Shown: positions 1-64,000 of the stretch, piece by piece
Layout: the number at the start of each line of letters is the position of its first letter
Numbering within the stretch: position 1 is the first letter of the stretch
From: Escherichia phage vB_Ec-G1
Strand: one strand, 5' to 3'
DNA: 64,000 bases
Sequence record: PQ433349.1
The notes under the pieces: generated by a model
Databases searched by the model: none
What the model was told of the DNA's origin: nothing
Seen by the model: only the letters and a program-made list of their open reading frames with translations
Position numbers and translations under genes: made by a program

Positions 1-323
1 TAAACATAAAGCAAATGGTTAGCCTTATCATCTTCCAAATATTTCCCGTCTGCATACGCATAGTCTGCATATGCTTTACCTGCATCTTCTACAAGAGAAC
101 GATCAAGCAGGGTAGGAAATGGTTTCTCTTTTTCTTTTAGTTTGCTCACCAACCAATGTGCAATATCATTCCATTCTGCATCCATACCACTAAAGCAACT
201 TGCTTCTTCTCCAAAAGAAGCTTCTCCTAAATCGCCACTAATACGAACAACATTAGATGAATTATAGCCACACGTTTCACAATCAGAGTAACTATTATGC
301 ACATTGATATTTACTTGAAACAT
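1..323 (-). CDS. hypothetical protein, partial (3' end runs off window start)
   Basis: Minus-strand open frame from ATG at 323-321 preceded by AGGAGGG; continues to position 1. Confidence 0.45.
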   Translation of the reverse strand, partial: MFQVNINVHNSYSDCETCGYNSSNVVRISGDLGEASFGEEASCFSGMDAEWNDIAHWLVSKLKEKEKPFPTLLDRSLVEDAGKAYADYAYADGKYLEDDKANHLLYV

Positions 324-339
324 ATTCCCTCCTATAAAA

Positions 340-368
340 GAAAAGCCCCCTGAAACAGGAGGCTTTGT
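340..368 (-). terminator. rho-independent terminator (minus strand)
   Basis: On minus strand AGCCTCCTG-ttt-CAGGGGGCT hairpin followed by TTTTCTTTTAT. Confidence 0.6.
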
Positions 369-381
369 TCAGATGTTGGCA

Positions 382-1035
382 CTATACCAGACTTTGTAGG
401 TATTTGTCAAGGGCTTCTTGATCACCTTGGCAAACATAGCAACGGAAGTCTTGAGCCGAAGGTTGTTTATTTTCATCCCAATCCCAATAAACGTTACCTT
501 TATAACGTGAACCAGGGAACTCAAAAGAGGCTGTATGTGTAATGTACCCTGGGCCACCAGTGAAATCACAGAATGAAAATTGAGGGTATGCCGCCTTTAC
601 TGCCTCAATAAACCAAGCTTTACGATCTAAGGCTTCATTGATGCTATATGCATGTCTCTCCATTTCTTCCCAAGTTTTCCAGACACTTCTCTCATCAGGG
701 GAAAAGACAAGCCATTCTGGAAGGTAGAGAGTGTCATAGTAATCATCATATTCGATCTCGGAGGCGCACGAAGCTGACTCTTCCAGTTTTGAGTAATCAA
801 AAGCAGAATATACCCACCAACCATCTTCCAGTAAAGCTTTGATAGGGACGAAGCCTTTATCAGCATATTGATCGAATTGTTTGACACGGTGGCTTGTGCA
901 GTCTTCAAACTCACATTCTAAACGATATGCACCTTTTCGACGAGCCTCAAGACCGTGTGTACTGAAAATAACAACACTTCCTTCACCATCATTACGATCT
1001 ACTTGATAAGCAACTACTGGTTTTGAATTTGACAT
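382..1035 (-). CDS. hypothetical protein (217 aa)
   Basis: Long minus ORF in operon context; no recognisable motifs. Confidence 0.55.
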   Translation of the reverse strand: MSNSKPVVAYQVDRNDGEGSVVIFSTHGLEARRKGAYRLECEFEDCTSHRVKQFDQYADKGFVPIKALLEDGWWVYSAFDYSKLEESASCASEIEYDDYYDTLYLPEWLVFSPDERSVWKTWEEMERHAYSINEALDRKAWFIEAVKAAYPQFSFCDFTGGPGYITHTASFEFPGSRYKGNVYWDWDENKQPSAQDFRCYVCQGDQEALDKYLQSLV

Positions 1036-1718
1036 TATTTCTCCTTATCTAGAAGATTGTTAGACAAAAACACTGCACGAGCAAAACCGCGTGCGGTTAG
1101 TGATCTAAGTTGTTTTGTTTTTGCACTAGCTCCGCCTAAGCTTTTCCAACCCCAGAAGCAGCCTATATGATCTACTGGTTTCTTCACTGGTTGAACAAAG
1201 CCATTCCCGTGCCAAATACAAGTTTTCTTTGTATACCCATCACGGGTAGGCATTTTAGGATGAAAGCTTCCTTCCTCTTCAAACAAATACCCACCATACT
1301 CATAAGGATCAAAGTAAAAATCGGGTTTACGCCATAAGGTTGAAAGTTTACCTACTGGGTTCTCAATCATCCAAGGAACATTGTATTTGTTACCCAAAGC
1401 TTCCACTACACGAATATTAGCTAAAGCTTCATCTAATTCCTCTGTGCTGCGTTCGTGTTTGCTACCACTACCTGCTAACATAGTGCAAGGTGGAAATCCA
1501 AAAATAATATCGGGTTTAGGTATTCCATGATCTTCAGGGTTGAATGTAGAATCTATCCAAGCATTCACATAGGTTATGTTTGGGTGCTCCATCCTAACCT
1601 CGTATTTACCGTGGTCCCCTTCATCAGCGTTTACACAAAAACACTTGTGACCTGCTTCGGCATAACGTAACACCATGATCCCAGATCCGTCAAACATAGA
1701 CAAAACTGTTTTACTCAT
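1035..1718 (-). CDS. C5-cytosine methyltransferase-like SAM-dependent enzyme (short, no obvious target-recognition domain)
   Basis: Motif I-like FDGSGI, motif IV-like GFPPCT (PCQ-like), motif VI-like ENPV; start refined to ATG 1718 with GGAGGGG SD. Confidence 0.5.
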   Translation of the reverse strand: MSKTVLSMFDGSGIMVLRYAEAGHKCFCVNADEGDHGKYEVRMEHPNITYVNAWIDSTFNPEDHGIPKPDIIFGFPPCTMLAGSGSKHERSTEELDEALANIRVVEALGNKYNVPWMIENPVGKLSTLWRKPDFYFDPYEYGGYLFEEEGSFHPKMPTRDGYTKKTCIWHGNGFVQPVKKPVDHIGCFWGWKSLGGASAKTKQLRSLTARGFARAVFLSNNLLDKEK

Positions 1719-2106
1719 TACCCCTCCATTCAAGACAAGCCATAACTTTACGCCAATCACTTTCTGTAAGAAAAATCTCGTTTGCTTTCTTCCACAAATC
1801 TAGATCGTGAAGGGTTGGAATACGATATGTTAGTTCACAGAATCTATGTTCTTCTTCTGTAATATAACCAAAATGCAGAGCCACATCGTGAAACCAACAC
1901 CAACCATGCATCTCTCGAACAACATGGTCATGTTGAGACATTATTTTATGCCGTAAACCTAACCAACAAGGAACAGATACTTCAGTAGTCTTTAATCTGT
2001 GATCAACAGTATTAGAGTATTCAATAATAGCTGTCAGTTTCAATCGTGCTTTTTCTAAATCCTCATGCGTCACTTTGAAATAACTTTCTGAAAGATATCC
2101 ACACAT
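1711..2106 (-). CDS. hypothetical protein, His-rich (possible HD-like)
   Basis: ORF with AGGAGG SD before ATG 2106; H/D-rich segment QHDHVV..HGWCWFHD. Confidence 0.45.
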   Translation of the reverse strand: MCGYLSESYFKVTHEDLEKARLKLTAIIEYSNTVDHRLKTTEVSVPCWLGLRHKIMSQHDHVVREMHGWCWFHDVALHFGYITEEEHRFCELTYRIPTLHDLDLWKKANEIFLTESDWRKVMACLEWRGNE

Positions 2107-2107
2107 A

Positions 2108-3049
2108 TTAATAACCTCCTTCAAAAGGCTTTACTACATGTTGATTAGCTTTAAAACGTTCAACATAGTCGTTTTCGCCCATGTTTTCATATAGCTTAAT
2201 AACAACATAAAAGTTTTCCCAAGCATATTCCCTAAACCAACCACTAGTGATGGATGTGCAGACTTTAGATAAAGCCATTATAAAACTTTGCTTAGGGGTT
2301 GGACCTCCGATCTCTCCACCGAAAGGAATTTGTGAACGTTCCAAAGCCAAAACACACGCTTCTTCATAAACACCTAACAGGCGCACATGTTTTGGTTGAG
2401 CAAAAAACTTTTCTTTGCTGGTCATAACTTCACTTCCATCTTTCATATAAGATTTATATGCCGGAGCATCCATTACCGCGATTGCTTCATGGATAGAATC
2501 ATGATCATAAACATACGGAACCTCATCACCTTTAAAAAAGTCTTTACTTTTTACGTTTAAGTTCGGATGAGAGTAAGTGTATGTTTCTTTCTCACGCAAC
2601 TCATAAATACTCTTAAGATTTTCTGGGATCTTTGCGCCCAGTGACCGCATGAAATGAATATCTTTCATAGTTTTAAAGAAGTGAGGACTATCCTTTTTAA
2701 AACGATGACTCATTTTAAGAAGGTAGAGCACATCTAAAGGAGCAACAACATGTCCAGCGTAAGTTCGACGAACATCATCAGAATCTTCACAATAACTAAT
2801 CAAAGCTTCTGTGCTATCTCCTTGAGAAGCAATATCGTATTCCAAATGTGCACCAGCTATCATTTTGACATGGCCTTTGTTTCCTTTACGTTCTACAAGT
2901 TCAACAAACTCCTCTTGAGAGAACATTTTTGATAATTCTTCCCACTCTTGTTCTGTACACAGGTAATCTAAATCTACACAAGGGCGATACAAGTCTTTTC
3001 CCATGTCCATAGCATGAATTTGCAATGCACGGCTACCAATTAACACCAT
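2108..3049 (-). CDS. hypothetical protein; possible Pol-beta-superfamily nucleotidyltransferase
   Basis: 313-aa ORF, GAGGAG SD; N-terminal GS...DLD pattern weakly resembling nucleotidyltransferase signature. Confidence 0.5.
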   Translation of the reverse strand: MVLIGSRALQIHAMDMGKDLYRPCVDLDYLCTEQEWEELSKMFSQEEFVELVERKGNKGHVKMIAGAHLEYDIASQGDSTEALISYCEDSDDVRRTYAGHVVAPLDVLYLLKMSHRFKKDSPHFFKTMKDIHFMRSLGAKIPENLKSIYELREKETYTYSHPNLNVKSKDFFKGDEVPYVYDHDSIHEAIAVMDAPAYKSYMKDGSEVMTSKEKFFAQPKHVRLLGVYEEACVLALERSQIPFGGEIGGPTPKQSFIMALSKVCTSITSGWFREYAWENFYVVIKLYENMGENDYVERFKANQHVVKPFEGGY

Positions 3050-3107
3050 AATATTTCTCCTCTATTGGTTGATAGGTTAAGTTTATCAAGCTTCCAGATT
3101 TCTGTCA

Positions 3108-3131
3108 ATAAAAAACCCGCCGAAGCGGGTT
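3108..3131 (-). terminator. rho-independent terminator (minus strand, UUCG tetraloop)
   Basis: On minus strand CCCGC-ttcg-GCGGG followed by TTTTTT; -35 TTGACA of next promoter directly after. Confidence 0.7.
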
Positions 3132-3139
3132 ATTATTTA

Positions 3140-3412
3140 CTAACACATTGAGGAAGAAGAGATCCAAACACCTCTTGTGGTTAAACCATTTTCATCCAAC
3201 TCTACACCATAATCTTCACAAATGAAATCAATATAGTGATCTGCGGCTGGCGTTCCTGTAGGGTAATAAGTTTCTCCGTTACCGTAGTCACCTATCCAAG
3301 CTTGTTCCTGAAACTGTTCACAAAGTTCTTCGATTTCCTTACGAAACTTTCTTTGTGCTTGTTCCATCTCTTTAACTTTCTTTTTTATCAGCAGTTCGCC
3401 TTCAGACTCCAC
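3140..3412 (-). CDS. small acidic protein, W-x-SSS-C tail family member
   Basis: 90-aa ORF ending ...GVWISSSSMC; followed by UUCG-hairpin terminator. Confidence 0.5.
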   Translation of the reverse strand: MESEGELLIKKKVKEMEQAQRKFRKEIEELCEQFQEQAWIGDYGNGETYYPTGTPAADHYIDFICEDYGVELDENGLTTRGVWISSSSMC

Positions 3413-3421
3413 AATCTCTCC

Positions 3422-3682
3422 TTAACAGCTACTACTGTGCCAAACGCCTTGAGAATTAACGACGAAACCATCATCACCTTCACCATAACAAGAAGAGGAT
3501 TGCCAATCTTCAAAACAGATTGCGTTATCTTCTAAACTAAGACCAAAACCAGCATCTTCAGCTTCTTTTGTAAGTTCGTCCACTAAAGCCATAATAGCTT
3601 GGGCTTTTTCAGTTAATTCTTCAACATTACGATCACTCATTAGTATTTCTCCTCCGGTTGGAAAACTGAACGACAAGCCCAC
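3422..3682 (-). CDS. small acidic protein, W-x-SSS-C tail family member (motif present twice)
   Basis: Ends ...WQSSSC...GVWHSSSC; alternative start at 3640 possible. Confidence 0.5.
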   Translation of the reverse strand: MGLSFSFPTGGEILMSDRNVEELTEKAQAIMALVDELTKEAEDAGFGLSLEDNAICFEDWQSSSCYGEGDDGFVVNSQGVWHSSSC

Positions 3683-3954
3683 ATACTAGCTTCTTTTAAA
3701 TGTTTAATAGCACAACGGATTTGATCAATACGCTCGTATGCAACATCTAATTCTTTTTCTGTGCCGTCAAAAGACCCATGATATGCTTCACAATACTCTT
3801 CCTCTAAAGCTTTGAAGATTAAACCTAAACGCTCTTCTGCATCTTTAATAGCGTTAACCTTGCCAATCTTATCGTCAGTATGCGCCTTATAACCTTTGAT
3901 ATCTTCGATTCCCACTTTACCTCCTATTAACAACTTAAAGAAGATGGATGCCAA
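3640..3954 (-). CDS. hypothetical protein (104 aa)
   Basis: Minus ORF in tandem small-gene array. Confidence 0.45.
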   Translation of the reverse strand: MASIFFKLLIGGKVGIEDIKGYKAHTDDKIGKVNAIKDAEERLGLIFKALEEEYCEAYHGSFDGTEKELDVAYERIDQIRCAIKHLKEASMWACRSVFQPEEKY

Positions 3955-4124
3955 TTTGTTCCAGTATTCTCATTTTCATCTTCTGGATCATAATAGCCAC
4001 CCATCCCATATTCAGGGGAGAAACGGAAACCTTTACCAGTCTCATCTGCTAACTGCTCTGCTTCCGCTAAAGCCTCATAAGCTGCTTTTACGGCTTCTTC
4101 TACTGTTTTAAACTTGGTCGTCAT
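3927..4124 (-). CDS. small acidic protein, W-x-SSS-C tail family member
   Basis: 65-aa ORF ending ...NWHPSSLSC. Confidence 0.45.
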   Translation of the reverse strand: MTTKFKTVEEAVKAAYEALAEAEQLADETGKGFRFSPEYGMGGYYDPEDENENTGTNWHPSSLSC

Positions 4125-4398
4125 AAAATTTCTCCTCTCCTAAAGACATGTTGACATGAAATGCACGATATGTAAATTCGTTGTCCGTTGTGTTTGAATA
4201 AAACTCAAATTGAACAACACCGTCTTGAGAAGACAGATACATGCCAATTTGAACTGTTCCTTCTGGTACCAGGTAAGCATACTCTGGACGTAGTGTTACA
4301 TTGTAAAAATAAAGTTCCCCAACACCCATTTCATCCCAAGCTTCCCAAGCGGTAACGAAGTTACTTTCAAAACTTGTTACTGATCTGAACTCTGCCAT
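4108..4398 (-). CDS. hypothetical protein (96 aa)
   Basis: Minus ORF, operon context. Confidence 0.45.
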   Translation of the reverse strand: MAEFRSVTSFESNFVTAWEAWDEMGVGELYFYNVTLRPEYAYLVPEGTVQIGMYLSSQDGVVQFEFYSNTTDNEFTYRAFHVNMSLGEEKFYDDQV

Positions 4399-4889
4399 AA
4401 AACCTCCTCAATCTTGTAGTTTGACTCCATCTCCAACACATTTCCACGAACGTCTCTCCGAAGAAAGGCATAAGCTTTATTAGGTATTGTAGACTCATAT
4501 TTAACCATATCTGGCACAGCAAAAGATACTACTACTCCTGCTGGGCTTCTGTCAAGAGCCTTATTAATATTTCTAAGGATATCGTTAGCCAAGATTTCTG
4601 CCAATTCTCCAAGAACGGTTTCGGTTATATCTTTATATCCCATTAAGTATTTGTTGATATCTTTCATCTCTGTATTGTTCAGAGTATAATCCAAAGGATA
4701 GAAATTCAAAGCGGAGTCACTTTTATGTGTCCACATGAAATGCACCCGATCCGAGCAGAATCGTAACCCTCTTTGAAGAATATCTTCTACAACAGGCAGA
4801 ATTTCTTTTGTCACATCATTAACCATGTTGTAATCTAAGATTTCTGCCAAGTTTGTTCTTTGTTCACCACGTTTACGTTTAGGAATCAC
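4377..4889 (-). CDS. hypothetical protein (170 aa)
   Basis: Minus ORF, operon context. Confidence 0.5.
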   Translation of the reverse strand: MIPKRKRGEQRTNLAEILDYNMVNDVTKEILPVVEDILQRGLRFCSDRVHFMWTHKSDSALNFYPLDYTLNNTEMKDINKYLMGYKDITETVLGELAEILANDILRNINKALDRSPAGVVVSFAVPDMVKYESTIPNKAYAFLRRDVRGNVLEMESNYKIEEVLWQSSDQ

Positions 4890-5460
4890 TTGTTATTGCC
4901 CTCATTACCAAAGGTCGTAGAAAATCGTAAATCTCTTGTTTTGTTTTCCCACGAATGTTTAAACAAGGAACATTATTGGCTTTAGCTATCTTCCAAGCCG
5001 TAGCTGTTCCACCTTTTGCATCTCCATGTTTATCAGTATTAGCACAAGCCAACAAGAAACATGATGGAGCAGGATTCTCCAAATCTCTACCTAACACTTG
5101 ATGCACATTACGTTGGTGCAATTTTCTAGCACCCTGCTTAAGCTTTTCATAGGCTGGGTGAACATCTTTGATCCATTGCACAGAGATAGCATAGTTCATT
5201 GTATCTGGTTTTGCAAGAACAATAACATCCCCTGGAATCTGATTACCTTTGAAATTTTCCCAAGGAACATAAATCTCCTTGTTAGTAGGATTTTCAGACT
5301 CTTGGACACCTGTTTCAAAAGCAGAATCACTACCCTCTGCCTTCCCAGACCTTAATTTAAACCCAAGGTTTGAAAGCCATTTCCCTATGCCTACCATCAA
5401 AGCCCACTCTTCTTCGGATATGTCTCTACTTCCAACTCCCGTATAGAACAGTTCTACCAT
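4879..5460 (-). CDS. DprA/Smf-like (SLOG) Rossmann-fold nucleotide-binding protein
   Basis: YTGVGSRDI...SGKAEGSDSAFE pattern typical of DprA/LOG-like Rossmann domain; start refined to ATG 5460 (GAGGTGA SD). Confidence 0.5.
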   Translation of the reverse strand: MVELFYTGVGSRDISEEEWALMVGIGKWLSNLGFKLRSGKAEGSDSAFETGVQESENPTNKEIYVPWENFKGNQIPGDVIVLAKPDTMNYAISVQWIKDVHPAYEKLKQGARKLHQRNVHQVLGRDLENPAPSCFLLACANTDKHGDAKGGTATAWKIAKANNVPCLNIRGKTKQEIYDFLRPLVMRAITSDS

Positions 5461-5467
5461 AATCACC

Positions 5468-5776
5468 TCAACAAGTAATTTCAAAAGGTGTATACGGTTC
5501 CGTATTTCTCATGATCCAAGGACTGCTAGGATTGCTCGGATCATAAGGACCAAAAGGTTTTATGGTCGGTTGTGTTTCTTTCTTCTGAATCTCTTCAAAA
5601 ATACGACGAAGTTCAGAATATTCTTGATCCACCATAAGATTCGGTGCATCTGATTCTACAGCTTGCAGGTTATCTTCCTTAAGAACAATCTCACGAACAA
5701 GATTAACATCTTCTGTTTCTAAGATAACTTCTTTACGGATATTACCTACACTTTGAATAATTGTAATCTTATACAT
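5468..5776 (-). CDS. hypothetical protein (102 aa)
   Basis: Minus ORF. Confidence 0.45.
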   Translation of the reverse strand: MYKITIIQSVGNIRKEVILETEDVNLVREIVLKEDNLQAVESDAPNLMVDQEYSELRRIFEEIQKKETQPTIKPFGPYDPSNPSSPWIMRNTEPYTPFEITC

Positions 5777-6519
5777 TAATCCTCCTCAAGAGTTGAATAA
5801 AATTGAAGACCACCGTCCATATCGAAATAAGCAAATGTTAAGTTATTATTGAACACAGATCCAGTATCCATATAAACACGATTCGCATTGATAATAGGTG
5901 TTTTTACATAAGAGTGTCCATGAAACACATAATCCACACCCATCACAACAGGAAGTTTCATTCCCTCTTTAGCACAGTCTACCATATCTCTGTCCCACAT
6001 AAGTGCTTCAGCAAAACGGTTTTCCTGTGTTTTTGTCATCTTCGAAATGTATTCTGGAATATCTGTTACAGGGAGATATTCCAAAGAAGATGGATACCCA
6101 CCATGAATAAACGCAAGTTTCATGCCTCTGTAGTTAACAATGAGAACAACAGGTAAATCTTCTGTCATCATTGCTAAGGCTGTAGCTCCTTCTTCACCAC
6201 ATTCTTCAAAGACCGTATATCCTCCATTTTGATACCAACACTCGTAGTAGCTACGATCTCCTTCCAGCATACCTTTAATCATCATGTCTTCATGATTGCC
6301 ACGAATAGCGTAGCGATTGTGTTTACGAGTAAATTCTAAAACACAACGAAAGTTTTGCTTTCCACGGTCAGTAAGATCTCCTAGAGATACAACCACATCT
6401 GTATCTCGGATACCTAACTTTGCCTTTCCTTTTTCATACAAATTATAACAACCGTGTAGATCTCCAATTATAAAAAGATCTTGATCGCTTTTAACAGTAA
6501 TTTCTCTGTGTATGATCAC
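5776..6519 (-). CDS. Ser/Thr protein phosphatase (calcineurin-like metallophosphoesterase, PP-lambda type)
   Basis: GDLHG, GDLTDRG, GNHE metallophosphatase motifs in order. Confidence 0.85.
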   Translation of the reverse strand: MIIHREITVKSDQDLFIIGDLHGCYNLYEKGKAKLGIRDTDVVVSLGDLTDRGKQNFRCVLEFTRKHNRYAIRGNHEDMMIKGMLEGDRSYYECWYQNGGYTVFEECGEEGATALAMMTEDLPVVLIVNYRGMKLAFIHGGYPSSLEYLPVTDIPEYISKMTKTQENRFAEALMWDRDMVDCAKEGMKLPVVMGVDYVFHGHSYVKTPIINANRVYMDTGSVFNNNLTFAYFDMDGGLQFYSTLEED

Positions 6520-6845
6520 TTATCCTCCTCAAAATCTAAGAAAATAAAAATATTCACCTTTCCTTCAATCTCTTGTTCTAAAACAAGATCGGCAAATTCT
6601 GCATAAGCTTTCTCTTCAACTTTTTCAATATGTTCTGCGGCATCTTTAAAAGGCGTATCCCCATCCACCTTTACTAATAAGAAAAGAGATCGCATTTCGA
6701 CGTTTTTACTGTTACGAGGAAGGAAATCTACAGCTTCAACAATTCTCCAACCCAAATAGCCAGGGGTTTTATGAATCTCCCCTAAATACTTTTCTAAGAT
6801 TTTACGACCCTCGTCGATAAGGGCTTGTTCTGTAGTAATTTCCAT
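6516..6845 (-). CDS. hypothetical protein (109 aa)
   Basis: Minus ORF, start overlaps upstream stop. Confidence 0.5.
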   Translation of the reverse strand: MEITTEQALIDEGRKILEKYLGEIHKTPGYLGWRIVEAVDFLPRNSKNVEMRSLFLLVKVDGDTPFKDAAEHIEKVEEKAYAEFADLVLEQEIEGKVNIFIFLDFEEDK

Positions 6846-6855
6846 TCCTTCCTCC

Positions 6856-7446
6856 TCAAATTATTAACGAAACCGCATGACTAAATCTTGGTTCAGATAT
6901 AACCTCTGCTACAGTCACATATGTATCGTGCAGCCAAAAAGATTCTACTCTACAAACACAAATACCGTTGATAATGAAATCTACACAGGCTTTATTATTT
7001 TCGCACACTTGTTGACTATAAACAACCCCTAAAGAGTCATAAAGTGATCTAACTGTTGCTACCATTTCATCTGTTTCATCTTCGTGCGAAACAAAGAAAA
7101 CGAATACAGACAAGTTGTTAGCGAAAGTACTGCTATTCTCTACTTCAACCGACTTACAAGGTAAAAAGGAGTAATATTTACCGTTAGGTATCAATTTCGC
7201 CTCAACCTGGTTAAGTATGCTTTGAGATGGTTTTGTTACATAAAAAAGATTTTCTGTTGGGTTTTCAACATTACTCCTTACTATGCAACGAGTGGGGTTC
7301 GAAGGATCAAAAACATGATCGAAATCGACACACACAGGTAAGTTAACAACTTTAAACTTTTTGCTAAGAATGCTTACTGCGGTAAAAATCAAACCAGCGT
7401 TTATTTTGCCAGTGAAAGTTGAACGCATAACTACTCCTCGGATCAT
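6856..7446 (-). CDS. hypothetical protein (196 aa)
   Basis: Minus ORF. Confidence 0.5.
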   Translation of the reverse strand: MIRGVVMRSTFTGKINAGLIFTAVSILSKKFKVVNLPVCVDFDHVFDPSNPTRCIVRSNVENPTENLFYVTKPSQSILNQVEAKLIPNGKYYSFLPCKSVEVENSSTFANNLSVFVFFVSHEDETDEMVATVRSLYDSLGVVYSQQVCENNKACVDFIINGICVCRVESFWLHDTYVTVAEVISEPRFSHAVSLII

Positions 7447-7637
7447 TCTACCAAAGAGAATTCCGCCTCTTCCAGGTAGATTACAGATCTTGTTGCATGG
7501 TATTTAACGCTCCAGAAATTACCTTCGCGCCGTAAAAGTATCTCATTCACATCAAGATTGCTTAGAAAAACCATATAACTTAAAGCTTGTTGACGCGTTG
7601 AGAATTGTTTCTCTAAAAGTTCTTCTCCGCTCTGCAT
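7443..7637 (-). CDS. hypothetical protein (64 aa)
   Basis: Small minus ORF, stop/start overlap with neighbour. Confidence 0.4.
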   Translation of the reverse strand: MQSGEELLEKQFSTRQQALSYMVFLSNLDVNEILLRREGNFWSVKYHATRSVIYLEEAEFSLVE

Positions 7638-7683
7638 AATCCCTCCTTAAAAATACTCCCTCCGAGAAGGGAGTATAAGTATA

Positions 7684-7887
7684 TCACGTAGTTGTTATGT
7701 TGCCTTCTTGGATACTAGAATCCACTTCTGCAAACATATCTTCTGCACTGTAATTATTTCCAGTCCAGCGTGATAAAAGGATAGCACCAATCTCTTTTGC
7801 ATGAGATTCAGACTCCGCATAAACGTTAGTCCCAGTGTCACCTTTCTTCTTTTCATGTGCATAAATGCAGTAATAATTGTAAGCCAT
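7684..7887 (-). CDS. hypothetical protein (67 aa)
   Basis: Small minus ORF. Confidence 0.4.
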   Translation of the reverse strand: MAYNYYCIYAHEKKKGDTGTNVYAESESHAKEIGAILLSRWTGNNYSAEDMFAEVDSSIQEGNITTT

Positions 7888-8123
7888 TAGTCTTCCCAGT
7901 CATTGTCCTCGGTAGAGTGAACCAAAGCTCGCACGATACCACCGTAATCTACTGCCTGATTTGCAGCATGTTCGGCATAAACTTCAATGGCTTTTTTGAA
8001 GAAAAGAGCAGTAGCTGCTTCAATATTATCCATTTCGCCATCTACGTCAGTAGAAAGTGAAAGGTTGAGGCTTTCATCTACTTCATCAAAATCAATAGCC
8101 ACTGTCATAATTAGTTTACCCAT
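7887..8123 (-). CDS. hypothetical acidic protein (78 aa)
   Basis: Small minus ORF, acidic. Confidence 0.4.
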   Translation of the reverse strand: MGKLIMTVAIDFDEVDESLNLSLSTDVDGEMDNIEAATALFFKKAIEVYAEHAANQAVDYGGIVRALVHSTEDNDWED

Positions 8124-8135
8124 AGTTCACACTCC

Positions 8136-8645
8136 TTAAACAAAATAAAATGGTTGAGAGAGGCCCAAACGATTTTTTGGGTCGTATACATACCAAGCGT
8201 ATGCTGTCTTATCTGTTCCACCTGCAACAAACGAAGGCCGTTCTGAAAGGACTATAAGGTTTGTTGGTGGATTCTTTTGATGGAACTCTCGTCGTTTCTT
8301 TGACTCCAAGAAGCCCAACCGAAGAAGATAAATACAAACATCCGCCTCTTTTAAGCTCTTTTCCAAGAACTCCATTGCTAACTTGAATGGAGGATTTGTG
8401 ATTATAATGTCGGGACGATTTTCCCATTCATGACTAAAATAATCTTTACCTTCTTCAAGTTCACAATATTCTGAACCTTCAGGAAAATGGCGATAAATCG
8501 CTTCAGCTTCACCTCTACAAGGTTCTGCAAAAATCCAACCTTCTTCCTTTAGATTTTTGAAATCTATAACACTAAACAAACTGTTGATTGCTTTTTGCGG
8601 TGTCGGATAATAATCGCTCGTTGGGCGATCATAATCTAATGCCAT
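8136..8645 (-). CDS. small DNA N6-adenine (or N4-cytosine) methyltransferase-like protein
   Basis: IITNPPF catalytic motif (NPPF/DPPY class) and upstream DYYPTP. Confidence 0.55.
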   Translation of the reverse strand: MALDYDRPTSDYYPTPQKAINSLFSVIDFKNLKEEGWIFAEPCRGEAEAIYRHFPEGSEYCELEEGKDYFSHEWENRPDIIITNPPFKLAMEFLEKSLKEADVCIYLLRLGFLESKKRREFHQKNPPTNLIVLSERPSFVAGGTDKTAYAWYVYDPKNRLGLSQPFYFV

Positions 8646-9063
8646 CTAAAATCTCCTCTTTTGTAATATTATCCAACTCTTTAAAGGATGAAATCTCGTT
8701 TAATAATCCTATTTGATCAGCCTCTAGAGGATAAGTGTTTTTATCTGTTTTTCTAGACAGAATATCTTCAACAAACTTATCAATAGCCAAAGAAGAATCA
8801 TAAAATTTTAAAAGTTGGTAATCCATAGGAGATATTTTGTCATCTCTTAGAAATATTTCTAACATGTTTTCAGGAGTATCGTGGTTTAGTTTATGTTCAC
8901 CAAAAATATTAACTTCGTAAACATCTTTGCCAAACCAACGTTTTTTCTTTTCAACAGTATAGGTTTTTGCCACCAGACCATCTAAACAGTTTCTTGCCCT
9001 CTTACATGTTTGACGGTAAGAGTGGATAGCGCCTTCAACAAACTTAGCAGGAACTTGTAACAT
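8629..9063 (-). CDS. hypothetical protein (144 aa)
   Basis: Minus ORF. Confidence 0.5.
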   Translation of the reverse strand: MLQVPAKFVEGAIHSYRQTCKRARNCLDGLVAKTYTVEKKKRWFGKDVYEVNIFGEHKLNHDTPENMLEIFLRDDKISPMDYQLLKFYDSSLAIDKFVEDILSRKTDKNTYPLEADQIGLLNEISSFKELDNITKEEILDGIRL

Positions 9064-9108
9064 TATTAATCTCCTATGTTTAAGAAATGCCCCCGAAGGG
9101 GCAGTTTG

Positions 9109-9801
9109 TTAAATAGCGGTTCCTTCGAAATCCGCCACATTTACGAGATTAATATTTTCAGATTTAGAAGTCAAGTTGTTTTCTGCAACAGATTTTTCTT
9201 CAGTATCCGCCTCGTTACCTGCCACGTTACGAGGTTCTTCTTCACCGTAGGGATTACCGAATTTCAAAAGATTGATCAATTCTTCTTTGGAGAAGTTTTC
9301 TAAATCATCGTCTGTTAATTCAATAATCTCATCTTGTTCTTCAACAAATGTTTCACCACCAGAAAAAGCATCTCGCTTTTTAGCTACTTCCATAGCCTGT
9401 TCTGGTGTTGCCCCTGCATCAAGAGCAGCTAAAGCAAAGTCTGACCCGCTTCCTACCGCATAATATTCTTCATCAATCGGATATGCACGTGTTGGGTTGT
9501 TACCTTCGTGCAGGAAAATACGTCCGTCAGGATGAACAACAAGTGCAATAAACTCTTCATCTTCTTTATCTGGATCAGAGTGAATCATCAAACCAGGGAC
9601 AGCATCACGTGCTGCTTCGCACTGTAGATTTTGTTCAAACCATTGAAAGAAAGAAAGCACGGAGGTCAGACGACCAGCACCACCTACAAGGTAATCTCCA
9701 ATTTTTCGGACCTTTTTGAAATTAATAGAATCTACACGTCCACCAAAAGTTACCTTACCGTCACTCAAAATCTTATTTTTGGTTGCAATAATTGTCGTCA
9801 C
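9109..9801 (-). CDS. HslV-like Ntn-hydrolase peptidase with acidic C-terminal extension
   Basis: N-terminus MTTIIA...DG...VTFGG, KKVRK...GGAG and AVGSGSDFALAA align with HslV core; no HslU-like ATPase adjacent. Confidence 0.8.
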   Translation of the reverse strand: MTTIIATKNKILSDGKVTFGGRVDSINFKKVRKIGDYLVGGAGRLTSVLSFFQWFEQNLQCEAARDAVPGLMIHSDPDKEDEEFIALVVHPDGRIFLHEGNNPTRAYPIDEEYYAVGSGSDFALAALDAGATPEQAMEVAKKRDAFSGGETFVEEQDEIIELTDDDLENFSKEELINLLKFGNPYGEEEPRNVAGNEADTEEKSVAENNLTSKSENINLVNVADFEGTAI

Positions 9802-10304
9802 TATTCTTCCTCCTCTGTTAATGTTTTAAGAACCGCTTTCCCGCCATTCACATATTTGCAGATGTATTCTATCGCACGTAGTGTCTCTTTGTCAACAAAA
9901 ATTTGATCAGACGTTGCGAGCGGGTTATTAAGAAGATCACTGCAATCACGAACAAGCAGTGCTTTCTTATTAAACAAATTACTTAAGAACAGTAACTTCG
10001 CCTCTTCTTCTGTTATGTGCAGAAGGCTAGGATCGGAGCCAGCTATTCCTATTATACAATCAAACAAGCTTTCTTTACTATCAGAAAGTTCTTGAAAATG
10101 GTTTAAAAGCCAATCTTCTCCTAGACACCAACATTTAAACATTTCCAGTTTATCTCGGAGGGTCATATTCTCTAAAGTAAGAGCAATCTCTTTTTCAATA
10201 TGGTTTACACAAATTTGACGAAATTCGTTAGGTTTTACGAGTCCCGTTTGATAGCACTCATCTATACCGCTTCTTCCGATAGCTATTGTTGCTACACCCA
10301 TCAA
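9801..10304 (-). CDS. hypothetical protein (167 aa)
   Basis: Minus ORF. Confidence 0.5.
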   Translation of the reverse strand: MMGVATIAIGRSGIDECYQTGLVKPNEFRQICVNHIEKEIALTLENMTLRDKLEMFKCWCLGEDWLLNHFQELSDSKESLFDCIIGIAGSDPSLLHITEEEAKLLFLSNLFNKKALLVRDCSDLLNNPLATSDQIFVDKETLRAIEYICKYVNGGKAVLKTLTEEEE

Positions 10305-10336
10305 TCCTCCTTATAAATGGCTTCCCTGCCATGTTA

Positions 10337-11095
10337 TTAAATAAACACTTCAGTAATCAGTTTAGACAAACGTCCACGTTTATTATCGTCCGTTGTCAGT
10401 TCAACGTATCCAATAAAATCTACAATTGGCTCACGAACACCCTCTTCATTTTCTGGATACAAAAGTTCCAAAATTTGATGCAGACCATTGCTACGTTTTT
10501 TAATTGCATATGTCTGGCGAACATCGCCTAATACAATAACATGCGTATTAATACCTGCACGTTCAATAAGAAGTTTAAGTGTTTCTGTTGACATAAGTTG
10601 TGCTTCGTCAATAATGACGATTGTATTATCCAGGGTAGCCCCCAACAAATAGTTAGGAATATTCAATTCGATCTTACCTGATCCAATATCGTTTTCCAAT
10701 TTGTTGGCTGTCATGAATTGCTGGAAAATACGTTTTGTAGATTCATAGTGTGCTGCTAGTTTATCTGTTTTATCCCCAGACAAGAAACCAATCTGGTCAT
10801 CTCCGACTTCAGTAGGGTTCTTAATAAAAAGTAGTTTACGGAAGTCTCCTGAACGAAGCATCTGCAAAGCTTTCCATAAAGCAACAGAGGTTTTACCAGT
10901 CCCTGCCGGAGCATTTACAACAGTCAGATCATTCCAAATCATGCTTTGAACAATCTTATTTTGGTCCCCTTCAGGCATAAATTCATCTAAACGGTAATCG
11001 TCATTACCTACCGCTTTTGCTGCATAACGGCTTTCAATCTTTGCTGAATTAGCCAGTTTCTGCCGTTGTGTTTTAGCTGCGGTTTTATTTCCCAT
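10337..11095 (-). CDS. phoH: PhoH-like ATPase
   Basis: Walker A GTGKT, IIDEAQ Walker B, PhoH-like overall pattern; start refined to ATG 11095 with AAGGAG SD. Confidence 0.9.
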   Translation of the reverse strand: MGNKTAAKTQRQKLANSAKIESRYAAKAVGNDDYRLDEFMPEGDQNKIVQSMIWNDLTVVNAPAGTGKTSVALWKALQMLRSGDFRKLLFIKNPTEVGDDQIGFLSGDKTDKLAAHYESTKRIFQQFMTANKLENDIGSGKIELNIPNYLLGATLDNTIVIIDEAQLMSTETLKLLIERAGINTHVIVLGDVRQTYAIKKRSNGLHQILELLYPENEEGVREPIVDFIGYVELTTDDNKRGRLSKLITEVFI

Positions 11096-11109
11096 AGTAG
11101 CACTCCTTT

Positions 11110-11128
11110 TAGAAGGGGCCGAAGCCCC
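11110..11128 (-). promoter_or_regulatory. intergenic UUCG-tetraloop hairpin between lysozyme and phoH
   Basis: On minus strand AGGGGC-ttcg-GCCCCT, no U-run; sits just upstream of phoH SD. Confidence 0.45.
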
Positions 11129-11132
11129 TTTA

Positions 11133-11633
11133 TTAGTTGTAAGCATCTAAAGTTCCAGAAGTCAGAACTTTAATTACTCGTTCAGCACGGTTTGGCGTCT
11201 GGCTATACCATCGGCTTTTACGCATGTTTTTACCTGCTTGAGTATAATATGCATTGCTGATTAAAGTCAAGCTATTTTGAAACCCTTCAGCACCTTTTAA
11301 CCCCAACTGGAAAACCATGTTGATTATTCCCAATTTACGAGTATCACTAACCTTATCATAGATTGGTGATAAGATAGTACTGTTTTTTATGTCTCTCTTC
11401 ACTTTTGCAACATCGTCAGCAAAGATTTGACGGGCTTCTTTTTCTGTGATAACTCCATTAGTCTTACGACCAAGAAGATTATCTAAGATTTGAATAGCCT
11501 TTGCTTTATCTTTTATTTTAGTCAGAAGGTGTCCTATGCCGACTGTCCAATAACCAAGATGGTCTTGATAAACAGTAAGCTTCAGTCCTTCATCGACTCG
11601 TAGCATATCAAACTCATCTACTACTTTAGCCAT
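11133..11633 (-). CDS. e: T4-type lysozyme (endolysin, muramidase)
   Basis: Strong similarity to T4 gene e lysozyme: MLRVDEGLKL..YTIGIGHLLTK..GVIT..INMVFQ..SRWYSQTPNRA. Confidence 0.9.
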   Translation of the reverse strand: MAKVVDEFDMLRVDEGLKLTVYQDHLGYWTVGIGHLLTKIKDKAKAIQILDNLLGRKTNGVITEKEARQIFADDVAKVKRDIKNSTILSPIYDKVSDTRKLGIINMVFQLGLKGAEGFQNSLTLISNAYYTQAGKNMRKSRWYSQTPNRAERVIKVLTSGTLDAYN

Positions 11634-11640
11634 TTACTTC

Positions 11641-11790
11641 CTATTCGTCGTCTCCTACTCCGTGATCCAACTCGTTAAACAACAGATGTTCTGGAGAAGT
11701 TTCACGTTTTGGTTTCGTTTTCTTTATGTTGGACTTCAGCTCATTTGCCAAAGCACGAGAAAAGATCTTACGTTTCTGTTTACTTTTCAT
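11641..11790 (-). CDS. small basic protein (49 aa)
   Basis: Unlisted short ORF MKSKQKRK... with GGAG SD; fills intergenic gap. Confidence 0.35.
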   Translation of the reverse strand: MKSKQKRKIFSRALANELKSNIKKTKPKRETSPEHLLFNELDHGVGDDE

Positions 11791-11795
11791 AATTG

Positions 11796-12056
11796 TTACT
11801 CCGCAATTTGAGCCATGAGATCACGCAGTTCGGTAAAACCGCCTACGTATGTTACCTCCCCGTTCACTTCAGACAGAATTTGTGGAAATGTGCGTGGAGG
11901 AACTCCGGTAAGATCAACAACTGTTTTAGTCATTGATTCTAAATCATAGTCTTGGTCAAGACTTAAATATTCAAACTGTTTATTGCGCATAGTCAATAGT
12001 TGTTTTGACATTTCACAAAATTGACAGTTAGGTTTACCAAAAATTACAAATTCCAT
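11796..12056 (-). CDS. glutaredoxin/NrdC-like redoxin
   Basis: CQFC active-site CxxC near N-terminus, GGF near C-terminus; adjacent to RNR genes. Confidence 0.75.
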   Translation of the reverse strand: MEFVIFGKPNCQFCEMSKQLLTMRNKQFEYLSLDQDYDLESMTKTVVDLTGVPPRTFPQILSEVNGEVTYVGGFTELRDLMAQIAE

Positions 12057-12898
12057 TACCTCTCCTTATTAAGTAATACTGCTAAAGACTGTTCAATACC
12101 TTTATTTAAATCTGATTTTGTAAGATAGTGACTGGTTACTAGTTGTGACTTCACCGGACGTGCTGCTGGAGCATTATAGGTTGAAGCTGATACCGCCGAT
12201 ATCTTAACAGGTTCTGGCATCTGTGTCAAGATCTTTTCCGCAAACTCCGCCCAAGAAATAAGATGGCTTCCTGCAAAATGGTAAGTCTTAACAGACCTTG
12301 ACCAACCTGTTTTTAATACTTCAAAAATAGCTTCTGCTAAATCTGGAGCATATGTTGGACAAGAGAACTGATCAGCAACAATAATAAAATCACGTTGTCC
12401 ATCATTATAGCGAGACAACATGGTTTTTAGAAAGTTATTTCCAAATTCGCTATATACCGAGGCTGTTCGAATAATATATGCATTTGGGTTAACTCCTCGC
12501 ACCATTTTTTCACCAAGTTCTTTCGTATACCCATAATTGTTTATTGGGTTAGGTGTAGTATCTTCAAAAATAGGATGAGAATAATTAAAAATATAGTCTG
12601 TGGAAATATGCACAAAATCAATTTTAAGTTTGCTGCACAGTGCCGCAATATTTGCAGGGCCATAAGCATTAACAGCCAAAGCAGTAGCAAAATCTTGTTC
12701 GGCTTTATCTACAGCCGTATAAGCGGCGCAATTAATAACACCATCTACATAATCTTCAATAATAGCGTTTCGCACAGCTTCAAAATTTGTAATATCTACA
12801 CGTTCTTTAGGATAAATTAAAGATACATTTGCAGGGGCAACTTTACGTAAAGCTTGTCCCAGTTGTCCATTACCACCCAATACCAAATATGTTAGCAT
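12056..12898 (-). CDS. rmlD: dTDP-4-dehydrorhamnose reductase
   Basis: STDYIF, YGYTKELGEK, RTASVYS, NF..TML, DQFSCPT motifs matching RfbD/RmlD. Confidence 0.85.
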   Translation of the reverse strand: MLTYLVLGGNGQLGQALRKVAPANVSLIYPKERVDITNFEAVRNAIIEDYVDGVINCAAYTAVDKAEQDFATALAVNAYGPANIAALCSKLKIDFVHISTDYIFNYSHPIFEDTTPNPINNYGYTKELGEKMVRGVNPNAYIIRTASVYSEFGNNFLKTMLSRYNDGQRDFIIVADQFSCPTYAPDLAEAIFEVLKTGWSRSVKTYHFAGSHLISWAEFAEKILTQMPEPVKISAVSASTYNAPAARPVKSQLVTSHYLTKSDLNKGIEQSLAVLLNKER

Positions 12899-13458
12899 AC
12901 ACCCTCGCTACGTAGCTGTTGAAAAGACTTAGCCATTGCATCTTTTGTTGATAAGATAGGTTTAAAATCTTCGTCAAAAATCATATCGAAGCCCCAATCA
13001 ATCCCTATATCAGGATCATCCCAACGTAAACTTTGTTCGCTGGAAGGGTCGTATGGAGTTGTGCATTTGTATTCGAAGATAGCATCCATACTCAACACTA
13101 TAAAACCATGTGCCAAACCAGGTGGAAGCCAGAACTGTGTATGGTGTCGTGCACGAAGAACAACACCGTCCCAAGCACCGTAAGTAGGACTATCTTTACG
13201 TAGGTCTACAGCGAAATCCAATACTTCCCCACTTACACAACGAACAAGCTTACCTTGCGGATTATTTGTTTGAAAGTGCATTCCTCGCAAAACACCGAAG
13301 TTTGATTTAGACATGTTATCTTGAACGAAAGTTTGTCTACCAATGATATCTTCGTATTTTTGTTCATTATATGTTTCTAAAAAGAAACCACGATCATCTT
13401 TATAAACGTCTGGTTTGATAATTACCGCACCTTCAATTTTTGTTTTTTCTACTTTCAT
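12892..13458 (-). CDS. rmlC: dTDP-4-dehydrorhamnose 3,5-epimerase
   Basis: [44 protein letters not shown] motifs; ATGA overlap with rmlA stop. Confidence 0.85.
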
Positions 13459-14333
13459 TTTCTCTCCGCTAATTTGAGCAGGTATTGCCCGTACTCTGTT
13501 TTCTTCAGTGAGTTTCCATGATAGACCAAAGTCTCTAAAGAAATCCACCCTTTTTTGAAAGCAATTTCTTCCAGGCACGCAATCTTCAATCCTTGACAGT
13601 TCTCAATAGTCTGCACGAATTGACCAGCTTCCATCAGACTGGCGTGTGTTCCTGTGTCAAGCCAAGTAAATCCTCGTCCGAGAACTTCTACTTGTAACTT
13701 CCTGTCTTCGAGGTAGCTGCGATTGATATCGGTGATCTCCAGTTCTCCACGCGCGGAAGGGGTTACTTCTAATGCACGTTGAATAACAGAGTTATCATAG
13801 AAATACAAACCTGTGACAGCATAATCTGATTTAGGATTTTCAGGTTTCTCTTCAATAGAAATAGCTTGATGATTACTCCCAAATTCAACCACACCGAATC
13901 GTTCAGGATCTTTCACCAAATACCCGAAGATACAAGCTCCGCCACAAACATCTACCATCTCACTGGCGTTAATCAGTAGTTTACCAAAGCTTTGTCCGAA
14001 GAATAGGTTGTCACCTAAAATAAGAGCAACAGAGTCTTCTCCGATAAAATCTTTACCGATGATGAAAGCGTCCGCAAGACCTCGTGGCTCGGATTGGATT
14101 GCATAAGTGAGTTTTATCCCAAACATAGACCCATCTCCGAGAAGATACTCAAAGTCTTCCTGATCGCCTGGTGTGGTGATGATTAAGATATCCTTAATGT
14201 CAGCCAACATCAATACCGATAAAGGGTAGTAGATCATGGGTTTGTCATACACAGGGAGCAATTGCTTGCTCACACTGCGTGTTACCGGATGAAGGCGGGT
14301 TCCACTTCCTCCCGCCAAAATAATACCTTTCAT
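13455..14333 (-). CDS. rmlA: glucose-1-phosphate thymidylyltransferase
   Basis: [40 protein letters not shown] pattern; start at ATG 14333 with AAGGAGG SD. Confidence 0.9.
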
Positions 14334-14341
14334 AGCCCTCC

Positions 14342-15334
14342 TTAAATCTTCCCACTCCACCATTGAGGGTTGTTTAAGTACCATTCAATCGTTGAGTAGA
14401 GATCTTGTTCAAATGTAGAGTTTGCACTCCAACCCAGTTCAGACTCTATCTTAGAAGGATTGATTTCATAACGCAAGTCATGTCCTTTACGATCTTCAAC
14501 AAAAGTTATCAAGTTGGAAGAAGGGTAGGTTCCTGCTTCTGGATGTACAGCATCCATGTAGTCACAAACCATATAGATGATCTCCATATTGGTTTTGGGA
14601 TTACGTGTTCCCACATTATACGTTTGACCTGGTTCTCCACCTGTTGCCACTTGAAGAATAGCTCGCGCATGATCCTCAACAAAAAGCCAGTCTCGCACCT
14701 GATCGCCTTTACCATACACCGGAATCTCTTTATTCGTCAAGATACTTGTGATGATTTTTGGGATCAGCTTTTCTGGATGTTGATAAGGTCCAAAGTTATT
14801 GGAGCAGTTGGTTATCACAACAGGTAAACCGTAGGTACGGTACCAAGCTTTCACAAGATGGTCAGATGCTGCCTTAGACGCACTGTACGGGCTTGAAGGG
14901 GCATAAGCTGTCTCTTCGGTAAAGGGAACGCCAGAGTCTGCCATATCGCCGTACACTTCGTCTGTGGAGACGTGTACGAACATCTTCAGTTTATTTTTTG
15001 GGAGGAGCCTTGCAGCTTCCAATAAATTGTATGTGCCAATAATATTGGAGTCGATGAAAACTCGTGGATTCTTGATAGAATTATCCACATGACTCTCTGC
15101 CGCTAAGTGAATGATGAAATCGGGATTGCACTCTACTACTAAACTTTTGACCTGGGTTTCGTTTGCCAAATCTGTTATGCTTAGTTTAACGTGAGTGATA
15201 TCGCCTACATTCTCAATATCTGCTGCATAGCCCATCTTATCAACGACAAAAACTTCGTTATTGGGATCTTGACAAAGAGAGCGCACCACGGCACTCCCAA
15301 TAAAACCAAGACCACCTGTTACCAGATAGCGCAT
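14342..15334 (-). CDS. rmlB: dTDP-glucose 4,6-dehydratase
   Basis: [10 protein letters not shown] Rossmann motif, YSASKAASD catalytic Yxxx[18 protein letters not shown]. Confidence 0.9.
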
Positions 15335-15343
15335 CAGTTCTCC

Positions 15344-15670
15344 TTACCAGACATGTTGAGAAATAATAGTTTCCGTTTTAATGTTATATTTTTCAAGTAG
15401 CTTTGCATAGGCTTCTTTTGCATTCTCATTCAATTGCTCAAGATCTACAGCTATGCTTCCTTCTCCGCCTTCTAAATCAAGGCCATATATGCAATAAGAC
15501 TCATCCGCATCGTAGAAAGGAGAGATGCGGCTTAAGTCAAGACCTTCTTGTAAGAACCAGTTAAAATCTCCGTCAAATTCTTCTTCAATTCTAGGATCTT
15601 CTCCTACAGCCTCTTCCCACTTATTAAAAGGTGCACCCTGTAACATACGCCATTCGATATCAATACCCAT
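15344..15670 (-). CDS. hypothetical acidic protein (108 aa)
   Basis: Minus ORF. Confidence 0.5.
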   Translation of the reverse strand: MGIDIEWRMLQGAPFNKWEEAVGEDPRIEEEFDGDFNWFLQEGLDLSRISPFYDADESYCIYGLDLEGGEGSIAVDLEQLNENAKEAYAKLLEKYNIKTETIISQHVW

Positions 15671-15824
15671 TTTTCATCTCCTCCTCTTCTTGAGCAGCTT
15701 TAATAATTGCTTCATAAATATCGTAAGCAATGCCTCCACAACATCTAGCTTCGAAAGCTATTGCTTCTGCAATGTGATCTGTTAATTCTCGTGGAATGCG
15801 AACATACTCTTTTTCACTCTCCAT
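15660..15824 (-). CDS. small hypothetical protein (54 aa)
   Basis: Unlisted short ORF MESEKEYVRIP...; start overlaps upstream stop. Confidence 0.3.
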   Translation of the reverse strand: MESEKEYVRIPRELTDHIAEAIAFEARCCGGIAYDIYEAIIKAAQEEEEMKNGY

Positions 15825-15966
15825 CTTCTACCTCCAACCCTTCTTTTTCAAAGACTACTACTCGTCCCTCACCATGACAATTCAGGCAAGGAAATGTTAC
15901 CATAATTTCCACTTCCATCTGTCCCGTCCCACCGCACACAGGACAAAAAATAAGTTTTTCAGCCAC
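15814..15966 (-). CDS. small zinc-ribbon protein (50 aa)
   Basis: Unlisted short ORF with GTG start after GGAGGA SD; CPVCGG...CLNCHG four-Cys pattern. Confidence 0.35.
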   Translation of the reverse strand: MAEKLIFCPVCGGTGQMEVEIMVTFPCLNCHGEGRVVVFEKEGLEVEDGE

Positions 15967-16175
15967 TATTCCTCCTTAATTATTTCAAATTTGGCAACAC
16001 CATTTACAATAATATGACCACAAGACATAACTCCTAGCCAAGGATCGCCGTTTTTCTTCAGGCGTTTACCGAATACATCACAAAAACCATTCTTCATTTC
16101 AGAGGCTTCATAAGAAGCCCCTTTATCAAAAACGTCTTTGAATGTGTCGATTATACCAACACATTTCAAAATCAT
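15966..16175 (-). CDS. hypothetical protein (69 aa)
   Basis: Small minus ORF. Confidence 0.45.
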   Translation of the reverse strand: MILKCVGIIDTFKDVFDKGASYEASEMKNGFCDVFGKRLKKNGDPWLGVMSCGHIIVNGVAKFEIIKEE

Positions 16176-17260
16176 TCGAAGTCAAGCTCCTCATCATCAG
16201 AGAGATCTTTGTTAGCTGAATTCAATTTGTAGTTAGTTAACTGAATCTCTTGGGCTGCTGACTGAATCAAATCAGGATTCAACCATTTTTCCATCCAAGC
16301 TAAAGGGCTATGTTTAGGTGCTTTAAACTTGGCTTTCATTTTCAATCGACGATAAATAGGAGCAGCATTGAAATAAACCCACTGTTTAGACAATTCGGCG
16401 TTAAGACCTACAATAAAACGACCTTCACTAAACAGGTAGTCACACCACTGTTCCTCTTGTTCAACAACAGTGTCGAGGATCAAAGTCAACTCTTCAGTAT
16501 TGTCTTCGTAAATTTTACGCCAAATTGGGTCATGCATCAATGCATCAATTACAGCATAATCCATCTTAACATGCAAGATTTCATCTAGCATAATTTTCTG
16601 GATCAGTTTACAAGCCCCAACAAACAGTTGTTGTTCTGCCATAGCAAAAGTAGCAGAGAAGGAAGATATAAACTGAATACCTTCTAATCCAATCAGGGCT
16701 ACCATCCCTTTAAGAATCAGCAGTCGAAGTTCATCGTTAGCTTCAATCAATCCTAGAGCATACTTATGACCAGCTTCTTCCAACTGACCCATGATATCAG
16801 CAATGATACCCATACGATTGAAAATTTTATCATTAATCATAATCTGATTGATGACTTCGATTGGATCTGGAGTACATTGACGGATTATTTCAGAATACGT
16901 TAACGCATGGAGAACTTCCATTTCACTCTGCTTCATCATCATAGCACAGGCTTCATTGTTACTCAAGAATGGAGAGAACAAAGTGATGATTGATTTTGCA
17001 AGAGAATCATTTTCCCATTGGAACGATAAGTTTTTAATCATAACATCATAGTTGTTTTTAGAACAAGCTACGAAATCTTTACGTGTCTGATCCAAGTTAA
17101 CTTCGTTTTCATCCCAATCTTGTGCTTTTTGAAGTTTGTAGAGTTTGTGCATTTCTGGATAAGTTACGTTAACAGAATCAAAGATCCCTAATTGCTCCCC
17201 CAAAAATACTGGATATTTTCCTGTTTTGTAAACTTCATTGTGTAAATTAATTGCTGCCAT
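16172..17260 (-). CDS. nrdB: ribonucleotide reductase class I small subunit
   Basis: Di-iron/tyrosyl radical motifs (E..H..Y region MEVLHALTYSEII; EGIQFISSF..ILDEILH). Confidence 0.9.
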   Translation of the reverse strand: MAAINLHNEVYKTGKYPVFLGEQLGIFDSVNVTYPEMHKLYKLQKAQDWDENEVNLDQTRKDFVACSKNNYDVMIKNLSFQWENDSLAKSIITLFSPFLSNNEACAMMMKQSEMEVLHALTYSEIIRQCTPDPIEVINQIMINDKIFNRMGIIADIMGQLEEAGHKYALGLIEANDELRLLILKGMVALIGLEGIQFISSFSATFAMAEQQLFVGACKLIQKIMLDEILHVKMDYAVIDALMHDPIWRKIYEDNTEELTLILDTVVEQEEQWCDYLFSEGRFIVGLNAELSKQWVYFNAAPIYRRLKMKAKFKAPKHSPLAWMEKWLNPDLIQSAAQEIQLTNYKLNSANKDLSDDEELDFE

Positions 17261-17585
17261 TTAAATCCTCCACTATTTCACAAAAACCTTTTAAGTTTAA
17301 AATATCTTGTTCCTCAACATCATTAGTCCGGTAGAAACCTTCTAAGGCTTGCCATACGCTTCTACCAAGTATAACAGTCACTGTTTCTTCACTTCTTGCT
17401 CTTGTTATTGCGTAAGCCGTAGCTTCTGGATAAAAAGATTCCCAAATCTGGATATTAGCTATTTCAAGTCCGCCAAGATAATGGTGACACCAAACAGGGG
17501 TAAAATCTTCAGGGGGAATCAACAAAGGCTTAAACCCAGGACGGTAGATTGGGGTTACTCCAGGTAAAACTATAAGTGTGCTCAT
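17247..17585 (-). CDS. hypothetical protein (112 aa)
   Basis: Minus ORF with GAGGAG SD between homing endonuclease and nrdB. Confidence 0.45.
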   Translation of the reverse strand: MSTLIVLPGVTPIYRPGFKPLLIPPEDFTPVWCHHYLGGLEIANIQIWESFYPEATAYAITRARSEETVTVILGRSVWQALEGFYRTNDVEEQDILNLKGFCEIVEDLNGSN

Positions 17586-17598
17586 AATCTCTCCTCAA

Positions 17599-17620
17599 TA
17601 AAAAAGGGGCCGAAGCCCCT
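17599..17620 (-). terminator. rho-independent terminator (minus strand, UUCG tetraloop)
   Basis: On minus strand GGGGC-ttcg-GCCCC followed by TTTTTT, after homing endonuclease gene. Confidence 0.7.
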
Positions 17621-17626
17621 GTATTG

Positions 17627-18283
17627 TTAGCCTCGGAATACTGTTTTTGTTTCTGCCAGATTGTAATAGAAATCCGACTTGTTTACAAGTGTTTTGTAAA
17701 CATCCTTACAAAAATGATCTTCCTGTTTGTAACGTTCCGCTGTTTCCCTGATTGACTTAGCTTTATCCTTTAGCCAAGCGAAGTGTGCCTCTTCCTCTGT
17801 AGCGAAGTAGCCTAAATGCTTACCTTTACTCCCAGAAGCTTTGGCATAAATCTTACCATCTTTCCTAACATGTGCTCCTAGTAAGTATTTTCTTTCATAC
17901 CTCTTAGCATAACTTAAGAGTGTATTTATGTAAGGAGGAACAAACCTACAATATTCAGGACAATAAACAGTATTTCCTTCAAGAACAAGATCTTTATCTA
18001 AAACAAAGCCTTCCACATTGTGTTCTTGATACCAGTTATCAAAGTTTGAAAAGGTGAACCAAGCATCACACACAGTAACATCTTTATAACCTGGTCTAAT
18101 GTTTTCCATACGATATGCACGATTAAACATGCCTTTCCAAGCTGCATAGGAAGGGTCTATGAATGTATTAACCCTTTTCCCATTGATAACACCACCTTCC
18201 CACAATCTACGTTCAACATCCACAATCAAGGGGATTTCTCCCCTCTCTGTGAGAACGGTAACTTTACGTTTACCCTTCTTCAT
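17627..18283 (-). CDS. HNH-family homing endonuclease with AP2-like DNA-binding domain
   Basis: AP2-like GYFATEEEAHFAW segment; basic N-terminus; free-standing between nrdA and nrdB. Confidence 0.7.
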   Translation of the reverse strand: MKKGKRKVTVLTERGEIPLIVDVERRLWEGGVINGKRVNTFIDPSYAAWKGMFNRAYRMENIRPGYKDVTVCDAWFTFSNFDNWYQEHNVEGFVLDKDLVLEGNTVYCPEYCRFVPPYINTLLSYAKRYERKYLLGAHVRKDGKIYAKASGSKGKHLGYFATEEEAHFAWLKDKAKSIRETAERYKQEDHFCKDVYKTLVNKSDFYYNLAETKTVFRG

Positions 18284-18294
18284 CTGTTCTCCTA

Positions 18295-20538
18295 CTACAT
18301 TTTACAGGCACTACACCCTTCGTCTTCAGAATCTTCTTGTGCTAAAGAATCTGCTGATTTCGTTCTACTGTTAAGATAATACAACGACTTGCCACCCAAT
18401 CTAGCAAAATTCAGAATAAACTGCATCTCGGCTTTCACTGATAAACGTCCACCTACCAATTTAGAATAATCTAGCCAAGAATCACAAGAAATTCCTTGGT
18501 CTGTAAACTTGGTAAAGATACCATACATTTCTGCAAGATCTTTAGCCGGAGTATCCCAGGCGGATTGGTAGAACATTTTCAGTTTTTCGTAGTCTGGAAC
18601 AATAAATAATACACTACCTTTCTGACTTTGTTTATACATAATAGTATCACGAACAGGGTACAGAGAGTTAGTAGTATTGCTTACCAAACTGCTGGACTCA
18701 TTAGGTGCAATAGCAGCCAAGACACTATTACGGATACCACCTTGTTCAATGATTTCAGCACGTAAACCTTCCCAGTCCATTTTAAGATCAAAGTTACCGA
18801 CACTATCTACTGCTTTAGCATAGGTGTCAATCGGTAGCCAACCTTGAGGCCATTTGGTCTTATCGATCCATTCCGCATTACCTTTTTCCTTAGCCAGACG
18901 CAGAGAGGCTTTTGCCAACCAAAAGTAATGACGTTCTGCAAGTTCATGCATTAATTTTTTAGCATAAGCATCTGAATAATTTACAAAATTACTTGCCAAG
19001 TAATGCGCTAAGTTTGTAATACCTACACCAATAGATCTACGTGCTTTAGCAGTTATTTCGTTATGTTTAAATGGATAATCCATTGTTTCAATAACGTTGT
19101 CAATTGTCAATACAGTGTAGTATGCAACATCCTCATATTCTTCAGGTAAGACACGACCAGCAACAATAGAAGATAAGAAGCATAAAGCCAATTCTTGATC
19201 TTCTGTATTCTCACCAGTAAAGAGATCCGGCATACTGTGGAAAGCTTTAGTTGGTAAGAAGATCTCTTGACACAGGTTTGATTGATACACCGTATCCAGG
19301 AAAGGTGTATGGTTGTTAACGTTGTCAGCAAAGAACATGTAAATACGTCCTGTTTCTGCACGTTGAACAATAATCTCTGTCAGAAGATCACGAGCCTTAA
19401 CAAATTTTTTCTTAATGCGACGACGGCTTACTTTGTCATAAACTGCATCAAACTCTTCTTCACTTTTATACAAAGCTTCATAAAGTTCAGGAGCATCATC
19501 ACAACTAACTAACATCCAATCTTCGTTTTTTGCTGCTCGACGCAAGAACGAACGGTTAACAACAATAGAATAATCTAGTTTATCCACTCGTTTATCTATA
19601 GGTGTTGTTGGATTCTTCAGTCGAATCAGATCGTCGAAGTCTGGTTCAAGTATGGTAAAGGTAACTGTAGCACTACCTCCACGGCTTGCTTGCTTTGAAG
19701 CTCCAACACTATCTTCCATCCATTTCAGATACGGAAGAAGACCACCGTGAATAATACGATTATTCTTAACACCTTGACCTGTGGCACGAGTTTGAAGATT
19801 AACACCAATACCTGCGTTATTCAACGTATACTCATGAGCTAAGTAATTAGCAATGGCTAAAGACTCTGCCGTATCGTCTGCACGGAATAAACAACAAGAC
19901 GCACTTCCTTTGATTGGAGTTCGTAGAGTTGTCAGATATGGCGATGGCAGATTAATCTTAAGATCGCTAACATAAGTATAAAGTTTTTTAATATCTTCTA
20001 TACGGCGTTCTTTTGGTTGGATCTCCATAACCTTCATTGCGATACCAATGAAAAGAAACTGTGGAGACTCATGCACCACATCGTTTACTGCATCTCGAAT
20101 AAGATATTTATCTACCATCTGACGTAAAACAGAATAACCATAAGTTAGATTTTTATTATGCTTTACAATCTTACCGATTTCTTTGATCTCTTCATCAGTA
20201 TAATCCATTTTAGCCCAATGTCCACGTTCTACCATATCATGATAAAAGGTATTCAGTGAAGGGATACTGTGGTATCCCCCATGAGCCTGTTTGTAAATCA
20301 TACCAAGAAGAAGTCTTCCTGCCATATCACTGTAAGCTTGTGTTTTCTTGTCAATACACGCTGCAATCATTGCTTTATGCAGATCACGTGTAGACACACC
20401 GTCATAACACCGCTTCACAGCTTCTAATTCAATTTCAGACCAGTTTAGTTTACCTGCTGCAAATTCAGACCACTTACGAAGTTTTTCTGGATTAAACTCC
20501 TCTGTCTTACCATTAGATTTAGTTACAAAACGAATCAA
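18295..20538 (-). CDS. nrdA: ribonucleotide reductase class I large subunit
   Basis: 747 aa; N-terminal ATP-cone-like region, catalytic NLCQEI and PNESSS regions, C-terminal Cys tail. Confidence 0.92.
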   Translation of the reverse strand: MIRFVTKSNGKTEEFNPEKLRKWSEFAAGKLNWSEIELEAVKRCYDGVSTRDLHKAMIAACIDKKTQAYSDMAGRLLLGMIYKQAHGGYHSIPSLNTFYHDMVERGHWAKMDYTDEEIKEIGKIVKHNKNLTYGYSVLRQMVDKYLIRDAVNDVVHESPQFLFIGIAMKVMEIQPKERRIEDIKKLYTYVSDLKINLPSPYLTTLRTPIKGSASCCLFRADDTAESLAIANYLAHEYTLNNAGIGVNLQTRATGQGVKNNRIIHGGLLPYLKWMEDSVGASKQASRGGSATVTFTILEPDFDDLIRLKNPTTPIDKRVDKLDYSIVVNRSFLRRAAKNEDWMLVSCDDAPELYEALYKSEEEFDAVYDKVSRRRIKKKFVKARDLLTEIIVQRAETGRIYMFFADNVNNHTPFLDTVYQSNLCQEIFLPTKAFHSMPDLFTGENTEDQELALCFLSSIVAGRVLPEEYEDVAYYTVLTIDNVIETMDYPFKHNEITAKARRSIGVGITNLAHYLASNFVNYSDAYAKKLMHELAERHYFWLAKASLRLAKEKGNAEWIDKTKWPQGWLPIDTYAKAVDSVGNFDLKMDWEGLRAEIIEQGGIRNSVLAAIAPNESSSLVSNTTNSLYPVRDTIMYKQSQKGSVLFIVPDYEKLKMFYQSAWDTPAKDLAEMYGIFTKFTDQGISCDSWLDYSKLVGGRLSVKAEMQFILNFARLGGKSLYYLNSRTKSADSLAQEDSEDEGCSACKM

Positions 20539-20554
20539 CTTCTCCTCCCTATTA

Positions 20555-20809
20555 TTAATGCATATTCAAAACATCTACATCATAACCGAACTTCATTTCA
20601 TTAAAAAGTCCATTAGCATATAGAAAACCTTCAAAATGAGTTATGTCATCAAACCCTTTTGCTTTTGCTCGACGGTCTGCTTCTTGTCTTTTAGGAGATA
20701 AACGTTTTGAAGTGTCTAGAATTACAGTTACATTACAACCAACAGTTTCATCAAAATAGACTTCGATTTCACAGCCTTCATATTTATTATCAGTCATTGT
20801 CCCTCTCAT
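20555..20809 (-). CDS. hypothetical protein (84 aa)
   Basis: Minus ORF. Confidence 0.45.
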   Translation of the reverse strand: MRGTMTDNKYEGCEIEVYFDETVGCNVTVILDTSKRLSPKRQEADRRAKAKGFDDITHFEGFLYANGLFNEMKFGYDVDVLNMH

Positions 20810-21249
20810 TGATTAGCATCATCTGCTTTCGCAGGATCATAAGAGTTACCGAAATCATCCATCTTAATATGTGACGCACCCCAACCTGTAAATTCTTCAT
20901 CACCAAAATGAAAAATATCATTTTCTTGATAGATTCGTTTAAAACCACAATTAGGTGAAACAGGGAAAGTGAAAAGCGTTGTATTTGCAAACACTACTCG
21001 CTTATCGTTATTGCTTCTGATATTCACATTACGCTCAACAGAATAGTGTGAATCTTCAGCCATACCCAGCATTACAAGCGACGCTCTAATAACAGCATTT
21101 TGTTTCTCGTGTGGGATATTGCCATTGTGTTTATTTGATTCTAGTTTCCAGATAGGGGTAGACATTACAGTAGACATGCTTACGGTAGCCCAAGTTGTAG
21201 TATTTACTAATGACATATTTTCTCCTTCATTTTGAATGGGAGGACTCAC
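20806..21249 (-). CDS. hypothetical protein (start possibly internal at 21216)
   Basis: Minus ORF; AT-rich promoter-like region upstream. Confidence 0.45.
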   Translation of the reverse strand: MSPPIQNEGENMSLVNTTTWATVSMSTVMSTPIWKLESNKHNGNIPHEKQNAVIRASLVMLGMAEDSHYSVERNVNIRSNNDKRVVFANTTLFTFPVSPNCGFKRIYQENDIFHFGDEEFTGWGASHIKMDDFGNSYDPAKADDANQ

Positions 21250-21314
21250 CTCCTCCCAGTATTGTGCTATATTATACTAAAACTAATACTAAAGTCAATA
21301 ACTATTTAAACAGA

Positions 21315-22313
21315 TCACCATTTAGTATGATTTGTTAAAAGTTGACGATGTTGAATCCAGCCTTTGAAATTGCCAGACCAAAACTTACCATTACGATCTA
21401 CATGGGTAATACCTGGTTCCCAAGAGTTAAAATCCCAAGGAGCATTGATAAACAAATCTTCAAAACAGTTCTCTCCATATTGTTCGCATGTTTCTTGCAT
21501 TGGAGTGGCTTGATGTTCAAACGGAGAAGCATGAACCTTGCGCCCAGTCAGCAAGCGACCATAGATATCTAAAGCTTTATCTTTAGTTGCATTTAAACGA
21601 CGATAGCTAACCTGTGCACAACACGACGCTGAAATAGCTTTGGCTTCTTCCAAAGTAAGCACAACGACTTCTCCAGATTCATCTTGAACGTAGTATCCAC
21701 CAAAAACAAAATGATCGTCACCTTCTGTGCCAATAGTATCATAGAAATGGTCTACATAAGGTGTGTGCCATTGCCCTGGTTTCAGCACTTCTGGTGTAGA
21801 TCCTTCATACTCTTTGTGCATCTCTTTAGCCAAAGCTTCGATAGTAGGATCGGCTTCTTTGTCATCACGTAGCCACCAGAAATTTTCATATTCTGTTGCT
21901 GTCAGAACTGTTTTAATTCGTTGGAAAGGTTCCAGAAGACGGTTTGCAACTTGTTTGTGGTACCCTGCCAAAGAGAATTCTTCTGCAAAACGGGCTGCAC
22001 TAAGCGCGGCAAGATCCCACCACTCTTGAGCAGTATAACCTGCATCAATAAAAGCATCATGGTCAACACCTTTATCCTGCATACCAGGTTGGTTAGCCCC
22101 AAAACGATAAGGACGAGCAGGTTGATTTCGCACCATTTCAATCAGTGTTTTAACAGGTATAGCACGGCTAGAAGCAGCATTACGACTGAACAGGCGGTGA
22201 GTCATCAATTCTGAATGAATAATACGTGGATATTCTAGTTCAAAAGTTACAATCTCTTTTCCGTCTTCAGTGATGGAATGCGCAATAATACTAGCCGAAA
22301 TCTGTTTTGTCAT
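21315..22313 (-). CDS. ThyX-like protein (flavin-dependent thymidylate synthase family), divergent
   Basis: N-terminal THRLFSRNAASSR matches ThyX RHR-x7-S-x-R motif with first Arg replaced; C-terminal HASPFEH and WIQHR resemble ThyX His/RHR motifs. Confidence 0.6.
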   Translation of the reverse strand: MTKQISASIIAHSITEDGKEIVTFELEYPRIIHSELMTHRLFSRNAASSRAIPVKTLIEMVRNQPARPYRFGANQPGMQDKGVDHDAFIDAGYTAQEWWDLAALSAARFAEEFSLAGYHKQVANRLLEPFQRIKTVLTATEYENFWWLRDDKEADPTIEALAKEMHKEYEGSTPEVLKPGQWHTPYVDHFYDTIGTEGDDHFVFGGYYVQDESGEVVVLTLEEAKAISASCCAQVSYRRLNATKDKALDIYGRLLTGRKVHASPFEHQATPMQETCEQYGENCFEDLFINAPWDFNSWEPGITHVDRNGKFWSGNFKGWIQHRQLLTNHTKW

Positions 22314-22322
22314 TTTTTCTCC

Positions 22323-22931
22323 TTAGTTTTTAAAATTGTTCAAAGTGTTAAAAACATCCAAACATGTTAGCCACTGATCTTCTAAACCTGTGATCACAAC
22401 ATTTGGTTTTTTCTTTAGTTCTTCTAGATGGTTATCTTTATAAGGCGTATTAAAATATATTTTAACCACTTCATCTGGAAAATATAGTAGGTTATCAGCC
22501 CTGTCATCTATTGCTATATCACAAGGCAATAAGTATTTTTCTTTCGTAGCAAAAAAGCCGTTACCAGATCCTTTGCTAAAATCAATCGTGTTCAATGTTC
22601 TTAAAACATGTTTATGTTTAGAACTCAAGTGACCACCTTTTGTCACACTTGCGATCAAAAGATTGCCACCTTTCCTTGAAACATACTTTAAGAAATCTGG
22701 CATACCTGGAACAAAACCCATTGTATCATAGAGATGAGGATTATCCAGAAATCCGTAAGGATCTATATTGAACTCCTCCCTGAAACCAGGAAAGTAGTTG
22801 GTAAGATCATAGTCTGCATTTTTTGTGAATGTGTCTATCTTAACACCAAGTCCACTAATCTTATTCAACCATTCTAACCAAGCAACATCTAATGGAGCCA
22901 CAACTAAATCCCAATCACATACTATCTGCAT
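22323..22931 (-). CDS. HAD-superfamily 5'(3')-deoxyribonucleotidase-like protein
   Basis: N-terminal CDWDLVVAP (DxDxV HAD motif I-like). Confidence 0.6.
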   Translation of the reverse strand: MQIVCDWDLVVAPLDVAWLEWLNKISGLGVKIDTFTKNADYDLTNYFPGFREEFNIDPYGFLDNPHLYDTMGFVPGMPDFLKYVSRKGGNLLIASVTKGGHLSSKHKHVLRTLNTIDFSKGSGNGFFATKEKYLLPCDIAIDDRADNLLYFPDEVVKIYFNTPYKDNHLEELKKKPNVVITGLEDQWLTCLDVFNTLNNFKN

Positions 22932-22967
22932 AAAACCTCCTCTCTCTTTTAGTATAGTTATCTTATA

Positions 22968-23543
22968 CTAACTTTCAATTTCCTGCAATAGGATTTTGAC
23001 TATTTGTTTACGGCGTTTTGCTACTGTGCTTTCAGGTTCTATTTTACGCTTCTTCAGCCACGCTTTATCTTTCTTAGCTTTACACAAAGCTATCGCTTCT
23101 TTTTCAGCTTTTGCTTCTTCAAAAGATATGCCTTGCTTGTCTGCATAAGCAAGAATAGAGTTGCACAATTTACAAACCATTCGCAAATCTTCTTCTTTCA
23201 CATAGATCAAACGGAAAACAAAAAGGGGAATATCCTCAAAACATTGAAGTTGTTTTGCTGCGTGAATATGATCCACTTGGAAGTCTTTCATTCCTCCTTT
23301 GTGTCCACATATTTCGCACTCACAATTCCAAACTTGTTTTGGTTTTCCAGTTTTCTTGTCTATCATTACATTGCCGTCTTTATCTACGCGATCAACTTTA
23401 AAACGCCTTGCATTGATAACCTTAATTTTATTAGGGTGTCTCATCCATGCTTTTCTAAAGCATCCCCTAAGATAAGTATAAAATTCAGCTTGTGTTTTCC
23501 AGGGTGTTCCTTCACCCCACATTATTTTTGGTTCACCTGCCAA
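22968..23543 (-). CDS. hypothetical zinc-binding protein, possible HNH-type nuclease
   Basis: CECEICGH...DHIH Cys/His cluster; basic C-terminus. Confidence 0.4.
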   Translation of the reverse strand: MAGEPKIMWGEGTPWKTQAEFYTYLRGCFRKAWMRHPNKIKVINARRFKVDRVDKDGNVMIDKKTGKPKQVWNCECEICGHKGGMKDFQVDHIHAAKQLQCFEDIPLFVFRLIYVKEEDLRMVCKLCNSILAYADKQGISFEEAKAEKEAIALCKAKKDKAWLKKRKIEPESTVAKRRKQIVKILLQEIES

Positions 23544-23587
23544 TATTGCTCACCTTTTTAGCTGTATATTCCCCTGGTGGGATATTA

Positions 23588-23612
23588 TGTTTAAAAAACA
23601 AAAGGCGGTCTA
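23588..23612 (-). terminator. rho-independent terminator (minus strand)
   Basis: On minus strand AAGGCGG-ggttaga-CCGCCTT followed by TTGTTTTTT. Confidence 0.6.
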
Positions 23613-23710
23613 ACCCCGCCTTGCACATTGTTTCTGGAATAGTCAAAGTTAGTAAAAGTTTATCACCTTTTCGGTTGAATATTTTATAAACTTCTCCTGC
23701 TCCATATTGT

Positions 23711-24112
23711 TTAGTATTGCTCGCCACTAATACGTTCCTTAAGTTGTTTAATAGCTTCGATTGCATCTACATAAGAAGAGTTATACATGTGTTTCAGTGC
23801 TACTCGTACTAAAGGATCTTTTGTGAAGAAATCAATAAGAAGCATAGCTTGATCATGTTTAGCTGCATTTGTCATAGATGGATAATTTTCACGAACCATA
23901 TACGTGTTATTTTGCATAAGGGTTCTTTCTAGTTCAATACAATGAATAGCTTTATCTAGATTAATCTGACGTTCACCTTTAATACGTGTTGCGTATTTTG
24001 CCAATTTGCAAAAACAAGGTGTGCCACCAACCAAATAAGCTAGTTCAATAGGTTGCATTGCCATTTTTGTGTAGTGATCACCGTCAACCTGATTATCAAA
24101 AGCATTAGACAT
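23711..24112 (-). CDS. DUF3310-like phage protein
   Basis: GDHY..QPIE and KYATRIKGE..DLDKAIHCIE pattern recalled for the DUF3310 family. Confidence 0.5.
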   Translation of the reverse strand: MSNAFDNQVDGDHYTKMAMQPIELAYLVGGTPCFCKLAKYATRIKGERQINLDKAIHCIELERTLMQNNTYMVRENYPSMTNAAKHDQAMLLIDFFTKDPLVRVALKHMYNSSYVDAIEAIKQLKERISGEQY

Positions 24113-24332
24113 AATTTTCCTCCTGAATTCCTATTGCGCCTTCTTCTGGGCAGTCTGTATAATAAGCTACCCTACCTTGATAGATAACATCACCATCATT
24201 ATTGTAGATTGCTGTATCTTCTTGAATTGTTATTTCAACATCAAGTAAATCTGGGTCTTTCTCGATGGTATAGTTCAAACCTAACATTTCAAACAGTTCG
24301 AAAATTTCGTTACCTGTTAATGTAATGCTCAT
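24105..24332 (-). CDS. hypothetical protein
   Basis: Start refined to ATG 24332 with AAGGAGG SD; promoter TTGACA-17-TATACT immediately upstream. Confidence 0.4.
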   Translation of the reverse strand: MSITLTGNEIFELFEMLGLNYTIEKDPDLLDVEITIQEDTAIYNNDGDVIYQGRVAYYTDCPEEGAIGIQEENYV

Positions 24333-24359
24333 ATTTCCTCCTTTTATTGTGGTTAGCAG

Positions 24360-24388
24360 AGTATACACTAATATCAAATTTTTGTCAA
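24360..24388 (-). promoter_or_regulatory. sigma70-type promoter (minus strand) immediately downstream of terminator
   Basis: On minus strand TTGACA, 17-nt spacer, TATACT; SD and ATG 24332 follow. Confidence 0.6.
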
Positions 24389-24412
24389 TAAAAAAGGGAG
24401 CAATAAGCTCCC
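24389..24412 (-). terminator. rho-independent terminator (minus strand)
   Basis: On minus strand GGGAGC-ttatt-GCTCCC followed by TTTTTT. Confidence 0.7.
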
Positions 24413-24418
24413 TGATTA

Positions 24419-25378
24419 TTAGATTCCAATAATAGTTGCTGCTCGTTTATCTTTGGATCTGGTGTTTGCTCTACTACGTGACAAACCTCCACAAGATTCA
24501 CAACGAATGATATCGAAAGAACTTACCGCAGTGTGGTATTGCTTACCAGTAACAACGTGAACATGATCACTGCCGCAACGAGAACAACGGACTTTCTCAT
24601 CTGGGTAATAAGCGGATAAGTTAGGATGCTGTGGAATCCACGGAAGGATTTTCATATACAAATCACGGAGTGAAACAACATCACCATCATTGTAAATCTG
24701 CATACGTTCAAAAGCATCACGATCACCTTCACAACATGCTTTCCATAAAGGGAACCCCTCGTTATCCAGTTTTTCACTTTCTGTTTCGAAATATGCTCCC
24801 ATTTCTTTAAGGGAGTTGGAAGGAAGTGCAAATTGTTTCTTAGCTGCCTTCAATGTATCAACAACTACATAATTAGAAGGAGGAGCCATATCGTGATATG
24901 CAAATCGTTGGTTAATGTATGCACGGTCAAACTTATACCCGTTGTGTGCCACAACTACATCTGCCTCGTTCAGAAGGTTCCAAAGATCTTGGCAAAGCTC
25001 CCAATCATCTGTATGATCAATATCAAAAAGAGGATAAGAAGACAAGTTCTTACCTTCCACTTCACCAGTATACAGGTCAGCAGAAGAGTAGGATAACAAA
25101 TAACCTCTGCGAATTACCTGGTCTGGAGAAATGAAGGCTTTGAATCGACGGAAAGTATATGCAATCTCTGGTGCAGTTTCAACATCAATAATTTTAATAA
25201 CTGGTTGTTTCTTTTTAACGGGTTCTTGTTTACTTCCACTGAAACGTGCAAGGAAATCATTTACTGTGCTTTTTCTTGTTGGGCTACCTAAAACAATTGC
25301 TGCAATATTTCGAGAAGACATACCCTCTGCACTCATACTAAGGATATCTGCTTTCTGCTCTTCTGTTAATCTGCTCAC
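24419..25378 (-). CDS. DEDD-family 3'-5' exonuclease (DnaQ-like) with N-terminal HTH and C-terminal zinc ribbon
   Basis: Exo I IIDVET, Exo II HNGYKFD, Exo III YNDGD; CSRCGS...CESCGG; N-terminal helix-turn-helix-like segment. Confidence 0.7.
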   Translation of the reverse strand: MSRLTEEQKADILSMSAEGMSSRNIAAIVLGSPTRKSTVNDFLARFSGSKQEPVKKKQPVIKIIDVETAPEIAYTFRRFKAFISPDQVIRRGYLLSYSSADLYTGEVEGKNLSSYPLFDIDHTDDWELCQDLWNLLNEADVVVAHNGYKFDRAYINQRFAYHDMAPPSNYVVVDTLKAAKKQFALPSNSLKEMGAYFETESEKLDNEGFPLWKACCEGDRDAFERMQIYNDGDVVSLRDLYMKILPWIPQHPNLSAYYPDEKVRCSRCGSDHVHVVTGKQYHTAVSSFDIIRCESCGGLSRSRANTRSKDKRAATIIGI

Positions 25379-26493
25379 TCTGCCTCCTGTTGCGAGATGT
25401 ATGACTGAAGCATACTCTCAAATGTTGTATCGTCATTATCCCAGCGTTTCATGTATACCAACTGGAAAATTGTTTCTATCCATTCATCTGTTGTCATATG
25501 GACTTCTTCTCCATCCCAAGAAGTAAAATTAACACCATCTGGGAACCATGAGTAGTAAGTATCTTTAACTGTTTGGAAAAGTTCTGCTTGAGTTTTACAA
25601 GCTGAAAGAAGATTAAAACAAGTAATATCTCCGAACTTAATATCAAAATCTTGATAAGGTCGGATACTATCTGTTTTATCTCCCATTAGCATCTGATATG
25701 CTAACCAGTAACTGCCCCAACCTTTAACTTCTTTCTTTTTACCTTTATCTACGATCCATATATCGCCAATAGACTCGTCAATAAGAATTATATCTGGATT
25801 TTTAAATACTCCATCCTCTTTGTAGAAATTAAAAAGGATACTAGGAGTATGTAAACTATCTTTATCTATAGACACTACGATATAAGAAAATTTACCCGTC
25901 CTTTTATAATCTTTATAACCTTGGAAACCATACTTCTCTAACTCATCATCAGCTTCTATTACAGTAACAACATCACCATTGTGGAACTCCACAAGATAAT
26001 CTTTGGTTTCTGAAAGCTGAAGTGGTTTGATATCTAATCGTTCAGATTTATATTCTACAGGCATTTTGAAGGCGTGTCTGAAAGTTTTTCCTACGCCAAT
26101 AACTCCGCAATATTTTTCTAAACGTAGATGTTTTAGAATACCTAAGACTTTTGTTTTAGCTGCTTGGAAGGTGTGTCCGATATCTTCTGGCGGGTATTGC
26201 TTATCAATGATTTCGAACTCTTCCTTTGTGAAGGGACGTTTGTTTTTGGAGGCTCTTTCTGCATTTGTATCTCCTAGCCAACCTCCAATTTTAGTCTTGC
26301 TTTTACCCCAAAACTCTGTCTTATTTTTAAATTCCTTTTGAGCACCTGAAGGGATGTGCTTCGCAATGATTGTTCTTTTCTCTAATGCAGACGCTGCTTG
26401 GAAAGCGATCTGATCATAATCAATTGCAGCTATTGTTTCTTCGTTGACATATAAATGAAGATCTTCAGGTTTAATTAAAATATAACCGCTAAT
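25375..26493 (-). CDS. flap endonuclease / RNase H (5'-3' exonuclease); start codon uncertain
   Basis: IDYDQIA (T4 RNase H IDFSQIA-like), GKS...YK.R, IDESIGD, MGDKTD motifs; frame open to stop at 26506-26508 with no in-frame ATG/GTG upstream of 26064. Confidence 0.65.
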   Translation of the reverse strand: MSGYILIKPEDLHLYVNEETIAAIDYDQIAFQAASALEKRTIIAKHIPSGAQKEFKNKTEFWGKSKTKIGGWLGDTNAERASKNKRPFTKEEFEIIDKQYPPEDIGHTFQAAKTKVLGILKHLRLEKYCGVIGVGKTFRHAFKMPVEYKSERLDIKPLQLSETKDYLVEFHNGDVVTVIEADDELEKYGFQGYKDYKRTGKFSYIVVSIDKDSLHTPSILFNFYKEDGVFKNPDIILIDESIGDIWIVDKGKKKEVKGWGSYWLAYQMLMGDKTDSIRPYQDFDIKFGDITCFNLLSACKTQAELFQTVKDTYYSWFPDGVNFTSWDGEEVHMTTDEWIETIFQLVYMKRWDNDDTTFESMLQSYISQQEAE

Positions 26494-26505
26494 ATTTCCC
26501 CCTAA

Positions 26506-26715
26506 TTATTCATCGTCATCCTCTGTTGAGAATGTTTTAGTATACGGACATTGACGACTTTTCGGGATTGCTATAACTTCATCTTGGTTAGCGTTAGAAT
26601 AGTAGCAATATTTTGTGTTGCCATTAACTTCAGAATCAGACAAGATTAAAGTAATTTGACCTGCTGCTACTGTGAAACTAAAAGCTAAAAGAACGACTGT
26701 CAGAATCTTTTTCAT
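26506..26715 (-). CDS. small secreted/periplasmic protein with signal peptide
   Basis: MKKILTVVLLAFSFTVAAGQ signal-peptide-like N-terminus; two Cys. Confidence 0.5.
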   Translation of the reverse strand: MKKILTVVLLAFSFTVAAGQITLILSDSEVNGNTKYCYYSNANQDEVIAIPKSRQCPYTKTFSTEDDDE

Positions 26716-26787
26716 AACGCCTCCTAAAAAGCCTACCTCATTAAGTAGGTAGGCATAATATCATAACTAATCCCGCAAGTCAAGAAC

Positions 26788-27666
26788 TTATTTAAGGATT
26801 GTTGCTTTGGTTAAATCTTCCATCAGACCTCGAATCTCATTGAAGCACAGAAGGACTGAAGCTTCAATACTACCTTCTTCGTCTGCAAAATATTTCGGAA
26901 AACGTAGTTTAGAAAGTTTAAACTCTTTATCCACTACAAAATCTACAACACCGTCATATTCAAGACCGATTGCAACAACATCTTTACCATCTTCTTTTAG
27001 TTCGACAGCTTTAGACTCGTATAGGGATTCTTTACTCCAAACAACAACGCCCTCGCTATCCTCCATTTTGATATAATTTCCGAGAGTAATACGATCTGCT
27101 TCGTGATTCTCCAGCAATTCACCAAAACCTTTTACAATAGCTTCTTCGTGCACACTAAAACCTACCGAAGGGAAAGTCCCCAGAACGGAACGGAGGAAAG
27201 AAGTAATCTCTTCTGCAACCTTTTTACTTCCATTAAGAACATAAAGAAGATTCGTAGTTTTATCCAAGACAACATAGTTAAAGAAATCTTCAGGTTCTGT
27301 TTCAGGCAATAGTGCAAATTCAATATCTTCCTTCATTGCTTTGACTACTTCTTTATCGACATAAAACTCTTTACCTTCGCTCTCCATGTCCTGACGCATT
27401 TCTTCTAGACGTTCATTAAGAATACGTTTAACTTTCTTTTTATCTACCTTCTTCACAGATTGACCTACATTAAGCAGTTCAAGATCTGAGAACTCTTTTA
27501 CAAATTTAGAGTCATCTTCGAAACGAACAAGACCGATAGTGTGTGACTGGGAGCCTTCTGCTGTTACAAATTCCAGAGGAATATCTGTAATGCTGTTAAG
27601 GGATGCTACAGAAGCATTGTCACCAACAACCATAGGCAGAGCGGATTTAAAAGATTTTACAAACAT
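26788..27666 (-). CDS. RdgC-like recombination-associated protein
   Basis: LLPETEPEDFFNYVVLDKTTNLLYVLNGSKKVAEE and C-terminal LRFPKYFADE resemble RdgC. Confidence 0.6.
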   Translation of the reverse strand: MFVKSFKSALPMVVGDNASVASLNSITDIPLEFVTAEGSQSHTIGLVRFEDDSKFVKEFSDLELLNVGQSVKKVDKKKVKRILNERLEEMRQDMESEGKEFYVDKEVVKAMKEDIEFALLPETEPEDFFNYVVLDKTTNLLYVLNGSKKVAEEITSFLRSVLGTFPSVGFSVHEEAIVKGFGELLENHEADRITLGNYIKMEDSEGVVVWSKESLYESKAVELKEDGKDVVAIGLEYDGVVDFVVDKEFKLSKLRFPKYFADEEGSIEASVLLCFNEIRGLMEDLTKATILK

Positions 27667-27722
27667 GTTTCCTCCTATTTAATACATCTCACATTACCGC
27701 CCGTAAAGGGCGGCTTACAACA

Positions 27723-28448
27723 TTACTTGTTAATAATATCTGCAATATTAGGTTTGACAAAGGTCGATGGTTTCATGATCTTACCTTTATCATCAAAGAA
27801 CACATACACTTTCTGTTTTTCATTATAAACAGCATGAACACCAGTGTATGCCCCTTCTGGACGATTGGCATTTCGTTCTTCAATTGCAGCGCATTCTTGT
27901 GCAATGGCTGAATCGATATCCGAAGTTTTCCAAGTTTTCAGCAACTGTTGTTTAGTTGGATACTTGGAATCATTACTTTTCAATACCTCTTTAATAACTT
28001 TCTTTTCTGGATATTTTGAACGGATTAGAGTGTCACGAGACATACGCATAATACCAGCAGCCATTAGTGCCATTTGAACTGGCTCTGTAAATGTTTGTTC
28101 CAAAGCATCGAAATCGGTATACACAGTTGGAGTAAAAACATCGCCTACAGCATAGTCCAAGAAATTCATCGTATGTTCTTCACCAAAAAACATGTAAGTC
28201 AGATAACTGGATACTACAAAAATATCCGCTGCTGCATCCAAGAGTTCTACATGATCGTTTACTTTCGCGGCTGTTTCATACTCTTTAAGCTCTTCACGAA
28301 CGAACCCGATTTGGGACATAAATAGCTCTTGAGTGAATTCAGGTTGTTCACCACCTCGTGCTTTGGCATTCCAATCAATTACGTGCTTTGCTGCATTTTT
28401 GAAAAATTCAGTATCGAATTTAATATCTTTAAAAAAATTCTCGATCAT
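27723..28448 (-). CDS. MazG-like all-alpha NTP pyrophosphohydrolase
   Basis: EELKEYE...ELLDAAAD acidic helix motif characteristic of MazG/dCTPase-like enzymes. Confidence 0.5.
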   Translation of the reverse strand: MIENFFKDIKFDTEFFKNAAKHVIDWNAKARGGEQPEFTQELFMSQIGFVREELKEYETAAKVNDHVELLDAAADIFVVSSYLTYMFFGEEHTMNFLDYAVGDVFTPTVYTDFDALEQTFTEPVQMALMAAGIMRMSRDTLIRSKYPEKKVIKEVLKSNDSKYPTKQQLLKTWKTSDIDSAIAQECAAIEERNANRPEGAYTGVHAVYNEKQKVYVFFDDKGKIMKPSTFVKPNIADIINK

Positions 28449-28457
28449 TATAACTCC

Positions 28458-28640
28458 TTATTTAAAATAGCTTTCTAGAAATTTGCTAATATTTACTACA
28501 GACTCACCCATGTAAATCCCTGCGAAACCGAAAACAAGCATACGTGGAATATTGAAATACCATTTATCCGCCGGAAAAGATGCCAGAATTACAATAGCAA
28601 TTGCTATCAACATCATAAGAATTGTTGCTAAAATTATCAT
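28458..28640 (-). CDS. small membrane protein
   Basis: Hydrophobic helices; start refined to ATG 28640 (GGAGG SD) to remove overlap. Confidence 0.4.
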   Translation of the reverse strand: MIILATILMMLIAIAIVILASFPADKWYFNIPRMLVFGFAGIYMGESVVNISKFLESYFK

Positions 28641-28831
28641 AAAAATGCCTCCAGGTATTTTGCACAATGATAAGCTAAGAAACAAGAAACTACCGCATAC
28701 CCAACTCCAGACATACATGAATCAATCGCAACACATATGGTTCTTTTCTTTGAATTCTTAGGAAAGTTTTCAGAAGCATTCATACAATAAAAAGAAAGCA
28801 CACTGAAAACGATTAAAATGGCTAAGAACAT
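28637..28831 (-). CDS. small membrane protein
   Basis: AGGAGG SD before ATG 28831; hydrophobic N-terminus. Confidence 0.45.
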   Translation of the reverse strand: MFLAILIVFSVLSFYCMNASENFPKNSKKRTICVAIDSCMSGVGYAVVSCFLAYHCAKYLEAFL

Positions 28832-28840
28832 TTTTCCTCC

Positions 28841-29956
28841 TTATTCTGCTGGTTCCCAAGTGCCTGGGATCATTTCTCGAATACGAACACCAACAGGTTT
28901 TGTTGGAATACCTTCATCTGAAAATTCTTCATACTCTATTTCAACGAACTGATTAATCAAGGTAGAAGCATTCTCTGCTTTACGATAATTGATAGTCTCA
29001 TGAGCATCTTTACGCATTAAGAATTCGACTACTTTACCATTTTCCATCTCACCTGTCAACACTCCATCACCATTTTTATCACTTTTTGAATTTGTTACTT
29101 TAACTTCAAGGGTGTGGCGAGGCTTACGTTTAATAACGTCATAAGAACGTTTATCAAATTCGTAAACTCCGTGAGCATTACGATATACTACACCTTCAGC
29201 TTTCTCAAGTAAAGCTTTTTCATAGAAAGCATCAAACTGTTCTTGGTTTTCAATATACTCTGTATGAACTACGCAAATAAGCTCGTCAAGACCATAATCT
29301 TCAACTACTGCCTTAAGAGCAGCAAGAACATCAACACGTTTTTCAAACGGTAGATCTGGAACTGGAATATCATATACGTAATAATTCAGCAAAGGTGTAT
29401 TTGCATTATGCTTCTTCCAGGCACTGTTAATTTGTTGCAGACTAAGAACACCTAACCCAGCAAACACTTCACCATCAAGAGGATGACCAACAACTTCACT
29501 AATAAAGTTTGGAATACCTTTCCAATGAGGTGGCAGGTTATACACTTCTCCAGCTTTTGATAAACACTCCCCTTTCATGTTAATCATAGAACGTAACCCG
29601 TTCAGTTTGTATTGTGCATAACCAGGGAACACAACCCTTTCAGGATAATCTTTATAATCCTGGCATTTCATTGGTGTGGAAGGAACATGGTTTTCAGCTT
29701 CTTCTTTTGTTTTATAATAGCCATTCTTTAACTGTTTTGTCCATTTGGCAAAAGCTTCAAGTTCAGCTTGTTCTTCTGGTGTTGTTTCATTGGAACGACC
29801 GATGTTTTTTGCTTCTGCTGTATAAGATTTTTCTGTGATTTTTCCACCTACCCTTCCATGAGCTACAGTAACAACTGCACCATCTGTATACACTGTCCAC
29901 TGTTTAAGTTTTCCTTTTGAATCTTTACCATACAGCGTTTGATTTGTTTGTTGCAT
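28841..29956 (-). CDS. ATP-dependent DNA ligase
   Basis: Motif I KLNGLR (KxDG-like), DGEVF, motif IV EGVVYR, motif V IKRKP; start refined to ATG 29956. Confidence 0.8.
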   Translation of the reverse strand: MQQTNQTLYGKDSKGKLKQWTVYTDGAVVTVAHGRVGGKITEKSYTAEAKNIGRSNETTPEEQAELEAFAKWTKQLKNGYYKTKEEAENHVPSTPMKCQDYKDYPERVVFPGYAQYKLNGLRSMINMKGECLSKAGEVYNLPPHWKGIPNFISEVVGHPLDGEVFAGLGVLSLQQINSAWKKHNANTPLLNYYVYDIPVPDLPFEKRVDVLAALKAVVEDYGLDELICVVHTEYIENQEQFDAFYEKALLEKAEGVVYRNAHGVYEFDKRSYDVIKRKPRHTLEVKVTNSKSDKNGDGVLTGEMENGKVVEFLMRKDAHETINYRKAENASTLINQFVEIEYEEFSDEGIPTKPVGVRIREMIPGTWEPAE

Positions 29957-30177
29957 TAGTCCTCCCATTTAAAAACTGAAATTTTCAATCTGTTACACAC
30001 TTCATCCAAATCTGCGTCGAGTAACGTTGTAGATGTTGCCAACATATAATCAATGCTTGTGAAACCTTGCCCTTTGGCATAGTCAAGCATATCTTCATAC
30101 ATATCTTCAAGATCACCGTCATCAAAAGTAGCTAGAAAATCCTCGTCCCCACTACGAACATAAAATGCAGTACTCAT
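29956..30177 (-). CDS. hypothetical acidic protein (73 aa)
   Basis: Minus ORF. Confidence 0.45.
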   Translation of the reverse strand: MSTAFYVRSGDEDFLATFDDGDLEDMYEDMLDYAKGQGFTSIDYMLATSTTLLDADLDEVCNRLKISVFKWED

Positions 30178-30362
30178 TCATCTTCATCCCAAGATTCAAA
30201 AGCACAGCAGTCATCGGTTTCTATAGTACCAGTACGTCCACAAGAAAGGCAAGTGATTTTATCACCGTAGAATACATAATTCTCGTCTCCGTTGGTATTC
30301 ACGGAAATCTGATCACTGCCACAGGGACATTCCAACCAAGGCACAATGATATCTTTCTTCAT
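30174..30362 (-). CDS. small zinc-ribbon protein
   Basis: CPCGS...CLSCGRTG four-Cys pattern. Confidence 0.45.
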   Translation of the reverse strand: MKKDIIVPWLECPCGSDQISVNTNGDENYVFYGDKITCLSCGRTGTIETDDCCAFESWDEDE

Positions 30363-30371
30363 GTTTTCTCC

Positions 30372-30524
30372 TTAACCTTTAGGTGTGCAGAATCCACGAT
30401 CAAATACATTCTTACGGATGCCTTCTGCTAAAGCCATCTCACAAGCCCCTTGCGATCCGAATTCTTGTGTATAATCATTACTACCATGACTCCAAAGAGC
30501 AAACAAAATATAGATTGTTGCCAT
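30372..30524 (-). CDS. small hypothetical protein (50 aa)
   Basis: Unlisted short ORF MATIYILFALW... with AAGGAGG SD. Confidence 0.3.
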   Translation of the reverse strand: MATIYILFALWSHGSNDYTQEFGSQGACEMALAEGIRKNVFDRGFCTPKG

Positions 30525-30533
30525 TTTTCCTCC

Positions 30534-30860
30534 TTAAGCATTCAGTTCGTTGTTGAGTTCGTAAATCTCCTCCTGGAGAGCATCAATCTCTTCTTCCAAA
30601 CGGGAGATCTCTTCTTTTAGATATACCATTTCGGATTCTTTCTCTTCTAATTCATTTTCAAATTTTACTTTATTAGCCTCATTTTCATAATGCAGTTCAG
30701 CGTAATCATCACGCATTTGTTCAATAAGATGAATCAGAGACAAGATATAATTGTCTCCCGTTTCATCACGCCACTCTTCACCGTGACGGAGAACGGTAAT
30801 TCGTCCAGTATCTTCATCTAAAATTGTCTCATATTTACGATCATCTGTATAAATCTGCAT
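30534..30860 (-). CDS. hypothetical coiled-coil protein
   Basis: Heptad-like EE/LE-rich C-terminal half. Confidence 0.5.
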   Translation of the reverse strand: MQIYTDDRKYETILDEDTGRITVLRHGEEWRDETGDNYILSLIHLIEQMRDDYAELHYENEANKVKFENELEEKESEMVYLKEEISRLEEEIDALQEEIYELNNELNA

Positions 30861-30869
30861 TATTTCTCC

Positions 30870-31274
30870 TTATTGAAGTTTAAGTGAACCACGAAGACGT
30901 TTCTCTTGCTGATCACGGATATATTGTGGAACATCGTGAATTGAATCATTACCGTGCCTATTTTCAACAACTAAAGAGATAACTTGATAACCAAACTCTT
31001 CAGCAAGAGCTAGATAAGGTTTAAGTTCTTTCTCTGTGGTTGAAGTATTAGAAACAATAATCTTGTTAAGATTAGATGCCATAGCATCACGAACAATACC
31101 CTGACACCATGCGTGTGCTTTACCTACATTTTCTGGCTTCCAGTCGTAAACACCACTTGCTGTGTAATGATATTGATCTGCCTCACAGATAGGCCAATAA
31201 CCTTCAGAAATAATTTCTGCTACCGTAGATTTACCAGCACCTGAAACGCCACGTAAAATGATAAGTTGTTTCAT
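30870..31274 (-). CDS. P-loop polynucleotide 5'-kinase-like protein
   Basis: MKQLIILRGVSGAGKST Walker A at N-terminus as in T4 Pnk kinase domain. Confidence 0.65.
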   Translation of the reverse strand: MKQLIILRGVSGAGKSTVAEIISEGYWPICEADQYHYTASGVYDWKPENVGKAHAWCQGIVRDAMASNLNKIIVSNTSTTEKELKPYLALAEEFGYQVISLVVENRHGNDSIHDVPQYIRDQQEKRLRGSLKLQ

Positions 31275-32207
31275 TTATCCTCCAAAGAAGTTTTCGATTT
31301 TTTCACGTCGCTCTTGCTGATTTAAAGCAGCCCATTGAGTCTTCGTAAAATTATTTCGAATCCATTCTAACAAAGCGTAATATTCTTCGTCAACAATTTG
31401 TTTGGCATTTTTCGGATTATCCCAAATCAGATCCCACTTTTTATCTCCACCGCGCATAAGAAACTTCTTAGTAAGATAGTGTGGTGATTTAATTTTTAAA
31501 AGTAAGTTGAACGGATAGTTTGTTTCACGAACTACAAACCCTTCGTGTTTACAATGTTTAGACATTTCAACAACATCTGAAAACTTAACCATTGGATGAA
31601 CTTCAGGACGCTTAAATTTGGTGACAGAAGCAATTCCATCAAGAGCACCTTCAGGTAACATAAAACTTGTCCCATCAGGATTTTGAATTCTGGCACCAAT
31701 TAAGTATGCACCTGGTTCTTCTTCGACAATATGCGGATCAGAAGGATCACAGATTTCAAAAAGGAAAGTTGCTTTTGCACTCTCTGTCCATTTGATGAAA
31801 TGTTCTATGTCATCACACTCTGAAACAATATGCTTCTTTGCAATACTTGCAAAATCTGATTCAAGGCTTCCTGTTGTCGATACAATAAGTTGACCTTTAT
31901 ATACACCTACAGAGGCCATAAAACCATTTACTTTACGAACCACATCTACAAGTTCATCCGCTGGTAGATCTGTGCCATTCTCAAAACGATTAAAAATCTT
32001 AGTGAAAGGCCAAATAACAACATTGTCATCAGCGTCAACAACGATTCCGCGACATTCTAGAAGACGAGAATCAATGCTCCATAAGTTATCCCAGAAAACT
32101 TTGTTCTTATACTTAAGAACAGATAGACCAGAATACTCTCCTTCTTTATATGTTTTCTTATGAACTAAACCTTTTTCAACCAAATCGTCGCAATTAAATT
32201 TAGCCAC
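31275..32207 (-). CDS. RNA ligase-like nucleotidyltransferase (Rnl2-type)
   Basis: Motif I-like KVNG, motif IV EGFVVRE, motif V LKIK; flanked by kinase and phosphoesterase. Confidence 0.55.
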   Translation of the reverse strand: MAKFNCDDLVEKGLVHKKTYKEGEYSGLSVLKYKNKVFWDNLWSIDSRLLECRGIVVDADDNVVIWPFTKIFNRFENGTDLPADELVDVVRKVNGFMASVGVYKGQLIVSTTGSLESDFASIAKKHIVSECDDIEHFIKWTESAKATFLFEICDPSDPHIVEEEPGAYLIGARIQNPDGTSFMLPEGALDGIASVTKFKRPEVHPMVKFSDVVEMSKHCKHEGFVVRETNYPFNLLLKIKSPHYLTKKFLMRGGDKKWDLIWDNPKNAKQIVDEEYYALLEWIRNNFTKTQWAALNQQERREKIENFFGG

Positions 32208-32208
32208 A

Positions 32209-32760
32209 TTACTCTCCTTTGATTATTTTGTGATGGTCTACAGTCACGATATCTCGTTTACTCATCATAGAAATTATCTCATCAAAATGCAAGATTTTTC
32301 CGTGTGCATCCCAACCCACATCTAACATTTTACCATAAGCTTCATCAGGGAAAGATCCGTGGGAATGCCCGTGTAGCATGATTGATCCACGACCTTGTTT
32401 ATTCCAGGAGGCCATAGGGTAATGGCTTAAGACGAAGAACAGCTTCTGATATTTCACTTCGTCATAATACACCACTTCTCCATACTCTGCAAGCACTTCT
32501 CGGTGTTTGCTGTAGTCATGGTTCCCAACACAGTAGGTGATATCTCCTTGGAGACGGGAAGCAATTTTACGGGTATCTTCTTCAGTTCCGAAACAGAAGT
32601 CGCCCAAATGCCACATCTTAACACCAGGAGTAGTAGCACATTTGTTCCATGCTTCGATCAAGGCTTCTGTCATGTGGTCCATATCTTCCCAGGGACGATA
32701 TTCAGGAGCAAACTCTCGAATACGTTTATGCATAAAATGCAAATCGCTTGTAATAAACAT
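32209..32760 (-). CDS. calcineurin-like metallophosphoesterase
   Basis: DLHFMH, GDFCFG, GNHD, HGHSH motifs. Confidence 0.75.
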   Translation of the reverse strand: MFITSDLHFMHKRIREFAPEYRPWEDMDHMTEALIEAWNKCATTPGVKMWHLGDFCFGTEEDTRKIASRLQGDITYCVGNHDYSKHREVLAEYGEVVYYDEVKYQKLFFVLSHYPMASWNKQGRGSIMLHGHSHGSFPDEAYGKMLDVGWDAHGKILHFDEIISMMSKRDIVTVDHHKIIKGE

Positions 32761-33116
32761 TAGTATAATCCCTCGCTAAATAATTCATGGTCGTGACCAT
32801 TACGCTCATGGTCGATCTGGTCAGCATTTTCCGCGATGATGTAAGCATCCGCACGACTCCACCAATTGTAATACTGATCGATAAAGCCTTGATTATCTGG
32901 TCTGCACAAAGTTTTGTTGATTACACCTGCTTCTTTCAACACGTTTAACTGTGCATATAGTACAGGATTTGCATGTCGAACACAAGGAATAATTAACTCT
33001 TCACCATTATTCAAAATATACTTATTTGCAGCACAGACGATAACACGTTGCGCATAATGACCCTCACCCATCCAAGTGAGAGGTTGGTAACAAATGTTCT
33101 GATCAATACTGCTCAT
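32760..33116 (-). CDS. hypothetical protein (118 aa)
   Basis: Minus ORF. Confidence 0.5.
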   Translation of the reverse strand: MSSIDQNICYQPLTWMGEGHYAQRVIVCAANKYILNNGEELIIPCVRHANPVLYAQLNVLKEAGVINKTLCRPDNQGFIDQYYNWWSRADAYIIAENADQIDHERNGHDHELFSEGLY

Positions 33117-33127
33117 TAAGTTTCTCC

Positions 33128-33484
33128 TTAATAGTGAACACGCTTCATTTGAATACCATAACGCAGCATGGATTCTTTTGCAAGCATGAATTTATCCCCA
33201 GCGGAGGGATTAGAAGTATGCACGAAAATAGTAGGTGAACCAAAACAAGGTTTACCAAACATCAGGAGTTCTTCCAAACGTAAGAAAACATCATACCCAT
33301 CTTGATCAGAGTCTTCACCCAAATCGTTGTCAAAATGCCACTCGTCTACAAAACGATAACCCTTCTGCACCTCGTTCATGTAACGAGAGGCAAGAAGTTC
33401 CTGTGATGTTTTAAACCAGATTGCATCTGGATAACCATAATCTTTTGGATCACGTAAATCATCAAGCCAAATAATAGTATCCAT
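33128..33484 (-). CDS. hypothetical protein (118 aa)
   Basis: Minus ORF. Confidence 0.5.
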   Translation of the reverse strand: MDTIIWLDDLRDPKDYGYPDAIWFKTSQELLASRYMNEVQKGYRFVDEWHFDNDLGEDSDQDGYDVFLRLEELLMFGKPCFGSPTIFVHTSNPSAGDKFMLAKESMLRYGIQMKRVHY

Positions 33485-33494
33485 ATAACCTCCT

Positions 33495-33965
33495 CTAAGC
33501 AGGCATGATTAAAAAAGAACTCTCTACTTCAAAATGCCAATCCTCCACAAGCCCTGATTCCCAATCCTTCTCTTCATGGAAAGAGCAAATCCAACGGTAC
33601 ATACCTGGCGGTGTATTCTCAACATCTTCTGGCAACCCATAATCCAAAGCTGTCTTACCGTTCTCTGTAAAACTAGGATGGAGATTAGGAGCTTTCAATA
33701 CAGAAACCCTGCCTCCAACATCTACAGCCACAATCCACTCTGTCATGTATGGGCTGTCATATTGAGGCTCATCAGAACCTAACTCAACAGCCTCTGTGCG
33801 TAAGATGATAATAGCCTGCTCTGTGATTGGAGCTTTGACAATATAACCGTGGTCCTCAAAAAGATCGATAACCTCGAACTCATCGCCGTTTTCGACACCA
33901 TAACTCTTATTCAAAGAGATAAACTTCGGGTTATCATCGTAAGCTTTAGTTACTTTAATTCTCAT
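33495..33965 (-). CDS. hypothetical protein (156 aa)
   Basis: Minus ORF. Confidence 0.5.
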   Translation of the reverse strand: MRIKVTKAYDDNPKFISLNKSYGVENGDEFEVIDLFEDHGYIVKAPITEQAIIILRTEAVELGSDEPQYDSPYMTEWIVAVDVGGRVSVLKAPNLHPSFTENGKTALDYGLPEDVENTPPGMYRWICSFHEEKDWESGLVEDWHFEVESSFLIMPA

Positions 33966-34186
33966 TTTTCCTCCTTCACTTTAACCTCAAATTCTACAGG
34001 CTTACCCTCAATGTAAAAACACTGATACTCTGCCTTATCATCCTCGTCACGAGGCCAAGTTACCAAGGAGTTATAGCAATCTTCTGGTGCTTTGAAGATG
34101 TTTTTAGTCTCCACAGTAACATTCCCATTAAGTGTTGCCAATACCACCCAACCAGCTACAGGGATCATAGTGTCTCCACTTTCCAC
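33962..34186 (-). CDS. hypothetical protein (74 aa)
   Basis: Small minus ORF with stop/start overlap. Confidence 0.4.
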   Translation of the reverse strand: MESGDTMIPVAGWVVLATLNGNVTVETKNIFKAPEDCYNSLVTWPRDEDDKAEYQCFYIEGKPVEFEVKVKEEK

Positions 34187-34347
34187 GTTTTACCATTATC
34201 AACCAAGGTCTTTGCTACAGCATACTCCTTCCCATTAATAATGAAATAATAAACTATAAAAGATTTTCCGATTGTTACTGTCTTAGTAACCTCTACGCGT
34301 TTAACACCTTGCATGTATTTCGCCTTACCGGAATAGAGTAAAATCAT
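34165..34347 (-). CDS. hypothetical protein (60 aa)
   Basis: Small minus ORF. Confidence 0.4.
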   Translation of the reverse strand: MILLYSGKAKYMQGVKRVEVTKTVTIGKSFIVYYFIINGKEYAVAKTLVDNGKTWKVETL

Positions 34348-34625
34348 TTTGCATTCCTCTTGTTGTTGATAACATCCATAGCAGTATATGGTTTATTAGT
34401 GCCATGATACTCTAGAATCATTGGAGAGCCTTCTTGCACTACTTCAAAGATACCATAAACAGAACTTTCAGCAAATACCATTTGCTTCGTGCCTTCATCG
34501 TTTACAACGAGAGAAAACTTCTTGCCTGTCCCGTTGAGGATCTCGTATTTCTTGCCAGCAGTGAATAATCCAGAGTACCACTCATTATCTGTTGCTTTTA
34601 CACACTTCAGGAAAGTCTTGATCAT
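34344..34625 (-). CDS. hypothetical protein (93 aa)
   Basis: Small minus ORF. Confidence 0.45.
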   Translation of the reverse strand: MIKTFLKCVKATDNEWYSGLFTAGKKYEILNGTGKKFSLVVNDEGTKQMVFAESSVYGIFEVVQEGSPMILEYHGTNKPYTAMDVINNKRNAK

Positions 34626-34975
34626 TTCTTTTTGCTCCTCTTTTTAGATTTCTCATACAAACCTAACACAGCCGCTTCTTTTGCACAAGTAGGAACTGAA
34701 GTCATTCCTCTTCTTTTTGCTTCTGGTAGTTGCAAAGTCCATATTCCCCACCAATAAATTTGGTCTGCCGTGAGTGGTTCAGCCATTGGATCTGCCTCCT
34801 GCTCCTCAAGACGTTGCAACGCTTCTTCAATCTTCGCGATTGGTGTGTCAAAGACGAATGCCTCCGTATCAAATTTATCTTTCTTAGGAACTGATTTGGC
34901 TACTTTGAGAACCTCGTTTTTCGGTTTCTTAGTAACGTTCTTTGGCTTTGATAACTTCTTCGGTGTTTTCGCCAC
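34622..34975 (-). CDS. hypothetical protein with lysine-rich N-terminus
   Basis: KKxxKPK-rich N-terminal 35 residues. Confidence 0.45.
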   Translation of the reverse strand: MAKTPKKLSKPKNVTKKPKNEVLKVAKSVPKKDKFDTEAFVFDTPIAKIEEALQRLEEQEADPMAEPLTADQIYWWGIWTLQLPEAKRRGMTSVPTCAKEAAVLGLYEKSKKRSKKK

Positions 34976-35168
34976 TTACTACCTCCATACGATCTAAAAA
35001 GTCATTCACAAATCTCCAATAACGTTGACCTGTTCTAAGATCTTCATAGATAACAACAGGATCAAACACTTTAGATATTCCGGCAGGTTTTGGAAATTCC
35101 ACGACCGTATATAAGCCACCTTTTGATACACAAGAATAGGTTACACCTGTAATTGGATATTTGCTCAT
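34929..35168 (-). CDS. hypothetical protein (79 aa)
   Basis: Small minus ORF. Confidence 0.4.
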   Translation of the reverse strand: MSKYPITGVTYSCVSKGGLYTVVEFPKPAGISKVFDPVVIYEDLRTGQRYWRFVNDFLDRMEVVSGENTEEVIKAKERY

Positions 35169-35359
35169 TTCTTTACGTACTCCATGATTGGGGTATGGTC
35201 GCCAGTGAGCGTCACACGGTTGTAGGAAACGTTTTGTGTCTTCAACGTCTCAATCCATTCCAGGAAATGTTCTTTCGCTTCTGTGTAGTTCTGGGTGCCT
35301 TTAACAACATGAATATCATCCAGGGTGACACGGAATACCATTTGAATAACGTCTTTCAT
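35165..35359 (-). CDS. hypothetical protein (64 aa)
   Basis: Small minus ORF. Confidence 0.4.
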   Translation of the reverse strand: MKDVIQMVFRVTLDDIHVVKGTQNYTEAKEHFLEWIETLKTQNVSYNRVTLTGDHTPIMEYVKK

Positions 35360-35472
35360 TTCTTACCTCCTTTGCTGTCAAAATAGCTTACCAGAACATC
35401 GTGAACCACACAAATGGCGAAAATCAGAACAATTGTTGCCAGGACTGGGTGCTCACTAATTAGTGCTATCAT
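35356..35472 (-). CDS. small hydrophobic peptide (38 aa)
   Basis: Unlisted ORF MIALISEHPVLATIVLIFAICVV... with GGAGG SD; ATGA overlap with next gene. Confidence 0.3.
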   Translation of the reverse strand: MIALISEHPVLATIVLIFAICVVHDVLVSYFDSKGGKK

Positions 35473-35779
35473 CTTTAACTACCTCCAGTTGCCTTTCGAG
35501 TTTAACTTTGTTTGAGAACTGATAATGACACAGCTTACAATCAATGTCAACAATCTGATCGTGATTTAACCCTACAATTTTAACTTCCTTTGCACCATCC
35601 CACTCTAAGTATTCGAAGTCTGATAAACAACTACTCTTACTTAAAATAAAATCCACCTGTTGCCACTCCACCTGCATATCATCGATATGATAAGCTGCAC
35701 AGAATACATCATGGTAGTAAAATGCTATCATAACCATCTTTTCATCAATAGCAACTACTTCCCGCCTTGTAAATCTCAT
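35456..35779 (-). CDS. hypothetical protein (107 aa), first gene of minus-strand block
   Basis: TAGGAGG SD before ATG 35779; adjacent to divergent control region. Confidence 0.5.
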   Translation of the reverse strand: MRFTRREVVAIDEKMVMIAFYYHDVFCAAYHIDDMQVEWQQVDFILSKSSCLSDFEYLEWDGAKEVKIVGLNHDQIVDIDCKLCHYQFSNKVKLERQLEVVKDDSTN

Positions 35780-36039
35780 TCTAGCCTCCTAAACGCGTCT
35801 CTGACGCACTTTTTATATATAAGATGATAAATCACCTTACCTCGTAAGTAAACTTGCTCTACGAGCCTCTTATGAAGCTTGTGTTATAGGCTATACTATT
35901 GCTACCTGCTTAAGCAAGGTTTTTGCACACAGAAAATAATTTTAATAAAACTCTTGACTTTTGTGTTCGAAGTATGCTACCCTAGAAATCTATTAACGAG
36001 CGCAGCGAGTTAAGGTTTTAGGTTGTTGATGTAGTACTC

Positions 36040-36245
36040 TGTACTCAAGTACTGTACTCCGTACTAGATTAATAATTATTAAATATTAATAATAAATAAT
36101 TATTAGATCTAACAAACAGGTACAGTGTATCAGAACTGGTACGTACAGATCAACTTCTATCAATTAAAAAATAAAATAATAAATTATTATAAATAATAGT
36201 TGATCTATAGATCAGTATGAAGTACAGTACGGAACATCTTAACAA
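36040..36245. repeat. AT-rich dyad-symmetric region with GTAC-containing repeats (candidate origin/divergent control region)
   Basis: CTGTAC copies on left, GTACAG copies on right, palindromic AATAATTATT core, GATCAACT/AGTTGATC inverted pair. Confidence 0.5.
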
Positions 36246-36260
36246 GAATGGAGGTGTGCA

Positions 36261-36446
36261 ATGATTAGTGAGAATCCGTGCAAATGGCATCATGTGCCTA
36301 TTAAAGATTGTATGTCTTGTAATCCACGTTCTATTTATAACATTGCATCTTATGACGATGACAATGTGTTAGACGATGATGAAGGCTGGGAGGATTTAGA
36401 TTGGACTGGTTATGAAACCAAAAAGGATAAAATTATTCCTAGTTGA
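36261..36446 (+). CDS. hypothetical acidic protein (61 aa)
   Basis: GGAGGTG SD; first plus-strand gene after control region. Confidence 0.5.
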   Translation: MISENPCKWHHVPIKDCMSCNPRSIYNIASYDDDNVLDDDEGWEDLDWTGYETKKDKIIPS

Positions 36447-36483
36447 CTTAAGATATCCTTCGTGCTAAACTAGAAGTGAGGAG

Positions 36484-36735
36484 ATGCCGATCACTCCCCA
36501 TTTGGGGTTCGAAGGATATATGCAAAATAGTTTTTATTTTAGGTGCCGTGCTTGTAATAGGCATTTGACAAACCACTCCAGACGTGATAAAAATGGAGTC
36601 ATCAAGGAATCAGACCTCTGTTCTATTTGCACAGGTTTGGCTTTTGATGATAGTCCCGAAAGGGTTTATCAGCATCAATGTATAACAGACGTTCTCGTGT
36701 CAAACTTGGTAGAGGACGAACAACTAACAGATTAG
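36484..36735 (+). CDS. hypothetical Cys-rich protein (83 aa)
   Basis: GAGGAG SD; CRACN...CSIC Cys pairs. Confidence 0.5.
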   Translation: MPITPHLGFEGYMQNSFYFRCRACNRHLTNHSRRDKNGVIKESDLCSICTGLAFDDSPERVYQHQCITDVLVSNLVEDEQLTD

Positions 36736-36743
36736 GAGGAACA

Positions 36744-36992
36744 ATGTCTCTATTAGAAAAACACGTGTTTGAAGATGGTAACGGCAATGCAGTTTTTCTT
36801 TTCCATCCAGAAAAATACACATCTGAAAACAATGGTACAACTTCTATTGTAATCACTAAAGATGTTAAAGTTATTGATTTCTTGGCTCTGATGCGAGAGA
36901 TGGATCTTGAAATTAATACTTTTAACGCAGAAGCTTTGGTTGTTGCTCTTCTGGAAAAGAAAGATAGTGAAGAAGTAGCAGAATATGCTTAA
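36744..36992 (+). CDS. hypothetical protein (82 aa)
   Basis: AGGAGG SD before ATG 36744 (shorter than the track ORF 36678..36992). Confidence 0.5.
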   Translation: MSLLEKHVFEDGNGNAVFLFHPEKYTSENNGTTSIVITKDVKVIDFLALMREMDLEINTFNAEALVVALLEKKDSEEVAEYA

Positions 36993-37238
36993 ATAACTAT
37001 TGACAAACGTATCCTTCATATGTTAGGATACGTTCATCAAGTGTGGTAACAGGGTCGTTGACTTTTGTTAAGAGGGGCTTGCACTGCGGTAGTGTTAGAG
37101 ACTACTTCTTCAGAGGTTAGCTACCAAAGAGGAAAAGGAATAGTCTCGGCTCAAGAACTTTTACGCTGAAAGTTGGGCTTGGTCTTAGAGAATGTAGCGG
37201 TTCTCTGCAATTGTCAGCGTCTCTGTTACCACATTTAT

Positions 37239-37313
37239 GGCCCTGTAGCTCAATGGGAGAGCTGTCGGCTCATAACCGATAGGTAGCTGGATCGAAACCA
37301 GCCAGGGCCACCA
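37239..37313 (+). tRNA. tRNA-Met (anticodon CAT; elongator or Ile2-type)
   Basis: Acceptor GGCCCTG/CAGGGCC, anticodon loop CTCATAA, T-arm, encoded CCA. Confidence 0.75.
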
Positions 37314-37315
37314 AC

Positions 37316-37390
37316 GTCTTTATGGTGTAATGGATAGCACAGGAGTCTTCTAAACTCTTAGTCAAGGTTCGATTCCTTGTAAAGACACCA
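37316..37390 (+). tRNA. tRNA-Arg (anticodon TCT)
   Basis: Acceptor GTCTTTA/TAAAGAC, anticodon loop CTTCTAA, T-loop TTCGATT, CCA. Confidence 0.8.
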
Positions 37391-37586
37391 GAACATTTTA
37401 ACATGAATTAGCTCAAGTGATTTGAACCCACTACTGATCATGGTGGCAGAGAATGAGGCAAGTATGTCAGACATTATAAACAAAGGCCACGGTTATATTA
37501 GAAGACATAAATGCTCGAAGAGCACCGTTCGTGGAGAACGGGGGTTGGTGGAGTCACCATTCATGGTAAAATGTTTTAAAAAACTA

Positions 37587-37615
37587 TTGACAACAAACAT
37601 TATTTTATGTTAGAT
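37587..37615 (+). promoter_or_regulatory. candidate sigma70-type promoter upstream of tRNA-Ser
   Basis: TTGACA, 17-nt spacer, TTAGAT. Confidence 0.4.
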
Positions 37616-37624
37616 TATAAATAT

Positions 37625-37715
37625 GGAAGGGCAAATCGACGTGGCGACGAAAACGGTCTTGAAAACCGCCGAGCTTGAAAGAGCCTTGGGAGTTCGACTC
37701 TCCCTCCTTCCGCCA
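37625..37715 (+). tRNA. tRNA-Ser (anticodon TGA), type II
   Basis: Acceptor GGAAGGG/TCCTTCC, anticodon loop CTTGAAA, long variable arm, CCA. Confidence 0.7.
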
Positions 37716-37740
37716 GATTGGTAGATTGGTAGATTGGTGA
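37716..37740 (+). repeat. tandem direct repeat (gattggta x3) overlapping tRNA 5' end
   Basis: gattggtagattggtagattggtg read directly. Confidence 0.6.
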
Positions 37741-37813
37741 AATGGTAGCCACAACAGTTTGCTAAACTGTAGTCGGAAACGGCGTGTAGGTTCGAGTCCT
37801 ACATCTACCGCCA
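37728..37813 (+). tRNA. tRNA-Ser (anticodon GCT), type II
   Basis: Acceptor GGTAGAT/ATCTACC, anticodon loop TTGCTAA, long variable arm, CCA. Confidence 0.7.
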
Positions 37814-37943
37814 AGTTCTTTTTAATATAGCTTACTTTAATAGAGTAAATTTTCGGCAGATGGCCCCCATCATCTTACCGATACCTCATAGTTAGTGGTG
37901 CGAACACTGGCTATTTTAAAAAGAATTTAAATATTAGTATTTA

Positions 37944-38031
37944 GGTGAGTTAATTCCGTAGGGGTAGCGGGGCAGACTGTAAATCTGTTATCATTGCGAT
38001 TCGGGTGGTTCGACTCCATCACTCACCACCA
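37944..38031 (+). tRNA. tRNA-Tyr (anticodon GTA), type II
   Basis: Acceptor GGTGAGT/ACTCACC, anticodon arm GCAGA-CTGTAAA-TCTGT as in bacterial tRNA-Tyr, discriminator A, CCA. Confidence 0.7.
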
Positions 38032-38037
38032 AATTAA

Positions 38038-38123
38038 GATGAGTTGGCTGAATGGTTTAAGCAGCGGACTGTTAATCCGTGTTCGAAAGAACAATATAGG
38101 TTCGAATCCTATACTCATCGCCA
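38038..38123 (+). tRNA. atypical tRNA with anticodon GTT (Asn) on a Tyr-like type II scaffold
   Basis: Acceptor GATGAGT/ACTCATC, anticodon loop CTGTTAA, extra GTTCGAAAGAAC hairpin before T-arm, discriminator G, CCA. Confidence 0.5.
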
Positions 38124-38130
38124 GAATTAT

Positions 38131-38207
38131 GGACTTGTAGAGTTAAGGTAAACCCCCAGTCGCCAATAGGCTTCTGGAATTGCAGGTATCGAATCCTGCC
38201 GAGTCCC
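38131..38207 (+). ncRNA. tRNA-like element without canonical anticodon arm (possible pseudo-tRNA)
   Basis: Acceptor-like GGACTTG/CGAGTCC and T-arm-like GCAGG-TATCGAAT-CCTGC, but no 5-7-5 anticodon arm with U33 could be folded. Confidence 0.3.
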
Positions 38208-38213
38208 AGCATT

Positions 38214-38288
38214 GCTCCTATAGTATAATGGCTATTACAACGGTTTTGTAATCCGTGGATCTCTGTTCGATTCAGTGTGGGAGCACCA
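38214..38288 (+). tRNA. tRNA-Thr (anticodon TGT)
   Basis: Acceptor GCTCCTA/TGGGAGC, anticodon loop TTTGTAA, T-loop TTCGATT, CCA. Confidence 0.7.
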
Positions 38289-38561
38289 ACACAACATTAA
38301 GAGCACTGTGATTGATCGTCGTATCCTGTGCACAAGGTCTGCTCGAAAGACAGTGTTCTTAGTATTGTGTTGATCACAAAAAGAGTCACCCGAAACTTGA
38401 CCGGAGTAGGGTTGGATGGGGCAAAATGAGAAGCGGCTCTCCCATCGACAGCAACGAAGAATAATATTTGACTTTGGTTTTGTATTATTTTAAGTTAGCT
38501 TACCGAACGTAGGGCTAGTCACCCAACGGGATACTCGTCACTGTCCCAATCAATAAAAGTC

Positions 38562-38591
38562 TTGACAACAAATAGTAAAATGTAGTATAGT
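38562..38591 (+). promoter_or_regulatory. sigma70-type promoter upstream of tRNA-Gly
   Basis: TTGACA, 18-nt spacer, TATAGT; tRNA starts about 12 nt downstream. Confidence 0.6.
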
Positions 38592-38602
38592 AAATATATA
38601 GG

Positions 38603-38676
38603 GCGTTCTTGGTGTAGCGGTAGCATTCCGTCCTTCCAAGTCGGCGGCACGAGTTCGATCCTCGTAGAACGCTCCA
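38603..38676 (+). tRNA. tRNA-Gly (anticodon TCC)
   Basis: Acceptor GCGTTCT/AGAACGC, anticodon loop CTTCCAA, T-arm ACGAG-TTCGATC-CTCGT, CCA. Confidence 0.7.
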
Positions 38677-38774
38677 AATTATTTAATAAAGGGTTGCCAG
38701 AAAACTTTCTCTTTTACTCATGGTTTTCTCCTTCTCTCACACTTCTTCTGGTTGCCCTTCATTAAATGATTTAT

Positions 38775-38850
38775 TGGTTTGTAGTGTAGTCCGGTAGCAC
38801 ACGACACTTTGACTGTCGTAGGTTTGGTTCAAATCCAGACAGACCAGCCA
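38775..38850 (+). tRNA. tRNA-Gln (anticodon TTG)
   Basis: U1:A72 acceptor TGGTTTG/CAGACCA, anticodon arm CGACA-CTTTGAC-TGTCG, CCA. Confidence 0.75.
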
Positions 38851-38855
38851 TATAA

Positions 38856-38932
38856 CGGAGTTTAGCTCAGTTTGGTAGAGCATACGCTTTGGGAGCGTAG
38901 GGTCGCAGGTTCGAATCCTGCAATTCCGACCA
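38856..38932 (+). tRNA. tRNA-Pro (anticodon TGG)
   Basis: C1:G72 acceptor CGGAGTT/AATTCCG, anticodon arm TACGC-TTTGGGA-GCGTA, T-arm GCAGG-TTCGAAT-CCTGC, CCA. Confidence 0.8.
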
Positions 38933-38938
38933 ATTAAA

Positions 38939-39012
38939 TGTTTCGTAGTTCAATGGTAGAACCCACGACTGATAATCGTGAGACACAAGTTCGATTCTTG
39001 TCGAAACAACCA
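38939..39012 (+). tRNA. tRNA-Ile (anticodon GAT)
   Basis: Acceptor TGTTTCG/CGAAACA, anticodon arm CACGA-CTGATAA-TCGTG, T-loop TTCGATT, CCA. Confidence 0.75.
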
Positions 39013-39014
39013 GT

Positions 39015-39085
39015 TTCCCGTTAGACTTACAGGATAAGAGTTCCACAGCTTATTGTGATGCTGGTTCGAATCCAGCACGGGATAC
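39015..39085 (+). ncRNA. degenerate tRNA-like element (intact T-arm, no canonical anticodon arm)
   Basis: T-arm GCTGG-TTCGAAT-CCAGC and acceptor pairing TTCCCGT/ACGGGAT present; no loop with U33 and purine-37 found. Confidence 0.3.
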
Positions 39086-39090
39086 ATAAT

Positions 39091-39169
39091 AGCGGGATAG
39101 AGGAGTCTGGTCGTCCTCGCCAGTTTCATATGCTGGAGATCATCGGTTCAAATCCGATTCCCGCCTCCA
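39091..39169 (+). tRNA. tRNA-Met (anticodon CAT), second copy, A1xC72 mismatch
   Basis: Anticodon arm CCAGT-TTCATAT-GCTGG, T-arm ATCGG-TTCAAAT-CCGAT, CCA; first acceptor pair unpaired. Confidence 0.6.
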
Positions 39170-39284
39170 AATATCGCTTGCCAGCGGTATCTTTGAAGAC
39201 CTTGCCTGGTTCCTTCTAAGATGGAGGGGTGCGACTCCTTAACGCACAATTATAATAAAGCATTTCAACTTAACAGTATTTACT

Positions 39285-39310
39285 AGCCTCCTTATTGGAG
39301 GCTTTTTGCT
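39285..39310 (+). terminator. rho-independent terminator after tRNA island
   Basis: AGCCTCC-ttatt-GGAGGCT followed by TTTTT. Confidence 0.7.
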
Positions 39311-39326
39311 ATCTATTGAATAAAAC

Positions 39327-39355
39327 TTGACTTATTATTTTTTATATGCTAAGAT
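39327..39355 (+). promoter_or_regulatory. sigma70-type promoter
   Basis: TTGACT, 17-nt spacer, TAAGAT; AGGAGG SD and ATG 39377 downstream. Confidence 0.55.
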
Positions 39356-39376
39356 AAAGTTTAGGAGGATTTTATT

Positions 39377-39673
39377 ATGCCTAAACTAAAACGTGGTCGT
39401 GGAAGACCAACAGCCGAAATGCAACAGATCTATGCAATGGATGCGGCGCAAGCAAGTGTAAAAGAATTATTTGCAGAGCATTATTTAGAAGCTATGCGAT
39501 ATATTGTTGAACTTGTTAATGATAAGGATGCAGCAAAACCTCTCCGCTTCCAAGCAGCCAAAGCTATTAAAGAGCAAGTAGAAGAATGGTTAGAAGAACA
39601 TTATGAAGCTATGGAAGAAGAAACTCCTGCCGTGCAGAATACAGATGACGTTCCTAAAAAGATCGTAATCTAA
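39377..39673 (+). CDS. hypothetical DNA-binding protein with AT-hook-like KRGRGRP (possible small terminase subunit)
   Basis: AGGAGG SD; N-terminal KRGRGRPT; acidic C-terminus; first gene of late block. Confidence 0.5.
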   Translation: MPKLKRGRGRPTAEMQQIYAMDAAQASVKELFAEHYLEAMRYIVELVNDKDAAKPLRFQAAKAIKEQVEEWLEEHYEAMEEETPAVQNTDDVPKKIVI

Positions 39674-39721
39674 TCCCTCTCCTCTCTTGGGGCTTTGCCC
39701 CTCCTCCTTGTTATTTTTAAC

Positions 39722-39757
39722 ACCCCTCTCCGAAAGGTTAGGGGCTTTTTTATTTTT
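39722..39757 (+). terminator. rho-independent terminator
   Basis: CCCCT...AGGGG hairpin followed by TTTTTTATTTTT. Confidence 0.65.
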
Positions 39758-39762
39758 AATAC

Positions 39763-39792
39763 TTGCAATTGTATATACTTTTGTGATAAGAT
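39763..39792 (+). promoter_or_regulatory. sigma70-type promoter
   Basis: TTGCAA, 18-nt spacer, TAAGAT. Confidence 0.5.
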
Positions 39793-39813
39793 CAGATATG
39801 AGGAGGATAAAAT

Positions 39814-39984
39814 ATGCGCAATTTTGTAGTTAAAAATGATTTTAACCGTTCTTCTTATCATAAAGATAAAAAGAATGATTACACACGGGCTTGGAACTTG
39901 GAGGAAGAACTTTATGATGACAGAGAAGACGTGGGAAGAGATCCTAGCGGAGGCTCAACCAATGGAAGTGAAGAAGATAGTTAA
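39814..39984 (+). CDS. small hypothetical protein (56 aa)
   Basis: Unlisted ORF MRNFVVKNDF... with GAGGAGGA SD. Confidence 0.35.
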   Translation: MRNFVVKNDFNRSSYHKDKKNDYTRAWNLEEELYDDREDVGRDPSGGSTNGSEEDS

Positions 39985-40051
39985 TAATGCCCCTTCTCTT
40001 CCTAAAATAAAATTTTACGAGGAAGTAGAAGATAATGAATCTAAAGACTAA
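39914..40051 (+). CDS. small hypothetical protein (45 aa; internal start of track ORF 39836..40051)
   Basis: GGAGGAAG SD before ATG 39914. Confidence 0.3.
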   Translation: MMTEKTWEEILAEAQPMEVKKIVNNAPSLPKIKFYEEVEDNESKD

Positions 40052-40427
40052 AACTGTATTAGGTTTTGTTTTAATTGTTGTTCTTATTCTTGCCGGAATG
40101 TTTGCTTATAACAAGATACGTGAGTCTGGCTACAAAGATGGTGTTGCCTATCAAACGCAATTATATCAAGCAGCCCAAGCAAAAGCAAAACAGGATTTTG
40201 ATGTTCTTCAAAAAAGAGCCGATGAAGAAAGAGCATTATTAAATACCCAAATAAACAACTTGTCTAAAAACAATGCACAATTAAAAGCAGATTTAGAGAA
40301 GAAGAAACAAACGATCAATGAGGATACAACGAATTATGCAAAAACTAATTCTGGCAGTATGTCTTGCTTTGCCCCTAATGATGACGGGTTGTTCATCATC
40401 AACAAAAGTTTCCCCAGTTCTTATTGA
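40035..40427 (+). CDS. i-spanin (Rz-like inner-membrane spanin subunit)
   Basis: N-terminal transmembrane helix then coiled-coil periplasmic domain; overlaps o-spanin gene. Confidence 0.6.
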   Translation: MNLKTKTVLGFVLIVVLILAGMFAYNKIRESGYKDGVAYQTQLYQAAQAKAKQDFDVLQKRADEERALLNTQINNLSKNNAQLKADLEKKKQTINEDTTNYAKTNSGSMSCFAPNDDGLFIINKSFPSSY

Positions 40428-40662
40428 TGAGTGTAAGGCTGTAGCCATAGAAAAGGTTAAAGGTCCAGATTCAGACTTGATGGATAAAGTATCGACACCT
40501 GTGCCATACACTAAAAATAAAATTGCAAAAGGGGTCAGTAGATCTGAAGTTGTTAACAACCAAACTCAAAACAACGCTCTTTGGGAGCAAGATAGACGAA
40601 AGGTTTTAGGTTTACAAACATATATTAAAACACTGCAAGAAAAAGGTATTATTGCTGAATAA
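40318..40662 (+). CDS. o-spanin (Rz1-like outer-membrane lipoprotein)
   Basis: Lipoprotein signal MQKLILAVCLALPLMMTGC (lipobox MTGC); starts inside i-spanin ORF in +1 frame. Confidence 0.65.
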   Translation: MRIQRIMQKLILAVCLALPLMMTGCSSSTKVSPVLIDECKAVAIEKVKGPDSDLMDKVSTPVPYTKNKIAKGVSRSEVVNNQTQNNALWEQDRRKVLGLQTYIKTLQEKGIIAE

Positions 40663-40671
40663 GGAGGAAAT

Positions 40672-42747
40672 GTGGCAAAGAAAAAGGCAGCAGGTAGTTT
40701 AGCTGGAGTAGATATTGAAGTAAAGGCTCAACCAGGTAAACAGACTCTTGCAATGGATTTAATGCCAGAAGTTATGATTTATGGTGGTGCCGCTGGATGT
40801 GTTTCTGCTGAAACGGAATATCTTACAAAAGATGGTTGGAGACAGATTAGTGAATATTCAGGAGAGGATATTTACCAATACAACCCTAAGAATAAGCGTT
40901 TAGAATTGGTAACACCTTATTTTGTAGAATACGATTTAAATGGAGATAACCTATACAGAATAACAAATGGTGTAGGGTTGTTCCAAGAACTTAGTATGGA
41001 ACACCGTTTTGTATTCTATAAGAAAAAGAAATCAAAGAAACATTTCGAGATTCTTGTAGGAGATCTTATTGCATTACAGCAAATAGGAAAACCCCTTCAA
41101 GGTTATGTAGAAAATCCATTCGGTAAACGTGTTCCTTTTAACATACCTGGTAAAAAGAGCACTTACTTAAAAATACACGAGGTTATTTCAACAGATGATA
41201 AGAAATATTGTTTTGAGACTCCAAGCAGTTATATTGTCTTTAGACGTGGCGATCACTGCTTCGTTACTGGGAATAGCGGCAAGTCTCGTCTGCTATTGCT
41301 GAAAGCTTTAAAATACGCCTACAAAGATCCTTTGTTTGGTGGAATACTTTTTCGTAAGAACACCACTGCTCACCGTAAACCAGGTGGTCTGTTTACAGAA
41401 GCAAAACGTTTGTATCTTCCTTTACAACCGCACGTAAAAGAAAGTACAATGGATATCATTTTTGAAGCCACTGGTGGCGGAACCCTCAAATTCGACCATT
41501 TGGAAAATGATAACGTAACAGCAGAAACAAACCATCAGGGTACACAGTATTCAATGGTAGGTTTTGACGAGTTAACCCACTTCACGCAATATGAAATGCT
41601 CTATCTTCTGGGACGTATGCGTTCAGAATCAGAAACAAGCTTCATGTTGTGCACATGTAACCCCGATGCAGATAGTTGGGTTTTGAATTGGGTGTTACCT
41701 TATCTTGATGAGGGTGGTTATCCTAGAGAAGATATGTGTGGTAAACAAAAATATTTCATCATTGTTAACGATGAACCTGTTTTTGCTGACACACCTGAAG
41801 AACTGAAAGAAAAATATCCAGAAAACTGTTTCATGGAAAACCCTAATACAGGGGAGACAGTTGTTATTGAACCACAAACTTTCGTATTTATTGGTGGGAC
41901 AATATTTGATAACCCAGAACTGATTAGGCTTAACCCTAATTACTTAGCACAGCTTAAATCACAAACAGCAATTAAAAGAGCACAGCTTCTGGATGGTTGT
42001 TGGTTTGCACGTATTCAGAAAGAATCTTTCTTTCAACGTGAATGGTTACATAAAATATCTTATAAAGATGTTCCTAACAATCTTAAACTAATGCGAGCCT
42101 GGGATAAAGCTGTTTCAGTTCCTACAGAAACTTATCGTTATCCAGACTATACAACGTCTGTCAAAATGGGTAAAGATCAAGATGGTAATATCTACATCTT
42201 TGGTGACTATGACTATGACGCTGTGGATGAGAAAAGTAAAATTTTCGGAAGGTTTAGAAGACTACCTGGGGAAAGGGATAATCTGATTCTTAATCAATGT
42301 AAGATTGATGGACCAGAAGTTACAGTAGTGCTTCCTAAAGACCCATCTGGTGCTGGGACAATAGAATATACAGAGTCTGCAAAGAAACTTATTCTAGAAG
42401 GTTTTGTTGTTAAACCAGATGCTATGCCAGGTAACAAGAAAAAGCTTCAGCGTTTTATGCCTTTTAGTAGCGCGTGTCAAAATGGTTTTGTTTATATTGT
42501 TGAAGATTCTTTCCCTAATGTGGAAACTCTAACCCACTTTTATAAAGAATTGGAATCTTTCAATGGTGAAAGATCTACAGCCACTATTAAAGATGACATT
42601 CCCGATGCTGCTGCTTCTTGTTTCAATACTCTGTCAAAAGAGAATACTTTCAAGGCAGTAGCTATCCCTGCAACAACAAATGCTCCTACAGGATACAGTA
42701 GAATGAACAGCGGATTTCACCAACCGTATAGTGTCCGTAAAAGATAA
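40672..42747 (+). CDS. terminase large subunit, intein-containing precursor
   Basis: GTG start after AGGAGG SD; split Walker A YGGAAG / SGKSRLLLL, Walker B-like VGFDELTHF; directly upstream of portal. Confidence 0.85.
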   Translation: MAKKKAAGSLAGVDIEVKAQPGKQTLAMDLMPEVMIYGGAAGCVSAETEYLTKDGWRQISEYSGEDIYQYNPKNKRLELVTPYFVEYDLNGDNLYRITNGVGLFQELSMEHRFVFYKKKKSKKHFEILVGDLIALQQIGKPLQGYVENPFGKRVPFNIPGKKSTYLKIHEVISTDDKKYCFETPSSYIVFRRGDHCFVTGNSGKSRLLLLKALKYAYKDPLFGGILFRKNTTAHRKPGGLFTEAKRLYLPLQPHVKESTMDIIFEATGGGTLKFDHLENDNVTAETNHQGTQYSMVGFDELTHFTQYEMLYLLGRMRSESETSFMLCTCNPDADSWVLNWVLPYLDEGGYPREDMCGKQKYFIIVNDEPVFADTPEELKEKYPENCFMENPNTGETVVIEPQTFVFIGGTIFDNPELIRLNPNYLAQLKSQTAIKRAQLLDGCWFARIQKESFFQREWLHKISYKDVPNNLKLMRAWDKAVSVPTETYRYPDYTTSVKMGKDQDGNIYIFGDYDYDAVDEKSKIFGRFRRLPGERDNLILNQCKIDGPEVTVVLPKDPSGAGTIEYTESAKKLILEGFVVKPDAMPGNKKKLQRFMPFSSACQNGFVYIVEDSFPNVETLTHFYKELESFNGERSTATIKDDIPDAAASCFNTLSKENTFKAVAIPATTNAPTGYSRMNSGFHQPYSVRKR
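40798..41274 (+). other. mini-intein (159 aa) inserted in terminase Walker A P-loop
   Basis: Begins with Cys (CVSAETEY), ends ...FVTGN followed by Ser; removal restores GGAAGSGKS. Confidence 0.7.
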
Positions 42748-42750
42748 TTG

Positions 42751-42779
42751 TTGACAAAAGTCACTTTAAAGTGTATTAT
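42751..42779 (+). promoter_or_regulatory. sigma70-type promoter upstream of portal gene
   Basis: TTGACA, 17-nt spacer, TATTAT. Confidence 0.6.
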
Positions 42780-42848
42780 AACTAGATAGGTGAGGTTGTA
42801 TATAATACAGCCTTGCCTTAACGATTTTATACCTGACTGGAGGAACAA

Positions 42849-44414
42849 GTGTCAACAGGAAAAAGAACGTACACTAAAAAGTCAGAATACTGGGACAAAG
42901 GTGCTGCAAATAAAGCTGCTCTCTCTCCAACAAAAGAAGCAGAGAAAGAGAAAACGTTACTCCTGTCACCTGAAATAGGAACGATCGGATTAAACTCAAT
43001 CAAAGCATTTACGAATTTCATGCAACCTTATGAGACTCGTTTCCCAGAATGTATTCGAACTTTTAAAGAGATGGGTGAAGACCCTGATGTAGCTACTGCT
43101 CTTGATGCTACGTATATCTTTGTAGATAGAGCATTCTTTGATTTTAAGATAAAATACAATGTAAGCTCGGCAAAGTCAAGAAAAGCTGCTAAGTTTATTG
43201 ATTATATGTTACGTAATATGCAAGCCCCTCTACGTCAATATGTTAGATCACTTTTGACATATAAGCAATATGGGTTTGCATTCGCAGAAAAAGTTTATGA
43301 GTTGGATGAAGATCCTAAGAGTCCTTACTTTGGGTATTGGCGATTAACTAAGCTGGCTTTTAGACCACAAGATACTCTTCACATGGCTCAACCTTTTACA
43401 TATTCGGCAGACGGACGTTCTATCTTGTCTGTTAACCAGAATATCACCAATACAATGTTAGCCCCAGGGAATACAACTTTAGAAACTGGTATTAAAGAAA
43501 TTCCTTTCAGTAAAGTTTTATTTGTTGGTAGCAACATTACAGAGAATAACCCACTAGGAGTTAGTCCGCTTTTAGCTGTATATCGTAGCTGGCGTGAAAA
43601 ATCTCTTATTCAGGAATTTGAGGTTATTGGGGTATCTAAAGATTTAGGCGGTATGCCAGTTCTTAAGGTTCCAAGTGACATTCTAAACAGGGCATCTTTA
43701 GATCCTGCTGGGGATGAAGCACAATCTCTTCGAGTTCTCCAAGCCAACATCGCTAACCTGCACTCTGGTGAGCAAGCCTACATGGTATTGCCTTCAGACG
43801 TTTATGAAGGTACAGTGATGCGTCAATACGATCTTGTATTCCAAGGTGTTGATGGCACGGGTAAACAGTTTGACACTCAAGCACTAATCAAACAACGCAA
43901 ACTGGATATTTATAACCGCTTTGGTGCGGGTGTGTTGATTATGGGTGATGGTGATGCAGGAAGTTTTGCGCTTTCTGACAACAAACAAACACTATTGTCT
44001 CATTTTATTGAGCGAGATGTAGATATTGTTGTAGAAGCTATAAACTCTCAACTGATCCCTCAAACACTACGACTAAACAATATCTTCCTTTCTGATGAAG
44101 ATATGCCTAAGTTTGTTAGTGGTGAAATGGGTGATCCTGATATTGAAGTAAATGCTAAAGCTATTCAACAGTTGGTAGCCTCTGGTGCAATACCTTTAAC
44201 CCCAGAAGTTATTAACGAGTTCCTTGAAAAAATTGGTTTTGAATATCGCATCCCTGACGATATTGTTGCCAATAAAGAGAAATTCTTTGAATTCATGGAT
44301 AACTATATGCCTGACAAAACTTCACGATCAGGAGATGGTTTAGCTACAGCGGGAACTGGAACGTCTGATACTGTTTCTGCTTTAGATCCTTCAGCACAAA
44401 ACCTGTCGAATTAA
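42849..44414 (+). CDS. portal protein
   Basis: 521-aa ORF immediately after large terminase; GTG start with GGAGGAA SD; size and position. Confidence 0.7.
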   Translation: MSTGKRTYTKKSEYWDKGAANKAALSPTKEAEKEKTLLLSPEIGTIGLNSIKAFTNFMQPYETRFPECIRTFKEMGEDPDVATALDATYIFVDRAFFDFKIKYNVSSAKSRKAAKFIDYMLRNMQAPLRQYVRSLLTYKQYGFAFAEKVYELDEDPKSPYFGYWRLTKLAFRPQDTLHMAQPFTYSADGRSILSVNQNITNTMLAPGNTTLETGIKEIPFSKVLFVGSNITENNPLGVSPLLAVYRSWREKSLIQEFEVIGVSKDLGGMPVLKVPSDILNRASLDPAGDEAQSLRVLQANIANLHSGEQAYMVLPSDVYEGTVMRQYDLVFQGVDGTGKQFDTQALIKQRKLDIYNRFGAGVLIMGDGDAGSFALSDNKQTLLSHFIERDVDIVVEAINSQLIPQTLRLNNIFLSDEDMPKFVSGEMGDPDIEVNAKAIQQLVASGAIPLTPEVINEFLEKIGFEYRIPDDIVANKEKFFEFMDNYMPDKTSRSGDGLATAGTGTSDTVSALDPSAQNLSN

Positions 44415-44442
44415 AAATATTTAATATTTTTTAATTTTTCTA

Positions 44443-44471
44443 TTGACAAAACAACAAATATCCTGTAGACT
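44443..44471 (+). promoter_or_regulatory. sigma70-type promoter
   Basis: TTGACA, 17-nt spacer, TAGACT. Confidence 0.5.
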
Positions 44472-44507
44472 AAGATTTATGGGATATCTGTTTTTAAGAG
44501 GTTTCAA

Positions 44508-44987
44508 ATGGAACTCAATAAAGATACACTGTGGGAACTCTTCAAAACCTTCGCTGGTTTTAAAGAGAATTCTGAATCCCAACAAGATTCTATACCATCT
44601 CAAAAACCTGAAACTCTAGTCAAACAAAATAAATTTGATGAAGAAAAGATGCAGGTTATTGAGGTCTTGTATTGTCCACCTGAAGAAGACGATCTCCACG
44701 GAGAGCGCATGTCTGATTTGGAAATCAGGAAGATGGTTGACAACTTCAATGAGAATATTACCAATATTAGTGGTAATCTTGGTCACATGAAGAACACCGA
44801 TAAGTTTTCTCCAATTAAAGCTTGGGTAAATGAAGTCGATTGTTACATTGGTGACGAACTCGTTGTGGAAGGAACTCCCCTCGTTAAAATCCAATTCAAC
44901 GACCCTGAATTATATCAAGCTCGTAAAGACGGCGTTCTTAAAGGTTTGAGTATAGGCGCAATGGGCGTTAAAGTCAAGAAGGACTAA
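44508..44987 (+). CDS. hypothetical head morphogenesis protein (159 aa)
   Basis: Position between portal and scaffold-like gene. Confidence 0.5.
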   Translation: MELNKDTLWELFKTFAGFKENSESQQDSIPSQKPETLVKQNKFDEEKMQVIEVLYCPPEEDDLHGERMSDLEIRKMVDNFNENITNISGNLGHMKNTDKFSPIKAWVNEVDCYIGDELVVEGTPLVKIQFNDPELYQARKDGVLKGLSIGAMGVKVKKD

Positions 44988-44989
44988 TC

Positions 44990-46105
44990 GTGGCAAATAC
45001 ATATTTAACTAACGTAGACTTTTCTGGAAAAGCTACGGAAGAGTCACTAGGTGCTCATATTGCTTACACTTTTGATTTTCAAGGTGGAGCGGCATCTGGT
45101 TATAATACCCCCCTTTTATTTAAGTCAGACGGATCTCCAGACATAACTTTTGAAAAGTTAGAAGCTCTCACTAAAATGGGAGAAGATGTTACAGAGTTAC
45201 GTAAAAGCTATATTCAACAAGTAATGGATCGCATTTCTGAAAAAGTGCGTGAAAAATTTGAAGCTGGTTGGGATTGGGTTTACGTTATTGATGCTGACTT
45301 CGATGCGAACGTTGCAATTTTCTGTTCAGATAACGGTATGTTCTCTGTTGGCTTTAAAGTTGACGGACTGAATGTTGAAGTTGAAGAGGTTGCTAAACCT
45401 GTTGTTCGTGTTACTGATTATCAAGTTGTTGATGGTGATGTAATGATCTCCATTGATTTCTTTGAGGACGTTTTAGACGATGCTTTGAGTAATCTCGTTA
45501 AGAGTTCCTTGAAACAAAGTCAAGTTAAAGATTATTTAGTGAAAGCTCACGCTAAAGCTAATACAAACTCTGTGGATGCAGAGGCTAACCCCGCAGGTGA
45601 TAAATCTGCAAACACAACTGGAATCAATAAAGGAGAAACCCCTTTGGAAAATATCAACAAAGAAGAATTCCTGAAATCTGCTGAATTCCAAGAACTGATG
45701 AAAGCACAGATCGCTGAAGCTGTAGAAAAAGCAGCCGCAGATGCACGTGCAGCCGCAGAACTTGAAGCACAGGAAAAAATCGCTAAGGCAGAACAGGAAG
45801 CAGAAGAACTTCGTAAAGCTGAACAAGCTCGTATCGAAGAAGAATATACAACTGTTGTTAAATCCTATTCTTTCGTAGAAGAAGACAAAGTTGAAGCTCT
45901 CGTTAAATATCTGGTAGACAATAAAGATATCGCTGAAACTATCGTCAAAGCATTCGAAAAAGCACGTGCAGAAGTGGACGCAGTTAAGAAAGAATTTGGA
46001 ACAGAACGTGGTGTTGATGTGATCAATACTCAACCTGTAGCTAAATCTTCTTCTGAACTGATTAGTCAGAAAGCTGCTGAACTTAAAAAAGCCCAGAAAC
46101 AATAA
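44990..46105 (+). CDS. scaffolding-like protein
   Basis: C-terminal half highly alpha-helical, A/E/K-rich coiled-coil; position before decoration/capsid genes. Confidence 0.5.
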   Translation: MANTYLTNVDFSGKATEESLGAHIAYTFDFQGGAASGYNTPLLFKSDGSPDITFEKLEALTKMGEDVTELRKSYIQQVMDRISEKVREKFEAGWDWVYVIDADFDANVAIFCSDNGMFSVGFKVDGLNVEVEEVAKPVVRVTDYQVVDGDVMISIDFFEDVLDDALSNLVKSSLKQSQVKDYLVKAHAKANTNSVDAEANPAGDKSANTTGINKGETPLENINKEEFLKSAEFQELMKAQIAEAVEKAAADARAAAELEAQEKIAKAEQEAEELRKAEQARIEEEYTTVVKSYSFVEEDKVEALVKYLVDNKDIAETIVKAFEKARAEVDAVKKEFGTERGVDVINTQPVAKSSSELISQKAAELKKAQKQ

Positions 46106-46124
46106 TCTTAGGAGATTAAATTAA

Positions 46125-46523
46125 ATGGCTAAAGGAATTACTTTATCTAACTCTCGCCAGGAATTCGGACACCTGGTTCTGGGTGGAGTGTTTAGCTCTG
46201 ACCTTGGACACTGTGTACGTGAAGTTAACCTGGTTAAAACAGCAACCATGAAAATTGGTTCTATCCTGAAAGCTGACAACACTGAAGCTGCTAAAGCTGA
46301 AGCTGCCGATGCTGCTAAAGTTCTGATTTGGACTGATGCTCTGTTCGGTATTGACGATGTAGCAGTAGGTGACACTTTCACCGCAGTTGTTGGCGTACGT
46401 GATCTTACTCTGAACCGCTTTGCAGTATACTACAAAGATGGCTCCCTGGTAGATGACGCTGGCGTAGCAGCACTGGAAACACATGATCTGAAACTGACCG
46501 AAAAAGTCGTTTTCACTTCTTAA
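46125..46523 (+). CDS. head decoration-like protein
   Basis: 132-aa ORF immediately before major capsid gene (lambda D-E arrangement); host-optimal codon usage. Confidence 0.45.
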   Translation: MAKGITLSNSRQEFGHLVLGGVFSSDLGHCVREVNLVKTATMKIGSILKADNTEAAKAEAADAAKVLIWTDALFGIDDVAVGDTFTAVVGVRDLTLNRFAVYYKDGSLVDDAGVAALETHDLKLTEKVVFTS

Positions 46524-46544
46524 TTTTAATAGGAGATTAATATA

Positions 46545-47546
46545 ATGCCAGCAGTAATTTTAGATCAGGTTGTAGATTTCAGCCCTATGATCGAACTTCA
46601 GGATTCCCCTGATACACTGATTGCCAGCCTGAATCTGTTCAGCGTTGACTATCATTCAACTACCGCTATTGAAATCGGTAAAGAAAAAGCTGAAGATGCG
46701 CTGATCTCCGCTCGTGAGCGTGGTGGTGAGCGTAACTTCCTGACCATGAAAAATCCAGAACTGAAAGCATTCCGTATTCCGTTCTTCCCTCTGGATAAAA
46801 ACATCAAAGCTCAAGATATTCAATCTTTCCGTAGCTTTGCGATGGCAGGAATCAATGACTCTCTGCGCACAGACGCTGAAGTTGTTAACCGCTATATGTC
46901 CCAGATTCTGCGTGACGTAGCAAAAACCAAAGAGAAAATCTTTGCAGAAGCAGTTATGGGTCGTGCCTATAACGGCGTAGGTGGTGCAGCTAACTCTGCA
47001 TACAACTGGTATACCGAGTGGAATGCTACCCAGAAATCTGTTGCTGTAGACTTTGCTTCTACCACTGTTTCTCCAGCAGCCACTATCGAGCAAGAAGCTC
47101 GTGCTTACATCATCGATACTAAACAAGATGGCTCTACCGCTACTCGTATCGTAGCTCTGTGTTCTCGTGAATTTTTCGCATCTCTGGTTAACTCTCCATT
47201 TGTTCGCCAGGCGTATCAGTATTTCCAGGGAACTCCTAACCTTCTGCGTGACCGCCTTAGCGGTAACATGGATGTTCAGGTGTTCGAATGGAACGGTGTA
47301 ACTTACATTGAAGATATCCACGGTAACATCCCTGCTGGTGAAGCATATGTTCTGCCTATGGGTATCGAAGGTATGTTCCAGGCGCACTACGCTCCTGCGG
47401 ATACTCCAGAACTGGCTAACACCCAGGCTCGTGAACTGTATACCTTCATGATCAGCCAGCACCGCACCATTCAGCTTCAGTCTGAATTCTCGCTGCTCGC
47501 AGTTAACACCCGTCCAGAACTGGTAGTTAAACTGACTACGGCTTAA
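46545..47546 (+). CDS. major capsid protein (lambda gpE-like family)
   Basis: 333 aa, strong SD, host-optimal codon usage, NTQAR segment shared with lambda gpE C-terminal region (from memory), strong terminator downstream. Confidence 0.7.
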   Translation: MPAVILDQVVDFSPMIELQDSPDTLIASLNLFSVDYHSTTAIEIGKEKAEDALISARERGGERNFLTMKNPELKAFRIPFFPLDKNIKAQDIQSFRSFAMAGINDSLRTDAEVVNRYMSQILRDVAKTKEKIFAEAVMGRAYNGVGGAANSAYNWYTEWNATQKSVAVDFASTTVSPAATIEQEARAYIIDTKQDGSTATRIVALCSREFFASLVNSPFVRQAYQYFQGTPNLLRDRLSGNMDVQVFEWNGVTYIEDIHGNIPAGEAYVLPMGIEGMFQAHYAPADTPELANTQARELYTFMISQHRTIQLQSEFSLLAVNTRPELVVKLTTA

Positions 47547-47567
47547 CAGAACTCTGTTAATATTAGA

Positions 47568-47600
47568 GGCTCGTCCGTGATGGGCGAGCCTTTTCTGTTT
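47568..47600 (+). terminator. rho-independent terminator after capsid gene
   Basis: GGCTCG...CGAGCC hairpin followed by TTTTCTGTTT. Confidence 0.7.
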
Positions 47601-47630
47601 ACAACAAGAGTTTACAATGAGGAGATTGAT

Positions 47631-47975
47631 ATGTCAAACCCAGAATTGAAACGTTACTTTAGTTATCACGAAATGATTCGTGATTTCGAATCGCTTTCAC
47701 CACTGATTGATGCTGATAAAACATTAGTATCTGCGCCACCAATGTCTTTCTATCTGAAAGATGGTCGTATTGCATTAGGTGGAAACTTCATTCACTTCCT
47801 CACACGTTTGAGAGAAGAAACAGGTATTCTTGTGCATCCTTTTGCAAGTGAAGAACACATGGGTTACTATCTTGTAAGTTACGAAGATTATGCACCTGTA
47901 AAAATCAAAGAAGAAGTTTTAAAAGTAGAAGCGGTAGACACTCCAGCTAAAAAACGTTCCCTTCGTAAAAAATAA
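47631..47975 (+). CDS. hypothetical virion protein
   Basis: GAGGAG SD before ATG 47631 (track ORF start 47577 lies inside terminator). Confidence 0.5.
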   Translation: MSNPELKRYFSYHEMIRDFESLSPLIDADKTLVSAPPMSFYLKDGRIALGGNFIHFLTRLREETGILVHPFASEEHMGYYLVSYEDYAPVKIKEEVLKVEAVDTPAKKRSLRKK

Positions 47976-47984
47976 GGTGGGCTT

Positions 47985-48533
47985 ATGCTGAATGCGGTAG
48001 AGTTGGCACCACTGATCCGAATTCTTGTTTATAACCCTTCTCAAGAAGTATTGCCAGATGCAATGCTGATTCAGATCATCCAGACTTGGATTGATATTAT
48101 AGGGAATGAAGATAAGGATAAGTGTGCAGTATTGTGGAACAGCTTGATTTCTGTTTTAGAGTATTTATGGAACAACGATGTTCTTAATAACAATACTCAA
48201 ACAGGAGGAGCTATGTCCCGCAGAGAAAAGATGGGTGAAGTCGAAGTTGAAGTTAAATTTAACAACGGTCAAGTAACTTATAAGTCTCCGTGGGAAGATA
48301 TTTATCATAACTATTTAAATGGTCTTATGGTTATTCCTGGGTGCACGGCAGGACGAGGAGCAACCAGTAAAGTTCTTATTGGTGGTGTTGATGCTCGTGA
48401 GATTGATCGAGTAAACAGTGATCCTAACTCTGTAAATGGTCTTGGTAATGTTGCAAGTGTTGATCGTAATACACGCAACGTTAATTATTTGCGAAATTAT
48501 GGACCTGTTTCTTTTTATCGTAGGGACAAATAA
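47985..48533 (+). CDS. hypothetical head-tail joining protein
   Basis: Position between capsid and tail genes. Confidence 0.5.
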   Translation: MLNAVELAPLIRILVYNPSQEVLPDAMLIQIIQTWIDIIGNEDKDKCAVLWNSLISVLEYLWNNDVLNNNTQTGGAMSRREKMGEVEVEVKFNNGQVTYKSPWEDIYHNYLNGLMVIPGCTAGRGATSKVLIGGVDAREIDRVNSDPNSVNGLGNVASVDRNTRNVNYLRNYGPVSFYRRDK

Positions 48534-49021
48534 TGGAAAGTGAGATCTTACCAGGTGATGATACGGATTGGGAAACCATTATCAAAAAGATGATGGACCT
48601 TGAACAAGTTCAAATCGAAGCTGGTTTTTTAACAAACAAAAGGCATCCTGAATCAGATCTCACTATTCCTGCAATAGCAGCTATTCAACAATATGGTAAT
48701 GAAACAAATAACATACCTGCTCGCCCTTTTATAACAGATGGCGCTGTTATCTCACAGAACAATATCGCTAAAAAGATGAAGCAGGTGTTTGCAAATTACT
48801 TAATGAATAATGTCGGGTTAGCTGTTTTTGAGCCTATAGCGAGAGCCTCTAGAGAAGGAATAGCTCAAGCGATTGCAATGCAACGTTATCGTCCTTTATC
48901 TCCTGTGACAATTAAGATACGACAAGATAAAGGCAACTATTCTAATCATATCTTAATAGATACGGCACACATGATAAATGCAATCGAAACAAAAATCACA
49001 AAAAGCAAGTCTAAAAAATAA
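48533..49021 (+). CDS. hypothetical head-tail joining protein
   Basis: ATGA-coupled to upstream gene. Confidence 0.5.
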   Translation: MESEILPGDDTDWETIIKKMMDLEQVQIEAGFLTNKRHPESDLTIPAIAAIQQYGNETNNIPARPFITDGAVISQNNIAKKMKQVFANYLMNNVGLAVFEPIARASREGIAQAIAMQRYRPLSPVTIKIRQDKGNYSNHILIDTAHMINAIETKITKSKSKK

Positions 49022-49033
49022 CTTGCATAAACT

Positions 49034-49483
49034 TTGTTTTTGATGTATACTAAAAAGGAGATACAAGTGTTACTAGATCAATTTACTCTCCTTGATCTAA
49101 CTGAATACCAAGGTCGTAGACGAATCTACAAAGAGGCAGTTGATTCAGTTATTGCTAACTTAGACAGTAGTGTAGAATATGAACCATTTACTATTGAAGC
49201 GGCAAGCTTACAACCGATATCTGGTAAAACACTGAATGCACTACCTGAAGGTTACAGATCTAAGGCTCAATATAGTTTCTGGACTAAAACAGAAATGAAG
49301 GGGTTACAACAAGGAACAGAACAGTTATCAGATCAGATATTGATAGATGGTAAATGGTATTCTGTTTATTCCCTTAAAGATTGGACCAGAACATCTTTCT
49401 TAGTCCATCATCACTGTGTTGCAATATTAGACGATCAAAACAACTCCTGGTCTTATGGAACAGAAGGAGGAAACTTTGGCTAA
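49034..49483 (+). CDS. hypothetical virion protein
   Basis: Plus ORF in late operon. Confidence 0.5.
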   Translation: MFLMYTKKEIQVLLDQFTLLDLTEYQGRRRIYKEAVDSVIANLDSSVEYEPFTIEAASLQPISGKTLNALPEGYRSKAQYSFWTKTEMKGLQQGTEQLSDQILIDGKWYSVYSLKDWTRTSFLVHHHCVAILDDQNNSWSYGTEGGNFG

Positions 49484-50114
49484 TATTTACCAACAAATAG
49501 AAGCATACGAAAATGCCATCTACTTAAATATAGGTGGCTTCCTTCAAGAATTAGTGGGGTTGCCAGTCTATGTTATGGATAAGCCATTCATTAAACCGGA
49601 TACTCCTTACCTAGCACTACGTATTATCACTTCCAGCGATTCTGGAGGTTGGTCTTACCGAAGCTCTATTCAAAATGATATGTATTCCTACGAGATGGAT
49701 AATACCTACGAGATTGAACTTGTAGCCTATCGTGGAAGACCTACCACTTTGATGAGCTATGTTCTGGCTGCTCTCCGTGGTGCAGAGGAATTAAAATACA
49801 AACATCTCTATTCTAAAGGTCTTGGTTTTTTAGGAGCCTCTAATATAGCTCAAGCCAATACGATTGTAGACGGAGATAAGACTGAATTAAGAGCGCGTAT
49901 GGTTATGACGTTCAACACTCGTATGAGTATTGAAGATATTGCTACTACACCAATAGAAGCAATCAACATGCACATCCGTTCATTCAGAGATAGTTACAAT
50001 GATCCTATCCCTTTAGATTTAATTCTAAACAGGGTTTATGCAATTACTTTGGTTCCAGGCGAATACTCGTCAGTTAATCAAAATGGATCATTATTTAACA
50101 ACCCTACCGAATAA
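49455..50114 (+). CDS. hypothetical virion protein (possible tail completion/terminator)
   Basis: Plus ORF immediately upstream of sheath gene. Confidence 0.5.
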   Translation: MEQKEETLANIYQQIEAYENAIYLNIGGFLQELVGLPVYVMDKPFIKPDTPYLALRIITSSDSGGWSYRSSIQNDMYSYEMDNTYEIELVAYRGRPTTLMSYVLAALRGAEELKYKHLYSKGLGFLGASNIAQANTIVDGDKTELRARMVMTFNTRMSIEDIATTPIEAINMHIRSFRDSYNDPIPLDLILNRVYAITLVPGEYSSVNQNGSLFNNPTE

Positions 50115-50148
50115 ACTCATTGGAATTAAGTTTCTAACAGGAGCATAA

Positions 50149-51522
50149 ATGGCAACTTTTCGTGAAAAGGTAGCAACCGTAACTTTACTGTATGGTGCTA
50201 CATCAATTCGTGAAACCCAGTTCGATATTCCTCTGATCCTTACAGGTCAGAACGTAACTGGCGAAGCGATTCAATATTACTCTTCTTCCGATGCACTTTT
50301 GGAAGCAGGTTATGGATTAAATGATCCAGCGTATATTATGGCAGTCAAACTGTTTAACGGTTTGTTCCCACCAGATCAAGTCATGGTTGGTAAGCGTGAA
50401 GTTACAAACTTTACTCTAACTCCAATCGTAGAAGATAGTGCAACTTACACAATTACCATCAAAAATGGTACCAAGAAAAAAGAATTTAAATTCATTGCTG
50501 ATGACACTGCAACTGCACAAGAGATTGTAGTTGGTCTGACTGAAATGATCAATGCAGATCTTGTTTATGGCCCACTGTTTACAGTAGCTAACAACGGCGC
50601 TGCAATGACTTTCACTCCAGTAGAAGGTAAGTTTGGTTCTATTGACAGCACAGGTTTCACTCAAGAAACTGTCTATGCTAATGCTATTACGGAAGATATC
50701 GCTGCTCTGCATGATATTGATAGTAGCTGGTTCTGGACCCTTTCAGATTCCCATGAAACAGAAGATGTTCTAGCTTTGGCTGCATGGGTAGAAGAGAATG
50801 ATAAAGTTTACTTCTTCTCTAGCTCTGAACCTGGAATTAAAACGAAAGCAGAAGATAACGTTCTGGAACGACTGAATGACCTCGGTTATAATAACACTTG
50901 CTTTGCTTTGTGGATGACTGATGCAGATTCTGTATTCCCAGAAGCAGCAGTTGTTGGTGCAATCTGTTCTCGTCAACCTGGTTTAACTACCCTTCACGGT
51001 AAAACACTGGTAGGAGTAGAGATCGAGAAACTGGATCAGACTTCGGAAAACAATATTGTTCAACAGAACGGTAACATCTATCGTAAAGAGCATGGAACTC
51101 TGTTCTATCGTGATGGATTGATGGTTAGCGGTTTCTTTGTTGACTATGTTGTTCATGCTTTGTGGTTTAAAGCTCGCACAGAAGAATCACTGTTTACACT
51201 GTTTAAACAACAGTCTATGCTGGGTGGTGGTGTTCGTGCTACTTCAAACGGTCTGGCTTTGATTCGACAAGCTGTTCTGGCTAACCCGATCCAAGTAGGT
51301 ATCCTCAACGGTTCCATCGCTAATGAAGTTGTTACTTCTGAAGAGACTGGTTTGCGTGTCGATCTGAAACCTATTGTTTATATTCCTTCTCGTGCCGATA
51401 TGACCGATGCGCAAATCAATGCTCGTCTGGTTGATGGGATGAAGATTGAATATGTTTACGCTGGCTTCTTCCATTACGTTAAAGTTCAGGTCAACGTCCT
51501 GACTAACCGTACTGCAAACTAA
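50149..51522 (+). CDS. tail sheath protein
   Basis: 457-aa ORF followed by tube, chaperone with frameshift, and tape measure genes; order and size typical of contractile tails. Confidence 0.65.
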   Translation: MATFREKVATVTLLYGATSIRETQFDIPLILTGQNVTGEAIQYYSSSDALLEAGYGLNDPAYIMAVKLFNGLFPPDQVMVGKREVTNFTLTPIVEDSATYTITIKNGTKKKEFKFIADDTATAQEIVVGLTEMINADLVYGPLFTVANNGAAMTFTPVEGKFGSIDSTGFTQETVYANAITEDIAALHDIDSSWFWTLSDSHETEDVLALAAWVEENDKVYFFSSSEPGIKTKAEDNVLERLNDLGYNNTCFALWMTDADSVFPEAAVVGAICSRQPGLTTLHGKTLVGVEIEKLDQTSENNIVQQNGNIYRKEHGTLFYRDGLMVSGFFVDYVVHALWFKARTEESLFTLFKQQSMLGGGVRATSNGLALIRQAVLANPIQVGILNGSIANEVVTSEETGLRVDLKPIVYIPSRADMTDAQINARLVDGMKIEYVYAGFFHYVKVQVNVLTNRTAN

Positions 51523-51568
51523 TACGGCGGGGGTTAAGCCCCCGTTATCAAAATAAAGAGGATCTATA

Positions 51569-52048
51569 ATGGATAAAATGCTTACTGGCGTAATGGCCTA
51601 CGACCCATCTCAAGTTATCCTTTCATTAGGTGGTTGGGAACCGTGGGGTTTTGCGGCTGATACTAAAATCGTTATTGCTAAATCTAACGATATTATCAAC
51701 CCTTATTCAGGGACTGATGGTGACGTTTCACTAGCTTTGAGTCGTAACCGTTTGGGAACACTCACAATGTCTTTGCAACGCACATCTCCAGCTAACGAAG
51801 TACTTGCAACATATGCACAAACAATGTATTCTACTCGTCAAGTAGCATTCAGCGTTTACTTGGAAGACCCACGTGGCTATTACATTAGCACGATTGGATG
51901 GATTCAAAGTCAGCCTGAAGATACTATTGGCGAAATGATTACAGAGAACCAATGGGTTATTGGTCTTAAAGATGCAAGCCTTCTGCGTAATGAAGTTGGT
52001 GTAGGTTTGAGCACCCTTAACTCAATCTCTGCTCTGACAATTCAATAA
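51569..52048 (+). CDS. tail tube protein
   Basis: 159-aa ORF between sheath and chaperone genes; terminator hairpin after it. Confidence 0.55.
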   Translation: MDKMLTGVMAYDPSQVILSLGGWEPWGFAADTKIVIAKSNDIINPYSGTDGDVSLALSRNRLGTLTMSLQRTSPANEVLATYAQTMYSTRQVAFSVYLEDPRGYYISTIGWIQSQPEDTIGEMITENQWVIGLKDASLLRNEVGVGLSTLNSISALTIQ

Positions 52049-52054
52049 TAAATA

Positions 52055-52077
52055 AAGGGCAGAAATGCCCTTTTTAT
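52055..52077 (+). terminator. rho-independent terminator after tube gene
   Basis: GGGCA-gaaa-TGCCC hairpin followed by TTTTTA. Confidence 0.65.
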
Positions 52078-52093
52078 CATTAGAGAGGAAAAT

Positions 52094-52576
52094 ATGTCAC
52101 AAGAACAAGATAACACAATTCAAAAATATGCTCGACCAGAAGAAGTAGTTGAGATTCCGTTAGATGGAAACAGATCTGTTACTTTCCGTATTATGAAGTG
52201 GAGTCCATCTAAAGTGTTTGACAGGATTCCAGAATTGGGTAGTGTTCTGGTTGTTCCTATGACTATGTATAGCACAGCAACAATGTCAGCAGACGAAGAC
52301 CTTGAGTCACGTATTGCTATGGCACTGATCCAACTTTTTGCGGGTTTGGAAGAAAAGAATTTAACTGTCTTTTTGCGTAAAATTTTAGATGAGGTTTATA
52401 CTCAAGACGGTTATAACGTTGCAGAAAATTTTGATGAATTATTTATGGCTCACCCAGAACTAGTGTTAGATCTTACTGCTAAAGTTCTGGAGGTAAACTA
52501 CGGCCCTTTTTTCAAACGAGGTTTCGGAAAACTGTTCACACAGCTTCAGGCGATGACGAGTTTAGCAGCAAATTAA
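52094..52576 (+). CDS. tail assembly chaperone (G-like, zero-frame product)
   Basis: Located just upstream of tape measure gene; contains slippery heptamer T_TTT_TTC near 3' end. Confidence 0.65.
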   Translation: MSQEQDNTIQKYARPEEVVEIPLDGNRSVTFRIMKWSPSKVFDRIPELGSVLVVPMTMYSTATMSADEDLESRIAMALIQLFAGLEEKNLTVFLRKILDEVYTQDGYNVAENFDELFMAHPELVLDLTAKVLEVNYGPFFKRGFGKLFTQLQAMTSLAAN

Positions 52577-52842
52577 CACCTGCGATTGAACATGCTATCG
52601 ACACAGCAACGAAAACCCTTACTTTGAAGTGGTATGAGGTTATTCTTTGCAAAGTCGTTAAAGATACCTCGGAAACACTGAAAACATTGGATAACTACGG
52701 TGTAGATTATCTTTTAAAACTATATGAGTATTTAACATACGAAGAGTATGTTGAAGCCATGTATGTTAAAGACACTTCAATAAAGAGAAAACATCAAAAC
52801 CAGACAAATAAAATGTCAGATTTGTTTAAGAAACTTGTTTAA
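52094..52842 (+). CDS. tail assembly chaperone frameshift product (GT-like, -1 frameshift at 52506..52512)
   Basis: -1 frame is open from before the slippery site through 52842; track ORF 52624..52842 is its 3' part. Confidence 0.5.
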
Positions 52843-52862
52843 TCCAACACGAGGAACATACT

Positions 52863-54851
52863 TTGTTAGAAATTAACGCCTCCAAAATTAGTAACGTGGT
52901 TACGTTTAAGGTGGACAAGAACAGTCTCAAGGAAGCAAAAGATGCCGTGTTGAGTGTTCAGAAGTTTGCAAATAAAATGCAACCCACTATGAACATGACC
53001 AAGTTTAGACAACAAATGAAAGAGATTGAGCGTGAACTTAAGAAAGCTCAAACTCAAAGTCAAAAACCTATGCGAGCACCTACTCCCGCTGGAGCGGGTG
53101 CTCCTGTAGGCGGATCTGGCAGACCTAGAACTCCTAAAACCCCGCAAGGAAGAGAAGAAGAAAAAGCTCGTAAAGCTGCTGAACGCGAAGCTAAAGCAGC
53201 AGCACGTAGGGAAGACTTAGGTAATCTTCGTTTGCAGAACTTTAACTATCGAGCAAGAGCATTTAGTAAAGCCAGTCCTGGCGCTATGCAAGAAGCTAGA
53301 GACGTTATGGGTAAAGCTGTAGAGCAATACAAAAAGGGTGAAATAACTCTTCAACGTATGAACCAAGCTCTTGCTCACCAGTTGGATGCTTTACGCAGAT
53401 CTCATCGTGAAAAGAATGCTGAAATAGAAGACGAGGTTCGCGGTCGTCGCCGTATTCGTAGAGAGTTAGAAGCAGAAGCTAAAATGCGTATACGTATGCG
53501 AAATCGTGAACTTAGGGATATAGAACGCAATCGTAAACGTGAATTAGCTCAACAAAGACGTGACCGTGATCGTCGATATGGACAATTAAAAGAAGGTGCA
53601 GCAGGTCTTAATCCACGCATGATTGCATCCTCTTTGATTGGTGCTGGGCTGTTTGCGGGTGGTTCTGTAGTTGGTAATACGTTGATGAATACTAATGAAA
53701 GAATTAAACTTGTAAGCCGTGGTGCTGAAAACGTTCAGACAAACGCCAACGCTATTTTGGCAATGACAGCTTGGGGTGAACAGAACGGTGTAGACTCTGC
53801 AAATATTATTAAGTCAATAGATAATATTAAAGACGTTCGTGAACGTCTTGGTAATACAGTTTTAGCCTCAAAATGGAATGAGAAAGAAGGGAAGTGGAAA
53901 GGCGGCGATAATGGCATAAATGACATTATGAACTTGTTTGGATGGAATCCAGAACAGCTTAAACCTTTACAGAACGATCCTTTAGCTTTTATTCAGGCTA
54001 CTGTTAATGAAGGTGAGCGTCGAGGTATGAACTCTGCTCAAATCGGGCGACTTCTTGAAAACCTTGGTGATGACCTTATGCACTACCAACGTATGTTTAG
54101 TAAAAACGGCGAAGGGTATAATGAAGTATTGAAAATGCTTCAAAGAACAGGTGCAACATTAACTCAAGAACAAATAGATGCTTCTAAAGAGTTTACTCGT
54201 TTTGCTGCAACAGTTCAGCTTGTAGGTCAAGGTATGCAGAACCATTTCTTAGAGGGTTTTGTGAAAGCCTTACCTAAAGATGATTCTTGGTTGGATAACG
54301 TTAAAGTGCTAGATCAGTTTGCCAAAGATTTAGGTGAAGAACTTGGTAAGACAACAGTGCAATTAGGAGGTTTTGCTAAAGAATTGGGAGATGGTTTCGG
54401 ATCTTTTACCAATTGGCTTAAAGAAACATTCCCAGATACATTCGGAGACAACACAGATCCTAATAAATCTATGGCACAAAAAGCATACGAGGCAACGCAA
54501 AGTGGAGACAGCAATCCTGTAGCAGATTGGTTGTACAATTTAACAGGTATTGATACACAAGATATTGGTCGTATGTGGAGAGGAGAACAAACAAGGACAC
54601 GTGCTTTTGGATTTGGTAATCCTCTTGAAGATTTACGTGAATCAGCCTATACACCTAACGTAAGTTTGGCTCGTAATCAACCTGTTGTTGAGAATACGGT
54701 AGCAATACCAAGTGATCTTATCAAAGTTACGATCAGCCCTTCTTCAGAGTTTGGAAATATTCTTGATGCAAGAATTCAAAATAGCGGAAATAGCATTTTC
54801 CAACGTTTGTCTCTTTCAACTCTAAGTGGACAATCTAACACTGGTGGTTAA
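52863..54851 (+). CDS. tail tape measure protein
   Basis: 662 aa, alpha-helical with R/E/K-rich stretch; follows chaperone pair. Confidence 0.7.
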   Translation: MLEINASKISNVVTFKVDKNSLKEAKDAVLSVQKFANKMQPTMNMTKFRQQMKEIERELKKAQTQSQKPMRAPTPAGAGAPVGGSGRPRTPKTPQGREEEKARKAAEREAKAAARREDLGNLRLQNFNYRARAFSKASPGAMQEARDVMGKAVEQYKKGEITLQRMNQALAHQLDALRRSHREKNAEIEDEVRGRRRIRRELEAEAKMRIRMRNRELRDIERNRKRELAQQRRDRDRRYGQLKEGAAGLNPRMIASSLIGAGLFAGGSVVGNTLMNTNERIKLVSRGAENVQTNANAILAMTAWGEQNGVDSANIIKSIDNIKDVRERLGNTVLASKWNEKEGKWKGGDNGINDIMNLFGWNPEQLKPLQNDPLAFIQATVNEGERRGMNSAQIGRLLENLGDDLMHYQRMFSKNGEGYNEVLKMLQRTGATLTQEQIDASKEFTRFAATVQLVGQGMQNHFLEGFVKALPKDDSWLDNVKVLDQFAKDLGEELGKTTVQLGGFAKELGDGFGSFTNWLKETFPDTFGDNTDPNKSMAQKAYEATQSGDSNPVADWLYNLTGIDTQDIGRMWRGEQTRTRAFGFGNPLEDLRESAYTPNVSLARNQPVVENTVAIPSDLIKVTISPSSEFGNILDARIQNSGNSIFQRLSLSTLSGQSNTGG

Positions 54852-54858
54852 TAAAATA

Positions 54859-54882
54859 CCTCGCTTCGGCGGGGTTTTTTCG
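54859..54882 (+). terminator. rho-independent terminator after tape measure gene
   Basis: CCTCGC-ttcg-GCGGGG hairpin (UUCG loop) followed by TTTTTT. Confidence 0.7.
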
Positions 54883-54888
54883 TTTCCC

Positions 54889-54918
54889 TTGACACGAAGT
54901 TTCTATATGTGTTACAAT
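54889..54918 (+). promoter_or_regulatory. sigma70-type promoter upstream of baseplate genes
   Basis: TTGACA, 18-nt spacer, TACAAT. Confidence 0.6.
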
Positions 54919-54977
54919 AATCAATATGGGAAGATCTTGCATCTTCCTTTTGGCATTATCATTACTACGAGGTTATC

Positions 54978-55679
54978 ATGGCAGCAATGACTCCACAACA
55001 GTCGGTGAGAGCCGTCTATAAGGCAGAACAGGAAATCAACTCTACCGAGAATAAAAATACCTCGGCATCTACCGTAAAGGGTGATAATGGTTTCTGTATT
55101 TTAGCAAGTGTTTATAATAGTTCAAGCGATCAATACATTCAAAACTTTAAAGCAATTACTTTCGATTCAGTCCCTGAAATAGGTGTAACTCGTGAAGCAG
55201 ACGTTACAAGTTTTCCTGTGGAATCAGGATCGGATGTAAGCGATCATGTTCAGATAAAAAATAACAGATTTAAACTTTCAGGTATAATTACCGAAACACC
55301 AATTCGGCTTATGCGAGATCAATTATACAGTGCAGGTGTAAATGGAGCAAGGATTTCTCAAGCAATAGAATATCTAGACCAAATATTTGAGGCAAGACAA
55401 CCAATAGTTCTTTTGACAGAACACAGAACTTTTGAAAATGTTATCCTCAAAGGTTATTCGTATGATTATAAATCTGAATTTGCTATGCAATTTGATTTAG
55501 AGTTTGAACAAATCCGTCTCGTTTCTAAGGCCACTACTAACGCTATTGCTGTAAAAACAGCACCAAATAAGTCAACTGGTGGTGATGTGAAAGGTCAAGT
55601 TGCTTCGAATGGTCCTAAGTCAGATATTACAGTAAGAACTGCTGAAGCTACTAATACCCCAACAAACAACGGAGGTTAA
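54978..55679 (+). CDS. hypothetical tail/baseplate protein
   Basis: Plus ORF after tape measure. Confidence 0.5.
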   Translation: MAAMTPQQSVRAVYKAEQEINSTENKNTSASTVKGDNGFCILASVYNSSSDQYIQNFKAITFDSVPEIGVTREADVTSFPVESGSDVSDHVQIKNNRFKLSGIITETPIRLMRDQLYSAGVNGARISQAIEYLDQIFEARQPIVLLTEHRTFENVILKGYSYDYKSEFAMQFDLEFEQIRLVSKATTNAIAVKTAPNKSTGGDVKGQVASNGPKSDITVRTAEATNTPTNNGG

Positions 55680-55681
55680 TA

Positions 55682-56095
55682 GTGACAACTTATTCTAAAA
55701 CAACAAGGTCTACAAGTAATACAGGCTACAGTGCAGTTTATCTGGAGGACCATTCTACTTATTTTGCATGGTATCTGAAAACTGAAGAGTACCCTGATCA
55801 AACATATACAGTTACATTGGATGGAGTTGATTATGACATTCGTTTAAGGTGGAACACTAGGGACGAGTCTTGGCAATGTCAGATAGGATTATCTGGAGAT
55901 GATCCAAGTATAAGTTTCAAAGTTACAAATGGTTTAGATCTTCTTAAACCTTATAAATATCTTGAAAGTGTGCCAGATGGTCAATTGTATATAGTAGATA
56001 CAGTTAAGATTAATGGTCGTCCTGGGTATACAACTACAGGTCGAGATAAACGTTTTGTATTGGTTTATATTGATAACAAACCTAATCAGGCGTAA
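55682..56095 (+). CDS. hypothetical tail/baseplate protein
   Basis: Plus ORF. Confidence 0.5.
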   Translation: MTTYSKTTRSTSNTGYSAVYLEDHSTYFAWYLKTEEYPDQTYTVTLDGVDYDIRLRWNTRDESWQCQIGLSGDDPSISFKVTNGLDLLKPYKYLESVPDGQLYIVDTVKINGRPGYTTTGRDKRFVLVYIDNKPNQA

Positions 56096-56104
56096 GGAGA
56101 TAAT

Positions 56105-57115
56105 ATGGCAGAAAGAGAGTATACAAAAGCTCCTGCCCCTAATTTAAACAGGGCATACAAATTATTAATTGGTTCTGCCACAAACACAATACAGAAGAGA
56201 ACTAAGAACTCGGCATTTAAATCTACAGTAGATTTGGATACCAAGTTAGGGACAACAGAAAAATCCTCTTCTAATTTGTATTTGTTGCAAGACCATCAAA
56301 TAACCTTCAGTATTAAGAAAGATAATAACAAAGATCCTAACCAAGCAGAGATTGTAGTTTATAACCTTTCGGATGATACTGTTAACTATATAAACCGTGG
56401 TATCCGAAATAACTTGGCTGTTGCTTTAGCGGTAGGATACGAAGGTGAAGAGTTGGTTATGGTCTTCAAAGGAACTATCCAGTGGGTTAGTGATACTTTT
56501 GACTCGGTAGACAGGAAAACCACTTTACACTGTTTGGATGGCGGTATTAACATTGCAGAAGCAAGAACAAGCCGCAGTTATCCAAAAGGAACTAAAATCA
56601 AACGTGTTGTGACAGATTTGGTAAAGGATTTAGGAACTACAGAAGGTAATATACACGTAGATAATGATCAAACCTTATCCTCAGCAACAGCTATGTGTGG
56701 AAACACTTCACATTACCTAGAACATATTTGTAAAAGTATTGATCACAATGTGTCAATACAAGATGGATCTGTTTATGTCACTCCTCGTTCACAAATGTCT
56801 AGTGCACGTAGCGCCTACATTAGCCCTGAAACTGGTCTGATAGGAAGTCCAGAACCATTCCACAACGATATAAAACCTACTAAAAAAGTTACCAAGTCAT
56901 CTAAGAAGGCAAAGAAACCTACAGATGGTGTTAAATTCAAATGCCAAATGAATGGTGCAATATTACCAGAAAAAACAATCTGGTTAAAAAGCCGAGATTA
57001 TGATGGTCCATTTAAAGTTGTTTCTGTTTCTCACAATGGTGATAAAGAGGGTAAAGAGTGGGTTACTGAAGTGGAGTGTGTATCCGTGTCTGAAATAATG
57101 ACTAAGGAGAAATAA
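56105..57115 (+). CDS. hypothetical baseplate hub-like protein
   Basis: 336-aa ORF preceding spike-like gene. Confidence 0.5.
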   Translation: MAEREYTKAPAPNLNRAYKLLIGSATNTIQKRTKNSAFKSTVDLDTKLGTTEKSSSNLYLLQDHQITFSIKKDNNKDPNQAEIVVYNLSDDTVNYINRGIRNNLAVALAVGYEGEELVMVFKGTIQWVSDTFDSVDRKTTLHCLDGGINIAEARTSRSYPKGTKIKRVVTDLVKDLGTTEGNIHVDNDQTLSSATAMCGNTSHYLEHICKSIDHNVSIQDGSVYVTPRSQMSSARSAYISPETGLIGSPEPFHNDIKPTKKVTKSSKKAKKPTDGVKFKCQMNGAILPEKTIWLKSRDYDGPFKVVSVSHNGDKEGKEWVTEVECVSVSEIMTKEK

Positions 57116-57849
57116 TGGATGCATTAAATTTTGTCACAGCAATGCGTGGCTTAATGACAGAACAATTAGCAGAAGTCCATACAGCCCTGCCAGTCCGTGT
57201 GACTGGCGTTAATTATGGTGCTAAAACTGTCACTTTAGAATCTATTGTTAAAAACACACGATCTAGTGAAGATGAAATAGATTACCCTACTTTTGAAGAT
57301 GTTCCTTTTATGGTTAATGGGGGTGGGACAGGAAGAATCTCATTCCCTATTAAAGCTGGCGATTTAGGAACTGTTATATTTTCTGAAAGAGATCCTTCTA
57401 ATGCACTGCAAACTAGTGGGGAAACCTCTTCATCATCCACTTTTATGCAGCCTTGTGGATTATACCCTATTTGTTTTATTCCTAAAATAGCTACAGGAAC
57501 AGATTCAACAGAAGCTGTAGATTCTGAAAAGGTGGTTATTTCTAATAACAAAAACACATACGCTTCTTTCGACCCCACAGGAAATATCTCAATATGGAAT
57601 AGTCAAGGGATGAAAATAGATATTACTACCTCTGGCATCACTATTACAGATGGCACAGGGACTTTGGATCTAAAAGGTGGTAATTTAACTTTCAAAGGCG
57701 GCGTAGCAGATATCAATGGTCTTAAAATAGATCAGAATGGTTTGATGACAGATGGCAATGGCATCGGATTCCATACTCACACGCACACGGTTCGTAACAT
57801 TCAGAGCGGTAACTCAAGTGCCGAGTCCTTAAAACCAACAGGAGCCTAA
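57115..57849 (+). CDS. baseplate central spike (gpV-like)
   Basis: G/T-rich beta-strand repeats and C-terminal HTHTH motif typical of spike apex. Confidence 0.6.
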   Translation: MDALNFVTAMRGLMTEQLAEVHTALPVRVTGVNYGAKTVTLESIVKNTRSSEDEIDYPTFEDVPFMVNGGGTGRISFPIKAGDLGTVIFSERDPSNALQTSGETSSSSTFMQPCGLYPICFIPKIATGTDSTEAVDSEKVVISNNKNTYASFDPTGNISIWNSQGMKIDITTSGITITDGTGTLDLKGGNLTFKGGVADINGLKIDQNGLMTDGNGIGFHTHTHTVRNIQSGNSSAESLKPTGA

Positions 57850-57850
57850 C

Positions 57851-58477
57851 ATGGGAATCCCTTTTGACTTAAAACTTGGGCCAAACAACGACCTCATCAT
57901 GGATGATGGGGATTTGGTCCTCACTACAACCAGAACAGAAATTGCAGCACAAACTCTTGGGATAACTCTGAACACGTATCGTGGGGAGTGGTTTTTAAAT
58001 ACTAACTTCGGTGTTCCTTACTTACAAGAGATTATTGGTGTTGCTAGAAAGAAAGATATTGTAGACAGAATATTTTTAGCAGAGATTGCCAAAAACGTTT
58101 ACATAGATACAATAAACAGTTATAAATCTGCTTATGACATGGACCAACGTTATTATTCAATGACAGTTATGGTCACAGTTGGAGCAGATACAGTAACATC
58201 TATATTCAATACTCAACCTTCTGAAGAGTTTATTTACCCTGAAGCTGGTGAAGACAATGCAGCGATCATTTGTGAAGCTTACAGTATTGTTGAGAATTCG
58301 AATAGACTTTATCGCTTTATCAACTTTGTTGGTTTGCCACGTGATACCTACTCTACTTGGTGGAATGAATGGTCTACAGAGTCAGCAGTGGAAAGAATCA
58401 TGGTTAACGAAAAAGGTGATGCATTAGCTACAAACAATAACTTCGGTATAACAGCTATGACAGGAGTAGAAGAGTAA
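57851..58477 (+). CDS. baseplate wedge protein (gp25/GpW-like)
   Basis: N-terminal GEWFLNTNFGVPY segment resembles the gp25/GpW family; position after spike. Confidence 0.55.
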   Translation: MGIPFDLKLGPNNDLIMDDGDLVLTTTRTEIAAQTLGITLNTYRGEWFLNTNFGVPYLQEIIGVARKKDIVDRIFLAEIAKNVYIDTINSYKSAYDMDQRYYSMTVMVTVGADTVTSIFNTQPSEEFIYPEAGEDNAAIICEAYSIVENSNRLYRFINFVGLPRDTYSTWWNEWSTESAVERIMVNEKGDALATNNNFGITAMTGVEE

Positions 58478-58950
58478 TGGCAGATTTAACTACGATCAAA
58501 ATTTCTGATCTTACACAAACAACCTCTGTGTCTGATACAGATTTCTTTGTAACAGATCAGGCTGGAATAACAAAGAAAACTTCTTTGAAAGTGCTGTTGA
58601 GTGGTGCAGGGGTAACTAGAAACCGTCTGAATGCACGGGGAACAGTAACTAGCACCCTGGCATTAGATATTAGTTCGGCAGAATATTTTTCAGCAACTTT
58701 ATCTTCTGCAACGTGCACAATTAGTTTTACTAATATTCCAGTAGCAACAAATGCAGTTTTAAACTTTACTTTAGCTTTGCGTCAAGGAAGTGGTGCAAAT
58801 AAAGTCGTATGGCCTTCTTCTGTAAAATGGAGTTTTGGTCGTTCCCCAGTTTTGAGTTATCGTCAAGGTGCAACAGACACTTTTGAGTTTATCAGTTATG
58901 ATAATGGAGCAACTTGGACAGGTAGCTTAGTTTTAGCAGGAGTTATTTAA
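58477..58950 (+). CDS. hypothetical baseplate protein
   Basis: ATGA-coupled ORF. Confidence 0.5.
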   Translation: MADLTTIKISDLTQTTSVSDTDFFVTDQAGITKKTSLKVLLSGAGVTRNRLNARGTVTSTLALDISSAEYFSATLSSATCTISFTNIPVATNAVLNFTLALRQGSGANKVVWPSSVKWSFGRSPVLSYRQGATDTFEFISYDNGATWTGSLVLAGVI

Positions 58951-61826
58951 TGTCAAGAGTTAAGCACAATATTGACAACACGTTTCAGTTGATTGAAGGG
59001 TTGGTTCAGTTTTTGGAAAGAAATACTGGGCTTACCATAGATCCTACGGTTCAGCATTACATTATCAACCCACAAAACGTATTGGCGAACAACAGACACT
59101 TTATTAACTGGACAGCGCAGGAAGGGCAACCAAACGGTGACGCTACTACCGAAGGTCAATCTGTGCTTATCACTGGTTTTGCTTATGCATATTTGGCTAC
59201 AGGGGATAAAAAATATCTTGAATCTGCCGAGAAGTATTGGCAAGCCTATATAGATCACTTCTTCGGGGGCCAACCTATTCCTGATCCTCCGGCTAAATAT
59301 CGTCCCAACTGGATCATCAATGGTAAAGAACCACGTTTAGCACACTACCCTCTCACAGATGATGGATATCCTACGCACGGCGGGTTCAAAGGTAGCATGA
59401 TGACTTGGATTAACGGAAGGACTGTTATTCCTAAAGGTGCGCCACACTGGGGAGAATACTTAGATAAAGCTTGGTTTGCTTTCAATGGTAATCTTGGTTG
59501 GAACTCTGTTAACGCAACAGTGTATGCAATTAACCCAGATGGTTCAACCAACTGGAAAGAATATGGAGATCAGTGGGACGTTGAATGGATTATAGATCGT
59601 CTAGGACGTAAAGTTGACTGGGATGGTAACATTTTATCTACTGGTCATAGCTTTGCAGAATATGGAACAGTGCAACTTAAAAACGCTTCTGTGAACGGTG
59701 ACTATAAATTCAACTACGCTACATGCAACCCTGTAGAACACGGTGGGTATCTACTTAAGCGTAATGAGATGTGGCATAACCGTCCTGTAAACGTTCCGGT
59801 AGAGTTAGGTTATCAAGATAATGCTTCCGATGCTGAAACGTGGTGGTGTGATGCAAACTACTTGATGTATCAGATCACAGGAGAGAGAAAATACTGGCTT
59901 TGCTGGCAATCTTCTTTATTGTTGTGTCAAGACTACTCAAACATCGATATGTTTGATAAATTCTTCCGTAGATCTACGTCAGCAATAATTCCTTTTACAG
60001 ATGGTATCTCTTATGATTACTCATACCCATCTACAGCAATACCTAAATATTCTCGTGACGAATTAGGATACACAGTAATTCGCCAAGATGTTTCAGCACA
60101 AACAACTCTAGAACAACAGGCAGTTTGGTTCAGAGTGGATCAGAATTCAAAACTGCGTATTGAGTTTCAAGGTGTAGATGATGCAGGGGAAGGCGTTCTT
60201 TTCCGTCCAGAGTTAGAATTAAGCAAGACTAAGAGTGAAACAGACACAGTGACATATCGTTGTGGCTTACCTCTTGGTGCAGCTAATATGACTAAGATGG
60301 ATATACCTCTATCTAGTTTTATGCGCACCGAACCTCCTGGAGGTGGTGTATATATTATTGCTGAACCTAGAATCATTGTTGACTGGGGAAGCAATACTGT
60401 GATACAATATAAATATGCAACTGGTATTGCTGGGACAAATAGTGATCAGATAGTTTCTGCTAATATGGATTCAGATGGTGGTTTTACTATTGGGTTTTGG
60501 TTAACACCAACTAAAACAACCAATTTAAAATCTATTACGTATCGTTCATACGCAGATGATTTTAACATCACTATTACGGATTCCGCAGGTTGGAGATGGT
60601 GGGCCATGTTAGAAAAAACAAATTCTACATGGGTTACTAAAGCTTTAAGTCCTGCTGATTTCAAATTAAGCACTTGGCAACCCAATCATAACGACACAGA
60701 GACAAAACCTTCGTCAATAAACCTGACTGCTGTTGATCAGATCAACATTGCATTGGATTCTGAACCTGCAAATGGCTTGACAGGGGCAATCGACTTTTAT
60801 TGCGTTAACGATATCCCATCTTTGTATTCTTCAGCCGCTGGTGATGATTACACAATGTATTTCAGGGTTACAGTTTCATCTGAAAATCCTTATACAGCAA
60901 AACTTGGAGATTGTACAATACTGGACTACAAACTTGACAGTTTGAATTATACTCCAGGAATCATTCCATTTTCCAATATTAGTGATCCTAACACAGCATT
61001 ATATGACGGTTGGCGTGGTATTCCTTACCCAGGTTATCAATACCCATCCTTATATTGTTTTAAAGGGAGAGATATTGACTGGGTTCGTATGAACAACAGT
61101 ATAGACTTTTTATATGATTCACAAATGTGGTTTTATAATAAGTTTGCTCCTGTAATGCCTGGGCCAATGGCACAAGCTTATGTTTGGGATCGTTGGGATG
61201 CTCATAAATATGGAAACAAAAATGAGTTCACAATGTATCATTGGAACGATAAAGCTTGGGATGGTTATGAAGCACGAGCATTCTTCTGTGCGTGTCATAC
61301 GGTATACGAACTGAAACAACGAGGAGCCGAAGTTCCTGAAAAACTTTTAACAGTTTGTAAAAACTGGATCAACTATCTGAAATGGTTCCAAGATAACAAC
61401 GAAGGAAGAACACCAACAATATTTTATCCCAATGGAGAAGTGGCTGCGCCTGTAGATGACTTTACAAGTCACATGTCTGCGCTCTTTATGGCGGGATGTG
61501 CTATAATGGGGATGGCTGGATATGATTCAGAAATTCCTAACATTAGAATAGTAGCAGACCGCTGTTTTGAACTTATTCAGGAAAACTATATTGTTCTTGG
61601 TCCTAATCACGTCATGAATGGTTGTTGGAGTGCCGCTCCTAGACCAGACAGTGATAACGGAGTCTTCTTTGGCTTCCACGCTGGAGAGTTGTTACGTGGT
61701 TTTGGGTTGTATGCTTTATACAAAAAACTTAATCCCCAAAATGCATTACCTGTTTTGGATTCGAGCAATATTCCTGCACTTACTGTTTTGACAATGGCAA
61801 ACATTAGTGTGGACGTTACCGAGTAA
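58950..61826 (+). CDS. large baseplate/tail fiber-associated protein (958 aa), possible glycosidase-like domains
   Basis: Long ORF after wedge genes; helical segments (ITGFAYAYLATGDKKYLESAEKYWQAY; MAGCAIMGMAGYD) reminiscent of alpha/alpha-toroid glycosidases. Confidence 0.5.
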   Translation: MSRVKHNIDNTFQLIEGLVQFLERNTGLTIDPTVQHYIINPQNVLANNRHFINWTAQEGQPNGDATTEGQSVLITGFAYAYLATGDKKYLESAEKYWQAYIDHFFGGQPIPDPPAKYRPNWIINGKEPRLAHYPLTDDGYPTHGGFKGSMMTWINGRTVIPKGAPHWGEYLDKAWFAFNGNLGWNSVNATVYAINPDGSTNWKEYGDQWDVEWIIDRLGRKVDWDGNILSTGHSFAEYGTVQLKNASVNGDYKFNYATCNPVEHGGYLLKRNEMWHNRPVNVPVELGYQDNASDAETWWCDANYLMYQITGERKYWLCWQSSLLLCQDYSNIDMFDKFFRRSTSAIIPFTDGISYDYSYPSTAIPKYSRDELGYTVIRQDVSAQTTLEQQAVWFRVDQNSKLRIEFQGVDDAGEGVLFRPELELSKTKSETDTVTYRCGLPLGAANMTKMDIPLSSFMRTEPPGGGVYIIAEPRIIVDWGSNTVIQYKYATGIAGTNSDQIVSANMDSDGGFTIGFWLTPTKTTNLKSITYRSYADDFNITITDSAGWRWWAMLEKTNSTWVTKALSPADFKLSTWQPNHNDTETKPSSINLTAVDQINIALDSEPANGLTGAIDFYCVNDIPSLYSSAAGDDYTMYFRVTVSSENPYTAKLGDCTILDYKLDSLNYTPGIIPFSNISDPNTALYDGWRGIPYPGYQYPSLYCFKGRDIDWVRMNNSIDFLYDSQMWFYNKFAPVMPGPMAQAYVWDRWDAHKYGNKNEFTMYHWNDKAWDGYEARAFFCACHTVYELKQRGAEVPEKLLTVCKNWINYLKWFQDNNEGRTPTIFYPNGEVAAPVDDFTSHMSALFMAGCAIMGMAGYDSEIPNIRIVADRCFELIQENYIVLGPNHVMNGCWSAAPRPDSDNGVFFGFHAGELLRGFGLYALYKKLNPQNALPVLDSSNIPALTVLTMANISVDVTE

Positions 61827-61834
61827 GGGGTAAA

Positions 61835-63988
61835 ATGAAACAAGCTATATTTACTGTCACGCGAGACAAGAGAGTAAATGCGAGTTCATTTAACTACACG
61901 ACTGTTGACGGAACAGCAGTCGCTGGTAGAGATTATATAGCAAAATCGGGAACACTTGTGTTCCCTGATGATGCTGATTCTGCTACCATTGTGGTTGAAG
62001 TATTTGAACGACCAAAGAACTCAATAGATCTTAACTTCTCCCTCCAAGTTTCAGGGATTAGTCAAAATAACATGATGGTTGAAACGACCATCAATTGTAT
62101 TATAACTACTATCCAAGAAAATACTACTCCAATAACTTGGACTACAAAAGACGTTAAAATGTTCTCTCCTATGTATTGGACAATAGATTCTCAAGCAACG
62201 GAAAGTTGTTCTATTGTATCTCATGGAGACTCTTTTACTGCAAGATTTGTAAACAGAACAACAGCAGGTTTGGCAGGGGTTATCTGGAGCACAGTTGACA
62301 AATATGACCATAAAGGTGTTGGGTATTTACCCCACACAGATTTAAGTTCAGAGAAACTTTGGTTTAAAATGGAAATTAGTCAAAACATGCCAGGTTTTAA
62401 AGAAGAACCTTTGGTGCCAACTTTGACTGTAACTCTCTTGGATAAAAGTGTCCACTATGTTAGTTTAGGATTTTATGCTTCAGATATTTCAGAAGATGGT
62501 AAAACAGCTACAATCAAATTAGATTTTGGTAATATCTTCTCTGGTCCTAATAATGATATTCCTTTGGACATGAGTGCTGTAGATAATATTTTCTTCTCTT
62601 TGATTACAGCAAGGTATGAAGAAATAGAAGAGGTTGTACCTATTGACAGTCAAGAGGCTTGGTTTACTTTCACTCTTCTTGAACCTACCTCTGGTTACAG
62701 TATGATGAAAGTCAGCAACCTTGTCCAGCCTGAACATGATATTCGCATGTGCACATCTTATGATGATATGTATAACCTGACTCCAGAGAGAGTTATTTAT
62801 AATACGTATGCACTAGGTTATCGTGGAATGATTAACCATTACAACGGAATGTCTCACTATTATGAGTTCTCATGGAACGGAACATCTTGGGCTTTAAATA
62901 GATCTGTTTTCCTGAATCCGGCTACAGAAGCTTGGCTTAACAGTTTCCATTCTATAGCTAATGAAAATGGCTACACAATAATGAACTCTTTGAGTTTTGA
63001 GTTGATGAGCACAGTTTGTCCTGTAGAATGGGTTCAACATGATTGGAACGATGCTCTTGCAGCAACAGGTTATGAGCCGCCTAGTTATGTGTTATCTCCA
63101 ACAATTGATGAAGGTATGGAATATTTGCAAAATGTTATTAACAAAATAGCATCTATTTCTCAAGCTAACAATATTCCAGTCGTCATTCAAATTGGTGAAC
63201 CTTGGTGGTGGTATAATACAGCAAGTAAAATGCCTTGTATATATGATTACACTACCAAACTGGCATTCAATACAGAAACAGGCTTATTTGCACAAGATGC
63301 AGGAACAATAGATAATTATAAAACAGGAACGCCATTTGACGAATACTATGCATTTTTGTCTCGTAAACTAGGGTTAAGAGTTACAAAGTTTGCAACAGAT
63401 ACTAGAGCAACTTATCCAGGAGCTAAAGTAACATTGCTTCCATTCTTACCATCAATTATTGGCAACGGGTTGATGGAGAAAGTTAACTTTCCGTCTGATT
63501 ACTACATTCCTGAAGCTTTTGATTTTTACTGTTCGGAGTGTTACGACTGGCTTCTGGAAGGTAAAATGATGAAAGCATTTGATGCAATTACCATACCACA
63601 TGAAAAATTAGGTTTTGAATATTCTGATATTCACTACCTTTCAGGTTTTGTTCCAGATGCTACTCTTGCACCTTTGTATGGCTTTGATCCTAAATCAAAC
63701 TACCGCACATATCTTTGGAAGATGATTATAGGTAACATAGTGTTGAACGCCAATAAGTTTGACGGACTTACACAATATATATGGGCCTATCCTCAAATAA
63801 TGCATGATTCTATCACGGTAGTTAATTCTCAATCCCAAGTTTTCTATATGGGTAACGTGCCTTTGAACGTTTATTTACAGGATATCACTCTTAAACAGGT
63901 AAATGTTGAGATTGCCACCATAAGTGGAATTACATTAGCCACTAAATCTGGAGAAGATTTAGTAACAACACAAAAATTTTATATATAG
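61835..63988 (+). CDS. distal tail protein with N-terminal Calx-beta-like domain (717 aa)
   Basis: TTVDGTAVAGRDYIAKSGTLVFPDDADSATIVVEV matches Calx-beta consensus; large C-terminal domain. Confidence 0.5.
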   Translation: MKQAIFTVTRDKRVNASSFNYTTVDGTAVAGRDYIAKSGTLVFPDDADSATIVVEVFERPKNSIDLNFSLQVSGISQNNMMVETTINCIITTIQENTTPITWTTKDVKMFSPMYWTIDSQATESCSIVSHGDSFTARFVNRTTAGLAGVIWSTVDKYDHKGVGYLPHTDLSSEKLWFKMEISQNMPGFKEEPLVPTLTVTLLDKSVHYVSLGFYASDISEDGKTATIKLDFGNIFSGPNNDIPLDMSAVDNIFFSLITARYEEIEEVVPIDSQEAWFTFTLLEPTSGYSMMKVSNLVQPEHDIRMCTSYDDMYNLTPERVIYNTYALGYRGMINHYNGMSHYYEFSWNGTSWALNRSVFLNPATEAWLNSFHSIANENGYTIMNSLSFELMSTVCPVEWVQHDWNDALAATGYEPPSYVLSPTIDEGMEYLQNVINKIASISQANNIPVVIQIGEPWWWYNTASKMPCIYDYTTKLAFNTETGLFAQDAGTIDNYKTGTPFDEYYAFLSRKLGLRVTKFATDTRATYPGAKVTLLPFLPSIIGNGLMEKVNFPSDYYIPEAFDFYCSECYDWLLEGKMMKAFDAITIPHEKLGFEYSDIHYLSGFVPDATLAPLYGFDPKSNYRTYLWKMIIGNIVLNANKFDGLTQYIWAYPQIMHDSITVVNSQSQVFYMGNVPLNVYLQDITLKQVNVEIATISGITLATKSGEDLVTTQKFYI

Positions 63989-64000
63989 GAGTAAAAATGT

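Follow-up and report, generated by a model that had tools for sequence, protein, structure and literature searches.

ORF A and ORF B of Escherichia phage vB_Ec-G1 are orthologs of the phi92 proteins gp141 and gp142. We regard this orthology, and the folds assigned below, as almost certain. As orthologs of described phi92 proteins with a predicted glycosidase-like nature, both are already known. Our analysis covered a stretch of 64,000 nucleotides from sequence record PQ433349.1, hereafter the window. On balance, we favour a reading in which the two proteins are globular, probably monomeric and at the periphery of the baseplate, with ORF B recognising the NGR exopolysaccharide. We infer virion location and stoichiometry, and consider the peripheral baseplate position highly probable. 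The additions made here are of modest interest. They are the assignment of the ORF B barrel to the GH153 type rather than the deacetylase type, its relation as a single chain to a protein pair split in phage N4, and gene fusions (gpI to ORF A, and ORF A to ORF B) that point to the baseplate wedge.

Two large ORFs had been placed here by a sequence-only reading, and its coordinates were exact (Table 1). Both are members of one translationally coupled operon. The ATG of ORF A overlaps the stop codon of the preceding gene (TAATG), and AGGAG is found 8 nt 5' of this ATG. The gap between the ORF A stop and the ORF B start is 8 nt. The preceding gene encodes a 157-aa protein that matches phrog_9017 (tail fiber). 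Between 56 and 64 kb, the window is 98% identical to dozens of genomes of Phapecoctavirus, which are phAPEC8-like E. coli myoviruses of the Stephanstirmvirinae. In an annotated relative, the order of genes is tape measure, tube initiator, plug, hub, central spike and gp25-like sheath initiator. These are followed by the 157-aa fibre-like protein, ORF A, ORF B, a 618-aa protein and a small protein. Last are J-type and I-type wedge subunits, and then fibres and tailspikes. ORF A and ORF B thus follow the gp25-like sheath initiator and precede the wedge genes. The phi92 order matches, with gp141 (958 aa), gp142 (719 aa) and then the endosialidase gp143. The phage's own contractile sheath and tube genes are located upstream.

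Table 1. Features of the window discussed in the text.
Feature	Residues	Coordinates	Strand	Remarks
rmlD, rmlC, rmlA, rmlB		12056-15334	-	All above NCBIfam equivalog cut-offs
157-aa protein		58477..58950	+	Ortholog of phi92 gp140 (83% identity); small, fibre-like; directly 5' of ORF A
ORF A	958 aa	58950..61826	+	
ORF A barrel segment 1	1-104	58950..59261	+	Near-invariant NNRHF (aa 47-51) and TTEGQS (aa 66-71) at helix start
ORF A insertion 1	105-292	59262..59825	+	Beta-rich; invariant HNRP (aa 276-279) at its end
ORF A barrel segment 2	293-335	59826..59954	+	Two helices; invariant D294, E296, W298
ORF A insertion 2	336-698	59955..61043	+	All-beta domains, sandwich-like
ORF A barrel segment 3	699-927	61044..61730	+	Six long helices that close the (alpha/alpha)6 barrel
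ORF B	717 aa	61835..63988	+	Calx-beta, NCTSP_N and TIM barrel
ORF B Calx-beta domain	4-82	61844..62080	+	PF03160
ORF B NCTSP_N beta domain	107-292	62153..62710	+	Homologous to N4 gp65 residues ~51-130
ORF B TIM barrel	299-658	62729..63808	+	PF23845
ORF B GMSHY motif	338-342	62846..62860	+	Perfectly conserved in NGR-targeting myo- and podoviruses according to the literature
Start codon of the next gene		63997..64000	+	Tailspike gene, continues past the window end; 618 aa in near-identical relatives

We compared the locus with that of phi92. ORF A is 82.9% identical to gp141 over 958 aa and ORF B is 76.9% identical to gp142 over 719 aa; the order of flanking genes is identical for both. The matching families are phrog_2871 for ORF A and phrog_6040 for ORF B, each with an E value of 0. 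In rV5, ORF42 is 35% identical to ORF A and the gp34 family is 43% identical to ORF B. The hub, spike, sheath initiator and wedge proteins are 72.5% to 86.6% identical to their phi92 counterparts. Conversely, the 618-aa protein encoded downstream has only its first 54 residues in common with the phi92 endosialidase gp143 (94% identity). By this comparison of sequences, the 618-aa protein is a swappable tailspike with a conserved anchor. Consistent with this, the gp143 position is reported to be variable among Justusliebigvirus isolates. Since identity is at the level of the core baseplate, and the variable gene is downstream, we conclude that the two proteins are conserved members of the baseplate module and not variable host-range fibres. 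The description of both as distal tail proteins in the sequence-only reading needs correction in this respect. Their position is between sheath initiator and wedge, and they are conserved like hub and wedge.

Briefly, the predicted structure of ORF A is an (alpha/alpha)6 barrel interrupted by two beta-rich insertions of ~190 and ~360 aa. Insertion 1 is the best-conserved segment, with a mean column identity of 0.59. Within insertion 2, residues 498-624 match phrog_23426, annotated as 'tail protein'. The final ~30 aa are disordered and without conservation. The predicted barrel is of the kind that defines six-hairpin glycosidases (GH8, GH48, GH76, GH88 and GH105), and it bears out an earlier suggestion that ORF A contains an enzyme-like alpha/alpha-toroid. 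Structure prediction did not return only beta-rich fibre folds without catalytic domains, the outcome that had been named as contrary to this suggestion.

Families related to ORF A were sought in Pfam using the full protein, 36 aligned homologs (at E ≤10) and sequences with the insertions removed. NCBIfam was also searched, as was the PDB by phmmer and hmmsearch. Neither the full-length protein, the 36 homologs nor the barrel-only constructs reached the Pfam threshold for a curated GH family, and the NCBIfam and PDB searches assigned no glycosidase family either. The best sub-threshold GH scores in the ORF A family were for GH76 (E 0.0016, one member) and GH127 (E 0.018), with further touches on GH47 and C5-epimerase. 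A PDB match between ORF A and designed 'Scone' beta-propellers came from 22 residues matched repeatedly, with none of the domains significant, and was discarded. Searching BFVD by structure added only distant phage 'tail fiber' relatives. The TTEGQS motif resembles what we take to be the proton-donor, or catalytic-acid, motif of GH8; it carries no weight as evidence here.

ORF B starts with a Calx-beta domain, as had been proposed from a peptide that corresponds to residues 22-50. The Pfam score is 42.5 bits, against a cut-off of 27 (E 7.5e-11), and CBD entries for Na/Ca-exchangers are matched in the PDB (E 1e-4). This domain is a lineage-specific N-terminal add-on; neither the homologs in Acinetobacter prophages nor the fusion of ORF A with ORF B described below has it. 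In the TIM barrel, invariant residues are found at the C-terminal ends of strands: D310/D311, GMSHY 338-342, E389, QIGEPWWW 452-459 (including E455), D471 and E568-x-Y570-D571. Invariant acids on the catalytic face include E455, in the GEP motif after strand 4, and E568. [quoted passage not shown] Identity to PgaB GH153 is 8%, with no sequence match, and the invariant acid E455 follows strand 4 (the catalytic Asp in BpsB is D474).

These results bear on a label given to the ORF B family by BASEL and by Sellner 2021. According to this label, ORF B would be a glycan deacetylase tail fibre, deacetylating its receptor to travel along it. The BASEL Phyre2 prediction identified a 'poly-GlcNAc deacetylase domain' common to this family and N4 gp64, it is repeated elsewhere in the literature, and the O-antigen deacetylase fibre of phage G7C provides a precedent. 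However, neither the (beta/alpha)7 fold of CE4 nor a Polysacc_deac Pfam domain with the metal-binding Asp-His-His triad was found in ORF B. Together with the predicted PgaB GH153-type barrel, this leads us to reject the 'deacetylase' label, and we consider such an activity very unlikely.

The N4 gp64/gp65-type NCTSP module (PF23844 and PF23845) is present in ORF B, which exceeds the domain cut-offs and matches the N4 chains in structure. In an N4-type phage, the Pfam barrel model is split without overlap; gp65 accounts for model positions 4-46 and gp64 for positions 60-347. The gp65 part consists of residues 374-416 and includes the DD and GMSHY segments. In ORF B, model positions 1-346 are on one chain. 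ORF B thus corresponds, in a single chain, to the gp65 N-terminus together with gp64. The simplest interpretation of the sequences is that gp65 and gp64 would complete the N4 barrel in trans, which would explain why they form an obligate heterodimer. The module also turns up as a fusion with GTA-type distal tail proteins (DUF2460), and it is found in prophages of Acinetobacter and in jumbo phage Goslar. In a 2026 preprint, the similarity between myoviruses and podoviruses was attributed to convergence. However, the homology spans NCTSP_N and the whole barrel. Hence, we favour shared ancestry of a mobile module.

Many GenBank records call ORF B a non-contractile tail sheath protein, in line with Pfam and PHROG names carried over from N4 gp65. 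Yet this phage is a myovirus that encodes a contractile sheath and tube. Furthermore, ORF B shares with gp65 only the N-terminal domain and barrel, and not D3-D10, which in N4 extend along the tail as far as the plug. An N4-type sheath surrounds a non-contractile tail and contacts the plug via gp65 D9-D10; nothing of this kind follows the barrel in ORF B. We conclude that the name has been transferred from N4 and that a sheath function for ORF B is extremely improbable.

Dependence on wecB and nfrB, and thus on the NGR exopolysaccharide, has been described for N4, Vequintavirinae and phi92-like phages. All share an ORF B-type protein; discussion of its family as N4-like proteins that target glycans goes back to 2021. 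The 2026 preprint inferred that phi92 gp142 is the NGR receptor-binding protein and noted perfect conservation of GMSHY, its predictions being confined to other genera. The 59-76-aa segment with GMSHY that is shared by the NGR proteins of Vequintavirus, Justusliebigvirus and Enquatrovirus is present in ORF B, with 41% identity to the gp65 segment. For N4 itself, binding of NfrA is reported for gp65, and binding of NGR has been proposed for gp66. No tie between Phapecoctavirus itself and NGR was found in the literature searched. Recognition of NGR by ORF B, possibly with cleavage, is the best-supported mechanism, and for Phapecoctavirus we lean slightly towards such recognition.

The literature lists phi92 gp141 and gp142 as tail-fibre or 'glycosidase' proteins. 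The Latka 2017 review gives both as 'glycosidase', citing Schwarzer 2012; a glycosidase-like nature was reportedly predicted for them in 2012. This listing would fit a situation in which ORF A and ORF B are both active polysaccharide depolymerases that set host range in the manner of a tailspike. So would the glycoside-hydrolase-like folds predicted for both proteins and the invariant acids on the catalytic face of the ORF B barrel, including E455 and E568. However, depolymerases that set host range are hypervariable. ORF A and ORF B keep 77-83% identity from one genus to another, and 35-45% across families whose hosts belong to different genera. The variable slot is the next gene. Neither a trimeric beta-helix or fibre shaft, nor an N-terminal anchor, nor a hypervariable C-terminus was seen in either protein; their predicted structures are globular and enzyme-type, and conservation is uniformly high in both. 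In addition, ORF A is by sequence outside the curated GH families and no activity has been reported for either protein. We therefore consider it unlikely that both are host-range depolymerases. The sequence-only reading had offered receptor-binding or polysaccharide-degrading roles. This survives in part, given the predicted carbohydrate-enzyme-like folds and the candidacy of the ORF B family as NGR receptor-binding protein; polysaccharide degradation is putative, ORF A being by sequence in no curated GH family.

Gene fusions bear on the place of ORF A in the baseplate. One 1097-aa protein (P0088) consists of a P2 gpI N-domain (Tail_P2_I, residues 6-142) and then the ORF A module. Its cluster at 90% identity contains 142 sequences. 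The gene sits in a P2-like prophage with the canonical order gpV, gpW, gpJ, gpI (V-W-J-I). In this protein, the ORF A module is a C-terminal extension of the wedge subunit, the one that bears the tail fibre in P2. Hence, continuity of the gpI N-domain with the ORF A module in a P2-like prophage suggests that ORF A is at the fibre-docking position of the wedge. In a second fusion (P0107, 1557 aa), the end of ORF A runs directly into residues 108-675 of ORF B (52% identity), with only Calx-beta skipped. This fusion is known from one 30-kb contig, where it immediately follows the adaptor in the tail module of an SU10-like podovirus. We also identified an N-terminal anchor motif of ~40 residues that the genes on either side of ORF A share in two lineages. 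It is carried by the 157-aa protein and 618-aa spike in Phapecoctavirus, and by gp43 and gp41 in rV5, and is absent from ORF A and ORF B themselves. Given both fusions and the flanking anchors, ORF A would be a wedge-attached platform with ORF B and anchor trimers beside it. In rV5, the ORF A and ORF B genes are apart, and many phages carry either one without the other. Hence, an obligate complex of the two is not general.

Fusion of ORF A to wedge gpI, the anchor-bearing fibre genes on both sides of ORF A in two lineages, and conservation at core-baseplate level could also be read in purely structural terms. ORF A and ORF B would then be scaffolds with fossil enzyme folds, serving as docking hubs for fibres and spikes with neither sugar binding nor catalysis, and the homologous N4 gp64 and gp65 do form a structural sheath. 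However, in ORF B the invariant residues gather on the face of the TIM barrel where ligands canonically bind, and not on its outer surface. Moreover, no module other than the ORF B type is common to N4 and the myoviruses that depend on NGR, and this speaks for a role in recognising the receptor. A purely structural function for both proteins is thus improbable in our view.

Baseplate structures were examined for counterparts. No ORF A-like component was found in the phiTE baseplate (9CUY paper), and nothing in the phi92 baseplate model in the PDB (21vq: gp137, gp145) matched ORF A or ORF B. The 2026 phi92 cryo-EM paper never mentions gp141 or gp142, and leaves fibre II entirely, and the arm of fibre I, which is L-shaped, without assignment. 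ORF A and ORF B would be obvious candidates for these densities.

The favoured reading, with NGR recognition at the baseplate periphery, can be set out as follows. ORF A and ORF B would act in the multivalent 'Swiss-army-knife' adsorption apparatus common to phi92-, phAPEC8- and rV5-like myoviruses. ORF A would be anchored on the gpI/TssG-type wedge subunit and provide a platform. ORF B would dock alongside it, as would the trimeric fibres or spikes that bear the anchor and are encoded by flanking genes. The PgaB GH153-like TIM barrel of ORF B would recognise, and may cleave, the NfrB/NfrA-dependent NGR exopolysaccharide. NGR would be the conserved primary receptor on hosts that have no matching capsule or O-antigen, and the variable glycans (capsules and O-antigens) would be left to the exchangeable downstream tailspike. 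We hold a more specific version to be possible but rather doubtful. In this version, ORF A and ORF B account together for the density of the fibre I arm and/or fibre II, as a wedge-anchored pair of monomeric sugar-enzyme folds that docks exchangeable tailspikes and processes glycan as a conserved unit. ORF B is then not a deacetylase but a GH153-like hydrolase or lectin specific for NGR. The 'sheath' of N4 would have arisen from this module by a gene split, sharing ancestry rather than converging, with a barrel formed in trans from gp65 strands 1-2 (DD and GMSHY) and the rest from gp64.

The sequence-only reading had also connected the tail proteins with an rml operon. We found no evidence to support this. 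The rml genes are ~43 kb away, divergently transcribed and in a nucleotide-metabolism block, where their neighbours are ribonucleotide reductase, ThyX and glutaredoxin genes. Nothing joins the two loci, and a functional link was rejected.

Because of their broad, multivalent host recognition, phi92-, phAPEC8- and rV5-like phages are common candidates for therapy and biocontrol. The proposed wedge placement of ORF A, the identification of ORF B as a single-chain gp65/gp64 and the change of its 'deacetylase' label to a PgaB-type glycoside-hydrolase-like barrel should aid interpretation of the phi92 maps and the design of receptor swaps. The same three points should help to test how the NGR exopolysaccharide is recognised.

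Among the closest known systems is phi92. Its gp141 and gp142 are of near-equal length to ORF A and ORF B (958/958 and 717/719 aa) and are likewise encoded between gp140 and the tailspike slot. However, phi92 belongs to another genus (Justusliebigvirus, Stephanstirmvirinae), and its spike slot holds the endosialidase gp143 in place of the 618-aa protein. The ORF A fold resembles the six-hairpin glycosidases GH48, GH8, GH105/GH88 and GH76, and AGE-type sugar epimerases, at ~10% identity. Unlike these glycosidases, ORF A has two large beta insertions and is a baseplate component that, in some phages, is fused to wedge gpI. The P2 gpI, or TssG-type, wedge subunit has a fibre-binding C-terminus, whereas here ORF A is made as a polypeptide of its own, its gene preceding those of the wedge. 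PgaB/BpsB GH153 is periplasmic with dPNAG as substrate; ORF B would be virion-borne, with NGR, which is ManNAc-dependent, as its substrate. Finally, N4 gp65 and gp64 are a non-contractile receptor-binding sheath heterodimer (PDB 9LC0, 9YF4), whereas ORF B belongs to the baseplate of a contractile tail. The gp65 domains D3-D10, which extend to the N4 tail plug, are missing from ORF B, which has a Calx-beta domain in addition.

The gene after ORF B, the 717-aa ortholog of phi92 gp142, encodes a 618-aa protein in relatives. This protein and the phi92 endosialidase, gp143, have only the first 54 residues in common (94% identity). A related N-terminal anchor motif of ~40 aa is also present in the 157-aa protein encoded upstream of ORF A, in its phi92 counterpart gp140, and in gp43 and gp41 of phage rV5.

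Coordinates of features in the phage window and in comparison sequences
Feature	Sequence	Position	Strand
rmlD, rmlC, rmlA, rmlB	window	12056-15334	minus
157-aa protein	window	58477-58950	
Gene after ORF B	window	63997-64000 (start; gene runs off the window)	
Gene after ORF B	L001	19998-21854	
gp65 and gp64 (adjacent genes), N4-type phage vB_Eco_SPSP	L003	2484-7918	
11 clustered tRNA genes	L005 (near-identical relative)	37156-39164	
ORF A-ORF B homolog fusion, 1557 aa	L006 (Logan SRR10874396 contig)	6691-11364	

The window also encodes a complete dTDP-L-rhamnose pathway, with rmlD, rmlC, rmlA and rmlB all above NCBIfam equivalog cut-offs. These genes sit inside the nucleotide-metabolism block of the phage, beside glutaredoxin, ribonucleotide reductase and ThyX, and local GC content is higher here (0.42 vs about 0.38). 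DNA or virion glycosylation, or modification of the host surface, are candidate roles. GC skew turns from negative to positive at ~36000. The switch marks where the early/metabolic genes, on the minus strand, meet the structural genes, on the plus strand, at a divergent junction. In the near-identical relative, the tRNA cluster lies just downstream of the same junction.

GenBank names for ORF B orthologs disagree: 'non-contractile tail sheath', 'capsid and scaffold protein', 'tail fiber' and, in Acinetobacter prophages, 'phage capsid protein'. Separately, near-identical E. coli-phage sequences are filed under Campylobacter, Acinetobacter or Klebsiella phage names, which suggests host misassignment or contamination in those records.

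Homologs of ORF A and ORF B are fused in an SU10-like podovirus, where the gene lies immediately past the SU10-type adaptor gene. The ORF B portion of this fusion lacks Calx-beta. Pseudomonadota metagenomes contain many proteins of ~780 aa (hits P0206-P0230) in which NCTSP_N and the TIM-barrel are fused to DUF2460, a GTA-type distal tail protein. Judged by this domain content, the same putative glycan-recognition module would also decorate siphovirus/GTA-type tail tips.

The module is arranged differently in the N4-type phage. Positions 4-46 of the Pfam TIM-barrel_NCTSP model match gp65 residues 374-416, and positions 60-347 match gp64 residues 109-407. Because the model is split over two genes without overlap, the alignment suggests that the TIM barrel of the N4 sheath heterodimer may be assembled in trans from gp65 and gp64.
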